NCBI GenBank assembly: GCA_002269645.1
Contig: NIVC01000006.1
Coordinates: forward strand, 1-64,000
Length of the DNA: 64,000 nucleotides
Direction of reading: 5' to 3'
Origin: Macrostomum lignano
Lineage: Eukaryota
In this document: in pieces, positions 1 through 64,000 of the stretch
Layout of the letters: the number at the start of each line of letters is the position of its first letter
Position numbering within the stretch: position 1 is the first letter of the stretch
Notes under the pieces: model-generated
What the model was told of the DNA's origin: nothing
What the model saw: the letters and a program-made list of their open reading frames with translations, nothing else
Database searches by the model: none
Translations under genes and position numbers: made by a program

Positions 1-129
1 TTTATGTCAACAATTACCACTTCGTAGTACCTTTGGGAGTGCGCGTTTATTAATTTTGTGATTCTATTTTATGTTCTTTATTCATGTACATTTATTGATT
101 TTATTGCTATTTCTGTGTACGTACAATGT

Positions 130-450
130 ACATCTAATCATTTTCCTACCCCCTCTCGGGCTAGAGAGGTTTCTGAAATGTACAGGGGTAAATGTACATC
201 TACCCCCTCCTCGGGGCTCGGGCTAGAGAGATGTCGATGGAATTTACACTCGCCCATCCAACCATTTTTTTTACCCTTATTCAGGCTAGGAGAGGTCTCT
301 GGAATGTAAACTCGTAACTCGTCCATCCAACCAATTTTCCTATCCCCTTTCTCGGGTCAGAGAGGTCTGGAATGCACACATACCCATCCAATCAATTTTC
401 CTGCCCTTTCCTCAAACTAGAAGTCTCTGAAATGTACACTCGCTCCTCTA
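130..450. repeat. Degenerate intronic tandem repeat (CTCTCGGGCTAGAGAGG..GAAATGTACA) in the BACE intron
   Basis: About five imperfect copies visible. Confidence 0.7.
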
Positions 451-492
451 TCAGACTTTCCTGAGTTGAGCTAGGACGCGTCTGAAACTCAC

Positions 493-1526
493 CACTCCTT
501 GCGAATCGGCACGTACAGCAGCGGGCCGCGCATCAGCTTCGGATCCACGCCGCCCAAAGTCAACGAGCCGTCCATGGCGTTGGAGGCATTGGAAGAAGTT
601 GCAGCTGCACGGTCGTGCCGCACAGTTCAATGCGAATACATCTGTCAGGCCCCATTGCTCTACTAGGCTATCGAAGAAAGTTTTAATTTTGGGATGCGGA
701 CTGGCAATGTGGCTGTAAGCCATGCCTAGAATGCCCTGCCAATCGGCTGTGTGTATAAAAAACTTTTTACTCGAATCGATGACGGCAATGTACGGCCGAA
801 TGGTCCTATTAGGATAGAATGACATCCGGACGAGGTCGGTTGCCAGGTGGCCGTTCCAGCGGCCCTGGGTGTAGGGCACGTACACGGACTGGCCTTGCCA
901 GACGATGGTGGACGACTGATCCGCGTGGAAGAAGCGTTTGATGTCGCTGTGAGGCTTGCCGGCCACTGCGAAATTGCTGCTGCCCGTGTCGATGAGAATG
1001 TTGAACTGCCGGGACATTGGTGGGTGCGCATGTTTGGGGGTTCGAGTCAGGTTATTACGGACAATGTCTAATACCAATTGATTAGGATTCTAACGCAAAA
1101 TATCCCATACCGTCTATACCGATATACCTGTGATCCCAATACACAATATCTCATTACTAAATTGCGTACCAAAAGTCCTAACCTAGAGTAATAAAAAAAT
1201 AAAAAACTAGATTGAGTAGCCAAAGAGCTCACCAACTGAGGTGGCGTGCCGATGCCCATCTCCAGACAATAGCCCTGACCAGGCGAGCCTTTCAGATTGC
1301 GCTCACTAGTCTCGAACGGTACAAAAGAGCGCTTGGAGAGCTCCTGGTAGCCGTGCACCGACTTGCCGCCGGGAATCAGGTAGCGCAGATGTCTCAGACC
1401 GATGGAGAAACCGCTTGTCCTAGCAGAGTCCTCACCAGTAGCCGAGCGTTGCAACGATGCACTAATAATGACAATCAGACGAACTAGTGTTGTTACTGAC
1501 CTCAACAAACCGATTGATGACGTCAT
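493..1526 (-). CDS. BACE: Beta-secretase (BACE)-like A1 aspartic protease, 5' part; exons 1526-1233 and 1005-493, gene continues beyond the left edge
   Basis: Hydrophobic N-terminus, then NLKGSPGQGYCLEMGIGTPPQL|FNILIDTGSSNFAVAG (catalytic DTGS), YVPYTQGRW flap and WQGILGMAY. GT-AG junction at 1232/1006. After two 1-nt deletions near 627 and 611 the frame continues GSLTLGGVDPKLMRGPLLYVPIRKEW to a GTGAGT donor at 492, matching the BACE GSMIIGGID..YTPIRREW segment. Confidence 0.9.
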
Positions 1527-3260
1527 CCTTCTCTAAAAGGCAACGCGAGCTCTCGTTCTCCCTATCTATTACTCGCTCTCTCGTAATTCGTTTTCGCCTA
1601 GCAAGCTTCCACTTCTCTGAGGATCTAGTCTTCAAGCAAGTAAAAAACGTTTTAATCAATCTGAGTCGGGGCTTGTGTGCTACTACTGGGTTAAAGAAGT
1701 CAGGACAACATATTATACTGCTAAAGTTTGTGCGTGCATTGCTATTGCAGTGAAGATTTGGAATGCCAATCCACAAGGATAATAGAAAGAAACAGATGGC
1801 CACTGTGCCAGGCGGTGCATGCGATCAGGTCCTCCCTTTCTCTCCACTCCCACTCGCGACTTCAATAATAAAAGACAGCCAGCCAGCCCCCGCACAAATT
1901 GGCCACGGACTGATCATGGATAGGCTAAGTACATTAGGAAAGTTAAAGGCAGTGTTTAACTGATCGGCCCGGCGGGGGGCGCTGGTGTACAGTGTGTGGT
2001 TCTGGGGTGGCGGGCGCAAAGGGTTTGAGTTTTATGGCGACGGGTCCAATCCCCCACCCCTCCCCGATCAGGCCGCAGTCGAACAAACTTAATAGATACC
2101 CCCACCCAATCCAAAATAGTTTCAGGGGTTCAGCATAGAAAAATAGCCGAAAACCCCACCAATGACTATATTAGTTGAAATCGATTGTTGAAACCCACCA
2201 CCTCACCACCAACACACTAGGCCAAAAAACAGGCAAGTTCACGCACGGTAGGCGTTCATGCGTGTCATATGCACTAATAACTCATTGATTGACTTGCAGT
2301 TGCAGGCAAAGACAATTTTGCTTCTTTCGGCTTACAGTAGCTATTTGAAAAAAGCTCGAAACTCAGTTTGAAATTGCAGTCGAAGAGCGCGTTACTCTAA
2401 GTCCTAGTCATAGGAGAATTCTCTTCCACGCCAGCCATTATCCATAACGTTCGCGTTTGCGCTCTCTTCTCCCGGTCGATCTTGCAGCAATTTTAGCCTG
2501 TACAAGAGAAGCTCATTTAACAATAAGCAATTGAGTTATCCTCACAGCGCAACAGCTATCCAATATACTAAAAATGATACCCACTCCACTGCCATACAAG
2601 AGGGCAGTCTAAACTTTCAATTGATTAATCATTAGGGGCATTAAAACTAAATATTACTACTTTAAGTAGTATTTCTAATAGCACGAACCGCTTTTACGAT
2701 CCCTAATTGATTACAAGCTGAGAGTACTGCAAAAATCTGCTATCAACGGCTGTGAAGTCCTTGTGAATTTTAGGGGATATGATGATGAAGCTTAGGAGAA
2801 AAAATAAAGAGATCAGACAGACGTTTTCTAGGCAAAGTTATTCTTTATGACATCATGACAGGTAATAAAATATCAATTTTTATATTTTGCACGCCAGACA
2901 GCAAGTAAAAAATGCAAAACAGAGAATAGACAATATCTTCAATGTAGTAAAATTCAGCTAACAGAAGAAATAAATTCAGAAGATTACTGGTAGAATCACA
3001 GATAATATACTATTAATTGTCAACAATTTACAATTGGCAAAATATGAGCATTATGAAATTTGTTAACTGGTTCCCAGAGGTCCCGGGTTCGAATCTTCAG
3101 TAACCCTATGGTTTATCCAAGGAGGAGCACCATATGACCCTACAATCCGTTGGCATCTAAGCAATACCCAACCCAATAAGCCTTTGCAACAGAGTAGCGG
3201 AAAGGTTTAATCAGCCTGCCGATATGTATCGAAAATTAGGTTTCATAGTGACTAGAAGAG

Positions 3261-5396
3261 TCAAAGCTCTTCGTGCAGCGCCATGCCGGCATTGACCAGC
3301 TTGGACCCGATAAATACGCTATAGTGATCCAGCATCTCGGCCAGGCTCAATGCTCCATCTTTGTTGGCGTCGGCGGCTCGCATGAGCACGGCGGCCTCCC
3401 TGGCGGCCATGGCCCGGCCCTCCGGCTGCAGGTAGGCGCGCAGTTCTTCTCGATCGGCCCGGCCGTCCCGGTTGAAATCAACTCGCTGATCGAATTCGTC
3501 CGCTCGAAGTTGCTGCTGGGCGGAGCTGTCCGCTTCACGCTGCTGGGCCTCGCCGTCGCCGAATGGCAGCTCTTCAACGATACGCGACTCAGGCGGCGAC
3601 ATGAACTCGCTGCGGGTGATGATCTGCGGTGCGGTGGGGGCAACCCCATTGGGGTTGGCGGTAAAGTCAGTGGTAGAGTGGTTGAGTGAGGTCAGCGGTA
3701 GATGGGCGGGGTAGAGTCAGCGGTAGATGGATGGGGTGGAGTCAGCGGTAGATGGGTGGGGTGGAGTCAGCGGTAGATGGGTGGGGTGGAGTCAGCGGTA
3801 GATGGTGGGGTGCAGTCAGCGGTAGATGGGTGGGGTGCAGTCAGCGGTAGATGGGTGGGGTGCAGTCAGCGGTAGATGGGTGGGGTGCAGTCAGCGGTAG
3901 ATGGGTGGGGTGCAGTCAGCGGTAGATGGGTGGGGTGGAGTCAGCGGTAGATGGGTGGGGTGCAGTCAGCAGTAGATGGGTGGGGTGGAGTCAGCGGTAG
4001 ATGGGTGGGGTGGAGTCAGCGGTAGATGGGTGGGGTGGAGTCAGCGGTAGATGGGCGGGGTGGAGTCAGGGGTAGATGGGTGGGGTGGAGTCAGCGGTAG
4101 ATGGGCGGGGTGGAGCCCCTACTCACCTGGTCGGCATTCCTATCCAGCGCAGCGAAGGCATCCTCCAAGCGATTCTCCAGCGTGGCGTTGCACAGTTCCG
4201 AGTGCTGGAAGCAGACGAATTCGTCCGCATCGAGCCAGCCGTCAGCGTCAGCGTCTGCCTGAGCCCAGCGGTGATGGTTGAGCGCCAGCTGCCTGCGATG
4301 TTCGGTTTGATAGGAAAGAATACTATTGTGTTGGCACAGTTGATTTTGAATGCGAGATGATAGTTGATGGCTGGGTCATTTAGGCTGGGATTTGGTAGGG
4401 ATGGGGTATTTTGGAATAGGACTTCGTGGAGATGGGGTATTTTGGAATAGGACTTCGTGGAGATGGGGTATTTTGGAATAGGATTTCATGGAGATGGGGT
4501 ATTTTGGAATAGGATTTCATGGAGATGGGGTATTTTGGAATAGGATTTCATGGAGATGGGGTATTTTGGAATAGGATTTCGTGGAGATGGGGTATTTTGG
4601 AATAGGATTTCATGGAGATGGGGTATTTTGGAATAGGATTTCATGGAGATGGGGTATTTTGGAATAGGATTTCGTGGAGATGGGGTATTTTGGAATAGGA
4701 TTTCATGGAGATGGGGTATTTTGGAATAGGATTTCATGGAGATGGGGTATTTTGGAATAGGATTTCATGGAGATGGGGTATTTTGGAATAGGATTTCACG
4801 GAGATGGGGTATTTTGGAATAGGAATTCACGGACGGGGGATCGCGCACCTGGCCTGATCGTCCGACAGCCGATAAGAGGTGACATCGTCGGCAAAGGCCA
4901 GGACCACAGTCCGGTTGCCGGTCAGGGCGGACATCAGCTCCACCGTGTAGTGGCGAAGGCTCAGTCTCGGTGGCTGCTGCTGCTGATCCCGCTGAACCGA
5001 GGCGATCAGCGCGGCGAAGACCAGCTGGCTGGAGTTCCTGGCCGCGGCCTCGTGCTCGGCCACAGAGCCGGCGATTCTGCCGGCCAGCTCGGTCGGGCTC
5101 AGCCGGCCGTCCGAGTTGGTGTCGATGCGCGGGAATAGCGCAGTTAAAATTTTGCGCGCCTCGGCGCCGCTCGAAGGCCGGACGGAGTCGTGCGCTTCGC
5201 CGAACAGCACTTCGCGGACGAAGTCGCGGTTAATGTGGGTGTCGGACTCCAACCGAACCGCGTCCGCGTGGTCAGCCGGGAGCAGGTGCTGCGGCAGGGT
5301 CGACTGGCTGCCGGCTTGGACGGGAGGCGAGCAGGATTTGCGTGGCAAAAGCAACAGATGCAGAAGCAGAAATTGAGACAAAACTGTCAACGGCAT
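3261..5396 (-). CDS. SDF4: CREC-family EF-hand calcium-binding protein, Cab45/SDF4-like; exons 5396-4849, 4292-4127, 3623-3261
   Basis: Signal peptide, multiple EF-hand loops (DTNSDGRLSPTE, DADADGWLDADE, DRNADQ, DFNRDGRADREE, DANKDGALSLAE). C-terminus FIGSKLVNAGMALHEEL resembles Cab45 FTGSKLVDYARSVHEEF. Phase-compatible GT-AG junctions. Confidence 0.85.
3660..4115. repeat. 25-bp minisatellite in SDF4 intron 2
   Basis: GGTAGATGGGTGGGGTGGAGTCAGC tandem copies. Confidence 0.95.
4398..4830. repeat. 31-bp minisatellite in SDF4 intron 1
   Basis: GGAGATGGGGTATTTTGGAATAGGATTTCAT tandem copies. Confidence 0.95.
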
Positions 5397-5489
5397 TGGC
5401 TGCGGGTTTCCCCGGCATAAGTTTGCGTGAGATAATAAACAATTCTGAAACTTAAGCCACTGTGCATTCTAGAGAATGGGCTGTGTGTA

Positions 5490-5905
5490 CTCTAGGGCAG
5501 GTTAAAGGGTATTTGAGCACTCTAGGGTGGGTCAAAGGATATTTGAGCACTCTAGGGCAAGTTAAAGGGTATTTGAGCACTCTAGAGTCGCTTAAAGGGT
5601 ATTTGAGCACTCTAGGGTAGGTTAAAGGGTATTTGAGCACTCTAGGGTGGGTCAAAGGATATTTGAGCACTCTAGGGCAAGTTAAAGGGTATTTGAGCAC
5701 TCTAGAGTAGGTTAAAGGATATTTGAGCACTCTAGGGTGGGTCAAAGGATATTTGAGCACTCTAGGGTGGGTCAAAGGATATTTGAGCACTCTAGGGTGG
5801 GTCAAAGGATATTTGAGCACTCTAGGGTGGGTCAAAGGATATTTGAGCACTCTAGGGTGGGTCAAAGGATATTTGAGCACTATCAATAGGGTGGGTCAAA
5901 GGGTA
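5490..5905. repeat. 30-bp minisatellite upstream of SDF4
   Basis: TATTTGAGCACTCTAGGGTGGGTCAAAGGA tandem copies. Confidence 0.95.
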
Positions 5906-7519
5906 TAACTGAGCAGGGTAGGTGAAAAATGGTTGCACTATTAGGCTGCCAAAATAGATAAAGGGGAACAGCTCGGGCGTTGAAGTAAGCGAAGCAGTGA
6001 AAATGAACACTGCGGTATTGAATTTTATATTGTTATGTCAAGAGTAAATGATACAAGTTTCTTAAAAAAATTATGTATATAAAACAGTTATTGAACCTTT
6101 GAAGACGCGAGAGTAACATGGAAAAAGGACTTCTTGGAATACATTCTAATTAAGATATGTTGAGAATGATTCAAACTCAAACTTGTTCTGCATGCGGTCG
6201 CTGAATAATTTGAGCGAGAAAATTGTCTATTGAATTATCTTTAACAGGAATAGACAAGCAATGCTTAAATAAATCATATACAGCGCATTGTACACTGGAA
6301 TATTTAAATATATATTTTACGCTTATTAGCAAATCATGAATATAAAGCAAGCCTACTTACTTATAGGCCTATGACGCAGACACGGATACTAGAAAAACTA
6401 GATGGGCCAACTCAGAAACCATTTGCGTGTAAGCTACTTTCAGTTCAGTAGTAAGTTAAAAAGAAGCATTTTAATGTATTCTTAAAGCCAAGGCTCAATT
6501 ATTAGCTCTCACCCCCCCCAGCTTGAGCCGTCCGAACACGCCTTTCCACACTATCCCCCCGCCCCAATTTTATTGCCTTTCTCGGAATTCCGCCCTAAAG
6601 CTGCCATGTACATTTCAGTGGACTGGCCAATGTACATTACTGCTGAACCAATTAGCAAGTTGTTTAAGCCTGCAAGCTTGGGCTTCTAAACTTATCAAAG
6701 TCATTTTAGCTGCCTTTATTCTTATAAAATAGCTTGTATATTCGTCTTTGCTACTGAACTGAAAGTAGAAAGCTGTTTTGCTAAGTAGTCGTATATATGC
6801 CCGAGTGAGCCATCTAGTTATAGTAGTATCTGTGAGCGCAGATCGATCAACCTTAGGCATGATTAATCGATAAATTGATTGGCAAAAATCAAATGACAGT
6901 CATTATAATAAGCACTGCTATGGGCACAAACAGACACCAAGATTGGAAGCCAGAAATCATAATTAAGTGGCAAAAGTTTAACTTATTAAAACTTATTAAC
7001 GTATTAGCTCACAGCCGAAAACAAGCATAATTAAACGAATGTCAGTATTGAACGTTTATGTAAGAGGGAAACTTGCCAATTAGTAAAAAATCTGCTTACA
7101 GATAAAAATATCATAAAAGATAGTATTACATAAAAGCATAGAATTATAAGCTTAATTAAAATTACTGGAATAGCAGTTTACCCTCATTTATATTGAATTC
7201 TAAATACCAAGAAAAACTCGCATATAAACACGACAGTAGTCACCCATCTTATAAAAAAGTATTCGTTAAAATCTTTAAAAACACAATAATCAATACATAG
7301 TTTGTGATGTTCTTTCTTAAAACTGAAGTTTTTTTCCAGAAAAAAACACTAGACTACTAACAGTAGCGGTATACTTCTAATTTATTCGTCTTCTATTTTA
7401 CTGTTTTCTACTATTATAAACCTAATAATGATCAAGTAATTTGTCGATTTCTGCTACTATCAGTAATACAAACAGTTTTTTAAATTGATTTTTTATTCAA
7501 AAAGATGGATCGATAATCC

Positions 7520-10328
7520 TTAGGCGGCAGCTCCGCTCAGCTTTTTCAAGGCTCCGACGCCCATCTCCTGGTACTCCTGCCGGCTAATCCAGAACTTATC
7601 GTCGTGATCCTTCATAATATCGGCCAGGATAGCGCCGCCCAGGAACACCATGTGCTTGCGCCTGGGCGGATCCTCGATTCGGATTTTAAACTTGCTCAAT
7701 CGTTCCGTGTCGCCTTTGAGCACCTGCTCCAGGTACAACTGCTTCATTTCCCTCTCTAGCCGGCTGGGCAGACCCGGGTACATTGTGGTGCCGCCCGATA
7801 GCACAATCTTCTTGTAGAACTCGGGCCTGATGTCCATGTCCGCCTGCTGGATGGTGTTGAACAGCAGTTCCGCCACGCCAACCCCGTCTACATCCACCAG
7901 GTGAGGCTGGAATAACGCCTCGGGAGCTTGAAAGCGCTCGCCACTTACCTGTGGTGTTTGGGGGGGGGCAACTGGCGGTTAATAAGCTGTTCTAGTTTTA
8001 CCGTCATCCCATTCCCCTCCTCCCTCTCGTTAACCTCTCCATCTCCCTTCCCTCTCATATCCCTTGCCTCCCATCTGCCTTCCCTCCCATCTCCCTTCCC
8101 TCTTATCTGCCTTCCCTCTAATCTCCCTTCCCTGTCAACTGCCTTTCCTCCCATCTCCCTTCCCTCCCATCTCCCTTCTCTTTCATATCCCTTTCCCTTT
8201 ATACCCCTTCCCTTCCATCTCCCTTCTCATCCCATTCTCTACACCTCAGAAGAATCTCCATCCGCTCCTCTTGTGTCACATCTCAATCCATCTTCTCAGC
8301 GGCCACCCATCGGCTCACCTTGATGACGCGGCCATCCGGCAGGGTGTACTTCTCGACCAGCACGGTGGTCTCCAGCGACAGCCGCTCCTCCTGAGCAATA
8401 TCGTAAGCCACATAGCACAGACGCTCCTTCAGCTGACGGATTGTCTCAAAATCAGCGCTAGCATTAAAAGCGTAGCCTCTGAGCAGCAGGAGCTTGATGA
8501 GATAGCGCGTGATGTCCCGGCCGGCAATGTTCAGCCGCTTGGTGAGATGCGGCAATGCGAAGCCGTCGTACACCGGGCAGATGTGGGTGACGCCGTCGCC
8601 TGAGTCAACTACAACTCCAGTGAGCAGGCCTTGAGCATAGAGGGTCAGCACCGCCTGAAATGTATAGTGCAAGGTCACTGCTCGTATTCTAGTGCTGAGG
8701 GTCGCAACTCATACACTGTACATAAGTTTCTACTTTGTACTTTTATTGGAGATGATAAATAGGCTGCTAACTCGCTAACTAACTACCCAACTAACTGACC
8801 AAGTGACTAACTAATTGACTAACTAACTGACTAACTGACTAACAAACAAATAAACTAACTAACTAACTGTCTGACTAACTAACTTACTAATAAAGTAAAT
8901 AACTAACTAATAACTAACGAGTAAGGTCACAATAACACGCCGAGACTTCACCTGAATAGCCACGTAGACTCCGGCAAAGTTGTACTTTTCAAACATTGCC
9001 TCAATCATGCGCTCCCGGTTCTTAGCCGGGTTCATGGGTGGCTCTGTCAGCAACACCTTGGTGTTCGGACAGTCCAGGTTCATCTTCTTCGGACCGAAGA
9101 TGTAGTCGTACAGGTGCAGCATGTCAGTCCAGTTGCTGACTATGCCGTTCTCCATTGGGTAGTTCACCTGCGATGGGAAGTAAGACAGGCAAATTAGCTG
9201 ACGTATATCTTTCCCTGCATTATACACTTCGACCATTGTGCTAATCTCGATTCCCATTGTAGAAGTAGAGAGTAGACTTCAGTCTTAATGGAACTACAGT
9301 TAGAACAACTTCCGGTTGTCGAACCTAATTGGAGATACAGTTAGAACAACTTCCGGTTCTCGAATCTAATTGGAGATACAGTTAGAACAACTTCCGGTTG
9401 TTGAATATAATTGTAGATACAGTTAGAACAACTTCAGGTTGTCGAACCTAATTGGAGATACAGTTAGAACAACTTCAGGTTGTCGAACCTAATTGGAGAT
9501 ACAGTTAGAACAACTTCAGGTTGTCGAACCTAATTGGAGATACAGTTAGAACAACTTCCGGTTGTCGAACCTAATTGGAGATACAGTTAGAACAACTTCC
9601 GGATGTCGAACCTAATTGGAGGTACAGTTAGACCAACTTCCGGTTGTCGAATCTAATTGGAGATACAGTTAGAACAACTTCCGGTTGTCGAATCTAATTG
9701 GAGATACAGTTAGAACAACTTCCGGTTGTCGAATCTAATTGGAGATACAGTTAAAACTTCCGGTTCTCTAATCTAATTGGAGATACAGTTAGAACAACTT
9801 CCGGTTCTCGAATCTAATTGGAGATACAGTTAGACCAACTTCCGGTTGTCAAATCTAATTGGAGATACAGTTAGACCAACTTCCGGTTGATAAAGCTGAA
9901 TTCCGAAGATAAATAATCTGATTACTTCCCTACTTCCGGTCTGACAGATCTGACTACAGTTGGACTGCTTCCGTTCATAAAAAAATCGCCATATTCAATA
10001 CTACTTCCGATTGTCGCAAAAGGCTATTCATTACTAGGTCCAGTCCCGGCTTCCGGAATTTAAACAGAGCTCTCGCCACTGTCACATTAAGAAGCGAGTG
10101 AAACGAAAAAAACATTTTTACCTGCAGCATCTGTCGAACTTCCGCAGCCTCGTCGCCCACCATCAGGTCGCGAATCTCCACGTCGCCAATTCGCGACGAG
10201 CTGCGCAGAATTGGCCGGCCAACCAGAGACGGGAAAATGTGCTCGGGATAATTCGCGCCGGCCCGGCCGCACTTGACAAATCCCGTGCCATTGTCGCATA
10301 CAACCACGTGTCTGCCTTTGCTATCCAT
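7520..10328 (-). CDS. ACTR2: Actin-related protein 2; exons 10328-10122, 9167-8952, 8654-8319, 7948-7520; 395 aa
   Basis: [66 protein letters not shown] are ARP2 signatures. All junctions are phase-0 GT-AG. Confidence 0.97.
8000..8240. repeat. Pyrimidine-rich degenerate repeat in ARP2 intron 3
   Basis: CATCTCCCTTCCCTC-like units. Confidence 0.8.
9290..9890. repeat. 41-bp minisatellite in ARP2 intron 1
   Basis: TGGAGATACAGTTAGAACAACTTCCGGTTGTCGAACCTAAT tandem copies with an internal ACAAC/GTTGT palindrome. Confidence 0.95.
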
Positions 10329-10464
10329 GCTGGCCTGATTTACAATTTGTAGAGCTTCTGAAATTTTAGCATTTAGAAATGGAATCAGATGCGCACGCCG
10401 TTAATAACTTTCTATTTCTACTAATAGTAGCAAAGAGAGAAATTTTATTGAAATATTTACAATT

Positions 10465-11190
10465 TTAAGGGGAATTACTCAAATGCTAAAGGCTCAGGGG
10501 GATTTACTCAGATGCTAAAGGCTCAGGGGGATTTACTCAGTTGCTAAAGGCTCAGGGGGATTTACTCAGATGCTAAAGGCTCAGGGGGATTTACTCAGTT
10601 GCTAAAGGCTCAGGGGGATTTACTCAGTTGCTAAAGGCTCAGGGGGATTTACTCAGATGCTAAAGGCTCAGGGGAATTTACTCAGATGCTAAAGGCTCAG
10701 GGGGATTTACTCAGATGCTAAAGGCTCAGGGGGATTTACTCAGATGCTAAAGGCTCAGGGGGATTTACTCAGATGCTAAAGGCTCAGGGGGATTTACTCA
10801 GATGCTAAAGGCTCAGGGGGATTTACTCAGATGCTAAAGGCTCAGGGGGATTTACTCAGATGCTAAAGGCTCAGGGGGATTTACTCAGATGCTCAAAACT
10901 CAGGGGGAATTGCTCAGATGCTCAAAACTCAGGGGGAATTGCTCAGATGCTCAAAACTCAGGGGGGAATCACTCAGATGCTCAAAACTCAGGGGGAATTG
11001 CTCAGATGCTCAAAACTCAGGGGGAATTGCTCAGATGCAAAAGGCTTGGGGGAATCACTCAGATGCTAAAGGCTCAGGGGGAATTACTCAGATGCTCAAA
11101 ACTCAGGGGAATTGCTCAGATGCTCAAAACTCAGGGGAATTGCTCAGATGCTGAATGCTCAGGGGAATTGCTCAGATGCTAAAGGCGCAG
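10465..11190. repeat. 29-bp minisatellite upstream of ARP2
   Basis: GCTAAAGGCTCAGGGGGATTTACTCAGAT copies grading into a GCTCAAAACTCAGGGGGAATT variant. Confidence 0.95.
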
Positions 11191-11959
11191 GGGAAATCGA
11201 TCATGAGCAAAGACCTTGGCTTATATGCCTCTAAGATGATAAATGGATTGATATCTCAACAGTGATGCAACGATGAAGCGTTTATTGATAAGAAAGCATT
11301 GAAGTCCGCTATGTAAGCATGTTTATGCACATATATTTGAATATTTAGCATAAATATAATGGCCTTGAATACCGCCCTCCATTGAAAACCTCTACTGATC
11401 TACTCGGCAGTAAAAAATCACAATTGCTGACAGACTTTGAGAAAAAATAAAGGTTATAAATTACAATCATAATCTATTTATTCAACAGGAAATCAGTTTA
11501 ATTAAACATTTTATATAGCCTCACAGATTTGGTCCGGGTTAGCAAGGTAGGAATAAAATAATACGATAATGCAATGCAGAAAGTTTATCGTAGCAACCGG
11601 AGCGCTTCTATCTGAGCCGTCATCATTTTGAATCATATTTTCAATTATTTTATTTATATCAATCTGAAGCCAATTAAATCAATAATCCAATAATAGATTA
11701 CTAATAGTAATAACCTTTGATTTTTCAACGGAATCGTTAACTGACTCTCAAGTTTAAGCGCTGACAGTTAATTACAGCAACAGAGACTGGATAATAATGG
11801 TGGATTTAAACACAGTTGAGCCGGTATAAACAAATAAACAACAGCGTATTGCCAGTGTCAGTAACAAACTAGATTTCATTATGGATGCCTTGTGCGAAAA
11901 AATTAATAGTTAATTAGCACGAGCGAGTGAACTGCCATTGAAATAACTGGATCCATTTT

Positions 11960-12550
11960 TATCCCAACAAATTCAAAATCCCATTCTCAACAAATTTAAA
12001 ATCCCATTCTCAACAAATTTGAAATCCCATTCTTAACAAATTTGAAATCCCATTCTCAACAAATTTAAAATCCCATTCTCAACAAATTAAAAATCCCATT
12101 CTCAAAAAATTTGAAATCCCATTCTCAACAAATTTGAAATCCCATTTCTCAAAAAAATTTGAAATCCCATTCTCAACAAATTTGAAATCCCATTCTTAAC
12201 AAATTTGAAATCCCATTTCTCAACAAATTTGAAATCCCATTTCTCAACAAATTTGAAATCCCATTTTCAACAAATTTGAAATCCCATTCTCAACAAATTT
12301 GAAATCCAATTTCTAAACAACTTTAAAATCCCATTCTTAGCAAATTTAAAATCCCATTCTCAACAAATTTAAAATCCCATTTTCAACAAATTTGAAATCC
12401 CATTTCTCAACAAATTTGAAATCCCATTCTCAACAATTTAAAAATCCCATTCTCAGCAAATTTCAAATCCCATTCTCAACAAATTTGAAATCCCATTTTC
12501 AATAAATTCGAAATCCCATTTCTCAACAAATTTCAAATCCCATTCTCAAC
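11960..12550. repeat. 23-bp AT-rich minisatellite downstream of Ral
   Basis: AAATCCCATTCTCAACAAATTTG tandem copies. Confidence 0.95.
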
Positions 12551-12703
12551 GCGCAGGAACTACAAATTTTGAATCCTGATCTCAAACTGAGGACAGAGCA
12601 TTGATCACTTGGACAAAAATAGCAACACAATGGCGAATAGAAAAAAACTGATTTTTAAAAAATCGCACAAAAGGCTGGCCTTCTTTGTAAAGAAAAAAAC
12701 GCG

Positions 12704-15700
12704 TCAAAGAATTTCGCATCTGCGCTTTTTCGGCTTCTTGCTGCGTCCGCCGCCGTTTCCGGTGACGGCCGATTGCTGCTTCCGGTGATGAATCTCGGTC
12801 AGCAGGTCGTAGAAAGCCTTGGTTACAATTCGATTAATAGAAGAAGGTTGAGAAAATTTATATTGCATTTTCAACAAACCGACAATGCGTGAAAATTTAG
12901 ATTGCGAATCAAAATTGACTGCTAGGCCTTTATCACTACTAACGGTAGTGCTATTTGAAAAGCTATTTAGACTAAATTTTCGGGTTGAATAATTTTTTTC
13001 TAAAATCATGTAATTGAATTTGAAATACGTAATCTCACTGTGCATGCAATTTAAGTTTGCGAAGCTATACAAAAATCAATTCTCTGAAATTTGATTGCAG
13101 AGTTTCCACCGTGAAGAGGGAAGAGGGAAGGTGTGGAAGGAGATGAAGGGGGCTTGAAGGGGATTTGGGAGAAACGGGTGAGGGAGGGCGTCAGGCGATG
13201 AGGGTGAAAGATGAGGGAAGGTAGGAGGGTATGCGGGAGGGGATGATGAGGGGTGAGGGAGAGTAGGAGGGTAGAGGCAGAGGATGAGGGAGGGTAGAGG
13301 GAAGGGATAAGAGAGGGTAGAGGGAGGGGATAAGGAGGGTAGAGGCAGAGGATGAGGGAGGGTAGAGGGAAGGGATAAGAGAGGGTAGAGGGAGGGGATA
13401 AGGAGGGTAGAGGCAGAGGATGAAGGAGGGTAGAGGGAAGGGATAAGAGAGGGTAGAGGGAGGGGATAAGGAGGGTAGAGGCAGAGGATGAAGGAGGGTA
13501 GAGGGAAGGGATAAGAGAGGGTAGAGGGAGGGGATAAGGAGGGTAGAGGCAGAGGATGAGGGAGGGTAGAGGGAAGGGATAAGAGAGGGTAGAGGGAGGG
13601 GATAAGGAGGGTAGAGGGAAGGTAGAGGCAGGGTATGAGGGAGGGGATGATGAAGGGTGAGGGAGGGTAGGAGGGTAGAGGCAAGGGATGAGGGAAGGTA
13701 GAGGGAGGGGATAAGAGAGGGTAGAGGCAAGGGATGAGGGAAGGTAGAGGGAGGGGATAAGAGAGGGTAGAGGCAAGGGATGAGGGAAGGTAGAGGGAGG
13801 GGATAAGAGAGGGTAGAGGAAGTGCAAGAGGGAGAATAAATGAGAGAGAAAGAGATAAACAGGTACAGAAGGAAAATAGATGGGGCGAAAACAATGTATG
13901 ACGGATGAAGAACTAATAAATATCACTATTAAGAGCGATTGCTTCTTAACTACTGATTGATTCTGTAGTCATCAGTCTGGCAGACAATATGATAATAATA
14001 TGAATTTATTGCGCCAGCAAACAGCTCTCGAATCAAAATGTATAATACAATAGCTGTTTGCTAAGCTGGCTATAGTACTGTAACAAAATAGACTATTGTC
14101 GGAGTGAGAGAGTGTGCGTAGGCTGCGCTCAAAGCAGGCTGCAGCAGCATTTGGCAGACGAGCCGCCACCCTGCAGAGCAGCCATGCCAGACTGCTGCCT
14201 GTTCAGCTGCGGCCGGCCGCGCTTGTGGTCCAGCACGGAGCGGATCAGGCCGAAGAAGGCCTTCGTTGTGTTGCGTGTAATTAATTTTATTGTTTTGCGT
14301 TGCGCGTTACATTTTTACAAAATAAAATGCTTGCACTGCCACTAATGAGTAGGAATATTCGGACATCACCTACCAATGTTGATAAATAATAATAAATGGA
14401 CAAAAATCATTACACTGTCTCGGGGTCATGAGACTGTCGGGGAGTGATGAGATTTGCCTGAGAGTGATGAGATTGTCTGGGAGTGATGAGATTTGTCTCG
14501 GAGTGATGAGATTTGCCTGAGAGTGATGAGACTGTCTGGGAGTGATGAGATTTGTGTGGGAGTGATGAGACTGTCTGGGAGTGATCAGATTTGTGTGGGA
14601 GTGATGAGACTGTCTGGGAGTGCGGAGACTTCCGAGACTGTCGGAGTGACGAGACTGTCGGAGTGACGAGACTGTCGGAGTGACGAGACTGTCTGGGAGT
14701 GCGGAGACTGTCGGAGTGACGCGAATGACGAGAACAAAGATGAGCGGCCCATCTAAAAGCGCAATCAATGGCTCACCTTGTCGACATTCTCTCTAGTTTT
14801 GGCTGAGGTTTCCAGGTAGGGGATTCGCCAGGCTTCGGCCCGGGCCTCGGCCTCCCTGGATTGCACCTGCCGGCCGTCGGTGAGGTCGCTCTTGTTGCCA
14901 ACCAGCAGCATGGGGATGGACTCGTCGCCTTTTACTCGGATGATCTGCTCTCTGCGCGATGGATGCAGTGAGGAGGGAGTAAATTAAATAAGCTTTGCCT
15001 GGGAGGGTGGCTGGAAGGTAAGGAGTGTTCGGGAGGGTAAGGAGTGTTCAGGAGGGTAAGGAGAGTGTCCGGGAGGGTAAGGAGGGTTCGGGAGGGTAAG
15101 GAGAGTGTCCGGGAGGGTAAGGAGAGTTCGGGAGGGTAAGGAGAGTTCGGGAGGGTAAGGAGGGTTCGGGAGGGTAAGGAGAGTGTCCGGGAGGGTAAGG
15201 AGAGTTCGGGAGGGTAAGGGAGAGTGTCCGGGAGTTAAGGAGAGTCCAGGAGGGTAAAGAGTGTCTGGGAGGGTAAAGCGTATCCGGGGGGGGTAAGGAG
15301 TATCCGGGGGGTAAGGAGTATCCGGGAGGATAGTGTCTAGGAGGGTAAGGAGTGAGAGAGCGGGCACTGCACAGGAATAGAAATCGATGGCCCCAGAGAC
15401 GCGAATTGACCTTACCTGAACTCATTAGTGGCGGCAAAGGACTCAGGATCGGTGAGCGAGAACACGCATAGGAAGCCCTCTCCGCCGCGGAAATAATTGT
15501 CCCGAATGCTGGCATAGTCCTCCTGGCCAGCCGTGTCCAGGATGTCAATGTGCACCTCGGTGCCCTCCAGGGTGACCTTCTTTCGATACATATCGGCTTT
15601 GGTTGGCTCGTAGTCTTCAACGAACTGGGCGCGGTTGAGACGGAGTTTGACAGAAATTGGCCTAACTATTCGTACATATAGCAATGAATGATGCTCAAGT

Positions 15701-16473
15701 AGTGCCACAAGTGCATGAGTAACTACCCTAAAAGTATCAGATTGTATGATAGCATGCAGATTGCTTAGCAGGAGTGATCTTCTAAAGAGTGGGCAGAGTG
15801 ACTAGGAGAGTGGGTAGAGTGACTAGGAGAGTGGGTAGAGTGACTAGGAGAGTGGGTAGAGTGACTAGGAGAGTGGGTAGAGTGACTAGGAGAGTGGGTA
15901 GAGTGACTAGGAGAGTGGGTAGTGTCTAGAAGTGGGTAGAGTGACTAGGAGAGTGGGTAGAGTGACAAGGAGAGTGGGTAGAGTGACTAGGAGAGTGGGT
16001 AGCTTCTAGAGAGTGGGTAGAGTGACAAGGAGAGTGGGTAGAGTGACTAGGAGAGTGGGTAGCTTCTAGAGAGTGGGTAGAGTGACTTGGGGAGTGGGTC
16101 GAGTACTCGGGAGAGTGGGCAGAATGCCCGGGGGATTGGGTAGAGTTCCCGGAAGAGTGAGTAGAGTGCCCGGGAATGGGTAGAGTGACTAGAAGAGTGG
16201 GTAGAGTGCCCTAGAAAATAAATATAGTGGCTAGTTATAAATAAGTAATCTACGAGAATTTAGGACGAGATTACGGGGAGTCTGGAAGACAGCTAGAGCG
16301 GACAGTGATAATGTACATGCACAAAATTGCAACTTCAGCAGGCCGACCGTAACGCTCACCTCGTCGTACATGAACTGCAGCGTAAGGGCGCTTTTACCAA
16401 CGGCGCCGCTGCCAACCATAATGATTTTGTGCACAGGCTGCGATGAGCTGGTCCCACTCTTCTGCTTGGACAT
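12704..16473 (-). CDS. RAL: Ral GTPase; exons 16473-16360, 15624-15416, 14951-14777, then distal last exon 12817-12704 (ends [11 protein letters not shown], 203 aa)
   Basis: [24 protein letters not shown]|[11 protein letters not shown] (Ral-specific effector loop), [24 protein letters not shown] and a CAAX end. Coding exon sizes 114/209/175 nt match the exon structure I recall for vertebrate RALA. Confidence 0.95.
13110..13860. repeat. Polypurine higher-order repeat between the two Ral last exons
   Basis: GGGTAGAGGGAGGGGATAAG / GGCAGAGGATGAGGGAG units, nearly pure purine on the + strand. Confidence 0.9.
14129..14260 (-). CDS. RAL: Alternative proximal last exon of Ral ([43 protein letters not shown], 209-aa isoform)
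   Basis: Phase-0 AAG acceptor at 14261-14263. Helix-5 start AFFGL parallels AFYDL of the distal exon. Ends in CAAX then TGA; AATAAA on the minus strand at 14005-14010. Confidence 0.8.
   Translation of the reverse strand, partial: AFFGLIRSVLDHKRGRPQLNRQQSGMAALQGGGSSAKCCCSLL
14420..15360. repeat. Two G-rich minisatellites in Ral introns (14420-14720 and 15000-15360)
   Basis: GAGTGATGAGATTTGTCTGG and CGGGAGGGTAAGGAGAG units. Confidence 0.9.
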
Positions 16474-17420
16474 GATTTCTTACTACTTACAGTACTAGAT
16501 AACGATTAAGACTATACCTGGCTTGTGATGTAATTAAATTTGCAATTAGTGCGCAAACTGAGTGTGGCGTGGCAGCTGAAATAAAATAAATTTGTGGCGT
16601 AAGTTTATAATTACCGATTAAATACATATACAGGTACTACTATGAGTAAAGTAAATTCCAACCCTCTAATCTGGAATTCGCGCACATTTCGCGGGTACTT
16701 CACAGGTGGAGTCCCTATTAGAGTGGGTAGAGTTTTCTATGAGTGTGGTAGAGTACATGGGAGTGGGTAGAGTCCAAAGGAGAGTGAGTAGAGTCCTTAG
16801 GAGAGTGGGTAGAGCCACTAGGAGGGTGAGTAGAGTCCTTGGGAGCGTGGGTAGAGCCCCTAGGAGGGTGAGTAGAGTCCCTAGGAGAGTGGGTAGAGTC
16901 CCTAGGAGAGTGGGTAGAGTCCCTAGGAGAGTGAGTAGAGTCCCTAGGAGAGTGGGTAGAGTCCCTAGGAGAGTGGGTAGAGTCCCTAGGAGAGTGGGTA
17001 GAGTCTATAGGAGAGTGAGTAGAGTCCCTAGGAGAGTGGGTAGAGTCCCTAGGAGAGTGAGTAGAGTCCCTAGGAGAGTGGGTAGAGTCTATACCGGTAG
17101 GAGAGTGAGTAGAGTCCCTAGGAGAGTGGGTAGAGTCCCTAGGAGAGTGGGTAGAGTCTATAGGAGAGTGAGTAGAGTCCCTAGGAGAGTGGGTAGAGTC
17201 TATAGGAGAGTGAATAGTCCCTAGGAGGGTGAGTAGAGTCCCTAGGAGAGTGGGTAGAGTCTATAGGAGAGTGAGTAGTCCTTAGGAGAGTGAGTAGAGT
17301 CCCTAGAAGAGTGAGTAGTCCCTAGGAGAGTGAGTAGAGTCCCTAGAAGAGTGAGTAGTCCGTAGGAGAGTGAGTAGAGTCCCTAGGAGTGTTTAGTCCC
17401 TAAGAGTGGGGTTAGAGAGT
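15790..17420. repeat. 21-bp GAGAGTGGGTAGAGT(GA/CC)CTAG family in two arrays (15790-16220 in Ral intron 1; 16710-17420 upstream of Ral)
   Basis: Same unit family and orientation on both sides of Ral exon 1. Confidence 0.9.
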
Positions 17421-17877
17421 GGGCGCCAAAGTACTAGGGCTCGATTCCTGGGCGTCAGCTGTACACTACTCTTTTATAGACGTTAATCAAACAAATAAAA
17501 GACAGGCAGCCCAAGAATTCAATCCAAGAAAAAGGCGAGAACAGCAACAGCCAATTCGGACGCACACGGAGAGACGGCACAATTAAGCGATGAAGTTAAT
17601 CTCGCGAATTGCGCTCTCTGCGTGTGCGCTTGAATCATCATCACTTGACCAGCAGTTCTGCATCAATGAGCATCATTGCTTTATTAAATTTATATATAGT
17701 TACTAAACTAATCTGGTTAACAAAGTCACAGGGAAGTATAGGCTCGAAATTGGGATAAAGTGAGTCATAGAAGCATAGCAGAGAGAAAAAATTCAGGCGT
17801 TACACATGCAGTTTGAATATTTTTACTATCATCATTTTATCGTGTGTAAGAAACCGTGCTTGCTTATGATTAGAAGT

Positions 17878-19073
17878 TCACTTCTTCTTGGCGGTGAGAC
17901 CTGCGCCAGCGTTGAACTTAAGAAGATAATATCCCCGTCCTGCACCACATAGTCCCTGCCCTTCTGCTTGTATTTGCCTTTGGCTTTCACCTCGCTCTCC
18001 GAGCCGCACTCTTTATAATCTTCGAAGCTCATAACCTCGGCCATGATGAAGCCATTCTCCATGTCGGAGTGAATCTTGCCGGCAGCCTGAGGCGCTTTAG
18101 TATTTAGCGGAATTGTCCAAGCTTTCACTTCGTCTTTGCCGGCGGTGAAAAAGTACTGCAGCTGCAGAGCCTTGTAGCCGGTTGAGATGATTTTGCCCAG
18201 AGCCGAGCTCACCCCGTGCTCCTTAGAGAACTCAGCCCTCTGCTCATCGGTCATGTCCGCCCATTTAAACTCCAGCTCAGCGGACAGCGGGATCACTGCG
18301 GCTCCCGGATCGTGCTGGTCAATCCACTCCTTGATCTTTGGCAACCATTTGTTCTTCTTCCGAATGAAGTCCTTCTCGCTCAGGTTAACCAGGTACACGA
18401 TTGGCTTAGCGGTGATGAACAGGTGCTCGTTGAGCAAATCGATTTCTTTGTCATTCCACTGCTCGAACCGAAGCGACCGTTTCTCCTCGACAACGATCCG
18501 GTGCACCTTCTGGAAGGCTTCAAACAGCGCCGTTTTGGACTTGTCGCCGCCGCGGGTGACCACCTTCTCCAGCTTCTCAAACTCCTTCACAATGTAGGCC
18601 TCATCTTTCAGCCGGAGCTCCTCGGAGATGATTTCAAGATCGCGGATGGGATCTACTTCGCCTTCAATGTGGGTGACCTCCTGGCAGTCGAATGCGCGCA
18701 CCATGTGGAACAGCGCGTCAACGCCGCGGATATTGCTAAGGAAAGCGTTGCCAAGGCCCTGGCCTTCGCTGGCGCCTTTAACTAGGCCTGCAATGTCCCA
18801 GACATTGAGATAGGCGGGCACCCTGCTGGCAGGCTTCCAGTGCTCGCACAGCCATTCCCACCTGTCGTCTGGCACAGCCACCCGGCTCTCGTGCGGATCA
18901 ATAGTGCAAAATGGGAAATTCTCGGCCGGAGCCGAGCTCTTCGTCAGCACGTTGAAGAATGTACTTTTGCCAACGTTGGGCAGGCCGACAATGCCGATCT
19001 TGAGGTTGCTGCCCATCCGGCCAATGATTGGCGGGTTTTTCGGCTCATCTGCTCCCTTCTTCTTTGGCGGCAT
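17878..19073 (-). CDS. OLA1: Obg-like ATPase 1 (YchF family), intronless, about 398 aa after correcting a 1-nt deletion near 17921
   Basis: [45 protein letters not shown] and a TGS domain with YVVQDGDII. Restoring one base gives the expected [15 protein letters not shown] end. AATAAA at 17680-17685. Confidence 0.95.
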
Positions 19074-19289
19074 TCTGCTGTATCAGGCAGATTTACTCTC
19101 GAGTTCTGGCTGGCTGTCTAGTCTGTCTCACTCGCTAACTCTGAACTGGACCTGCTGCTGCCTGACCTGCTTAGGCGCTGAAAAAGTTCAATCCGTACTT
19201 TTATTTTGTTGAATTCAATTTTAATGCTCTTAAGACTAAAATAGCAACGCAAAGCCAGTCGGAGAATATGGAAAGGTGGCAAAGAACCA

Positions 19290-19890
19290 GCAACTGAGGA
19301 TCTGGGAGGCTGGCCCAGCAACTGAGAATCTGAGAGGCTGGCACAGCAACTGAGAATCTAGGAGGCTGGCACAGCAACTGACACTCTAGGAGGCTGGCCC
19401 AACAACTGGGGATCTGGGAGGCTGGCCCAGCATGTAAAGATCTGGGAGGCTGGCCCAGCATGTAAAGATCTGGGAGGCTGGCCCAGCATGTAAAGATCTG
19501 GGAGGCTGGCCCAGCATGTAAAGATCTGGGAGGCTGGCCCAGCATGTAAAGATCTGGGAGGCTGGCCCAGCATGTAAAGATCTGGGAGGCTGGCCCAGCA
19601 TGTAAAGATCTGGGAGGCTGGCCCAGCATGTAAAGATCTGGGAGGCTGGCCCAGCATGTAAAGATCTGGGAGGCTGGTCCAGCAACTGAGGATCTGGGAG
19701 GCTGGCCCAGAAACTGAGGATCTGGGAGGCTGGCCTAGCAACTGACACTCTGGGAGGCTGGCCCAGCAACTGGGGATCTGGGAGGCTGGCCCAGCAACTA
19801 AGAATCTGGCCCAGCAACTGACACTCTGGGAGGCTGGCCCAGCAACTGGGAATCTGGCCCAGCAACTGAGGGGATCTGGGAGGCTGGCGG
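19290..19890. repeat. 28-bp minisatellite, GGCTGGCCCAGCA..GATCTGGGA family
   Basis: GGAGGCTGGCCCAGCATGTAAAGATCTG and AACTGAG variants. Confidence 0.95.
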
Positions 19891-20509
19891 ATTCTAATAC
19901 TGTCACTCTGTCATGTCTATTCCTTTCAATCGTTAGATACAAAGCAGAAACTACGAGCAGAAATATTTGATTACAAACAGCAATTTTAATCAGACAGTTT
20001 ATTATCCATTACACCAATTACTTGGATGATTCTTAGTTACAAAGATTATGAAAGCTATGATAAGGTACCGGGTATATTAATGAAAGGAAGAGTAAGTATG
20101 TGATTACATCTAGCGACGCCTGCTGATAGGTGGACAGAGACAAAACAGGCGAATACAGCAAAACTATACTCAAAGAAACTAATTGTCTCAGAGCACCAAA
20201 GTGTCTCGGACGTCACCAATGTTTAAATTAATTTTGGCAACAATTTGATTGGGAGTGAACAAATATAAAGCACACCCAAACATGGCTACTAATCTAGTAG
20301 TAAGCAGCGAGTTTAAAACACACATTACAGAAAAAACTTGAATATTACAAAGAAATGCCTTACAGAAGCAGTTTTGTGAATTTTGAATTTTTATAATTGA
20401 ACGCATATGAATTGGGCTTCAACACACGAAAAACTTTGAGCAACAATTTATCGAATAGAAACTGAACAGCAACAAGAGGAACGAGAACGCGCAGGCATCC
20501 GTATCGGGA

Positions 20510-23500
20510 TCAGGACCAATCTTCATCCGACAGCCAGTTCAATTGGATGGCGTCCTGGCACAGGCTTGGCGGGTAGGTTTGGTATTGCAGCTCGCTTGAT
20601 GGGTCCGCGTCTGCCAACGATCAATACTAATGAGCTAATAGCATGTCGCCTGGATGACACCATCCTGTTTCCTGTCTGCACCTGCTGCTTCCTGTCTGAC
20701 ACCATCCTGTTTCTTGTCTGCACCTTCTGCTTCCTGTCTGACACCATCCTGTTTCCTGTCTGCACCTTCTGCTTCCTGTCTGTCACCTGCTGTTTCCTGT
20801 CTGTCACCTGCTGTTTCCTGTCTGCCACCTGCTGTATCCTGTCTGCCTCCTGCTGTATCCTGTCTGCCTCCTGCTGTATCCTGTCTGTCACCTGCTGTTT
20901 CCCGTCTGCCACCTGCTGCTTCCTGTCTGTCACCTGCTGTTTCCTGTCTGTCACCTGCTGTTTCCTGTCTGTCACCTGCTGTTTCCTGTCTGTCACCTGC
21001 TGTTTCCTGTCTGTCACCTGCTGTTTCCTGTCTGTCACCTGCTGTTTCCTGTCTGTCACCTGCTGTTTCCTGTCTGCCAGCTGCTGTTTCCTGTCTGCCT
21101 CCTGCTGTTCTGTCTTCCACTTGCTGTTTCCTGTCTACCATTATGCTTTTTCCTGTCTGCCACCTGCTGTTTCCTGTCTGTCACCTGCTATTTCCTGTCT
21201 ACCATTATGCTGTTTCCTGTCTGCCAGCTGCTGTTTCCTGTCTGCCTCCTGCTGTTCTGTCTTCCACTTGCTGTTTCCTGTCTACCATTATGCTTTTTCC
21301 TGTCTGCCACCTGCTGTTTCCTGTCTGTCACCTGCTGTTTCCTGTCTACCATTATGCTGTTTCCTGTCTGCCAGCTGCTGTTTCCTGTCTGCCATTATGC
21401 TGTTTCCTGTCTGTCACCTGCTGTTTCCTGTCTACCATTATGCTGTTCCCTGTCTGCCACCTGCTGTTCCCTGTCTGCCACCTGCTGTTTCCTGTCTGCC
21501 TCCTGTAGTTTCCAATACATTCTAATTTTACGACTATCCTGATCCAACTGTTTCCACAGTGTAAATATACTTCAGGCAAATCATTACCGTCAGAGTAGAA
21601 CGGCACCGAGGTCGACTTGAAATTGCCGCCGCCGCCGCCGCCGTCGTCGTACCTGGCCAGCAGCTGGCCGACTGTCGCCGTCTCGCAGCCGAACTCCGCC
21701 AGCCGGTGCCGCAGCTCGCCGCCAGCCTCAGCCTCGCCGCTGCAATCGTCCGGCACAAGCAGAAGAAATTCGCGGTGCCGGCAGCGCAGGCGGGTCTGCA
21801 ATTCGGCGAGGCCGTCAACGCAGCCGAGCAGCCCGGCGCCGCCGGAGCCGCCTTCGCCAGGCAGCAGCGAGTCGACGGCCCAGCGGCTGGCCTCCAGCAT
21901 CTCCAGACAGGCGGCCAGGCGCTGCCGCTCCGATTTGGCTTTCAACGAAGCGGCCACGGATGCCCCGGCGGCTTCAGTCGCGGCATCTCGCAAACGGCGA
22001 AGGTCGCGAGCTCGAATCCCGATTGGCCAGCGGCTGTCGCGGCGGCCTGCGGCGGCTAACAGGCGGGTCAGGGTGTCCGGCTGGTAGCGCAGCGGGTCGC
22101 CAAGCAGCAGGCAGGGACCGCCGGTGACGGGGAAAATTGGTTGGAGAGATGAGGCCAGCGATGAGGCTGAGCTGGAGGCTGGGGAAGTGGGAATAAACAA
22201 TATGGATGTGGCAATCATAAATGTGTTCATTATAGCTTAGTCTCAACTGGGAAGCTGGGAGGCTGGCCCAGCAACTGGGGATCTGGGAGGCTGGCCCAGC
22301 TACTGAGGATCTGGGAGGCTGGCCCAGCAACTGAGGATCTGGGAGGCTGGCCCAGCAACTGAGGATCTGGGAGGCTGGCCCAGCAACTGAGGATCTGGGA
22401 GGCTGGCCCAGCAACTGAGGATCTGGGAGGCTGGCCCAGCAACTGAGGGGAGCTGAGAGGCTGGCCCAGCAACTGAGGATCTGGGAGGCTGGCACAGCAA
22501 CTGACACTCTGGGAGGCTGGCCTAGCAACTGACACTCTGGGAGGCTGGCCCAGCAACTGAGGGGAGCTGAGAGGCTGGCCCAGCAACTGAGGATCTGGGA
22601 GGCAGGCCCAGCAACTGACGCTTTGGGAGGCTGACCCTGAAATCGAAGATCTGGGAGGCTGGCCCAGCAACTGAGGATCTGGGAGGCTGGCCCAGCAACT
22701 GACACGCTGGGAGGCTGGCCCAGCAACTGAGGATCTGGGAGGCTGACCCTGAAACTGAGGATCTGGGAGGCTGGCCTAGCAACTAAGGATCAGGGAGGCT
22801 GGCCCAGCAACTGAGGATCAGGGAGGCTGGCCTAGCAACTAAGGATCAGGGAGGCTGGCCCAGCAACTGAGGATCTGGGAGGCTGGCCCAGCAACTGAGG
22901 ATCAGGGAGGCTGGCCTAGCTACTGAGGATCCCTATGAGCAGTCTCACCCGTAGCAGCGCAGGCAGCCGCCGCAGCCGCCCTGGCCTGCTCAAAAGCCAG
23001 AAATCGAACGTCGCGCCGTTTCCGAAGCTCCAGCAGGCCGGGCAGCTGCCAGGGCAACCTGTCCAGAGCGGAGGCGTGGGCGTACACCACGAGCTGCTGC
23101 TGCTGCTGCTGCTGCAGTTGCTGAATGCCATCCCGTCGGGGTCCACGGCACTGCAGCAGCAGGGAGGCGTGCAGCGGATCGCACTGCCGATGTCCGAGGC
23201 TGGTCAGGCGGCTGGCCAGATCTGCGCACTCCGCACTGTCCGAGATGCCGACCACGTGGAAGAATGGCGGCGGTGGAGGAGGAAGCGGAGGCGGCGGCGG
23301 CACAATGGACTGCTGCTGTGGCTGCAGTAGCGCAGATAGCAGAGAAGTAGGATAGTACTAATTAGATGACGAGACATTTAGCCTTAATAATACAGTCATA
23401 GTTACTCCTGCTGTTTACCACAAAACTGCGTTAATTTTTGCTGAGGTTTCTTTTATAGGTAGGTCGCATTTTTGGTAAAAAAAAGTAAGTTTAAGTTCCA

Positions 23501-26500
23501 TAGTTTCTGTAATCCATATCTCATTAGTAGTATTAAATAATTTTATAATTTTTGGGATTCTCGTGAGTTCACTTGAAAGGTCAAGGGTTCGATTCCTGAT
23601 TCTACTCGAGAGTTCACCCAGCTGTAAAATGGGTAACCAGCATTAGCTGGGGTAACTGAGGGTGTGAGTGGCGAACCCCCAGTCCTTGGACTGAACAGCC
23701 GTACGCAGCCTTCAGATGCGACGATGCGCCACGCAATAGCTGCGGCTGAGCTGTAGGTTGCACATATGGCCCAATTGGGGCAGGTTTATCAATTATTAAT
23801 ATTATTATTTTGGACAGTCTTGGCCCAGCGGCTAGCAACTGACACTCTTCGAGGCTGGCCCAGCAACTGAGGATCTGGGAGGCTGACCCTGAAACTGAGG
23901 ATCTGGGAGGCTGACCCTGAAACTGAGGATCTGGGAGGCTGACCCTGAAACTGAGGATCTGGGAGGCTGACCCTGAAACTGAGGATCTGGGAGGCTGACC
24001 CTGAAACTGAGGATCTGGGAGGCTGACCCTGAAACTGAGGATCTGGGAGGCTGACCCTGAAACTGAGGATCTGGGAGGCTGACCCTGAAACTGAGGATCT
24101 GGGAGGCTGGCTTAGCAACTAAGGATCAGGGAGGCTGGCTCAGCAACTGAGGATCAGGGAGGCTGGCCTAGCAACTAAGGATCAGGGAGGCTGGCCCAGC
24201 AATTGAGGATCAGGGAGGCTGGCCTAGTAACTAAGGATCAGGGAGGCTTAAATTTAAAATTCAAGACTGCTTATTAATTGTCAAACTTGAATAATCCGGA
24301 TTCTGCATTCTGCAACTATTGTGGTTCAGAAAAAGACTCAGCAGTGTTAAGGGTAGGGCAGAGAATTTATTGACTAGAAAAAAGGGTCAGACATACCGCA
24401 TGGCTGTAATAGGCGGCAAGGAAGCTGTGATCGATCGAGCCGGCTTGCCTAGCAACGGTTGCTAGGGCGGCGGACGCCCGCTGCTGCTGCTGCTGCTTAG
24501 CGACGGCCAGAGCGGCCAGCAGTCTGGTTTGCATCTGAGCGAACAGAGGCGGCGGCTGCTGCGGCTGAGACGGTGGCGCCTCATCGTCAAGGAAAGCATC
24601 GGCCAGGCCAATCTTGTAGCTGCGGATCATCGCGTCCTGGCGTTCCCGATAGGTCAGCGCGGAGCCGCCCGCGGCCGGCTCAGCAGCGGCAGGCGGCGGC
24701 GGTGGCTGCTGCCGGGGCATTGCGAGCTGGGAATTATTGTGATGGAGATGAGGCGGTTCAGGCGACGGCCGGAGCCTGGGCGGCAAGCAGCCTGCGGCAG
24801 GGGGTAAGGAGATTGAAGCAGCTGGGAGCGTTGCGTGGGCACTGAAGGGCTTGCTAATCTAAGGGATAGAAATGAACTAACATGGATACATGTGGGCAGG
24901 TTATTAGGAAGACGCTGCTTATAGTAGTATTCGGGATTTCAGAACGCAAGTCTTCGTATAGGGGGTATTAAGAGATTTTTACTTAAAGTACCTTTACGAC
25001 TTTCGGTATTTACGTTGGGAGATTTTCGGAATCAGCTGTATTGCGGGGTTTTATGAATCAGCTGAATTGGGAGATTTTGGGAATTAGCTGAATTGGGAGA
25101 TTTTGGGAATCAGCTGAATTGGGAAATTTTGGGAATTAGCTGAATTCGGACTTTAGGAATTAGCTGAATTGGGGGACTTTGGGAATTAGCTGAATTGGGG
25201 AATTTTAGGTATGAGCTGAATTGGGAAATTTTTGGAAGCAGCTAAAGTGGGAGATTTTGGGAAATTGTGTGAATTTGGGATATTTCGGGAATTAGCTTAA
25301 TTGGGGGATTTTGGGAATTAGGTGAATTGCACGAGAGGGGGCGGTTCGGAATCAGCTGAATTATGAGATTTAGGAACAGTTGAGTTGGGAGATTTTGAGA
25401 ATCAGCTAAATAAGGTTTTTCCTTTCAAAATGAGTTAGTTTTTTAAATCAGAGCTGTGCCAACTCAGAACTCACACTTCTGCTGAGCAATGCTTCCAGCA
25501 GCGGCAGATTCGAAAAGAATATCGCTGGGCCACTGCAAACTGGGCGCCGGCGACAAAGGTCGACGCAGAACTTGCCGTTGACAGGCGGTCATCGTCCAGT
25601 CGGACAGACCCTTCGACAGACACCGGCTGGCCGAGAACCGCCTCGGTGGCAGTGGCGGCAGGGCTCCAATCGACGCCGCTGTCAAATTCGGCAAACAGCC
25701 GTCAGCGGCTCTTAGAAACCGGCGTGCAGTCGAGCGCAGTCGATGCCGCAGTCGACGAATTCGCCGACGAACAATCGAGCCAGACTTGGCGGCGCCGTCA
25801 ATCCCAGCGTCAACATCGTCGACTACATCGAACTTGTCAAAGCCGATGCTCACAGGACTGCCGACATTGCCGCCACCGCTGCCGCTGTTATCATCGCCGT
25901 CAAAATCGTCGTCGTCGCTTGTCAAAGACGCGGCCGCCGTCAGAGAGTCTGGATAGAGTTGGTTGATCGCCAACTGCTCGTTGCTAAGGACGCCACCGCC
26001 GCCCGCGTAGAAACCGTCCAGGTAGCGCAGTAGAGCGAAGCCGACGTTGCGAACGCTTCTTGAGCGACGCTTGGGGTCTGCGGTAAGGTCCGGAAATGTG
26101 GACTGCCAGACTAGTGAAACATGGACTGCCAGACTAGTGAAACATGGATTGCAAGACTAGTGAAACATGGATTGCAAGACTAAGGAAACATGGATTGCTA
26201 GACTAGGGAAATATGAATTGCTAGACTAGGGAAATATGGATTGCTAGACTAGGGAAATATGGATTGCTAGACTAGGGAAATATGGATTGCTAGACTAGGG
26301 AAATATGGATTGCTAGACTAGGGAAATATGGATTGCTAGACTAGGGAAATATGGATTGCTAGACTAGGGAAATATGGATTGCTAGACTAGGGAAATATGG
26401 ATTGCTAGACTAGTGAAACATGGATTGCTAGACTAGTGAAACATGGATTGCTAGACTAGTGAAACATGGTTTGCTAGACTAGGGAAATATGGATTGCTAG

Positions 26501-29500
26501 ACTAGGGAAATATGGATTGCTAGACTAGGGAAATATGGATTGCTAGACTAGGGAAATATGGATTGCTAGACTAGGGAAATATGGATTGCTAGACTAGGGA
26601 AATATGGATTGCTAGACTAGGGAAATATGGATTGCTAGACTAGGGAAATATGGATTGCTAGACTAGGGAAATATGGATTGCTAGACTAAGGAAACATGGA
26701 TTGCTAGACTAGTGAAACATGGATTGCTAGACTAGGGAAATATGGATTGCTAGACTAGGGAAATATGGATTGCTAGACTAGGGAAATATGGATTGCTAGA
26801 CTAAGGAAACATGGATTGCTAGACTAGGGAAATATGGATTGCTAGACTAGGGAAATATGGATTGCTAGACTAGGGAAATATGGATTGCTAGACTAGGGAA
26901 ATATGGATTGCTAGACTAGGGAAATATGGATTGCTAGACTAGGGAAATATGGATTGCTAGACTAAGGAAACATGGATTGCTAGACTAGGGAAATATGGAT
27001 TGCTAGACTAGGGAAATATGGATTATCAGACTAGTGAAATATGGATTGCTAGACTAGGGAAATATGGATTGCTAGACTAGGGAAATATGGATTGCTAGAC
27101 TAGGGAAATATGGATTGCTAGACTAGGGAAATATGGATTGCTAGACTAGGGAAATATGGATTGCTAGACTAGGGAAATATGGATTGCTAGACTAGGGAAA
27201 TATGGATTGCTAGACTAGGGAAATATGGATTGCTAGACTAGGGAAATATGGATTGCTAGACTAGGGAAATATGGATTGCTAGACTAGGGAAATATGGATT
27301 GCTAGACTAGGGAAATATGGATTGCTAGACTAGGGAAATATGGATTGCTAGACTAGGGAAATATGGATTGCTAGACTAAGGAAACATGGATTGCTAGACT
27401 AGGGAAATATGGATTGCTAGACTAGGGAAATATGGATTGCTAGACTAGGGAAATATGGATTGCTAGACTAGGGAAATATGGATTGCTAGACTAGGGAAAT
27501 ATGGATTGCTAGACTAGGGAAATATGGATTGCTAGACTAGGGAAATATGGATTGCTAGACTAGTGAAACATGGATTGCTAGACTAGTGAAACATGGATTG
27601 CTAGACTAGTGAAACATGGTTTGCTAGACTAGGGAAATATGGATTGCTAGACTAGGGAAATATGGATTGCTAGACTAGGGAAATACGGATTGCTAGACTA
27701 GGGAAATATGGATTGCTAGACTAGGGAAATATGGATTGCTAGACTAGGGAAATATGGATTGCTAGACTAGGGAAATATGGATTGCTAGACTAGGGAAATA
27801 TGGATTGCTAGACTAGGGAAATATGGATTGCTAGACTAGGGAAATATGGATTGCTAGACTAGGGAAATATGGATTGCTAGACTAGGGAAACATAGATTGC
27901 TAGACTAGGGAAATATGGATTGCTAGACTATTCAAACGACTATCAAAAGCTCGCCATACCGCTGCTATCCAACGTGCCCCGCTCCATCAGCCACTCGGTC
28001 AGGGCTGCCTGAGCGGTGCGGCCGAGTTGACGCCGCAGGTGTAGCGGCAGCGACTCCTCCAACAGGGCGGCGTTGGCCCGTCGTGTTAGTCGAGACGCCG
28101 CATCCACTGGCAGACGGCGAAGACGTCGACGTGGGGGAAAATGGCGAGACTGCTGAGAAGGCTGCGACTGGGATTCAGCTGGAATGGTGAGGTCAGCGTG
28201 GGTGAAAATTAAAGTGCAGATGCAGCAGCCGATTGACAATCCAACTATCAGAGTAGAGTGACAATCTGACTACAGAGTGACAATCTGACTATCAGAGTGA
28301 CAATTTGACTATCAGAGTGACAATTCGACTATGAGAGTGACAATCTGACTATCAGAGTGACAATTTGACTATGAGAGTGACAATTTGACTATCAGAGTGA
28401 CAATTTGACTATCAGTGACAATCTGACTATCAGAGTGACAATTCGACTATGAGAGTGACAATCTGACTATCAGAGTGACAATTTGACTATGAGAGTGACA
28501 ATTTGACTATCAGAGTGACAATCTGACTATGAGAGTGACAATTCGACTATGAGAGTGACATCTGACTATCAGAGTGACAATTTGACTGTCAGAGTGACAA
28601 TCTGACTATCAGAGTGACAATCTGACTATGAGAGTGACAATTTGACTATCAGAGTGACAATCTGACTATCAGAGTGACAATTCGACTATCAGAGTGACAA
28701 TCTGACTATCAGAGTGACAATCTGACTATCAGGACTAAAATCTGGTGAGTTTTAACTTCAATAGTATACACCTGGCGCATACCTGAGCAGTCGGCAGTGG
28801 ACTGAGTATTATCCCGCAAAATGACGGCCAGATTCTGTTTAAAATCTGCCAGCGCCAATTCAGCCTGGGATCTGTCACCGGAATCGGAAGCGATAGCAGC
28901 GCGACCCGAGCCGGCGGATTGGGCCAGGCCACGGCCAAGACGGCGAACTTCTGACACCAGACTGGGCGACTTGGCGAGGCAGGTGGACAGCAGGTTGTCT
29001 GAAGAGGGTTAGGGTGATGCTGCAGATAAGCTTTCATGTGAGCAGTGAGGATCTGGGAGTGCGGCAGGTGCTCAGCAACTGAGGATCTGGGAGTGCGGCA
29101 GGTGGCCCAGCAACTGAGGATCTGGGAGTGCGGCAGGTGGCCCAGCAACTGAGGATCTGGGAGTGCGGCAGGTGGCCCAGCAACTGAGGATCTGGGAGTG
29201 CGGCAGGTGCTCAGCAACTGAGGATCTGGGAGTGCGGCAGGTGGCCCAGCAACTGAGGATCTGGGAGTGCGGCAGGTGCTCAGCAACTGAGGATCTGGGA
29301 GTGCGGCAGGTGACCCAGCAACTGAGGATCTGGGAGTGCGGCAGGTGGCCCAGCAACTGAGGATCTGGGAGTGCGGCAGGTGGCCCAGCAACTGAGGATC
29401 TGGGAGTGCGGCAGGTGGCCCAGCAACTGAGGATCTGGGAGTGCGGCAGGTGGCCCAGCAACTGAGGATCTGGGAGTGCGGCAGGTGGCCCAGCAACTGA

Positions 29501-30464
29501 GGATCTGGGAGTGCGGCAGGTGGCCCAGCAACTGAGGATCTGGGAGGAATAAAAGTACTCAAAGTAGGCCACTCACCAACAGACGCAGGTAAGTCGATGC
29601 TGTCATCATCGGAGCCGCTGCTCACTTGAGCCTCCAAGTTGCACGCAGCGGTGAAGCGGGCGTCAATGAAGCTCTGCAGTTGGCTCACCGCTGTAGTTGG
29701 CGAAATTTCTGCATTGTTGAAAAAATGAAAATAAAGCAGTTGCAGCACCATTGTGTAGGAGAATCCATCTTAGATAAGTAGGGACCTGAGCGGAGTGAAC
29801 TATAGCTCATTCGGTAAATATAGGGACCTGAGCGGAGTGAACTATAGCTCATTCGGTAAATATAGGGACCTGAGCGGAGTTAACTATTGCTCACTCGGTA
29901 AAAATAGGGACCTGAGCGGAGTACTGGCATAAATAGAACAATGCATTAAAACTACATATATTGCACACCTGCATCTGTTCCATTGACTTCAGAAGCTTTA
30001 TCAGCCGGTTTGCTGCTAGCAGATGCATTGGCAACAACAACAGCAGAAGCAGTATCAGAAGAGGCTGGCAAGCACCGCGTCAGAGCCACCTGAGTCTCCG
30101 ATAGCAGACAATCTGCCAAATCGTCAAGCGATGAATCTCCATTTCCAGCATCCTCATTGCTGGCATTGTTATTAAACTCCTCGGCGGCCTTGCAAACTTC
30201 ATCAAGCTGCTTAGCTAGGCTAGCCAGATTCAGCTTAGCAATCTTGTCCACCGAGGCGCAAATGGCAGCTTCACTGGGCTGCCCATCGCTAGATGACGGT
30301 GCCAGTTTCCGCTTCCGGTTGCCATTTCCCGTCTGGCTGGAACTGCCATCCAGGCCAGATTGGGTCAGCCGGTTCAAAAAGTTGGACACTTCATCGGCTG
30401 CTGTGGCCGAGGCTGCATCAACCTCGGGCATGTCCGGGCCATTGCCCAGCTTGGAGGTGAGCAT
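20510..30464 (-). CDS. Predicted 1041-aa protein with a TASOR-like (DomII + PIN-like) C-terminus; exons 30464-29969, 29708-29577, 28998-28783, 28178-27960, 26077-25475, 24791-24397, 23321-22949, 22178-21588, 20610-20510
   Basis: Nine GC-rich exons join through phase-compatible GT-AG sites into one 3126-nt ORF. DLASRLTSLGHRQCDP, LVVYAH..LPGLLELRKRRDVRFLAF, PIFPVTGG..LLGD and LAELQ..RHREFLLLV..FGCETATVGQLLARY are colinear with the TASOR C-terminus as I recall it. Gene model confidence is higher than family confidence. Confidence 0.7.
20650..21510. repeat. 21-bp minisatellite in the last intron of the TASOR-like gene
   Basis: CACCTGCTGTTTCCTGTCTGT tandem copies. Confidence 0.95.
22245..24250. 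repeat. 28-bp family arrays at 22245-22930 and 23820-24250
   Basis: GGGAGGCTGGCCCAGCAACTGAGGATCT and GGCTGACCCTGAAACTGAGG variants. Confidence 0.95.
23555..23720 (+). mobile_element. tRNA-derived SINE fragment in an intron of the TASOR-like gene
   Basis: B box GGTTCGATTCC (23586-23596) followed by CACCCAGCTGTAAAATGGGTA, a motif typical of conserved SINE central domains. Confidence 0.5.
25020..25420. repeat. Degenerate 26-bp intronic minisatellite
   Basis: GAATTAGCTGAATTGGGAGATTTTGG units. Confidence 0.85.
26095..27930. repeat. 23-bp minisatellite, about 1.8 kb, highly homogeneous
   Basis: TATGGATTGCTAGACTAGGGAAA tandem copies filling almost the whole intron. Confidence 0.97.
28245..28735. 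repeat. 20-bp intronic minisatellite
   Basis: TCAGAGTGACAATCTGACTA tandem copies. Confidence 0.95.
29045..29550. repeat. 35-bp derivative of the 28-bp family
   Basis: GGGAGTGCGGCAGGTGGCCCAGCAACTGAGGATCT tandem copies. Confidence 0.95.
29778..29925. repeat. 42-bp repeat, 3-4 copies, in intron 1 of the TASOR-like gene
   Basis: TAGGGACCTGAGCGGAGTGAACTATAGCTCATTCGGTAAATA copies. Confidence 0.9.
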
Positions 30465-31419
30465 GTGACAGCTGCTGCTGTTTGACTCTCGAGTTGCAGG
30501 TGAAAGTTTTAATAAATTGATTGACTTGGCACTGGGAGAGCAAAAGTTGCAGCATAAATGCAGCAGCAAGTAATTCAATACAATTGTGAAAATATACAAC
30601 CCTTTAGATTCAATTTAGCAGCTATAAGGAGGAAACTGTCAGAGTCAGATGCAGATAAACATTGATTTTAAGTATTTCTTTATTGCAGAATTTTCTACAG
30701 CTTCTATAATACTTTATGAAGATAGGAAATTTTAAAAAGCAATTTAGTGCTAAGTGATACCTGATTTTGAAGAGGCTTAGTGTGTATAGATTTCTATTAA
30801 ATATACCTAGACTATTGTGATAATATCTTTAAGATTTGTGCCATTTAAATAAATGCCAATTCATCAAATTAACACTATCAAAATTTTGGCTTTCTAAAAA
30901 ATTAGGCTGCAACAAAAGTTTTGAGCATTTTTGAGCATTTTGAGCACCCTATCCATAGCCCATAGTCCAGATCATGGCAGGCGTAGGCTGGAATGAAAAT
31001 TCATGTTTTTTAAATTTTATGCTGACATAAAATAAAAAATTTTTCACACCAATACTAAAATTGTTTATATGCCATTTTTTCAAAGCATATATATTTTTAG
31101 GAATTCAAAACTTTTATTTAACTTTAAAATGGCTGTTTTTTTTTGCAAAAAACTGAATATTGTTTGTTTTAATTTGGCCTTTCTTATAATTTTACGTTAT
31201 TATTTTCAATTTTAGTTTCCAATTATTTTTAAAGAGCTTTCAATGTTGGTTGATATTTAACTACACAATTACACTAGCCTTGAACTTGGCTATTTTTGTA
31301 TGCCGACTGTGTACACTTCATGTCAAACCTGAAAATTCTATATGCCAAGTGTATGCCAAGATTGTCAGCGAGACCAAAAATATGCCGGAAAATTCTGGCG
31401 AAAAGGCCACCTTCGAATG

Positions 31420-32546
31420 AGTATAACTTTGGCTGTCAACTTTTCTATCAACTATTCCATTAACTTTCTGTCAACTATTCCATTAACTTTTCCATCAACT
31501 ATTCCATTAACTTTCTATCAACTATTCCATTAACTTTTCTATTAACTATTCCATTAACTTTCTGTCAACTATTCCATTAAATTTTCCATCAACTTTTATG
31601 TCAACTGTTTCATGAACAATTATGCAAGTCTGTTAACTAGATTCCATCAAATTTTCTGTGTACTCTGAATGGAAAGTGATATTTTTCTGTATAAATGCAG
31701 ACTTTTCCTTTGCAATTTTTTATGCATGCTTAAATTGGTTGAGTATTTATGTATATGTATAAATTATAAATAAATAACACACATGCAATTTTTTTTTCGT
31801 GTGACATACATGTTCCAGAATTTAAATGGTATTGCTACACTATTTGCACTATATCTGCACTTGTTTCATCGATTCATCTTTGGTAACTAGGGTAAATGGA
31901 AAAGATGCACGTTTTTACTACTGTAGGCTTGTTTTTTCATTGATATATAAGCATACAAACAGTCAATAAATGAGCAAAGAGCTACTCGCATGATGATCCT
32001 ATTTGACAAAGTCACATGTTTTTCCAAACATTAAATTGCACTTTAATGAATGCATTTAAAGTGCAACACTATATTTTTTTTAATTAAATACATAGGTCGC
32101 TAGAATTTTGCCTATCCCCTAAAAAAATATTGAAAGAGTTCTAATCAAATTATTTTTGATTAATTAAAGTACAATAAACATGTCCTGCTAACAGTTAACT
32201 ACATATGCTCACACAAGGACTTCTAGATTTACTAGACCAACTAGTTAGTCTAGAAGTCCTTGTGCTCACAATTTACAAATAAAAATAACATTAATGTATG
32301 AGCTTGGATGTCATACAGAATTATTTCATAAAAGTTGATGGATAAAGTTGAAGGAAAAGTTGACAGAAAAGTTAATAGAGAAGTTTATAGAAAAGTTGAT
32401 GGAAGAGCTAACAGAAAAGTTGACAGATAAAGTTGTGTACCCAACTTATAGGAAAAGTTGATGGAAAAGTTAACAGAAAAGTTAATGGAAAAGCTGAAAG
32501 AAAAGTTGATGGCCAAAGTTATATTTGTACCTTCCTGACTATGTCC
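31420..32546. mobile_element. Foldback-like element with inverted subterminal arrays, related to the 35740 MITE
   Basis: Array of AACTTTTCCATC-type units at about 31420-31610 is inverted relative to GAAAAGTTGATG units at about 32330-32525. The right end CCTTCCTGACTATGT matches the MITE TIR; the left TIR is degenerate. Confidence 0.6.
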
Positions 32547-35500
32547 CATACCACAGGGCCTAGTCCAGATCATGCTGGGTGCATGCCTGAACAAAAATTG
32601 AATAATTACAAATGCACACCAGAAAAAATGTAGTGCATGCCCATTCTAAAAAATATGCCAGTGTTGCAACAATAAATGACCTTTTTTACGTTGTGACAAT
32701 AAAATACTTTTTTTTAAATTAGGCCTACATAATAAACCCCTATTACCAAATAATTTGGTTGCTTTTTATGCTTTTTTGGCAATACTATTTATAGCAGAAA
32801 ATTTAAACACTCAAAGATTTGTTTAAATACCCTTTTAAGAGCTTGAAAAAACTAGAAAGCTTGAAATTTGCACTTAAAAATGAACTTTTTCATCTTTTTT
32901 CTACTTCACAATAACTTTTACACATGATTCTATAAAGTTCACACTAGGTGTGCACGCACACTATCTTCTCAGGAGTGATGCACATTGCACGCCAACTGTG
33001 CACGCCTAATTTTGGCATGCAAGGCCAATGCACACCCGAATTTTTGGGCATAGGCCTATACTATATGATCCAGTCCAGAGTGTGGGTCCCATCCCATAGC
33101 CATAGGCATAGGGTCTTACTTTAAGGGATATAGACTAGAAAAAACTTTTTAAAATATATTTAGATATTAGTATTTAATAAAATCTTGTCTTAAAAGTTTT
33201 TAAAACTACAAAAACTTTTATGTTTATACCAACAAAAAACCCAATGTAGGCTTTATATTTGACAAGTCATACCTCATAGGACCCCCACCCCACTAAAGTC
33301 CCTATGCCAGGTAACAAAAATCATGACATGATGCCAATTGATGGTCATGCTGATGCCTATGAGGACTAAAAAGTGGTTTGGCAAAAAATTAAAGATTCAG
33401 ACCTAAAGATTTTAAAGACCTAGACCTAGGCCTAGTCAAAGCAAAGAAACTAGTATAGGTCTAGTTCAATTTAATGCACTGGATATTTATGTAATTAAAA
33501 GGAAGTTGTTTGATTGGCGATTACACTAGGCCTACTGACTAGGTTAGCCTAACATGTTAGACGAAGTGTTTAACTTCGTTGAAAAATGAAACTCTCCATA
33601 ACTAGAGGGAGATACGTGCTTTAAAGTTTTTATTATTGAATGACAATCGCCAAGAAGAAAGTGAAAAATTGTGCTAAGTTAGGTTGTTAAGGCAGTCAAA
33701 TATTAACAGAGTTTAATATTTATACTGCTGTTTTTCTTGGAATTCCGAACCGATTCTGGTTCTGGAATTGGTAATGTGAAAAGGCCCATTGAGAGATTCC
33801 GCGCGCTCTTTATTAACCTGGCGAAAATGATGTTTTTAAATTGCTTCATGATGACTCACTCGTTATTTCACGATGTTTTTTATAATATATTATAAATGCA
33901 CTTTTCATTACAATTTTGCACTTCAAAAGTCTATGCTCTTACCTTTTAGTATTGCAATGGCCGCCCTAACTTTATAACTTAAGAGGAATCAATCTTCATT
34001 CGTCCAAATAAACTGCATACCAGTTTAATATAGTATTCGTTTCTTCTTGAAGCCAAAATCTTATTTAGAGCCTACATTATATTTTAATTGCAGATACGTA
34101 AAGACTAAAGATTATGTATATTTATGTTATTTTCTAGTAATCGTGCATACATGTTTATCGGCCAATCGTCCTAAAGAGCCTAAAAATAACTATAAAAATT
34201 AGGCTACTTACTTTCTTATGTATTTAAAATTTATCATTTTGCAAGAGCTGCACCTGATATTAAAAAACGTATTCATTCACGCATTTACATGTAGCTACTC
34301 CAAAAAAGCACATTCTGACAATTGCATTCGGAAAGATTCGCGTATACCGAAACCTATACATTTAAATTTTTAATTAAGATCACAGTTTAGTTGACTTAAT
34401 TAGTTATATAATAAAGCAGGGGATATATACATGTACGTAACAACTGAGGCAGGTTCGCATTATCGCTACACCTTGCATGTACAAGCGTACATGTACGAGT
34501 AGCAGCGTAAGTCATAAAAAAGATTTATAGATCGAGTTTGTCCCAACAACCACCGTGTGAGACAGCAGAATTGTACATTGGTTGCCCAATAATTGCATAA
34601 ATTTTCTCCCGGTGAAATGCTGGCACTTGATTATTGCATACGTATGCATACATCTTTGCTAAGTTATTTTAATGTGCGTTCATCAAAAATTAAATTTATT
34701 CATCACCCATATTGACCCAATAAAGATTTTCTAGTGGTAGTGATAAAATCGAAACTTTGCTAGCTGAAGCCTATAGTGTCGTATACAACCAAAGTATAAG
34801 TTCTAGTTAAACACATAGGTTGTAATAAAAATTTCAAGGTAGAACAGTTGAAAAATACTGAAAAATTTTTGAGATAAAACGATTAATTTTTTAAGAAGTT
34901 ATATTAGTTTGTTTAAACTGAATAAGAAAGTTTAAAATACCAACTGATTTCCTGGAACAGCCCGCGCTGGGAACGGTCGAACGAAGTGTCAGTGTCAGCA
35001 AATGCTGAAAATGCTGATTGCATCGGCAGCACTTTTGCACTTTAGCTACCTAAGGATTATTGATACTTGAAAATGAATTGATAAAAGAATTTACTAATTT
35101 AAGAAATGTATATTGTTTTATACATTTAGTTTAAAATGTATTAAATTGCTTCTTACAATTTTATTTCTAATAGAAATTTTCTATGCTATGTCACGTATCT
35201 GACTGATGTTCCGATGGAATGGTATCAATAAAACATTGTCATTAATTGGCCTGGTTGGCTCTCTTATATTACCTCATCTTAGATCCTATCTTATTTCACT
35301 TAAAACTAAAAGCGCTATACTTGTCAAACTATTTCCAATTGCCAATTAGATTGATTTAAAAATGCAATATAATAGAAATCAGGTAAAGTAGCTTGCTTGG
35401 CAAATAAAATAAAAAGAAATCCAAAAATCAACATGTGGTTTTTTTCACACACCAAGGTGCATTGTCAGGTATATTGTTTGAGACAAAAGGTGTGAGTAAG

Positions 35501-35739
35501 CAAATTTATAAATTATTTGTCAATGAAACGTATGTTAGTATGTAGCTGGTGAGTAAGTATTTTGTTTATTATATAGCTTTGTATTTTGTTTCATAGCTGG
35601 TGAGTCACCCACCCTTAATATGCAACTCCAACACAATGGTTCAGGCCATGTTTTTCGATTCCAGGTATTCTGAGTGAGAGAGCATTGACCTTGTTGTAAC
35701 CACTGCTAACTCAATTATATTTTGTTTTCTACCTATTGG

Positions 35740-36302
35740 ACATAGTCAGGAAGGTGTCCAGTGTATGCAGGAACTAATTCTGGGCAAAATTTAGCCTGTA
35801 CACCAATGTACGCCAATTTTTTTAGCTTCATTTCGAACATTACGCTGTACACTGAAGTCCTTTTTCCATATTTGAAATTGGATTTTACGAAAGAATGGAC
35901 TACTTTATTGCATGCAACAATTTAAAAAAAGTTGAAAACAGAAACAAATAAAACAATTCTTTTTTCACAAAAGTGCAAAATAACAATCTTTAGAAATAGT
36001 TTTCCATTATCTGCTTATTTTTTATTATTCTTTAATTTTTTCAATGGCCATAAATCAACAAAGACATATGATACAATGCAAATAAGATTGAATATTATTT
36101 GTAAAAAAGGTCACTGTGCAATTGCTTATGTATACAGACAGTGATTATGATGCTGCCAGTAAAATTGGTACACCGATTTTGTCGTTCTGTTATGTGTGTA
36201 CGCAGATACGCAAGTTTTCTAAAGATCTATATGCTGAAACTGATTCTAACGGCCAAGTGTACGCGGGATTATTCCTGCGTACGGACACCTTCCTGACTAT
36301 GG
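35740..36302. mobile_element. Non-autonomous DNA transposon (MITE), 563 bp, about 20-bp TIRs, 8-bp TSD CCTATTGG
   Basis: CATAGTCAGGAAGGTGTCC (35741-35759) is the reverse complement of GGACACCTTCCTGACTATG (36283-36301). CCTATTGG flanks both sides (35732-35739 and 36303-36310). An 8-bp TSD fits the hAT or P superfamilies. Confidence 0.85.
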
Positions 36303-39300
36303 CCTATTGGTCTTTGCCTTGCCTTGCCCTATGGACTATTAACCTCCTATTACTCTGTACATACAAAATACTTACTCACTAGCTACATACATTTCATTGA
36401 CAAATAATTTATAAAATCGCTTACTCGCACCTTCTGTTTCAAACAATATAACTAACAATGCACCTTGCTATGCAAAGAAAAAAACTACATATTGATTTTG
36501 GGATTTATTTTCATTTTAATAGAAGTTTTGGCAATTGTCAAGTTCCATTCGTTAAATTATTTTAACTCTAGAAAAGTATTATACAAACTGTTTTAAGTAC
36601 AAATAACTACTTTTAAGAGACTTCAGTTTAATTAGGCACTAATTCTATGCTTTAAGTTCAAAACTTGTTGTAAATATAATATATCTGACATAGAAAAGCT
36701 GCAATAGTCTATGGCTAAAATGTTAACAAGTGAACAAGTCTTGATAGAAACAAATAAAAAGTATTATTATTGATGGTCAAACTGCCAATAAATAGCAAAA
36801 GCTTTAAAATATAGAATTAGTGCTTAATCAGGCTTGTCTCTTAAAAGTATTTATTTTTACTTGAAACAATTGGTATAATACTTTTCTGGAGTCAAAATAA
36901 TTTATTGAACAAAACTTGACAATTGCCAAAGTTTTTATATTTGACTTTTATAGAAGTCATATATTGTAAGGCCTAATTATATATAGTAGTTGTTATTATT
37001 ATAGTTACCATATAAATAGCAAAACTTACTTTTAGGGTCAACGCATAAGATACATCTGGGCCTAGGGTCTTTATTTAATGTAACTAGGTGTTAAAGAATA
37101 TTGAATTTATCAAGATTTTTTACTCCAAGATTTTATATTTTTTCAACAATACAATATGAGATTTGATCAAGATTTTAAGATATATAGGCCTAATTCAAAT
37201 TAGACAAAGCTAAAAAATTGAAACTAGGCTTACCCATATAACTTTAGTTAAAATCATAACCTTTAGTTCATAAAAAAACATAGATTTTTTAGTTCATCAT
37301 TTTTCTTAATATGGCTTAATCCATTAATATGGATGACACTATAATAGGTTGATTTTTGGTATTAATTTGATCGAATTTGAATACAATCTACTTTGGTATA
37401 GCCACTTTGGTAACTGCTACTTTAGTAATAAAAAATGACCACTTTGGTAATAGCCACTTTAGTAACTAAGTAGATTTATGACTACCAATACTATATTTTT
37501 ATGGTAATTAAGTTTAGGAACTATTAGTTTAATAGTTAACATTTAAACTATTTTATTGCCTAGTGTAGTTTAATTTTCTATTTAAACTAAATTATAATTT
37601 GTTTAAATTTGTGCATTACTTTATAACAAAAATTTAAAGGTGACAGAGAACAACATGCCAATGTCCAGTTGAAAGTTGAAATATTAAAGTGAATAAATAT
37701 AAAATTATAAATGAAAAAAGTAGATTTGGTCAACAAAGTTGCTAACTCAAAGATTCTAATATATATTATATTTGGTCAACAAGATGTCTTAGTTTGTACA
37801 TGTATCTAGTGCACCTAGAAATTAAAATGAAATTTTTTTGTAGATTAAAATATACATTGTTTTTAGCTTTAATCCAAATCTTCAAGTTTTCAAGAACCTA
37901 TTAATCAATTGTTTTTTGTTGTTCTTTCTTTAAACTTTGTTTGTAAAATATTTTTTGAGCATATCAATCAATATATACTGCTATTTCCACTTGTTATTGA
38001 AGTGGCTATTATCAAAATGGCTAAATCTAAATTATCTAAATATAACTGTATAAATAGCAAAATTATTATTTTTATGGTCATCGTACATAGAAATCACAAT
38101 GGCTATTTTTACAGTCATGAGGAAAAATATCATTTAAATTAAAATGTAATAGTTAATATTTATCCATTGTATCAATTTGTTGATTTAACACATTTTTTTT
38201 TAAATTTAGTCACCTTATTGTTCTTATTTGCATTGTAAGCTTGTTATTTTATTTAGATGATATTTATTTTTTAAGTGTTGACTGTAAAATAACTATCTCA
38301 CTTTTATATAGTCACCATAATAATAACAACTGCTATTATATAAATAGGCAATCTACAACTACAAAATTATATGTTTGTTTAATATTAATTTAGTATGAAT
38401 TTTCTTAATAAAAGTAATAAAAGTTACATTTTGGCTAGCTACTTTCAAGCTGACTATGGTTTATAGAGAAATTTCAGCTGTGACTAAGCTACCAAGCTTT
38501 TATTTATAGAGTAATATAGCTTATAGAATTATATAAAATGTATTTTGGCTAGTTCATATAGTCCCTTTTGGAAAAAAGTTGTTAAATAGTAGATAGCTAT
38601 CTAGCATATTTTCAGTATGACCCTGCAATGCAGTGCATTTTCTATTAGGCACAGTGTGGTGTAGCACAGTAGGATACTTTGTGTAGTGCTTAGAATCTAT
38701 ATCAAAATGGTCATATACAAAATTGACAAAATGTCAAAACATCAAAAGTTGGCAACATTTTTGGTATGCTCTGCATAGTAGTGCTGTTTTATTAGTGTGT
38801 TACCATTGCCAAAGCAATGGAGAATGTTAAAAACCTTTATTGTTACACCTTACTCCCAAATCTTATATATATGCTAGAAATTTCTGGCATGTAATGGGCA
38901 TGAAAAAAATTGGTATAAAGTATCTGGCGTAAGACATAATCTGCCAGAATATTGTACTGCAGAGCTGGTATATAGCATAGCTGTTTGCATACAAAAGACC
39001 AAAATGTCATAATGCAAGACAGGGTTCTATAGTCCTGACTCCTATCTTGTTGCAAAGCAGAAAAGTCCTTTATTGTTCCAATGACTTTTTGATAATGTCT
39101 GGCATATGTATCATGAGTAAATTTGTTTTCTGGCATAAACCCAAATTTATAGTTTAGGGGATATGAAGTCTAGCTCCAAATGACTAAGAATAAGATTATT
39201 CAAGTGTGTGTATGAGCCTCGCAGGCTAGCTCAATCTTGGTTTGTAGCTTGTTGCTGGGGCACCAGGCCCCAGGGTTCTTTATTTATTTCTCTGCTTCCC

Positions 39301-42279
39301 AGCTTGGGGGAATAAAACCAGCAGGCCTATGCTTGTTGGGGGAAAAGGGTGCAGATAGACCAACTTGTGCATAGGACTTGGACATGCATTGGCTGTACAG
39401 TAATGACTATAATTGCTAGACAAAGACATATGCCTGGTGGGAGTGCAAGTAACAGATAGACATTACAGAGGGGTCACACTTTCTAGTATACCATGTAACA
39501 GATTTGATAATATAGTTATTGCAATGCTTCTTGGGCCTAGTGCACACACATAGTGACCTTGACCCTAGATACAACACATGTACCTTAGAGAATGACCCCA
39601 TTGGTGCATTTTTGCAGGATCCTTGATGCATGTATATGCATTTTAAATTTATTCCAAAAGGGTATATAGTAGTAGGAGTAAAGCCCAAGTTTGGGCCAAG
39701 CCTACATTTGAAAAGTGAAACACTGCAGCCTTGGATTGCATACTATCAAGGTACCTGTTATATTAGAATTGTGTCTAGTGGCTAAAGTTTGGACTGCTAA
39801 TTGCCTGCTAGTTTCTTTGAGACCCAAGAGTTTATATTCTAGTGTACCAATACCTATGTATATTGCCAATAGCTAGGAAATAAAAATCAAAAGAGTATAA
39901 AAGAAAGGAAAAGCTAGAAAAGTATCATATAAAATCTCAAATATGAAAATAAAGTTTGTAAAAAATATACAACTTGTAAAAGTTGGTTCAAAAGACATCT
40001 AAGCAGATTAGGAAAAGCTAAAAACTAAGCAAATAGATGTAGCAAAGCAACTTTTCAGAGATAAAAAAAGCCAAGAAGGCTAAGGATCATGATCTATAAA
40101 AGCTAAGACAAGAACTTGCTAGGAAAAGACCTAGGAAGCCCAATTGCAGCACATAAGCATTTTGGTAGATGGCATCCAATGTGGATCAGCCTGGCTTAGT
40201 GCGGCGTGGCATGGCAGCATGGTATAGAGCAGTGGGAGGCTAAAAAACATGAGGCACTTTCTCCTCCCCTATGCATTGTGCCACTGCGGTGCAGTTAGGG
40301 TGTGGGTGTCTAGAGCACCTAAGCTATGCGCTGCTAGGAAGACAAGAAAATTGTAGAGGCTATGTATACATATTAGGTTTGCTTAATTTTATTACTTTTA
40401 GGTAGAAATGCACTTTTGTTTGCAGAAGTAAAACTACAAAAAATTTAAATTTGTATTGAGGTCTTTAGTAAATATCCATGCTAGTAGTTGTTTAGTACTT
40501 GTAAATGTCAAAACAAGTATGGCCCAAAAAAGACTATGCCTTACTCCCATCAATGGGGGTTATGATCATGGCTGAAATTTGGCAATCAAAACTGAATTAT
40601 CTACAAGGCAAAAGCATCTTTTAGACCAAAAAAAGTGATTCTTTGTTTGAGTTTCTATGCTCAGTTTTTTTTTCAATTTCAAAGCATTTGCTTAGATAGT
40701 TGGGTCTATATTGTTTTTAACCACTGCTCCAAATTACAAATCTAGTATAATGAATATTACTTAAATCCACATTTATATAGGTAATTGGTAATTTAGTAAT
40801 TTAGAAGATATTCAATAATTTATAAAAAAAATTGAAGAATACTTTTTAAAAATATTATTTAAAAATATTTGTTTAATAGTAATAATTATTATTAAAAGGT
40901 TAATAAAACATGAAAAAAAGTAAAACAAAATAATAAAAATATAAATAATAATAATAATAAAATATTACTTTTAAATACTTTTTCTTTTTGGTTATGACTA
41001 GGATCTTGATTAAACAAGTTACAGTTTATTTGTAAAACAAACAACAAAACAGTTTCATTTTGTCTAAATAAACTACATATAACAACTTTTTTTCGATATG
41101 TTTTTTCTAGTATATGTTGTCTTTCTATATTTTATAATTAATAATAGTTTGAATGTTTTATGTTTTGACCCCAATTGTAGCTAATGGCCATTATTGCAAA
41201 TAATATCTGATATAGATTGGCCCCTTACAGTGGCACAATGTGCAATGATTTTGCACTGCATATGGTAATAGCATATCATGCAGGGTAGTGGCATAATGTA
41301 TAGTTTGAGCACTAAGAAGGGGTGTCTTATACACCAAATTGCTAATCCGTGGGACTTGCACTAGTATAAGAAAGGGAAGGAAGGCATCTAGTATAGTTCA
41401 GACCTTAACTGCAATAGAGGTCACGATTATCTTTAACTAGAATTACCTTATTGCTATTCATCGTTATTGTATCAACAGTATTTCAAAAAATATGATTCAA
41501 ACCTCTAATAAGAAGAAGGTTTTCATTTTATTTATCTTCTAAATTGGCCAACAGTATGTTTTAATAGATTAATATATTATTTCTCAACTGTTGACATGGT
41601 AATAATGTACTGTAGTTCTCATTATAAGATTTATTAAATATAAATAAAACATGAGTACAAATACATGAGAGAAAAAAGGAAAGTATTATTTGTAGTTATG
41701 CTTGCACTTTTATAATATTCAGTTGTAGGTATCACTAATATTAGGGAATAACTTTGTTACATTATGTGAAATACCTAGCAGAGCTAGCCAATCTAGCCAT
41801 ATAGCAAGGGGCTTAGCCAATTTGTTCAGTTGGTATTTTGCATTTTTGGTCAAAAAGTAAGTTGCATGGCCAATATCAATTGGGAGGTTGCGCATATATG
41901 TATTTTTTTATGCAATAGTTTACTAGATATTTTTTTAGATTTGAACATTGGTAAAAAAGAGTATTGGTATTAGCTAGGGGTTAGATAGATCTCAACCTCA
42001 AATGCATCTTTAATATCAAATCCCAATGTTAAATCTCAACTATCTTATCTCATTTTCCTATTTTGGTCTCAATATTGTCTTAAAACATAAATAAAGTTGA
42101 GGTTTAAGATTTTATATCTATAGCTTTCCCTTGCTCTATTAACCACATTCACCAACAGATACCACACCCATATACAGGCCTATAGTACACATTAGCAATC
42201 TAGTGCCCCCCTTTGGGTCACCCAAAAAGCAAGAGGCAAAATATTTATGTGAATCCTATTTTCCTTGACACCTAAGCAA

Positions 42280-42518
42280 TCTATATACTAATTTTGCGCT
42301 GTTTCGTGCGTGCGTGCGTGCGTGCAATTGATTTTTTCGAGAATGGCTCAACCGATTCTCTTCAAACTTGCACCATTCGATCAGAAATTTTCCTGGGATG
42401 GTGCATGCATCTTGGCTAAGAAATTGATTAATATAAAGGGATGAAATATTCGAAAAACATGATTTTTTGCAAAGGTCAAGCAGCTCTTTCGACCTGAAAG
42501 GCATTGTAAGAATGCTAG
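42280..42518 (+). mobile_element. Possible non-autonomous Helitron
   Basis: A|TCTATATACTAAT 5' end followed by a (GTGC)n microsatellite and GGCTCAACCGATT. A CTTTC-GACCT-GAAAG hairpin lies shortly before CTAG at 42515-42518. The base after CTAG is A rather than the usual T. Confidence 0.4.
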
Positions 42519-42752
42519 AGAAAAACCTGACTGACTGAATTTCAATTCTGATAAAGATTGCATCACAGCAAGTTGAAAACAGTGCCAAAGAAATGCACAC
42601 ACGACTTGATTTAAATTGCGTAACCATACTGCTAACTTAAATTGAGACTGATACTGGCTGACTGAGAAATTGATTATGTCATAACTTTTTACTCTAACCG
42701 ATTTGCTATAATAATTGAATTATAAGGGCCACAATTCATGTTCTCCAATCGA

Positions 42753-42823
42753 CAAGAGATAGCCTAGATGCGAGCAGACTGGACTGCTAATTCAGCGACC
42801 TGGGTTTGAATCTTAGTAGTGCA
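42753..42823 (+). pseudogene. tRNA-Ser(GCT)-like SINE head or tRNA pseudogene; truncated relative at 39771-39803
   Basis: A-box-like TAGCCTAGATG, anticodon arm CTGGA-CTGCTAA-TTCAG, T arm CTGGG-TTTGAAT-CTTAG. The acceptor stem does not pair. Confidence 0.5.
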
Positions 42824-42904
42824 AAATAATTTTTTTATTAAAACATCCTAAAAACAAAATGCTAAATATAAAAGAAGCACAAACAAAACAAGTCAAACAA
42901 AAGT

Positions 42905-43810
42905 GGCACCATTTCAAACATTAAAGGCCACCATGTCAAACATATATGTGACTCCATTTCTAACATTAAAGAGCCACCATGTCAAACATATGTGACTCCA
43001 TGTCTAACATTAAAGAGCCACCATATCAAACATTAAAGAGCCACCATGTCAAACATTAAAGAGCCACCATGTCAAACATCAAAGAGCCACAATGTCGAAC
43101 ATTAAAGAGCCACCATGGAGAACATTAAAGAGCCACCGTGGAGAACATTAAAGAGCCACCAAGTCGAACATTAAAGAGCCACCATGTCGAACATTAAAGA
43201 GCAACCATGTCGAACATTAAAGAGCCACCATGTCGAACATTAAAGAGCCACTATGGTGAACATTAAAAAGCCATCCTTACAGACATTAAAGAGCCACCAC
43301 GTCGAACATTAAAGAGCCACCATGTCGAACATAAAAGAGCCACAATGTCGAACATTAAAGAGCCATCATTACAGACATTAAGGTGCCACCAGGTCAAACA
43401 TTAAAGAGCCACATGTCAAACACAAAACAGCTACCATGTCAAACATAAATGGGGTGCCTACTATCTTGGAGTGCTTGCTATCTGGAGATGCGTGCTATCT
43501 GGGGATGCTTGCTATCTGGGGGTGCTTGCTATCTGGGGGTGCTTGCTATCTGGGGGTGCTTGCTATCTAAGGGTGCTTGCTATTAGGTGGATGCTTGCTA
43601 TCTGGGGTCCCTGCTATCTTGGAGTGCTTGCTATCTGGAGATGCGCGCTATCTGGGGGTGCGTGCTATCTGGGGGTGCTTGCTATCTGGGGGTGCTTGCT
43701 TTCTAAAGGTGCTTGCTATTAGGTGGATGCTTGCTATCTTGAGGTGCTTGCTATTAGGTGGATGCTTGCTATCTGGGGTGCCTGCTATCTGGGGGTGCTT
43801 GCTATCTGGA
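42905..43810. repeat. Adjacent 22-bp (42905-43450) and 17-bp (43455-43810) minisatellites
   Basis: AACATTAAAGAGCCACCATGTC and GGGGGTGCTTGCTATCT units. Confidence 0.92.
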
Positions 43811-44119
43811 GGGTTGCTGTCCTGGGATGTTTTCTTTTTGCATTGCACTTCATTTGAGCAGGTTTTCTATTGTCTATGTGAAGGCTTTATTTGGCCTTTT
43901 TGATACTTGTAGAGAGCCAGAGATTGTATCTAGATGCCCCCCATTGGGGGGCGAAGATTGCTAGTCCCCCCTAAAAGCCTTGGCATTTCAATAAATATAA
44001 ATATTCTATATAATAATTGAGTCAGTAAACAATTCACTTAAAAAAATTATGTATAACAATGTATGTGTGAAGGCTCAATTAATTGCAAATGGAAAAAAGC
44101 TTAACTTAGTGCGTGATAT

Positions 44120-44393
44120 CATACATGCGCAACAGTCGGCCGAGTCGGCCGATCCGGCCGACTGATTTGGCAGCCAACCAAGGAAGTCGCAAAAATGCCC
44201 ACCCAAAAAATACCCACGCAGTAGTACTAAGTAGCTGACGAGGCATTTTTGCCTGATAAGACAGTCATAGTTACTCCCGCCGTTTACCCAAAGTTGCGTT
44301 AATTTTGCTTTAGGGTTTTTTTACATGTAAGTCGCATTTTTTGTTAAAACTAAGTCGCACGGCCGACCGAATTTTGGACGTTGCGCATGTATG
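44120..44393. mobile_element. MITE-like element, 274 bp, with 14-bp TIR CATACATGCGCAAC
   Basis: CATACATGCGCAAC at 44120-44133 and GTTGCGCATGTATG at 44380-44393. Its internal segment 44258-44350 has a similar copy at about 23388-23485. Confidence 0.65.
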
Positions 44394-45434
44394 TTATATA
44401 TTGTGATGATCAATATGCAATACAATGTACATAATGCTAGAAGGGCCAAAGCTCAAGCCGATTGGCTGCAGAGGACAGAAGAACTGATTGGAGTGGGGGT
44501 TTAAATATTGCAAGGGCCGAAGGGTTAAGTTGGCTGGCGGGAGAGAGAGTACATTGAACAGTGGGGCTGACAAGAGTGTGCAGCGCACGGGGACAGCTCA
44601 CAGTATGTATCTAATATTATTTTTTGCATACAAAGACTAAGTATATTATTGTAAATGGCAATAATATTATAGGTTAAATTAAAATAAAGACAACAAAAAC
44701 TAGGCTTATGTTTTATGATTGAAGACATTAGAGAAAAGGTAATTGTTGTGTCTAGTAACTGATGTATTTGTCTTGTTGCAGATTATCTCTTATGGCTGAT
44801 ATTGCTTTTTAATAAATGCACTTCATGTCCCCCTCCAAATGGGAACATCGGACAAGTATAGCAAAACAGTTAAATTATGTCAGTAAACAGTAAATGCACG
44901 CCAACTAGGGTCAATCTTAGCTAGTTCATGCCATAGCAAGTTTATGGTGCAAATCTGTTAGGTTGCTGCCTAATGCGTGAGCTTCATCTCAGCGTAAACA
45001 TTGGATGCTGTCCATTGTCATCCGGGGTCATTGCCGGTGTAGCAGTAATCTTAAAGAGAAGTTAATGGTTTTTTAGCTATCAAAATAACAAACCAATGTG
45101 CAAGGTTTTTATAATAAAAAAAGATTTATAATATCAAAGTTTTAAAGTACAGCATTGATTAAATGTTCAAAAATTATATTCTTTTAGTTAGGATATCATT
45201 TTTAATTTTTTAAAGAAAATGCTTATCTACTTCTGTGGCTAAAGTTGCAGTATAAGAAACCTCTATAGGTTTATTAATAAAATCTCTATGACTCCTGACT
45301 GGTCCATGTTAAGCGAAACTTAGTGTACTTTTATTTATGCATGACTAAAACCGTCTTGCCAATCAGACAATCCGTCCATTGAAAGCCAACATTCGCTATC
45401 GATAGCAGCAGAACAATAAAGCCATTGTAAGGCC

Positions 45435-48400
45435 ATGCCAGACACTGCACAGCAGCAGCAGAAGGCCGCCAACGGTGCCAGCGGCAGCGGCGGCAAGTTC
45501 ATCGACAGCGTCAACCCTGAAGATCCAGAATATCAACGCCAGATGATACGGCCAGCCGAGATCAAGGAGGACCTGACCCTCATGGATCAGCGGAAGCGAG
45601 TGTCTCTGATACTGAACTCCGAGGCCTTCAAGCAGGAGCTGGAAGAGATTATCCAATCCCAGTTGAAGTCTGGCGCCCATCCGGCTTCGCTAATTGCGCT
45701 GCAGCAGATCTCCGACCTGCTGGTGCCGCACTCTGGCGGCGGAGGCCGCAGCGGCGCGCCGGCACCGGCTGGCCAAGTGGTGACGCCCGTCAACGATATC
45801 CGATCCGTTGACGTGGCCGACTATGACAAAGGCGAGCGGCTGCTTCGCTGCAAGCTGGCCGCCGTCTATAGGCTGCTGGACATCAACGCCTGGTCCGCTG
45901 GCGGCCTGTCCAGCTTGGTTACTGTGAGTGACTGCGTGCTCTATACCCAAGAGTTGTCACTCATTTTTTAAGCTAAAACAGCCCCATTCTGAAGAATTGA
46001 CCGTCAGGCCTCCTAAAGAATCGTCCCTCAGCCATAAAAAATCGGTCCTCAGCCATGAAAAATCGCCCCTCAGCCAAAAAGATCGTCCCTCAGCCATAAA
46101 GATCGTCCCTCAGCCATAAAGAATCGCCCCTCAGCCATAAAGAATCGCCCTCAGCCATAAAGAATCGCCCCTCGGCCACAAAGAATCACCCCTCATTCAA
46201 AGAGAGTCGCCACTCAGTCATCAAGAATCGCCCCTCAGTCATCAAGAATCGCCCCTCGGCCATAAAGTTCTTCCCTCGGCCACAAGGAATCACCCTCAGT
46301 CAAAGAGAATCGCCCCTCAGCCATAAATAATCACCCCTCATTCAAAGAGAGTCGCCACTCAGTCATCAAGAATCGCCCCTCAGTCATCAAGAATCGCCCC
46401 TCGGCCATAAAGTTCTTCCCTCGGCCACAAGGAATCACCCCTCAGTCAAAGAGAATCGCCCCTCAGCCATAAATAATCGCCCTCAATCATAAAGAATTGC
46501 CCCTTAGTCATAAAGAATCGCCCCTCAGTCATAAAGAATCGCCCCTCAGTCATTAAGAATCGCCCCTCAGTCATTAAGAATCGCCCCTCAGCCATACAGA
46601 ATCATCCTCTGTCATCGTTCTCCTAAATAATTGCGCTAAAATCCTCAATCCCGCCCCTGCCTCCCGCCCTCCCAAACGCGCAGGCCCGCGTCAACAAGGA
46701 GACGCAGCACTTCCTGGTGGCCCCGCACGGCCTCCGCCATAGCGAAGTGACGGCCAGCAGCCTGGCTAAAGTCGGTCTGAATGGCGAGGTCGCCAACTCG
46801 GGCAGCTCGGTGTTCGGCGTCAACCAAACCGCCTGGTTGGCCGCGGCCGCGATTCACTCGGCCAGGCCGGATGTCCGGTCGGTTGTCCAGCTGGCCACGC
46901 CGCGAGTTGTCGCCCTGTCCAACAGCCGGCGCGGCCTGCTGCCGCTGTGCATCGAGGCCTGCGTGCTGGGCGAGGCCGCCCTGGCCGAATCGGCCGATTC
47001 CGGCGCCATTAGCGCCGTATTGGCGCCAAACCATCGCATTCTAATAGTGCGCAATCGGGGCGCCTTTGCCCTAGGCGAAACCCTGGAAGAGGCCTGGATG
47101 TACGCCAGCCTGCTGGCCAGAGCCGCTGCCACTCAGCTGGTCTGTCTGCAGGCCGCAGGCGGCAACGTGGACCAGCTGTTGCTGCCCAGCCCGGAGTCCG
47201 CCGCCCGCGCCTTCGAAGTCGGCAACCAAGCCGCCGGCGGGGTGAACCTGAAGACCGCCAGCGGGCACAAGTGGCGCCGAGGCGAGCTGGAGTTCGAAGC
47301 GGCGATGCGCCGCCTGGACTCCGAGGGCTACCGCACCGGCTACGCCTATCACGAGCCCAACGTGCGCACCGAGCGTCGGGTGAAACGACACGAGGACGTG
47401 GAAATTCCGCCATCCTCGTCCTCGTTTACGTACGTGTTCGACGGCGACGTGGAGCATTCGAAACTGGTGACGGCCAAGCAGGTGCTGGCGGCCGGGCAGC
47501 GCGGCCCGCACGGCGAATGGCTGACCACGCCCAACAGCTACCACCGCGAGGAGATCGAAGAGATCAACACGGACAATCCGAAGAAGTTCACCAAATGGGT
47601 TCGCGACGGCCCCGATGCCAAGACGGCTGGCGGTACGCCGATAAAAATCAGCAACCCGAATCAGTTCGCGCCGCAGGGCGCCGATCCTAAGGAGTTCCGC
47701 AACCAGCAGCGCAAGGTAAAAAAGTGCAAATTCAATCTGAAAATTGGCCCAGGCTGTCGTTCGATTCGCAGTCAGGAAGGCCAGCCTTCAAGGTGCAGAG
47801 AGTTTAAAACGACGTTTCCTTTTATATTAGCTTTCCCAAGCTTTGATCATCAGGTGTTCTATCCAACCATTGTAAACAATGACTAGCTCAACGTGACGGC
47901 AGCATTCTCAGCTCTCAATTACAATGAATAAAACACAATAAACTAATGCAGGTCAAGGACCACTACTACAAGGACTCCAAGGATGCCGGGCCTCAGAGCC
48001 GACTGTTCAAAGACCAGCTGACCACTGACGAGGTCAGCCGCATGATGGAGGAAGGCCGCGCCAAGGCCGCCTCGGACGGCTCAGTAGTGGTCGGCGCCGC
48101 TAGCAAGGGCATCATCGCCAGGCAGCATCAGCACAATGCTCTGGTCTATCAAAATTATTATTCGCCTAATCCATTCTCCGATGTCACGGATGAACAGTTG
48201 AACAACTACGAGGAGAGCGTGCTGGGCAAGAAGAAAGGCGGCGGCGGCACCACGGAGACGGAGACCGACAGCGAGGCCGAAGGCGGCCGCGCCAAGTCTC
48301 AGGCTGGCGCTAGCGAGGCGCCGCTGCCCAGCATACCGGAGGATCGGGCTAGCGCGCCCGGCGGCGCCAAACAGCCGACCGCCGCTGGCGCTGTCACGTC

Positions 48401-51400
48401 CGACTCTGAGACCGGTTTGTCCTCACAAAATCATTTTTATCATGAAATTTTGTTTTTAGTACTCAAGTTATTATCTTTTAATTAACCCGTTGATATAAAG
48501 GTAAGTAGAGATTTTTTAATTTACAGAATCTTTTGAAAGATTTGCTGCCAATTGATTTTCTTATATATTAGCATTGAGTTGAGTAATCTATCAGTTGTTG
48601 TGTACTTATTTCTACTAACAGATATGCATGTTTGCTTAATATTGTCTTTTGTGTGTTACCTTACTCCAAAACTCACCTGTTTGTTGTGATTAACATTGTC
48701 TTCGATAAAATTTGAAAAACTATCCACTAACAGACAGCTCAGTGCGGCAGCAGCCGCAGAAGCAGCAGCAGCCGCAGGAGCAGCAGAAGGCGAAGTCGCT
48801 TCAGCGGCACGAGTCTGACCGCCTCGCCGAGGCTCAGAGGCAGCTAGGTTAGTAGCGCTTAGACTGGCTTGGGCTAGGGCTAACACCGCAGTACTTTAGC
48901 TGTTGGAAGCTGGTGTAGATATTTATGTTCAGCATCCTGGAATCATTAATTAGTTAGTTAATTAATTAGTTAATTTCTAATTAACCAACCAACCCGCGTT
49001 GGCGTGAATTCTTCCTAATTTTCAACAGCCACTGGCCCAGCTAAGAGCGCCACAGTTGACAGGGCCCAGTCTCAGCGTCTGGCAGGAGGTATTTTAATCA
49101 GATTTATTATCCAAATTAACGATTGGCACTTAATTGCAATTGACTACTATCAAATATTTGTAGCGCACTTAACAACATAATCTATTAGCTAAGCAAAAGA
49201 TTTATATTAAGATTATGCAAGTACGAGTATTAATTATTTACTTTAATCTGATGGGTTGTGTTTATTTCGAAACCTGGAGAGCAAGAACTTATTCAGATTT
49301 TAGCGCTGCTCTGCACAAGTTGTCGCTTCCCTTCCTTTGGTGTCGTGTTGTTTACTAATTGTTAACTTTTTTAATCCGTACGATTACCAAATTTGTGTGT
49401 TAGATTAATTCCTGCTACCGGGCGTTTGATTGTCGCCTAGCTTAATTGGTTTGCGTTTAACATTGAGATGCCCATTTGCTACAGAGCAGTGTACATCGAA
49501 TTCAGGAGGTCGCTACTACCTATTAAGGCATCTGTGTTTACAAGCACCAACCTCATGGAACCTTAGATCTTCCCAGTGACGTTTCCTAGAAATGAGATCT
49601 CTCATTAGATCTCCCAGTGACGTTTCCTTGTCAAGCCCTATACACCCCTTTCTATCCCTACCCCACTCCCCCACCTCGCACCCTTTCAATTCCTACCCCA
49701 CTGTCCCCCACCTCACACCCTTCCAATTCCTACCCCACTGTCCCCCACCTCACACCTTTTCAATTCCTACCCCAACTGTCCCCACCTCACACCCTTCCAA
49801 TTCCTACCCCACTGTCCCCCACCTCACACCCTTTCCATTCCTATCCCACTGTCCCCCACCTCACACCCTTTCCATTCCTATCCCACTGTCCCCCACCTCA
49901 CCCTTTCCATTCCTATCCCACTGTCCCCCACCTCACACCCTTTCCATTCCTATCCCACTGTCCCCCACCTCACACCCTTTCCATTCCTACCCCACTTGGG
50001 CCCCACCTCACGCCATCTAGGATATCATAATAAAAATTCAATGCAGAAACTAACTCATCTTTCATGTTGTTTACGCATGTGTTTGCTATGCGCAATGCAC
50101 AATTTTCAGGCATTAGATTTTTTCGCAAAGCAAAGCATCCGGGTAAGTTAAAATGCAGCAATCATGCAAGGAAACATGTAAATCTACGTGAATATTCAGT
50201 GAATTTGTTATATAATATGATATACTACATTGCACATTTAATGTATTAAAGCTTTCCCACTTGAACCAGCTCAATTATTTCCCGCCTAACTATTTAGCCG
50301 TGACTTTGAAAGACTTGCTGCTATAAAAACTTGCAAGGACCAGTAAAAACTCTTAGTCTGAACGTTTTCTGGTTTTGTATCTTTATCGCTGCCTACTGCG
50401 ACTGTCAGAAATAGTTGGGGTATGTAGGTTTTTACTACACTGCAACACAGGCATTACATGGATCTGTGCCCATTTCCTTTTCTGTTATGCATTTAACGGG
50501 CTCTCTGGCCTGTCTGCAAAGTCAGTCAGTCCTACACGAATGTGCAGCAAGGGTTCCAAAGATCTTATTTTGACACTGCGCGTCTATATGCTTGTTTATC
50601 TCTGTATTTACAGACTGTTTGAGTTCTGTGTTTTATGAAACAATTTCATTCTGCGTGGAGGCAGCAGTCTGGACACGCATACTAATTTTCGTTCATTGCA
50701 CATGTGCGCCTGTTCTGTGCTGGTCTGCGCGCACAGGGCCGCAGGGCTGCAAGACCCGCTTTGCCCGTCTAAGAAGTGTGCGCGTGTGCGACGCTGGTGT
50801 TTGCTGATCTTCAATCTCGAAGCCTTGGAAAGCCAACTTAAGAACTGTAGCTATTTGCAATGTGCTGTATTGTTACTTGCTTTGTGCAACTTCGCAGTTT
50901 TGCGGCGAAGTCCGTCCGTCCATTTCTTGCTGGAGTATCCCTCCCCTCCCCAGTTCCAGTGCACCAATTTTGAGGCTAATTTTTTTAATTCAGGCCTTCG
51001 TATTTATCGGCTTGTGAGATGCAAGAATTGATTTGAAATCTAGTCAGTTTAATCTCCTAGTCTTCTTGAGCTTTTCTTGGACATCATTTCTTACACTATA
51101 GCGGGTTTCATTTCTTAGAAATCGGTTGTCTCGTATCTTCTCAGCGACCTTTTCTACAAATGAGCTCTCCCATTAGATCTTCTCAGCGACCTTTCCTACA
51201 AATGAGATCTCCCATTAGATCTTCTCAGTGTCCTTTCCTACAAATGAGATCTCCCATTAGATCTTCTCAGTGTCCTTTCCTACAAATGAGATCTCCCATT
51301 AGATCTTCTCAGTGTCCTTTCCTACAAATGAGATCTCCCATTAGATCTTCTCAGTGTCCTTTCCTACAAATGAGATCTCCCATTAGATCTTCTCAGTGTC

Positions 51401-54312
51401 CTTTCCTACAAATGAGATCCCCCATTAGATCTTCTCAGTGTCCTTTCCTACAAATGAGATCCCCATTAGATCTTCTCAGTGTCCTTTCCTACAAATGAGA
51501 TCTCCCATTAGATCTTCTCAGTGTCCTTTCCTACAAATGAATCTCCCATTAGATCTTCTCAGTGTCCTTTCCTACAAATGAGATCTCCCATTAGATCTTC
51601 TCAGTGTCCTTTCCTACAAATGAGATCTCCCATTAGATCTTCTCAGTGTCCTTTCCTACAAATGAGATCTCCCATTAGATCTTCTCAGTGTCCTTTCCTA
51701 CAAATGAGATCCCCATTAGATCTTCTCAGTGTCCTTTCCTACAAATGAGATCTCCCATTAGATCTCTCAGTGACGTTTCCTAGAGATCAGATCTCTCATT
51801 AGATCTCCCAATGACGTTTCCTAGAAATGAGATCTCTCATTAGATATCCGAGTGACGTTTCCTATATCTAATCTCATGGTGTATCTTCGCTGCTTTCTTT
51901 TCTTAGAAATCACGTTTCATGACTTGCTCTAGTAGTATAGTTTCGAGCTGATTGCTCACCTTCTTTTCTCAGCAGTAGGATCTTAAATTATATTTTTTGG
52001 TCTTATTTAGTTCCTTACAGGCGTTAGCAAAACTACATCAGCTGTAGATACTAAAGGCTAGAGATTGTTTTTATACGAAACTTCAGACTGTCTAGGCAGT
52101 GCGCTCGAGCGTAGATATCTGAATGCACAGCTAGAGTTTATCTAATTCTAGGCCTTAGCTGAAGGATTTTACAAGCTATAGAACAGATTACAAGAAAAGA
52201 GTTATGAGCTGAACTTGGGCACTAGCTAGTGCAAATTGCTCATGCTCACATGCAGCAATTGCCTGTCAGTCAGCCAGCTCATTTCTCCTTTCCCCCGCCC
52301 TGCCCCCATAAGTACACGGCCTCTAATAGCTTTTCTTCCCCCTCCTTGTGCCTATGAATCCCGACTAGCCTTAGTCAGCTGTCTACGCCTCGCGCATGAG
52401 TCACACCCGATCCGATGCCTCATATTACCCGAGCTCATATTTTATTTGATTTTTTCAAAAAAATTTTCTTCGCATCTCTAAGTCACTCGAGAACGATAGG
52501 AAGGAGGCTTAGCCCTCGCCTAAGCCCTCATGTCTACTTGATCTCCAGACTCCAGTCTTGGCTCTTTAGTTAATTGCCGATCCGATCCAATGTCTGATGA
52601 AATTATGCAAATCTCAAGAATAATTACGGATTGCTTTAGGCATATTTCTTGGGATTTTAAGTTTGAAACTCTGCTTATTGGAGTGGCTTAATATCTCAAA
52701 CAAATTATGTCAATGTTTTCTGATTTTCCTAAGTTTAAATCAAATACTAGAAACAAGAGACGGCAGTTCAATTATCAAGAGTTCGATCGCGAAGGAACTA
52801 TTAAAAATTATTTTAACTAGAAAACCACAATATAAATTACTTTCCCAGTCCACTGTCTCAATCTCGAGTCAGTCCACTGTCTCAGTCTCAAGTCAGTCCA
52901 CTGTCTCATTCTCAAGTCAGTCCACTGTCTCAGTCTCAAGTCAGTCCACTGTCTCATTCTCAAGTCCGTCCACTGTCTCATTCTCAAGTCCGTCCACTGT
53001 CTCAGTCTCAAGTCAGTCCACTGTCTCAATCTCGAGTCAGTCCACTGTCTCAATCTCAAGTCAGTCCACTGTCTCAATCTCAAGTCAGTCCACTGTCTCA
53101 ATCTCGAGTCAGTCCACTGTCTCAATCTCGAGTCAGTCCACTGTCTCATCACAAGTCAGTCCACTGTCTCAATCTCAAGTCAGTCCACTGTCTCAATCTC
53201 GAGTCAGTCCACTGTCTCAATCTCGAGTCAGTCCACTGTCTCATTCTCAAGTCAGTCCACTGTCTCAGTCACAAGTCAGTCCACTGTCTCAATCTCAAGT
53301 CAGTCTCATTGTCAGTCACTGTCTCAATCTCGAGTCAGTCACTGTCTCAATCAAGTCAGTCTATTGTCTCAGTCACAAGTCAGTCAACTGTCTCAGTCAC
53401 AAGTCAGTCTATTGTCTCATTCTCAATTCAGTCCACTGTCTCAATCACGAGTCAGTCCACTGTCTCAGTCACAAGTCAGTCTATTGTCTTATTCTCAATT
53501 CAGTCCACCGTCTCAACCTAGCTTAAGTTAGTTAGCAAAAGTATCTAAATATATTGACTTTGCTCACGTGCTGTGCTTCAATCAGCCTGATCTGCGTCTC
53601 TGTTGTCTTCTTTGATTTGGTCCTTGCAAGTTGAACTTTTAAAACGACATTGGACATGAAAACTCTACTTACCCAGACAAACTTTTACTGAAATATTGCT
53701 TCTGCTTGCGTCCCTCCTGATTGTCAAAAATTTGTTTTTTTTTCAATTTCCAACGCTTTCGCAACGCGTTCAATTTGACCTTGACTTTAATTTCGATACA
53801 TTTACTTATGAATCAATATAAGCATTCTAAGGGTCTCCGTTCGCGTATTTACGAGTACAAAGAAGATTCTATTTGCTTACTTCAAAAACCATAATACCGA
53901 GAGTATTTATCAATTTGTTGAGTCGGATATTGCTATTTATTGTAGCAAATATTTTTCCTGTCCCTATCTGGGGATGTCCACCATCCCTATCCGAGGATGT
54001 CCAGTGTCCTTATCCGAAAATTTCATCTTTCTCAATTCAAAGATGTCTAGTGTCCAAAAACAGTGGTGTCCACTGCCCCTATCCAAGGATGTCCACCGCC
54101 CATATCCCATGACAGAGCGACCGGCGGCGTCCTCGCGCGGAGCAGCCGCAGGCGGTGACACCAGCGGCACGGAGGAGGGCGGCGGCGCCGGCCCGTCGAC
54201 CTCGGGCGCCGCAGCCGGGTCCTCAGCCGAGAAGAAGAAGAAGAAGGGCTTCCGCATACCCAGCTTCTCCAGCAAGGACAAGGACAAGGACAAGAAGAAG
54301 AAAAAGAAGTAG
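45435..54312 (+). CDS. hts: Adducin / hu-li tai shao; core exons 45435-45923, 46684-47715, 47952-48414, last exon 54116-54312, with cassette exons between
   Basis: RKRVSLILNSEAFKQELEEII, GERLLRCKLAAVYRLLD, class II aldolase-like head (FLVAPHGLRHSEVTASSL, ILIVRNRGA), WRRGELEFEA..R.LD..GYRTGYAY and a MARCKS-like end KKKKKGFRIPSF. Phase-compatible GT-AG junctions. Confidence 0.93.
46010..46610. repeat. 21-22-bp minisatellite in adducin intron 1
   Basis: CGCCCCTCAGCCATAAAGAAT units. Confidence 0.9.
48734..48847 (+). CDS. hts: Adducin tail cassette exon, 114 nt, phase 1/1 (DSSVRQQPQKQQQPQEQQKAKSLQRHESDRLAEAQRQL)
   Basis: CTAACAG acceptor, GTTAGT donor, open frame, GC-rich like the other exons. 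Confidence 0.8.
   Translation, partial: TAQCGSSRRSSSSRRSSRRRSRFSGTSLTASPRLRGS
49029..49088 (+). CDS. hts: Adducin tail cassette exon, 60 nt, phase 1/1 (ATGPAKSATVDRAQSQRLAG)
   Basis: TTTTCAACAG acceptor, GAG|GTATTT donor, open symmetric frame. Confidence 0.7.
49640..50015. repeat. C-rich 38-39-bp minisatellite in an adducin intron
   Basis: CCTTTCCATTCCTATCCCACTGTCCCCCACCTCACAC units. Confidence 0.9.
50737..50796 (+). CDS. hts: Candidate adducin tail cassette exon, 60 nt, phase 1/1 (GPQGCKTRFARLRSVRVCDA)
   Basis: CACAG acceptor, CTG|GTGTTT donor; same length, phase and RxxSxR motif as the 49029 exon. Confidence 0.5.
51140..51870. repeat. 42-bp minisatellite in an adducin intron; related short copy at 49560-49630
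   Basis: AGATCTCCCATTAGATCTTCTCAGTGTCCTTTCCTACAAATG tandem copies. Confidence 0.95.
52840..53520. repeat. 24-bp minisatellite in an adducin intron
   Basis: AGTCAGTCCACTGTCTCAATCTCA tandem copies. Confidence 0.95.
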
Positions 54313-57300
54313 AGTCCGGCCTGTTCTGTTGGAAAATAAATATTTTAAGGAGCTTTGCTTTTTTAACACTCGCCTAAACTACAAGCAAATACATTGCTTG
54401 TGAAAGTGCAAAAGATTCGAGTTCGCAAACTGATTTGGACCCCGAGCTTGTCAATAGCTCTCATTTACCTATCGTTAATTATTATTTACCTGCAATCTGT
54501 TATAATATAATTATAATTATTCAACTTTAATCTACTGTCCCACCGCTAAAATTTGCTTCTTGCTAGCTCGTGAATACTGTTTTCTACCAACTGGATCCTG
54601 TCAACCTCTTCCGCTTCCCATCTGTTTAACTATTGTTTTTGCATTATAGCTTTTTCTATTAGTTAATAGTTTCAATTTAGTCCAATAGCCGTTAAATGGC
54701 ATATATTATCGATGCTAATTACTACTTTGCACTTTAGTAATTTTGCCTTAATTTCGTATTCAGATCAGATAATTATATAAATTCTGGCGAGAAGCTTCTC
54801 ATAGTAAAATTCCCTCGCGTTTATTGCAGTTTTCGCGATTCAGGATCGTTATAAGTTTAGGATTTGCGTATCTGTCTAGGGATTTTTGTTCTATTCAAGC
54901 GAGCTTGGACCACCACATACATTAAGGTTGGCCATTGTTGGCTTGGCTTCCCACCCACCCACGACCTGGTGGGTCCCTGGTGTCGAAAATTTATTTATAA
55001 GCCGCTTTAGTTCATTGTTAGTATTGCTTGGATTGCTAAGACTCTGTCTCCCCAGGCCAGGGAATATAATAATATAAATATGAAACTTAAAACTGCTTTT
55101 GCGTTTGGGAATTGGCAAGCCGTGACACAGCCCTTGGTTGGCCCTCCCTGTCGATCGACCCTCCAGTCAAACCATTGCCTGTTGTGCGGTGTATATATGT
55201 ATTGGCCTGGATCCCGTTCGCCGTTGCAGCACTGCATTAACAGATACTAGCGCTGCATGTCAGTGTCCTGAAGCCTGGGGTAGGGGAAGGAATCGCGAAG
55301 GGGAATAGGATAGAAAGACCGACGCTGCCACGTCCCGGCAACCAAAAAAGGCCACCAACCCCTTGATTTCCATTCCCGCTGCTTTTAAAAAGTTGTAGCT
55401 AGGCTGTAGCGGAGGCAGAGAGAAATATGGAATAATAATATATCTAGAGAAAAAAGATCTAATCAGAACTGTAGACCGCGGAAGAAAAAAGTACAGATCC
55501 GATCGTGCAGTTCTCGTGTTTTGGCGGGGAGCCACGTCACCCTTCTCTGTTATAAATGCGCAGTGTGCGCTTTCACGGCCTTCCTCTCCGCTTTCTTCCA
55601 CACTCAAATTCTCTCTCCGTTTTCCAGCCCAGCCCCGTCATGGGGAGTTGACGTAGTTGTGTACATTCTAGCTTTTTATCAGGCTGTACGTTGCCCTTCG
55701 TACCCCGCCCTCTGATTTGGGGTGGGTGACCACGCGCTCGTGTCGGATAGCCTTTATAATGTTATTGATTTTTGGGGGAGAGAGTGGGCAGTCGCCCAGC
55801 AGACCCAGAGTCCAGACCTTCCCTTACCCACAAGCCTTGTCAACTATTTTTTGGTGCAAACTTCCTATTAACTTACTCCAGTCCCAACTACCTACTGGAC
55901 AGTAGCAAGTATTGAAAGCTTTAGCTGAAAGTTTTCCAGACTGCTATAACGTCTTAACCACTGCCTTTCTGTGTGAAATATAATTAGAATTTGAGCGGCC
56001 TAATTACTAGTGTTAGCGTTTGTTTCATCATTCGTACTAAAAAGCCATCCAACAATCCAAGTTGTGTTCGATCTTTGCACTAACTAACTCGAAATCACGC
56101 GCCTGTCATTTTCGTTTCTAACGAGGGTTATATAGTACTGCTTCAGCGCCGATAAGCACGTCAGAATTTCCGTTTATAAAGGCCTAATTTTATAATGCCT
56201 TTATATGCTATCAAAATACGGTTAAGTGTGACTCGAGCACTGAGGCAGATCTCCTAAAAATGTTTTATTTATTTTAAGTGTTCGAAAAGATGCTAAACAA
56301 GCATCCAGGATTGCTTAAGTATTTTCGAATGTGTTTTTAGGTTAAAAGAAGCAAACAAACAACTATAGACATTTTTTCTGGCTCTGATTCTGTTTCGACT
56401 TTAAAAAACACCGGAGTATTAAGTTTTTTGCTTATTATGTATGCTTCGCTTTTCCGTTCATAAATTATTATTAGTATGTTTTAGTAATTTTTCTATTTAT
56501 AATTCCACTGCTTTCTGTTGGATAATTGGTTATTAAATTATTTAGTAACAACAGCACTGAGTAATATAATCTTTGCTTTGGCTAAGCCTACTCCTACTCA
56601 GATCCTTTCGCTTCCTGTTTTTATTCACCAACCAAGAAGACCAAAATGTGAAAGCAGGTCTCCTGCATAGTTTATATTATAATGCAGTTTTATATTCACC
56701 TGCTATTTGCTTAGTTCAGCGCTGCTTTAGGCTTTATAAATTTATGTTTAGCTCATGTGCGTTTTGCTCATCAATGTCATTGTTGTTATTTCCAATCGTG
56801 TACTTTAATTATGTGTTCAATTAAATCAGTATCAAGTTTTTAAAAGTCTGAAATTGAAACCAAAAAATAACTCCTGTTTAGCTCTAAATCTGTTATTAAC
56901 AATTAGCAACACTTGGATGATTGCAGCAGCTGCCAGTTATATTTGTTTAATTTGGCAAGTTGTCCTCTATGTTTTGCTTATTCTCTGAGTTTGAAATTAT
57001 AAGCATCTGCTCTAACCTTTGCATACTTTTCACCGGTTAATAATTAGTGCAGCAGTAACCTTTGATGTCTGCGAGCCTTGTTAACTTATTAATCTACTTG
57101 ATGAATTATGTTTAGTTTTGCTTATCTTTCTTCTTGAAGACTGGTTATAAATCAATAGATCACTCCCGTGCTTGTTTTTTTCACTAATAAGCAAATCCTA
57201 TTGCCTCGAGTTAACTGTTTTGTCTGCTTGCGCGCCTTCAAATCTTTTTTATTGTTTTTTTTTATTGTTTCTTCTGCGCAACCTTGCCGCAGACGTTAAT

Positions 57301-57980
57301 CGGACAGTTGGTTTGAGTTCCTTCTAATATTGCCCCCCCCCCTTATATGTACTCGTATTGATCCCAACGCTTAGGACGCATATATACTACACGCAGTTCA
57401 TGTTAACCCCAACTTTTTGTATGCTAACATGCTTAGTCCCCGACTCCATACAGCTTACTGCTCCCTGCAAATACTGAAATCTATTTCTTACATATTATTA
57501 TTATTAATATTATTATAAAATTAAGAAACATTTGGCGCAAATTTTGTTTTGAAGTAGGCGAGACAACTTCAGAAATTGTGTTGACTTTGGTCTTGATTAT
57601 TTTATTCATTTTTGCTTTTCGAATACTACTCGTGTTGTTCAGTAGTCTAAGTCGGTTGCTCGCAGTAATTTATTTGTAGTATGCTTTAAATCAGCTTCAA
57701 TGGGGAAATCCTTTTTCTCTCTTGTCCGTCGTTTCTCTGTTTGAAGTTTCCACAGCAAATAAGCACTGTACGATAAAGTACGAGCGCTAGTGTATACTCG
57801 CTTATACTGTACCGGTATGTATGAGCGAATTGCTATTCCCCTTTTCTTCACCGCAACGGGCGTGGCCTTCCCATTCTAAGGGCGGGGTTTTGTCGGGATC
57901 TGGGAGGGAGAAAAGAATCAATAACTTTCTTCCCCTCCTACTGCGTACATTTTCCTCAAGCATCTTTCTCTCCTCTGCAG

Positions 57981-58469
57981 TCTGCAAGAAGCTCCCGACC
58001 ACTGAAAACTTATCGATCTGGGTGAGTATGGAGAAGGAAATGCCTGCATCGACTAGGGAGGTAGGGATCTTGCTTTGGACTTGGGGCTGGGACTTGAGAG
58101 GTTGGGAATTAGGATGAATGGAGCGCCTCCTCTTCTGCTGCTGCAGAAGCAACTACCTGCCGCTCCCTGGGTCTCGGCCAGCAAAAGCATCTTTATGCTG
58201 CTGCTACTCTCCTTTTCTTCCGTAATGTTTTGCTTTTTTTAGCTTGCTTTCTGTTAATCTGTTTAGAAGCAACCGACGCGCAACCATACAAGAATTTTTC
58301 TCTTTGTTTCCTTGCAACGACTTTGAAGAAGCCATTTCTGCGTGATGTCTTTCTTTTTCAGCGGTGCCAATGTGAACGAGATATACAAGGCGGTTGTTTC
58401 AATTCGTCCTAGATGGATTCTGCCTATCCGCAGCCAGTCTCGGAACTGTCAAGCTCAGAAAGCCAAACG
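57981..58469 (+). other. Two spliced exons (57981-58021 and 58362-58469), probably the 5' end of the next plus-strand gene; possible start MDSAYPQPVSELSSSESQT
   Basis: Strong polypyrimidine+CAG acceptors (CTTTCTCTCCTCTGCAG; TTCTTTTTCAG) and consensus donors (G|GTGAGT; G|GTAAGA). No recognisable homology. Confidence 0.4.
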
Positions 58470-61400
58470 GTAAGATTTTGATTTTAAATTCATTTGTTTA
58501 TTTCATAAGTTGATTATGAATTTAGCCTACTGTCTTATCGAATTCGAATACCTTACCATCTTTCTGTGCGCAAGAAATATTGATGAACTTAACTTTATCA
58601 TCAGCTAGTTTATCAGCTGAATGGGTGACATCGCATGTGGCAATACTCCCCCCCCCCCAGCTGCATCCCGACGCCAGAGGCCATGCAGCTAAGTGAAGTA
58701 AATCAGTTTATCACCTTATCCGGATATTTTGCAGAAAATTCAATTGGCACTCGTAATACTTATGGTTATTTACGTAACGTGGATTAGTCAGTTACTTTGA
58801 TTTTTATCTTTAATTTTGGCAATTGCAATGCTACATTTGCATCGATTGTTTGAATTTGCATACGCTATGCGCTAATTGCTAATACCTTTCCGTTATCTAT
58901 GGACACAGTATGGTATGTATGGTGACGTGGGTTGATATTCCTGTCACGGCTGTCATTCATATTACATTGTGTAGTCCCTCCACTTGTATTTAAATATGCG
59001 ATTTAAGTTATTCAACCCATTTATCATATAGAATGAGTGGTCGCCTCCATTCGCCTGTTTAGTTAAGTTTATAACTTCAGTTAAATATTAAAAGGCTTTA
59101 GTTTGGGCGTGGCGTGCGTGGCTGGCTGGCTAAGGGTTCGCAGAACGGCTGAATCACTCCAGTCTGTGCCCGCCGCCACCCGCGCTCCTAGACCCGTCAC
59201 CCCACCCACCCCCTCTGCCCGTTCAATTGGAGTCGCGTGCCCCGTTGTGCTGGCACTGGCGGCTTAGTTGTATTCGCGAGCCCCAACCCCCGTCCCCACC
59301 ACCCCACTGACTGGGCCTTCTGCTGCAAAATTGCTTTGGGCCGCTTGTATATGGCTATATGCGTGTGTTATGGACGCTTTCCTAATTTGCATGCGGTCTT
59401 GGACAATGGTTTCATAACTCATAAAAATTGTTTCCATTAATCATTACTCTCCCGTTGCGTACGTGTACATGACGTTAAGTAGTTTTCGTTACTTTTCTAA
59501 TCTTGCGTTGCTCTGTATGAATGTAGAGTGTCTGTGCAGATTAGCCTGTCAGTTTTCTTGTCGGTTATATTGTCCTTTATATCTATCTATATAGCTTTAA
59601 AAGAACATTTTTGGAAACTAAAAGTAGTTTTCAACGTTTAAGAATTAATCATTTTTCTAGGATTCAGTTCTTCGAAATTCGAGATTTGATTAATAGATAG
59701 TTCAGTGGGAAAACAACTGAGCTTGTCGTTAATTCCACTCCTAGACCCTAGCCCAATGAGTTTTCGATTCTATTGCAATAGTATACTCGGCAACACCACC
59801 CTTGGCAGAGCGATTGATTTCAGCTCACTTACACAGCAATGACGTGTGGTTTTTCCACTTTCGACTCAAAGTCTACTGCCACTGCCAGCCATTTTTTTTG
59901 ATTCATTCGATTTCGACCTAATAGGGATAATTGAGCCGTTCAGTCATTTTAAAGTTGCCTTAGTTTGCCACGTCACGCTGGCTGTATTTTTGGTTGATTT
60001 AGTCCCGACATCCAACCAACCTTCAACCCCGCCGTTTAGCTCACTGTACATGGCTGGGCGCTGATAGCGGAGCTGTTTGTGCGTTCAGTCACTTCAGTGT
60101 ACAAGTACAATGTACATCCACAACCCCGGGAAGCATTGACGGCCCAAACAAGTTTTGGCTATAAGGCAGAAAGAAGTCTTCACGCCTTTCTATCGGATGC
60201 ACATTGGATTATTTCTCTATCCCTCCCAAGCCCTAGAAGAATCTAGCGTTCATGCCACAACACAGGACACTCGCTCTCTCATGTATTCTCTGTCCTAGCC
60301 TGCCTCAACCTAGAGGATGGCGTAGATCTGTAGCTATGGCGACAGCATTGATTCCCCCCAAAGAGAACAGAGAGAGCGTGAGTGTGCGCCTCTTGGCCTT
60401 CACATTTTTGGAAACATTTTACTGCACGATCTCTTCTCAGTGAGTCAGTACAGTCCTTCTACAGGCAGCTGCCGGTCTGGCTAGAACTAGAAGCTAATCC
60501 CGCACACTGCTGCCGCCCACCCCATTTCTGTATTGCTTTCCTTTCCTAACCCGACCAAACCTAAACCTCAGTGCATTTGTATCGCCCAGTCCTTCTTGTC
60601 TCCTGAATGGCAAACAACCAACCTCATCCCCGTGCACCCGCCCGCACCGCGGCCTCGCCCTTTGCGTTATTTTAACTTGCGAAAAGATCAAAACTAACCC
60701 TCCCCCTCTCTCCCTTACCAATGCGCCTTTCTCTTCAATTTGCGGCTGACTATCTCTTTAGTCTGTATCTACACATCTAGACACCGTGCCCAACTGCCGC
60801 AGCTGTTTGCACCTCTCCCCTTTACTGTTCCAACCTCAATTCGCGCACACCTGGCCTTACCAAATTTGTTATATATAAGCAGAGCCTTAGTCCGAATCTA
60901 AGCCGCCGTCGTCGTTCCTCCTAACCTAAGTCTACCTTTTTATTTATTATATCACAATACGCCTATTATTTCCTGCAAAGCAGGTCGCTCGTTTAGATTT
61001 CCAGCTCAGCTTGCCAACCGGGACATCCGGGAATTTGATTCGAAGCAAGTATTTCCTTAATTTTTGTGAGTTAATTCAGTAGCTAGCTAGGTGACTAGAA
61101 TATTTTTATACGCATTAAGGTCTCTTTAGCAAGTCGACCCTCTTTGTACTGGAAAATCTTGCCTCCTCCATTTGCCCAACTTTAAATAAGCGTGCTACTT
61201 CTATATCAATTTTCCTCATGACTCGCTTCACTACCCGCCTCCCAGACCACAGTCGTCTCGTCTCCATAAAGAGGAAGCGAGAGGACTGTGGCTGTGGCGT
61301 CGGGAATTAGAGGAAAAGAGTCAGGGACCTCGTTTCCTTCCCCAGTCCCCCAGTCCCATTCCCATTCCATTAGAAGTTCCCATTGCATTTGCTAGGATTT

Positions 61401-63309
61401 TGCCATATGAGAGGAGGGTTGAGTGTAGAGCAATGAGGTTTGAACAAGGGCTTGCCCGTGACTCACCCTCCCTCCCCCCAAGGGGTAAGACTGGAAACCC
61501 CGCGCAGACTGTACATTCCGCCTCTCCCCCCTGCCCCCTCTTTCCGTCCCTTATCAAAATATAAATGTTAGACGAGTCACCCATTTCAGGTCCCCCCATT
61601 CCCACACCCCGGCCTTAACTAACCCCCTCCCTCTCCGTCTCGCGCACACCAAACCCAACAAAGCCCGCCGGTAAAACCTTACAAGATATGCATCTGCTGA
61701 ACCGTCGCTTGTTTTTGACCAGCTTTTTCCGCACATCCTGTAGTTTATTTTCGTAATTAAATTAGTTTTACGGCAACTTTTTAATATGATATTTAATTGT
61801 GGTAAGTTAATTTTGCTTGATTGTTTTTTATTTTCAAATTATTTGAAAATTTAGAAATCAAACAATAACATAGTATTAACAATACCAAAAACATAATAAC
61901 CAACAGCTTCCAACTCCGAGACCAGTATGTGCATTTGCAGTGTGCTGTTGCATTCGTCTAACTTAATGATCAATAAATTGCCTTTCGGCCAGGCCCCTTT
62001 ATCCATTCCAACTCGGACTGGAAGGTGTGTTTAGCCCAAGCGCGATTTTGTAAATGCATATTCTGGCTCAGATCTGGCCGCTTTAATCGACTTGAAAGAA
62101 CACGCTTTACTTTACACTGAGCTGCCGCACGACATGGCAAGCTGTTGTTAATTTACTCGCTTTATTCTTGTACGGACCATCGAGTGTGCATTTATGCTAC
62201 GCGAGCGCGTCGCAACACTTTCGACTGACTGTTGATTGAAACTTCTGTCATTGTGTTGTAATTTTTGTTTTTTTTTCAACAAAAAGACGAGCGGTCTGTT
62301 TTAAGCAAATGCATACTCTGGCCCGTACACGAAGCGACTGTTCGACTTTGAGATGCTCCCCGAAATTCACCCCCAGTTTGTTGTGTTACCTGCTTGTTTG
62401 CCCGACCTTCGGTGGGTACCAGAGACTGCAGTTTGTGCCGAGATTAACAACTTCCAACTGCTGAATTCGACCGCCTAAATGCATTCTCTGGCCCATCGGG
62501 TCACTCGAGGCTTGATCGACTGCCACTTCCCATTCGATTTGTTTCTTACTCTCCCTATCCCAATTTTCCCCAACTATCGCAAAGCAAAAGATTATTGCCT
62601 GCGTACTGGCTTGTGCATTTCTACCGAGTCCAAGTTTGGCTTGCCAAGTATAAATGCATGATCTGGTATGTAAACCATAATCTGAGCGCGTCCGTGATGT
62701 GTCTTTGCCATTGTTTTAACAATAATTGCGGTATGAGATCGAAACATATTAAAATATAATTTCAAGTCGCTCTTCATACTTTTAACACTTTGTTCTGTCA
62801 TCTTTATTATTTAATCAATTGATTCGAAAAACTTGCTTATATTTATGATATTATAAGAGTGACTAAATAAAGATTAGCAGCTGACAGCTACTTGAAAGAG
62901 ACCAATAGTTATGACTACTAAATCTCTTAATTTATCTAATCAATTATAATTATCAATACGCTCGTACATCGGGTCTAGAGTAAAGAAACTCTGTTAAACT
63001 CAAAGAGCAACATTTCGCATTAACACGTGCTCTGCAAAATTGAAAAAGCAGCTCCGATATCTGGAAAATAAGTCCGTTTAAATTGTGTCCGTGTCATATT
63101 TCGACTGAAGTCCCGTCAGATGACGCTTAATCTCAGCAGCAGGTGTTACTTGCACACCGTTTTCACCGGTTCGTCGCACACTTTTGTCGTGGTGGTGTAC
63201 ACGCGCTGAAGTTGGTTTAGCGAACAAATTGAATCTGATAGATTTTGTGTCTCAAAATTGACAGTTCGTTGCTGAAAATACATTTATGACAGACGCCTTG
63301 TTACTTCGG

Positions 63310-64000
63310 GCTGCCATTCCTGTCCCCCCATCCTTCAGGCTGTCATGACTGTTCCCCCCGGTCATTCAAGCTGGCATTCCTGTTCCCCCCGGTCCTTCAA
63401 GCTGGCATTCCTGTCCCCCCCCCCGATCCTTCAAGCTGGCATTCCTGTTCCCCCCGGTCCTTCAAGCTGGCATTCCTGTTCCCCCCCCCGGTCCTTCAAG
63501 CTGGCATTCCTGTTCCCCCCGGTCCTTCAAGCTGGCATTCCTGTTCCCCCCGGTTCTTCAAGCTGGCATTCCTGTTCCCTCCGGTTCTTCAAGCTGGCAT
63601 TCCTGTTCCCTCCGGTCCTTCAAGCTGGCATGCCTGTTCCCCCGGTCCTTCAAGCTGACATGCCTGTTCCCCCGGTCCTTCAAGCTGACATGCCTGTTCC
63701 CCCGGTCCTTCAAGCTGGCATGCCTGTTCCCCCCGGTCCTTCAAGCTGGCATGACTGTTCCCCCCGGTCCTTCAAGCTGGCATGCCTGTTCCCCCCGGTC
63801 CTTCAAGCTGGCATGACTGTTCCCCCGGTCCTTCAAGCTGGCATTCCTGTTCCCCCCGGTCCTTCAAGCTGGCATGCCTGTTCCCCCGGTCCTTCAAGCT
63901 GGCATGCCTGTTCCCCCGGTCCTTCAAGCTGGCATGCCTGTTCCCCCGGTCCTTCAAGCTGGCATGCCTGTTCCCCCCGGTCCTTCAAGCTGGCATGACT
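63310..64000. repeat. 27-30-bp C-rich minisatellite, runs off the right edge
   Basis: CCTGTTCCCCCGGTCCTTCAAGCTGGCATG tandem copies. Confidence 0.95.

Follow-up and report, generated by a model that had tools for sequence, protein, structure and literature searches.

A Ral GTPase gene lies on the minus strand of the window, the whole 64-kb stretch of Macrostomum lignano DNA that was analyzed. We read its coding exons directly from the DNA and assembled the CDS from them (Table 1). In a phmmer search of the PDB, the encoded protein scored 281-272 bits against RalA and 262-256 bits against RalB, while the next best matches, H-Ras and K-Ras, reached 191 bits; this difference in scores identifies the gene as Ral. 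The Pfam Ras match was 185 bits and spanned 161 of the 162 positions, and the G1-G5 motifs of the G domain were complete in the CDS (GSGAVGKS, the T in YEPTKAD, DTAGQ, NKSD and SAK). The top source-named database matches of the full-length protein were called Ral. When we inspected the Ral effector loop YEPTKADSYRKK, 11 of the 12 positions were identical in the window gene and one Ser was replaced by Met (DMYRKK); the canonical loop was present in the paralogue P0006. Sequence comparison confirmed the gene as a member of the Ral subfamily of Ras GTPases.

Table 1. Features of the M. lignano Ral locus (positions within the window)
Feature	Position	Strand	Remarks
Ral coding exon 1	16360..16473	-	ATG 16473; MSKQKSG...FMYDE; donor GTGAGC
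Ral coding exon 2	15416..15624	-	Ends NEF + AG of a split Arg codon; phase-2 donor GTAAGG
Ral coding exon 3	14777..14951	-	Starts REQIIRVK, ends ...ENVDK at 14777, followed by GTGAGC; 5' splice site GT 14776-14775 common to both tails
Proximal alternative terminal exon, CDS part	14129..14260	-	43 codons + TGA; stop 14131-14129; acceptor AG 14262-14261, preceded by ...caacgAAG; unannotated in public protein sets
Distal terminal exon, CDS part	12704..12817	-	37 codons + TGA; stop 12706-12704; acceptor AG 12819-12818, preceded by ...taaccAAG; annotated isoform PAA49705.1 / PAA94545.1
AATAAA poly(A) signal of the proximal exon	14005..14010	-	Begins 119 nt downstream of the proximal stop codon
Minisatellite, 17-20/39-bp units	14414..14721		Takes up the greater part of the intron that separates exon 3 from the proximal exon
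Minisatellite, 23/68-bp units	13224..13834		Between the two terminal exons

Exon 3 joins either of the two terminal exons in phase 0, and the full ORFs are 209 aa (proximal) and 203 aa (distal) long. Both terminal exons begin with AF[FY]xL[IL], and they end in CSLL (proximal) or CEIL (distal) immediately before the stop codon. The proximal tail, which ends in CCCSLL, has two extra cysteines before the CaaX Cys and a single K/R in the preceding 10 residues, while the distal tail has no extra Cys and seven K/R in the 10 residues before its CaaX Cys. The original prediction had described two phase-0 terminal exons after ENVDK with AAG acceptors, AF starts and CAAX-stop ends, and our minus-strand reading and CDS assembly reproduced this structure. 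The AATAAA that it placed at 14005-14010 was seen past the proximal stop, and the contrast it drew between a non-basic tail with two extra cysteines and a polybasic, single-Cys tail was borne out by the K/R counts. It had also proposed an exon duplication, and in agreement with this the proximal exon shows homology to the beginning of the last exon of Ral; sequence comparison supports reading the two terminal exons as same-phase, homologous copies of that last exon, arranged in tandem. We scanned three frames of the gene's strand across the 64-kb window for the pattern 'alpha5-start ... CaaX-stop' and obtained these two sites only, and tblastn placed each tail at one locus, indicating that the pair did not arise by chance. 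A search for other genes or RNAs at 12.6-14.4 kb on either strand gave repeat-derived ORFs only and no Rfam match. The polypyrimidine tract of the proximal acceptor was poor (acacaacgaag/G), and a strong donor was absent downstream of the proximal exon. Within ~1 kb downstream of the distal stop we found no AATAAA or ATTAAA, the first being at 11654.

The proximal exon had a GC content of 66% and a GC3 of 84%; its flanks were 32-39% GC, and the GC3 of the constitutive core was 73.5%. We assessed conservation with three closely related genomic copies, namely the window itself (L003), L001 and L004. Among these copies, none of the 132 sites of the proximal exon was variable, as against 51 of 1475 sites in non-repeat non-coding DNA; in the constitutive coding exons the number was 5 of 625. 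The difference between the proximal exon and non-repeat non-coding DNA had a Fisher p of 0.019, a value that comes from three close copies only and from an exon with zero substitutions, so that synonymous and non-synonymous changes are not comparable. The constraint was limited to the proximal CDS, since its own 3' flank varied among the three copies (four variable sites and a 6-nt indel in 144 nt). The adjacent intron also differed among the copies while the exon was invariant. From its composition and conservation, the proximal exon looks like genuine coding sequence.

We noted that an ancestral Arg (L-I-R) was retained in the proximal exon and lost from the distal exon, and that a derived T-E-I-H was present both in the distal exon and in the only last exon that the older paralogue Mlig009726 has. 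Because the proximal exon carries the ancestral Arg while the distal exon and Mlig009726 carry the derived TEIH, the exon duplication predates the Ral gene duplication, and the proximal exon has been kept since. Mlig009726 itself had no second terminal exon, and its last intron consisted entirely of tandem repeat. We considered the tail of P0018 (…ENVEQVCEAFFD) as a possible trace of the proximal exon in the paralogue and rejected it, as this tail is a read-through into the intron.

The distal isoform was an exact match to the annotated protein PAA49705.1. The 209-aa proximal isoform was missing from ~15 billion proteins, both by exact look-up and by a full-length search, which gave no near-identical match; this absence is weak evidence, since the distal isoform itself is there only via NCBI/UniRef and not via transcript assemblies. 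A word-indexed search with the proximal tail alone returned no candidates, probably owing to an index limit. When we searched 1.84 billion representatives exhaustively (HMMER) with the 43-aa proximal tail, we obtained only the UniProt model A0A1I8JS33 and an unrelated repeat protein. A0A1I8JS33 begins exactly at the proximal acceptor and in the same frame, which lends weaker support to the exon. This model links GT 14078-14077, in the proximal 3'UTR, to an acceptor (10359-10358) that lies 29 nt before the ATG of Arp2. We rejected it as transcript proof, as it is error-prone and ambiguous, with both parts heavily frameshifted and the proximal exon fused to the downstream Arp2 through a weak donor. 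A search for papers on M. lignano splicing and transcriptomes was uninformative.

We propose, with a probability of roughly 0.68, that the gene has three constitutive exons and two tandem, homologous and mutually exclusive terminal exons, and that it would encode 209-aa and 203-aa isoforms with different second membrane signals. We infer that the two terminal exons are used through alternative splicing and polyadenylation. The exon-3 donor (GT 14776) spliced to the acceptor at 14261/14260 would give a 209-aa Ral with a non-basic tail ending in CCCSLL, whose mRNA would most likely end at the AATAAA at 14010-14005. If the same donor skipped the proximal exon together with its poly(A) site and were joined at 12818/12817, the product would be the annotated 203-aa Ral with the polybasic tail. 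Both tails are predicted to be geranylgeranylated, since each ends in a Leu CaaX box. The second signal of the proximal tail would be S-palmitoylation of the two cysteines adjoining the CaaX Cys, and that of the distal tail would be a polybasic tract binding the membrane electrostatically. The two Ral isoforms may then be sorted to different membranes or have different traffic dynamics. This expected lipidation and differential localization of the two tails follows the rules established for H-Ras, RhoB and Cdc42. Use of the proximal exon would mean that M. lignano produces two Ral proteins that are identical in the G domain and differ in their membrane anchors. This flatworm is a regeneration model in which transgenesis is possible, and the locus could then offer a simple system to ask how tail chemistry steers Ral/exocyst signaling. 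The genome annotation of M. lignano would also gain a protein isoform that it now lacks.

The proposed arrangement has counterparts in two other GTPases of the Ras superfamily. As in KRAS4A/4B, the fourth coding exon exists as two homologous tandem copies, joined at a phase-0 intron that falls within the last part of the G domain; the proximal copy encodes a tail with palmitoylatable Cys and the distal copy one that is polybasic with a single Cys, and each tail has a CaaX box. KRAS, however, belongs to a different GTPase family, and its exon 4A is an insertion that arose in jawed vertebrates (PMC9882654); the original prediction was thus right that the Ral pair originated independently of the KRAS switch. 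The KRAS tails are farnesylated, whereas both M. lignano Ral tails end in Leu and fall under the geranylgeranyl rule. Exon 4A is a cassette exon, after which 4B serves as 3'UTR, whereas in Ral the proximal exon is followed by an AATAAA of its own and lacks a strong donor. Because of this poly(A) signal and the lack of a strong downstream donor, the Ral architecture looks closer to the alternative last exons of CDC42 than to the KRAS 4A cassette. CDC42 produces Cdc42-prenyl (CVLL) and the brain form Cdc42-palm (CCIF) from alternative terminal exons, each with its own 3' end, as in our model for Ral. One of the CDC42 tails is prenylated and basic, and the other has adjacent cysteines that undergo palmitoylation (PMC9190017). 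Unlike Ral, CDC42 is of the Rho family, and its palmitoylated Cys lies within the CaaX box (CCIF), whereas the two cysteines of the Ral proximal tail precede a normal CSLL, an arrangement more like that of RhoB and H-Ras. Vertebrate RalA and RalB are orthologous GTPases with geranylgeranylated Leu-CaaX tails, and differences between these tails drive differences in localization and function. Their tail diversity, however, comes from two genes, in each of which a single exon encodes both the basic tract and CCxL (P0198, …RIRERCCIL), and not from alternative exons. A survey of 167 Ras-superfamily genes reported that only KRAS and CDC42 swap membrane-targeting tails, and Ral is not among its C-terminal splice cases (PMC9882654).

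The original prediction regarded such an arrangement as not known for Ral. This does not hold at the level of databases: for the oysters Crassostrea and Saccostrea and for Physella, Mya, Haliotis and Copidosoma, NCBI annotates isoform pairs of one Ral gene that split exactly after VDK, and the cores were 100% identical in seven same-species pairs. A phase-0 intron directly after VDK was the common junction in Macrostomum, in the seven isoform pairs and at the Ral loci of Plutella and Capitella, each of which had two terminal exons. Several NCBI pairs (Crassostrea virginica X2/X3, Saccostrea X2/X3, Physella X2/X1 and Copidosoma X1/X2) are of the same family with the same phase-0 intron, and these protostome pairs, like that of Macrostomum, combine a conserved polybasic exon with a divergent alternative exon. 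The alternative tails of oysters and many insects, which are weakly basic or non-basic, terminate in Cys-Cys-a-a-X, whereas Macrostomum has three consecutive Cys. Ral proteins with a Cys-Cys tail were annotated in Diptera, Lepidoptera, Orthoptera and Artemia. We also detected full-length ORFs with the Cys-Cys tail on Logan/JGI contigs of ~1 kb (for example, P0071 and P0081), consistent with cDNA of the Cys-Cys form. Our literature search found no paper describing Ral tail isoforms from alternative last exons. The M. lignano pair is probably an unannotated flatworm example of a Ral alternative last exon that is widespread among protostomes and already annotated in several of them, and not a new principle. 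Considered alongside the isoforms of molluscs, annelids and insects, it suggests that tail-exon swapping is a recurrent Ral solution in protostomes. We consider a broader claim, whose pattern can be seen in automated annotations, about as likely as not: that Ral is, after KRAS and CDC42, the third Ras-superfamily GTPase to swap its membrane tail by alternative last exons, that the swap is ancient or repeated across protostomes (flatworm, molluscs, annelids, insects and crustaceans) and often converges on polybasic versus Cys-rich tails, and that vertebrates achieve the same via RalA/RalB. Recurrent tail swapping in Ral would parallel the KRAS4A/4B and CDC42 isoforms, in contrast to the survey that limits such swaps to KRAS and CDC42 (PMC9882654).

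Two other explanations were weighed. The proximal exon could be an unused relic of the tandem exon duplication, whose integrity is owed to chance or to gene conversion between the polyploid copies, with only the distal isoform being made. We consider this unlikely, even though the junction of exon 3 with the proximal exon occurs in no public protein or model, the polypyrimidine tract at its acceptor is weak and the conservation statistic is modest (p≈0.02). That Mlig009726 works with one polybasic exon would also fit such a relic. On the other hand, the ancestral Arg versus TEIH dates the exon to before the Ral-1/Ral-2 split, and yet its 43-codon ORF, CaaX box and stop are intact, and a GC3 of 84% within AT-rich flanks would decay if neutral. 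Blanket gene conversion is at odds with an intron and a 3' flank that differ among the copies when the exon does not. In addition, many other protostomes have an alternative exon of this kind for which the annotation lists an isoform of its own.

It also seems improbable that the proximal exon is expressed but has a main role other than a palmitoyl/polybasic switch, such as chaperone, calmodulin or kinase interactions, 3'UTR/poly(A) regulation, or a read-through spliced to Arp2. The contrast in Macrostomum is clean (CCC with one basic residue versus a single Cys with seven), and the opposition of polybasic and Cys-Cys tails is seen again in oysters and several insect orders. The alternative Ral exons of protostomes are not all Cys-rich, however: in the Capitella/annelid type both tails are polybasic, the Mya X1 tail has one Cys and is non-basic, and that of Haliotis is hyper-polybasic. 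Since the alternative tails vary in this way, the common theme is a conserved exon paired with a fast-evolving one, and palmitoylation is not always part of it. As for Arp2, A0A1I8JS33 does join the proximal 3'UTR to an acceptor just upstream of that gene, but through a weak donor and with heavy frameshifts in both parts of the fusion.

We compared the first 13 residues of the proximal exon with the tails of other species and obtained BLOSUM scores of 25.8 against non-basic Cys-Cys tails (mostly arthropod) and 26.9 against polybasic tails. These scores show no specific similarity and give no support to shared ancestry of the proximal exon with the arthropod Cys-Cys exons, and the exon order was opposite to that of insects but the same as in Capitella. 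Nematostella Ral had no intron at the VDK position and a single tail. The Drosophila locus had an N-gap at the expected position of the polybasic exon. The polybasic exon came first in Plutella, Drosophila and a hymenopteran-like transcript, while the non-canonical exon came first in Macrostomum and Capitella.

The reading frame leaving coding exon 3 of the minus-strand Ral gene was completed in phase 0 by either of two terminal exons, and both assembled coding sequences translated cleanly into proteins of 209 aa (proximal) and 203 aa (distal). A motif scan of the 64-kb window in the three reading frames on the Ral strand, in which a helix start had to be followed by a CaaX box and stop, returned these two exons only. 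The original prediction of two phase-0 terminal exons was right in every detail, as judged by direct reading, CDS assembly and the motif scan. Within ~1 kb downstream of the distal-exon stop (12703-11654, minus strand) we found no AATAAA or ATTAAA; the first one lies at 11654, past a 23-bp minisatellite. The distal isoform would therefore have either a long repeat-containing 3'UTR or a non-canonical signal.

Features of the Ral locus in the window, and Ral terminal exons of Plutella (locus L006) and Capitella (locus L007)
Feature	Position	Strand	Basis
Ral coding exon 1	16473-16360	minus	tblastn with human RalA and direct reading
Ral coding exon 2	15624-15416	minus	tblastn with human RalA and direct reading
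Ral coding exon 3, GTGAGC directly after its end	14951-14777	minus	tblastn with human RalA and direct reading
Proximal terminal exon, AAG acceptor, phase 0	14260-14129	minus	direct reading
AATAAA, starting 119 nt downstream of the proximal-exon stop codon	14010-14005	minus	
Distal terminal exon, AAG acceptor, phase 0	12817-12704	minus	direct reading
Minisatellite arrays	12000-12550, 13224-13834, 14414-14721, 15013-15354, 15786-16208, 16709-17389		
Plutella, polybasic exon	L006 21974-22087		DNA level
Plutella, Cys-Cys exon	L006 24785-24904		DNA level
Capitella, annotated exon	L007 13444-13575		DNA level
Capitella, unannotated exon	L007 14324-14434		DNA level

The distal isoform matched M. lignano PAA49705.1 and PAA94545.1 exactly. 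Judged by similarity, the window protein is a Ral and not another Ras: a PDB sequence search gave 281-272 bits for RalA, 262-256 bits for RalB and 191 bits for H/K-Ras, and its Pfam Ras score was 185 bits. It carries GSGAVGKS, with Ala at the Ras Gly13-equivalent position as in Rho/Rac (within 16473-16360 / 15624-15416, minus strand), and its effector loop reads DMYRKK versus DSYRKK in the Ral relatives compared. The locus is present in the genome as three near-identical copies (L003, which is the window copy on NIVC01000006.1, L001 and L004), alongside an older paralogue, Mlig009726 (P0006), with 78% identity over the aligned region and 75% in the exon-3 segment. The paralogue has canonical residues at both of the above positions and a single, polybasic terminal exon (locus L002, 12588-13415, NIVC01000023.1); a second terminal exon was absent, its last intron being wholly tandem repeat. 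Another M. lignano Ral model, P0003 (UniProt A0A1I8IJF2), continues past ENVDK into the minisatellite of intron 3 (14776-14650) and ends without a tail, probably an artifact produced where a contig of the older assembly breaks off within the repeat.

Homology, composition, conservation and age all argued that the proximal exon is a real coding exon. It is a homologue of the Ral last exon, with the alpha5 start AF-x-x-L-I-R, a linker and then CaaX, and it joins at the phase-0 intron whose position in Drosophila, Plutella and Capitella is VDK|VFFDL. Its GC content was 66% (GC3 84%), relative to 32-39% GC in the flanks and a GC3 of 73.5% in the constitutive core. Among the three genomic copies none of its 132 sites varied, compared with 5/625 in the constitutive coding exons and 51/1475 in non-repeat non-coding DNA (Fisher p = 0.019 with all non-coding DNA as the reference, 0.028 with the immediate flanks). 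Regional homogenization does not account for this invariance, since the copies do vary in the adjoining upstream intron and in the 3' flank of the exon. The Arg of L-I-R is the residue found at that position in most Ral last exons of other animals, and the distal exon shares a derived T-E-I-H with the sole last exon of Mlig009726. These residues are most simply explained if the exon duplication preceded the gene duplication, with the proximal ORF, cysteine cluster and CaaX box retained since; Mlig009726 would then have lost the Cys-rich exon. The analysis established the Ral gene structure and coding constraint on the proximal exon, which is probably (about 0.7) a real alternative terminal exon with predicted expression.

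The 209-aa proximal isoform was found neither by exact look-up in the protein collection nor by full-length search, tail-only search or an exhaustive HMMER run against 1.84 billion representatives. These negative results count for little, because the distal isoform is itself present there through NCBI and UniRef genome annotation alone, and not through transcript assemblies. The single match to the proximal tail was UniProt A0A1I8JS33, named 'Actin-related protein 2', which starts with exactly the AFFGLIRS of the proximal exon, contains several frameshifts and passes the proximal stop into the 3'UTR. It then joins a weak GT (14078-14077) to an acceptor at 10359-10358 (minus strand), 29 nt upstream of the downstream Arp2 ATG (10328). 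As its Arp2 portion is as garbled as its Ral portion, this entry is a product of error-prone sequence or modeling, and we took it to mean at most that an independent annotation chose the same acceptor and frame. The acceptor itself is strong (tttcag/AA; 10359-10326, minus strand) and may serve the Arp2 mRNA as a splice or trans-splice site; transcripts reading through from Ral into Arp2 are a hypothetical possibility.

Many of the best matches to the flatworm protein were insect 'Ral-a isoform X2' entries with weakly basic or non-basic tails ending Cys-Cys-a-a-X (Diptera ...KSHCCQLL, Hymenoptera ...KRCCILL, Lepidoptera ...RNCCNIL, Artemia ...SCCILF), the canonical form being ...RKKLKCTIL. Molluscs were added by a further search that used the Capitella protein as its seed. 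Seven same-species isoform pairs had cores 100% identical through NVDK and diverged from the next residue.

Tails of same-species Ral isoform pairs
Species	Canonical	Alternative
Crassostrea virginica (X2 / X3)	...KKSKKRKCTIL	...PKEHTTKCCVLM
Saccostrea echinata, S. cucullata	polybasic, CTIL	...TTKCCVVM
Physella acuta	...GGKKKCVIL	...QTTGCNCVLM
Mya arenaria	polybasic	non-basic
Haliotis cracherodii	polybasic	hyper-polybasic
Copidosoma floridanum	polybasic	...KAKCCNIL

These pairs and the two-exon loci indicate that an alternative last exon at the post-VDK intron is widespread in protostomes, and across the tails compared the polybasic versus Cys-rich contrast is recurrent. The original prediction treated the arrangement as not known for Ral; at database level, the pairs in molluscs and Copidosoma and the two exons in Plutella and Capitella contradict this. 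The proposed tail switch was partly supported: the coding structure and constraint of the proximal exon bear it out, expression of that exon is predicted, and the arrangement is not unique to the Ral examined here. Among the other Ral loci read, Plutella and Capitella had both exons, and Nematostella had a single tail and no intron at the post-VDK position. The unannotated Capitella teleta exon (KB306751.1) is of canonical type, with a ttgcag acceptor and the tail VFYDLMRDIRSRKAESEKQTNDKSKKKPKRKKCTIL-stop, and begins ~750 nt downstream of where the annotated exon ends; the annotated exon is of the divergent type also seen in several Logan/JGI sequences and Paralvinella. In the hymenopteran-like Logan transcript P0204 both tail exons lie serially in one ORF (...KKKKCKIL-Q-VFFDLMRAIAARK...NCCILL). 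It looks as if a donor at the stop codon of its polybasic exon allows onward splicing, which would be a cassette-like mode distinct from simple alternative last exons. Two Asterias rubens Ral-A-like entries (P0106 / P0092) have tails ...RHKRKCVILCSVL and ...KRKCVILWELCDCCCPSW..., running past the apparent CaaX box, which suggests further echinoderm tail variants or read-through models.

When the first 13 residues were compared, the proximal exon of Macrostomum had mean BLOSUM scores of 25.8 against the non-basic Cys-Cys tails from the full-length search (mostly arthropod) and 26.9 against polybasic tails, and so was no closer to the former; the distal exon, with 35.4 against the canonical type and 27.8 against non-basic Cys-Cys tails, was clearly nearer to the canonical one. 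Exon order is non-canonical then canonical in Macrostomum and Capitella, and the reverse in Plutella, Drosophila and the hymenopteran-like transcript. For the flatworm, annelid and insect sequences compared, the scores and exon order tentatively favor at least two terminal-exon duplications, with separate events on the spiralian and insect sides.

CaaX boxes with a terminal Leu are geranylgeranylated, and stable plasma-membrane binding needs a second signal, which in K-Ras4B is a polybasic tract. Palmitoylated cysteines adjoining the CaaX box are the alternative signal in H-Ras, RhoB and Cdc42-palm (PMC9190017). Two cysteines immediately precede CSLL in the proximal tail, where the preceding ten residues include a single basic one; its distal counterpart has one cysteine, with seven basic residues. 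From these rules and the composition of the two tails we propose that alternative last exons would switch Ral between prenyl-plus-palmitoyl and prenyl-plus-polybasic forms, with splicing, lipidation and localization all inferred. As a poly(A) signal of its own follows the proximal exon and no strong donor was found after its stop, its architecture is closer to that of CDC42 than to the 4A cassette of KRAS. KRAS exon 4A has been dated to jawed vertebrates in a study that does not name Ral (PMC9882654). Of the 167 Ras-superfamily genes surveyed in that study, KRAS and CDC42 were the only ones reported to exchange their membrane-targeting tails. No description of Ral tail isoforms was found in the literature searched, so that alternative Ral tails are present in automated annotations and apparently undescribed in papers; the Macrostomum proximal exon adds an unannotated case to the protostome alternative Ral last exons.

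Each of the three Ral introns and both gene flanks carry their own minisatellite array, with 17-23-bp units in up to ~30 copies, and array lengths vary among the three genomic copies. Elsewhere in the window, a 12-kb block (30000-42000) has a very low GC content of 27-36%, compared with 41-58% in the rest.

What the first reader, a model, noticed from the sequence alone, without database searches (positions are those of the whole stretch)
20510..30464. Candidate invertebrate TASOR/HUSH-like silencing factor (DomII-PIN) hidden across repeat-filled introns
Seen: nine exons join into an unbroken 1041-codon ORF that the six-frame track shows only as fragments. The exons at 23321-22949 and 22178-21588 carry five motifs in order: DLASRLTSLGHRQCDP, LVVYAH..LPGLLELRKRRDVRF, IFPVTGG, RW..IRARDLRRLR and LAELQ..RHREFLLLV..GCETATV. 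These are colinear with human TASOR as I recall it (EYLIKLGNTECHP, LLIIIQ..IPGLVTLKKLPCVSF, ELFVSGG, KWQWKVH, LIRLQ..RHIVFLTE..GIVVATA). Established: TASOR scaffolds the HUSH transposon-silencing complex and shares a SPOC-DomII-PIN layout with fission yeast RITS subunit Chp1. Inference: this is a divergent HUSH/RITS-type component outside vertebrates. I see no pseudo-PARP (DUF3715) or SPOC domain; the N-terminal 680 aa or so are lineage-specific, with an RKRK NLS-like motif and Arg-rich helices, so the architecture may be new.
Basis: partly seen in the sequence, partly recalled or inferred. Interest (0 to 1): 0.85.

Follow-up and report, generated by a model that had tools for sequence, protein, structure and literature searches.

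The report
Flatworm gene with faint TASOR-like domain
This is a real multi-exon gene of the flatworm Macrostomum lignano whose C-terminal part weakly resembles the DomII (and perhaps PIN) module of the vertebrate transposon-silencing scaffold TASOR, but it lacks every TASOR part known to be needed for silencing, and its two halves may not be one protein.

Summary
The window is Macrostomum lignano DNA (locus Mlig025502, three near-identical genome copies). Deposited proteins confirm junctions 1-5 and 7|8. The three NCBI models join exon 5 to an acceptor 65 nt further in (24726, not 24791). That shifts the frame and stops after 15 codons, so a single fusion protein is unproven.

I recovered them from a vertebrate TASOR gene fragment. 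Pfam's only hit on the whole protein is PF23314 (TASOR alpha/beta domain), near full length but below threshold (E 0.015; 0.0011 without the poly-Q; ten controls gave none). PIN_TASOR is not detected; only pairwise colinearity supports it, and that depends on the alignment settings. An exhaustive phmmer search found no relative outside M. lignano. AlphaFold models were too poor to use.

No pseudo-PARP, SPOC or chromodomain is present.

Verdict: probably a divergent protein carrying only the TASOR C-terminal module. A HUSH-like function is not shown.

The parts
29969..30464 (-). Exon 1, with ATG at 30464 (MLTSKL...). It contains the NLS-like NRKRKL motif (30303-30320).
   Evidence: The sequence and the 1|2 junction are identical in the NCBI and UniProt proteins.
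29577..29708 (-). Exon 2
   Evidence: Junctions confirmed by PAA49707, PAA68323 and PAA94547.
28783..28998 (-). Exon 3
27960..28178 (-). Exon 4 (Arg-rich helix, RRRLRRL)
25475..26077 (-). Exon 5 (acidic DDDDFDGDD run and Arg-rich RRRIRRLRHRLR). This is the last exon confirmed to be in one protein with exon 1.
24397..24791 (-). Pro/Gln-rich linker.
   Evidence: The coding frame is supported by codon statistics. The ML2-based model A0A1I8FQ82 includes sequence between 24791 and 24727.
24679..24726 (-). Alternative exon 6 start (acceptor at 24726) used by the three NCBI models. It shifts the frame and ends the N-terminal ORF at a TGA after 15 codons. An in-frame ATG for the C-terminal ORF lies at 24718-24720.
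22949..23321 (-). Exon 7
   Evidence: The 7|8 junction is identical in A0A1I8HAZ4.
22986..23261 (-). TASOR alpha/beta (DomII)-like domain, aa 708-799, interrupted by a poly-Q insert
   Evidence: Pfam PF23314 at E 0.015 / 0.0011 over profile positions 6-82 of 95. Controls were negative. Pairwise z 4.5-4.9. hhalign gives the same register.
21588..22178 (-). Exon 8
21643..22137 (-). Region colinear with the TASOR PIN domain (IFPVTGG ... LLARYDD, aa 826-990). Homology is unproven.
   Evidence: No PF24630 hit. Pairwise BLOSUM45 z 3.7, with 2-6 of 1000 shuffles reaching the score; BLOSUM62 is not significant.
20510..20610 (-). Exon 9 (putative): 33 codons ending ...LNWLSDEDWS, with TGA at 20510-20512
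   Evidence: Weak acceptor and no independent support.

Best explanation
This is a genuine Macrostomum lignano host gene (Mlig025502), present in three near-identical genome copies.

Anatomy:
- Exons 1-6 encode a long, low-complexity part rich in Ala, Ser, Arg and Asp, with no detectable domain. It carries an NLS-like RKRK motif and Arg-rich helices.
- Exons 7-8 encode a folded alpha/beta module. I take it to be a very divergent relative of the C-terminal module of TASOR: DomII (aa 708-799) followed by a stretch colinear with the TASOR PIN-like domain (aa 826-990), with lineage-specific poly-Q, poly-Ala/Ser and Gly-rich inserts.
- The gene has none of the N-terminal TASOR parts (pseudo-PARP/DUF3715, SPOC, DomI).

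Inferred mechanism (none of it shown here): the DomII-PIN-like module acts as a non-catalytic docking platform for a partner protein or RNA, as Chp1's C-terminal half does in fission yeast. The basic, disordered part would supply nuclear targeting and RNA or protein contacts. I cannot say whether it feeds into transposon or heterochromatin silencing.

One protein or two depends on which exon 6 acceptor is used. Acceptor 24791 gives a 1041-aa fusion. Acceptor 24726, the annotated one, gives a 570-aa N-terminal protein plus a separate C-terminal ORF of about 462 aa starting at ATG 24720.
For: Real gene:
- Organism and locus identified at 99-100% identity.
- Three copies share synteny with OLA1 and an Arf-like GTPase gene.
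- All three copies keep the full 1041-codon chain. Exons have no indels and 1.9-2.6 mismatches per kb, while unique non-coding sequence has indels and 2.7-4.9 mismatches per kb.

TASOR relation:
- PF23314 is the only Pfam hit, near full length, at E 0.015 / 0.0011.
- Ten shuffled or reversed controls gave no PF23314 hit.
- The pairwise DomII+PIN alignment to a vertebrate TASOR gives z 4.9-6.5, with 0-1 of 1500 shuffles reaching the score and Gumbel p of 2e-4 to 2e-3.
- Matching domain pairs score higher than cross-domain control pairs, which give z 0.5-2.1.
- hhalign puts LTSLGHRQCDP on LIKLGNTECHP and LPGLLELRKRRDVRF on VPGLVTLKKLPCVSF.
- Even the poor AlphaFold models alternate helices and strands across aa 707-795.

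Architecture:
- No other Pfam domain at E<=10.
- No GC-rich coding islands upstream of exon 1.
Against: - PF23314 scores 15.8-19.5 bits against a curated cut-off of 27.
- PF24630 (PIN_TASOR) is never detected.
- phmmer over 1.84 billion representatives finds only M. lignano sequences.
- The pairwise signal disappears with stricter gap costs or with BLOSUM62.
- hhalign with single-sequence profiles gives E 0.29.
- Both AlphaFold models are unusable (pLDDT 38 and 40), and Foldseek returns nothing meaningful.
- The few differences between copies are mostly non-synonymous, so they show no purifying selection.
- The annotated transcripts break the N-C fusion.
Confidence: 0.5

Rival explanations
1. 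Chance resemblance. The gene is a fast-evolving, lineage-restricted M. lignano protein with no evolutionary relation to TASOR. The motif colinearity and the sub-threshold Pfam hit come from generic alpha/beta hydrophobic patterns.
For: - No significant hit by any curated threshold.
- No TASOR among the exhaustive phmmer hits.
- Pairwise significance depends on the matrix and gap settings.
- hhalign gives E 0.29.
- There is no structural confirmation.
Against: - Among 24,736 families, the single best hit is the one family that the independently read motifs point to, and it covers about 80% of the profile.
- Ten composition-matched controls gave nothing better than E 0.11, and never this family.
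- Matching domain pairs beat cross-domain control pairs.
Confidence: 0.3
2. Two proteins, not one. This is compatible with either view on homology. The N-terminal ORF (exons 1-5 plus 47 nt) ends in exon 6. The DomII/PIN-like part is then a separate ~462-aa product starting at ATG 24720. It would be made either from an alternatively processed mRNA or after spliced-leader trans-splicing at acceptor 24726, where the leader's terminal ATG would be in frame.
For: - All three NCBI models use acceptor 24726 and stop 15 codons later.
- No NCBI protein covers exons 6-9.
- The M. lignano spliced leader ends in ATG, about 30% of its genes are trans-spliced and 15% lie in operons (PMC8629364).
- ATG|CTC GCA ATG CCC is in the C-terminal frame.
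Against: - Acceptor 24791 has the better pyrimidine tract and comes first.
- The frame stays open from 24858 onwards.
- The older model A0A1I8FQ82 chains exons 5-8 and includes 24791-24727.
- Intron 5 has no canonical AATAAA signal.
- No read-level data were available.
Confidence: 0.4
3. A bona fide HUSH/RITS-type transposon-silencing scaffold.
For: Only the weak DomII/PIN-like similarity and the NLS-like and Arg-rich features.
Against: - DUF3715, SPOC and DomI, which are required for HUSH repression, are absent. DomII/PIN is dispensable in the human assay (PMC7532188).
- There is no chromodomain, unlike Chp1.
- Invertebrate TASOR-like proteins are defined by DUF3715-SPOC-DomI (PMC10578480), which this protein lacks.
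Confidence: 0.12

Closest known systems
Vertebrate TASOR (FAM208A) C-terminal module: DomII (Pfam PF23314) plus PIN (PF24630), human residues 1233-1466
   Same: - The sequence motifs come in the same order across about 280 aa.
- There is a near full-length but sub-threshold PF23314 match.
- Hydrophobic strands are followed by acidic residues where TASOR has FIVSDES and IVFLTE.
   Different: - No DUF3715, SPOC, DomI or recognisable Periphilin-binding region.
- The PIN profile is not detected.
- Large poly-Q, Ala/Ser and Gly inserts.
- The N-terminal 680 aa are unrelated.
- Intron positions do not match.
Fission yeast Chp1 (RITS), C-terminal SPOC-DomII-PIN (PDB 3TIX)
   Same: It would share the DomII-PIN layout, through the relation between TASOR and Chp1 reported in PMC7532188.
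   Different: - No chromodomain or SPOC.
- No sequence hit to any PDB chain.
- Even vertebrate TASOR does not hit Chp1 by sequence.
- The structural comparison could not be done.
Invertebrate 'TASOR-like' proteins (DUF3715-SPOC-DomI), PMC10578480
   Same: Both are metazoan, non-vertebrate relatives of TASOR.
   Different: Those proteins are defined by the N-terminal half of TASOR. This one would carry only the C-terminal half, so the two have complementary rather than overlapping architecture.

Membership tests
TASOR / TASOR2 (HUSH scaffold) | N-terminal pseudo-PARP domain (DUF3715, PF12509) | tested here: not met
   No hit at E<=10 in the 1041-aa model. There are no coding-like GC islands or ORFs upstream of exon 1.
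TASOR / TASOR2 (HUSH scaffold) | SPOC domain next to the pseudo-PARP | tested here: not met
   No SPOC family hit in Pfam at E<=10.
TASOR / TASOR2 (HUSH scaffold) | DomI (MPP8-binding) and the Periphilin-binding segment | not testable with these tools
   No profile for these segments was returned, and no TASOR full-length sequence could be retrieved.
TASOR / TASOR2 (HUSH scaffold) | DomII = TASOR alpha/beta domain (PF23314) | tested here: inconclusive
   This is the only Pfam hit, at aa 708-799 over profile positions 6-82 of 95. It scores 15.8 bits (E 0.015), or 19.5 bits (E 0.0011) without the poly-Q, against a cut-off of 27. Controls were negative.
TASOR / TASOR2 (HUSH scaffold) | PIN-like domain (PF24630) | tested here: not met
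   No hit in four natural or trimmed versions. The only support is a pairwise signal that depends on the settings (BLOSUM45 z 3.7).
TASOR / TASOR2 (HUSH scaffold) | Partners MPP8 and Periphilin present in the same genome; role in H3K9me3 and transposon repression | not testable with these tools
   The M. lignano proteome could not be searched. No expression or functional data are available.
Chp1 (RITS) | N-terminal H3K9me-binding chromodomain | tested here: not met
   No chromodomain hit.
Chp1 (RITS) | DomII-PIN fold as in PDB 3TIX | tested here: inconclusive
   The AlphaFold single-sequence models have pLDDT 38 and 40. Foldseek gave no match at E<=0.001.

The most novel reading that the evidence does not exclude
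The DomII-PIN module of TASOR/Chp1 may exist in flatworms as an independent unit. It would be detached from the DUF3715-SPOC-DomI half that defines invertebrate TASOR-like proteins. It would be either fused to a lineage-specific disordered protein or expressed alone, depending on an alternative 3' splice site or a spliced-leader acceptor in exon 6. This would amount to a 'split TASOR', and would show that the HUSH scaffold was assembled from two ancient modules.
Probability: 0.2. Interest if true: 0.65.

Novelty: new variant of a known kind. Interest (0 to 1): 0.4.

Why it matters
The function of TASOR's conserved C-terminal DomII/PIN module is unknown, since it is dispensable in the standard HUSH reporter assay. 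It has been described only in vertebrate TASOR and in yeast Chp1. A protein that carries this module without the rest of TASOR, in an animal where RNAi knock-down is routine, would allow the module to be studied in isolation. It would also bear on how HUSH-like complexes were assembled during evolution. At present the evidence supports only a probable remote relationship, not a silencing function.

Tried and rejected
- Brute-force enumeration of splice chains timed out. A restricted enumeration showed well over a hundred open chains, so openness alone was rejected as evidence.
- Word-indexed homology searches with the full protein and with a low-complexity-masked C-terminus found only M. lignano proteins.
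- Exhaustive phmmer with aa 706-1041 found only M. lignano proteins.
- phmmer against PDB sequences found nothing relevant for the flatworm protein. It also showed that no TASOR C-terminal structure is deposited and that TASOR itself does not hit Chp1 by sequence.
- Pfam on exon 8, natural and with inserts trimmed, gave no PIN_TASOR hit.
- Two AlphaFold2 single-sequence runs (full C-terminus and a trimmed construct) gave pLDDT 38 and 40. Foldseek on the second returned only ribosomal-protein noise. The structural test is therefore uninformative rather than negative.
- hhalign against a four-sequence vertebrate alignment had Neff 1 on both sides and gave E 0.29.
- A metagenome scan for relatives of exon 8 found none.
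- The literature has no mention of Mlig025502, or of TASOR in flatworms.
- The supplements of PMC10578480 are not held.
- A dN/dS comparison between genome copies was abandoned because there are only 5-8 differences.
- Upstream exons encoding DUF3715 or SPOC were looked for and not found.
- The UniProt names for fragments of this gene ('Fibrous sheath-interacting protein 1', 'Adenylate kinase', 'Nuclear receptor domain-containing protein') have no Pfam support and were disregarded.
Full report
**Identity of the locus.** A search with the assembled protein returned Macrostomum lignano proteins at 99-100% identity: PAA49707, PAA68323 and PAA94547 (BOX15_Mlig025502g4/g1/g6), plus UniProt fragments. 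Fetching their contigs gave three genome copies (L010, L011, L012). In all three the same neighbours follow the gene: an OLA1/YchF gene and an Arf-like GTPase gene. L012 is identical to the window in all nine exons. The other two copies are 99.1-100% identical, with no indels in exons. Intron lengths differ widely because the introns are filled with tandem repeats.

**The exon chain.**
The nine minus-strand exons are 30464-29969, 29708-29577, 28998-28783, 28178-27960, 26077-25475, 24791-24397, 23321-22949, 22178-21588 and 20610-20510. They give 1041 codons plus TGA, and every intron is GT...CAG.
- Openness alone is weak evidence, because well over a hundred alternative site combinations also stay open.
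- Codon statistics are stronger. In each of the nine exons the proposed frame has the best codon-usage log-odds and no internal stop. Exons 6-9 show GC of 0.73/0.54/0.76 at codon positions 1/2/3.
- Between genome copies, exons carry no indels, whereas unique non-coding sequence does.
- Independent models confirm junctions 1|2 to 4|5 and 7|8 (A0A1I8HAZ4).

**The break in the chain.**
- All three NCBI models join exon 5 to an acceptor at 24726, not 24791. The frame shifts and the CDS ends 15 codons later...AQQK SRNAPAAATAAACRC stop. The coordinates were checked on L012.
- No NCBI protein covers exons 6-9.
- With that acceptor, the C-terminal ORF would start at ATG 24720.
- The M. lignano spliced leader ends in ATG (PMC8629364). 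Joined at 24726, that ATG would be in frame with the C-terminal ORF. This is a speculative but testable route to a separate protein.
- In favour of the fusion: acceptor 24791 has the better pyrimidine tract and comes first, and an older, frameshift-ridden model (A0A1I8FQ82) includes the 24791-24727 segment and chains exons 5-8.
- I could not resolve this without read-level data.

**Are the motifs and the recalled TASOR sequence real?**
- The five flatworm motifs are present, in order.
- The 8-kb contig around one of them (L001) contains successive TASOR exons: EYLIKLGNTECHP...LLIIIQNEDIAGFIHK, VPGLVTLKKLPCVSF...ELFVSGGFIVSDES...KWQWKVH......LIRLQAQNIQQRHIVFLT and ...NGIVVASAEA.
- Joined, these score 6.5e-31 for PF23314 and 1.5e-48 for PF24630. 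The recollection was accurate.

**Tests of homology.**
- *Pfam.* The only family hitting the 1041-aa model at E<=10 is PF23314 (TASOR alpha/beta domain), at aa 708-799 over profile positions 6-82 of 95. It scores 12.6 bits (E 0.15) for the full 1041-aa protein and 15.8 bits (E 0.015) for the C-terminal 354 aa. Without the poly-Q insert it scores 19.5 bits, E 0.0011. All of these are below the curated 27 bits.
- *Controls.* One reversed and nine shuffled versions never hit PF23314. Their best hit to any family was E 0.11.
- *PIN.* PF24630 was never detected, in either the natural or the trimmed sequence.
- *Exhaustive search.* phmmer over 1.84 billion representatives found only M. lignano sequences.
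- *Pairwise, by domain.* Against the L001 TASOR with BLOSUM45, DomII gives z 4.6-4.9 and the PIN region z 3.7 (2-6 of 1000 shuffles reach the score). Cross-domain controls give z 0.5-2.1. With BLOSUM62 and default gaps, DomII is weak (z 2.75) and the PIN signal is lost.
- *Pairwise, both domains.* Together they give z 4.9-6.5, with 0-1 of 1500 shuffles reaching the score and Gumbel p of 2e-4 to 2e-3. This holds at two of three gap settings and fails at the strictest.
- *hhalign.* It reproduces the expected register but is not significant with single-sequence profiles.
- *Structure.* AlphaFold2 without homologues gave pLDDT 38 and 40, and Foldseek gave noise.

**Architecture.** No DUF3715, SPOC, chromodomain or any other Pfam domain is present. 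The AT-rich 15 kb upstream of exon 1 has no coding-like islands. The N-terminal 680 aa are rich in Ala, Ser, Leu, Arg and Asp. They carry an NRKRKL motif, Arg-rich helices and an acidic run.

**Comparison with what is known.**
- Human TASOR needs DUF3715, SPOC and DomI for repression. DomII/PIN (1233-1466) is conserved but dispensable in the reporter assay, and was related to Chp1 by structure prediction (PMC7532188).
- Invertebrate TASOR-like proteins are defined by DUF3715-SPOC-DomI. The full architecture with DomII and PIN is described for vertebrates (PMC10578480).
- The flatworm protein would therefore carry only the half of TASOR whose function is unknown. It fails the membership tests for TASOR and for Chp1 as families. 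At most it shares one module with them.

**Verdict.**
- The gene is real and its C-terminal exons are coding.
- Homology of aa 708-799 to TASOR DomII is probable (about 0.7).
- Homology of the following region to the TASOR PIN domain is possible (about 0.5).
- A HUSH/RITS-like silencing role is unsupported (about 0.1).
- Whether the N-terminal and C-terminal halves form one protein is open.

Noticed in passing
window 19287-19848, 22244-22931, 23851-24248, 29046-29546: A single 28-bp minisatellite family (core ACTGAGGATCTGGGAGGCTG, with a 35-bp variant in intron 2) forms four arrays, all in the same orientation. They lie only in introns 2, 6 and 7 and just 3' of this gene. There are 58 hits against 0 expected in the 64-kb window. 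Its origin is unexplained.
   Followed up: partly
window 20665-21513, 25015-29922: The other introns each hold a different tandem array: 21-bp (intron 8), 26-bp (intron 5), 23-bp x 80 (intron 4), 20-bp (intron 3) and 42-bp (intron 1). Intron lengths differ by up to four-fold (709 to 2756 bp in intron 4) between the three genome copies, while the exons are nearly identical.
   Followed up: partly
window 30531-30533: The annotated transcript and partial CDS start within 2 nt of a strong acceptor-like site (TTTTGCTCTCCCAG|T). This suggests the mRNA 5' end is made by spliced-leader trans-splicing (PMC8629364).
   Followed up: no
window 24718-24791: Two candidate exon 6 acceptors lie 65 nt apart and decide between a fusion protein and two ORFs. 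The M. lignano spliced leader ends in ATG, and at acceptor 24726 that ATG would be in frame with the C-terminal ORF.
   Followed up: partly
window 17832-19073 (-): There is an intronless 413-codon OLA1/YchF-type GTPase ORF directly downstream. The same gene is annotated as 398 aa in the two other genome copies.
   Followed up: no
window 45435-48485 (+), 8283-8678 (-), 451-1077 (-): Other likely genes in the window, judged by eye from the ORF translations: adducin / class II aldolase-like exons, an actin or actin-related exon, and a pepsin/BACE-like aspartic protease exon.
   Followed up: no
UniProt A0A1I8I800, A0A1I8HAZ4, A0A1I8FQ82 (fragments of this gene): Database names for fragments of this gene ('Fibrous sheath-interacting protein 1', 'Adenylate kinase', 'Nuclear receptor domain-containing protein') have no support in the Pfam scan and look like annotation artefacts.
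   Followed up: partly
window 20513-20542 (-): The putative C-terminal tail ...QLNWLSDEDWS is an acidic-aromatic motif of the kind often used as a short linear docking motif. It rests on the unconfirmed exon 9.
   Followed up: no
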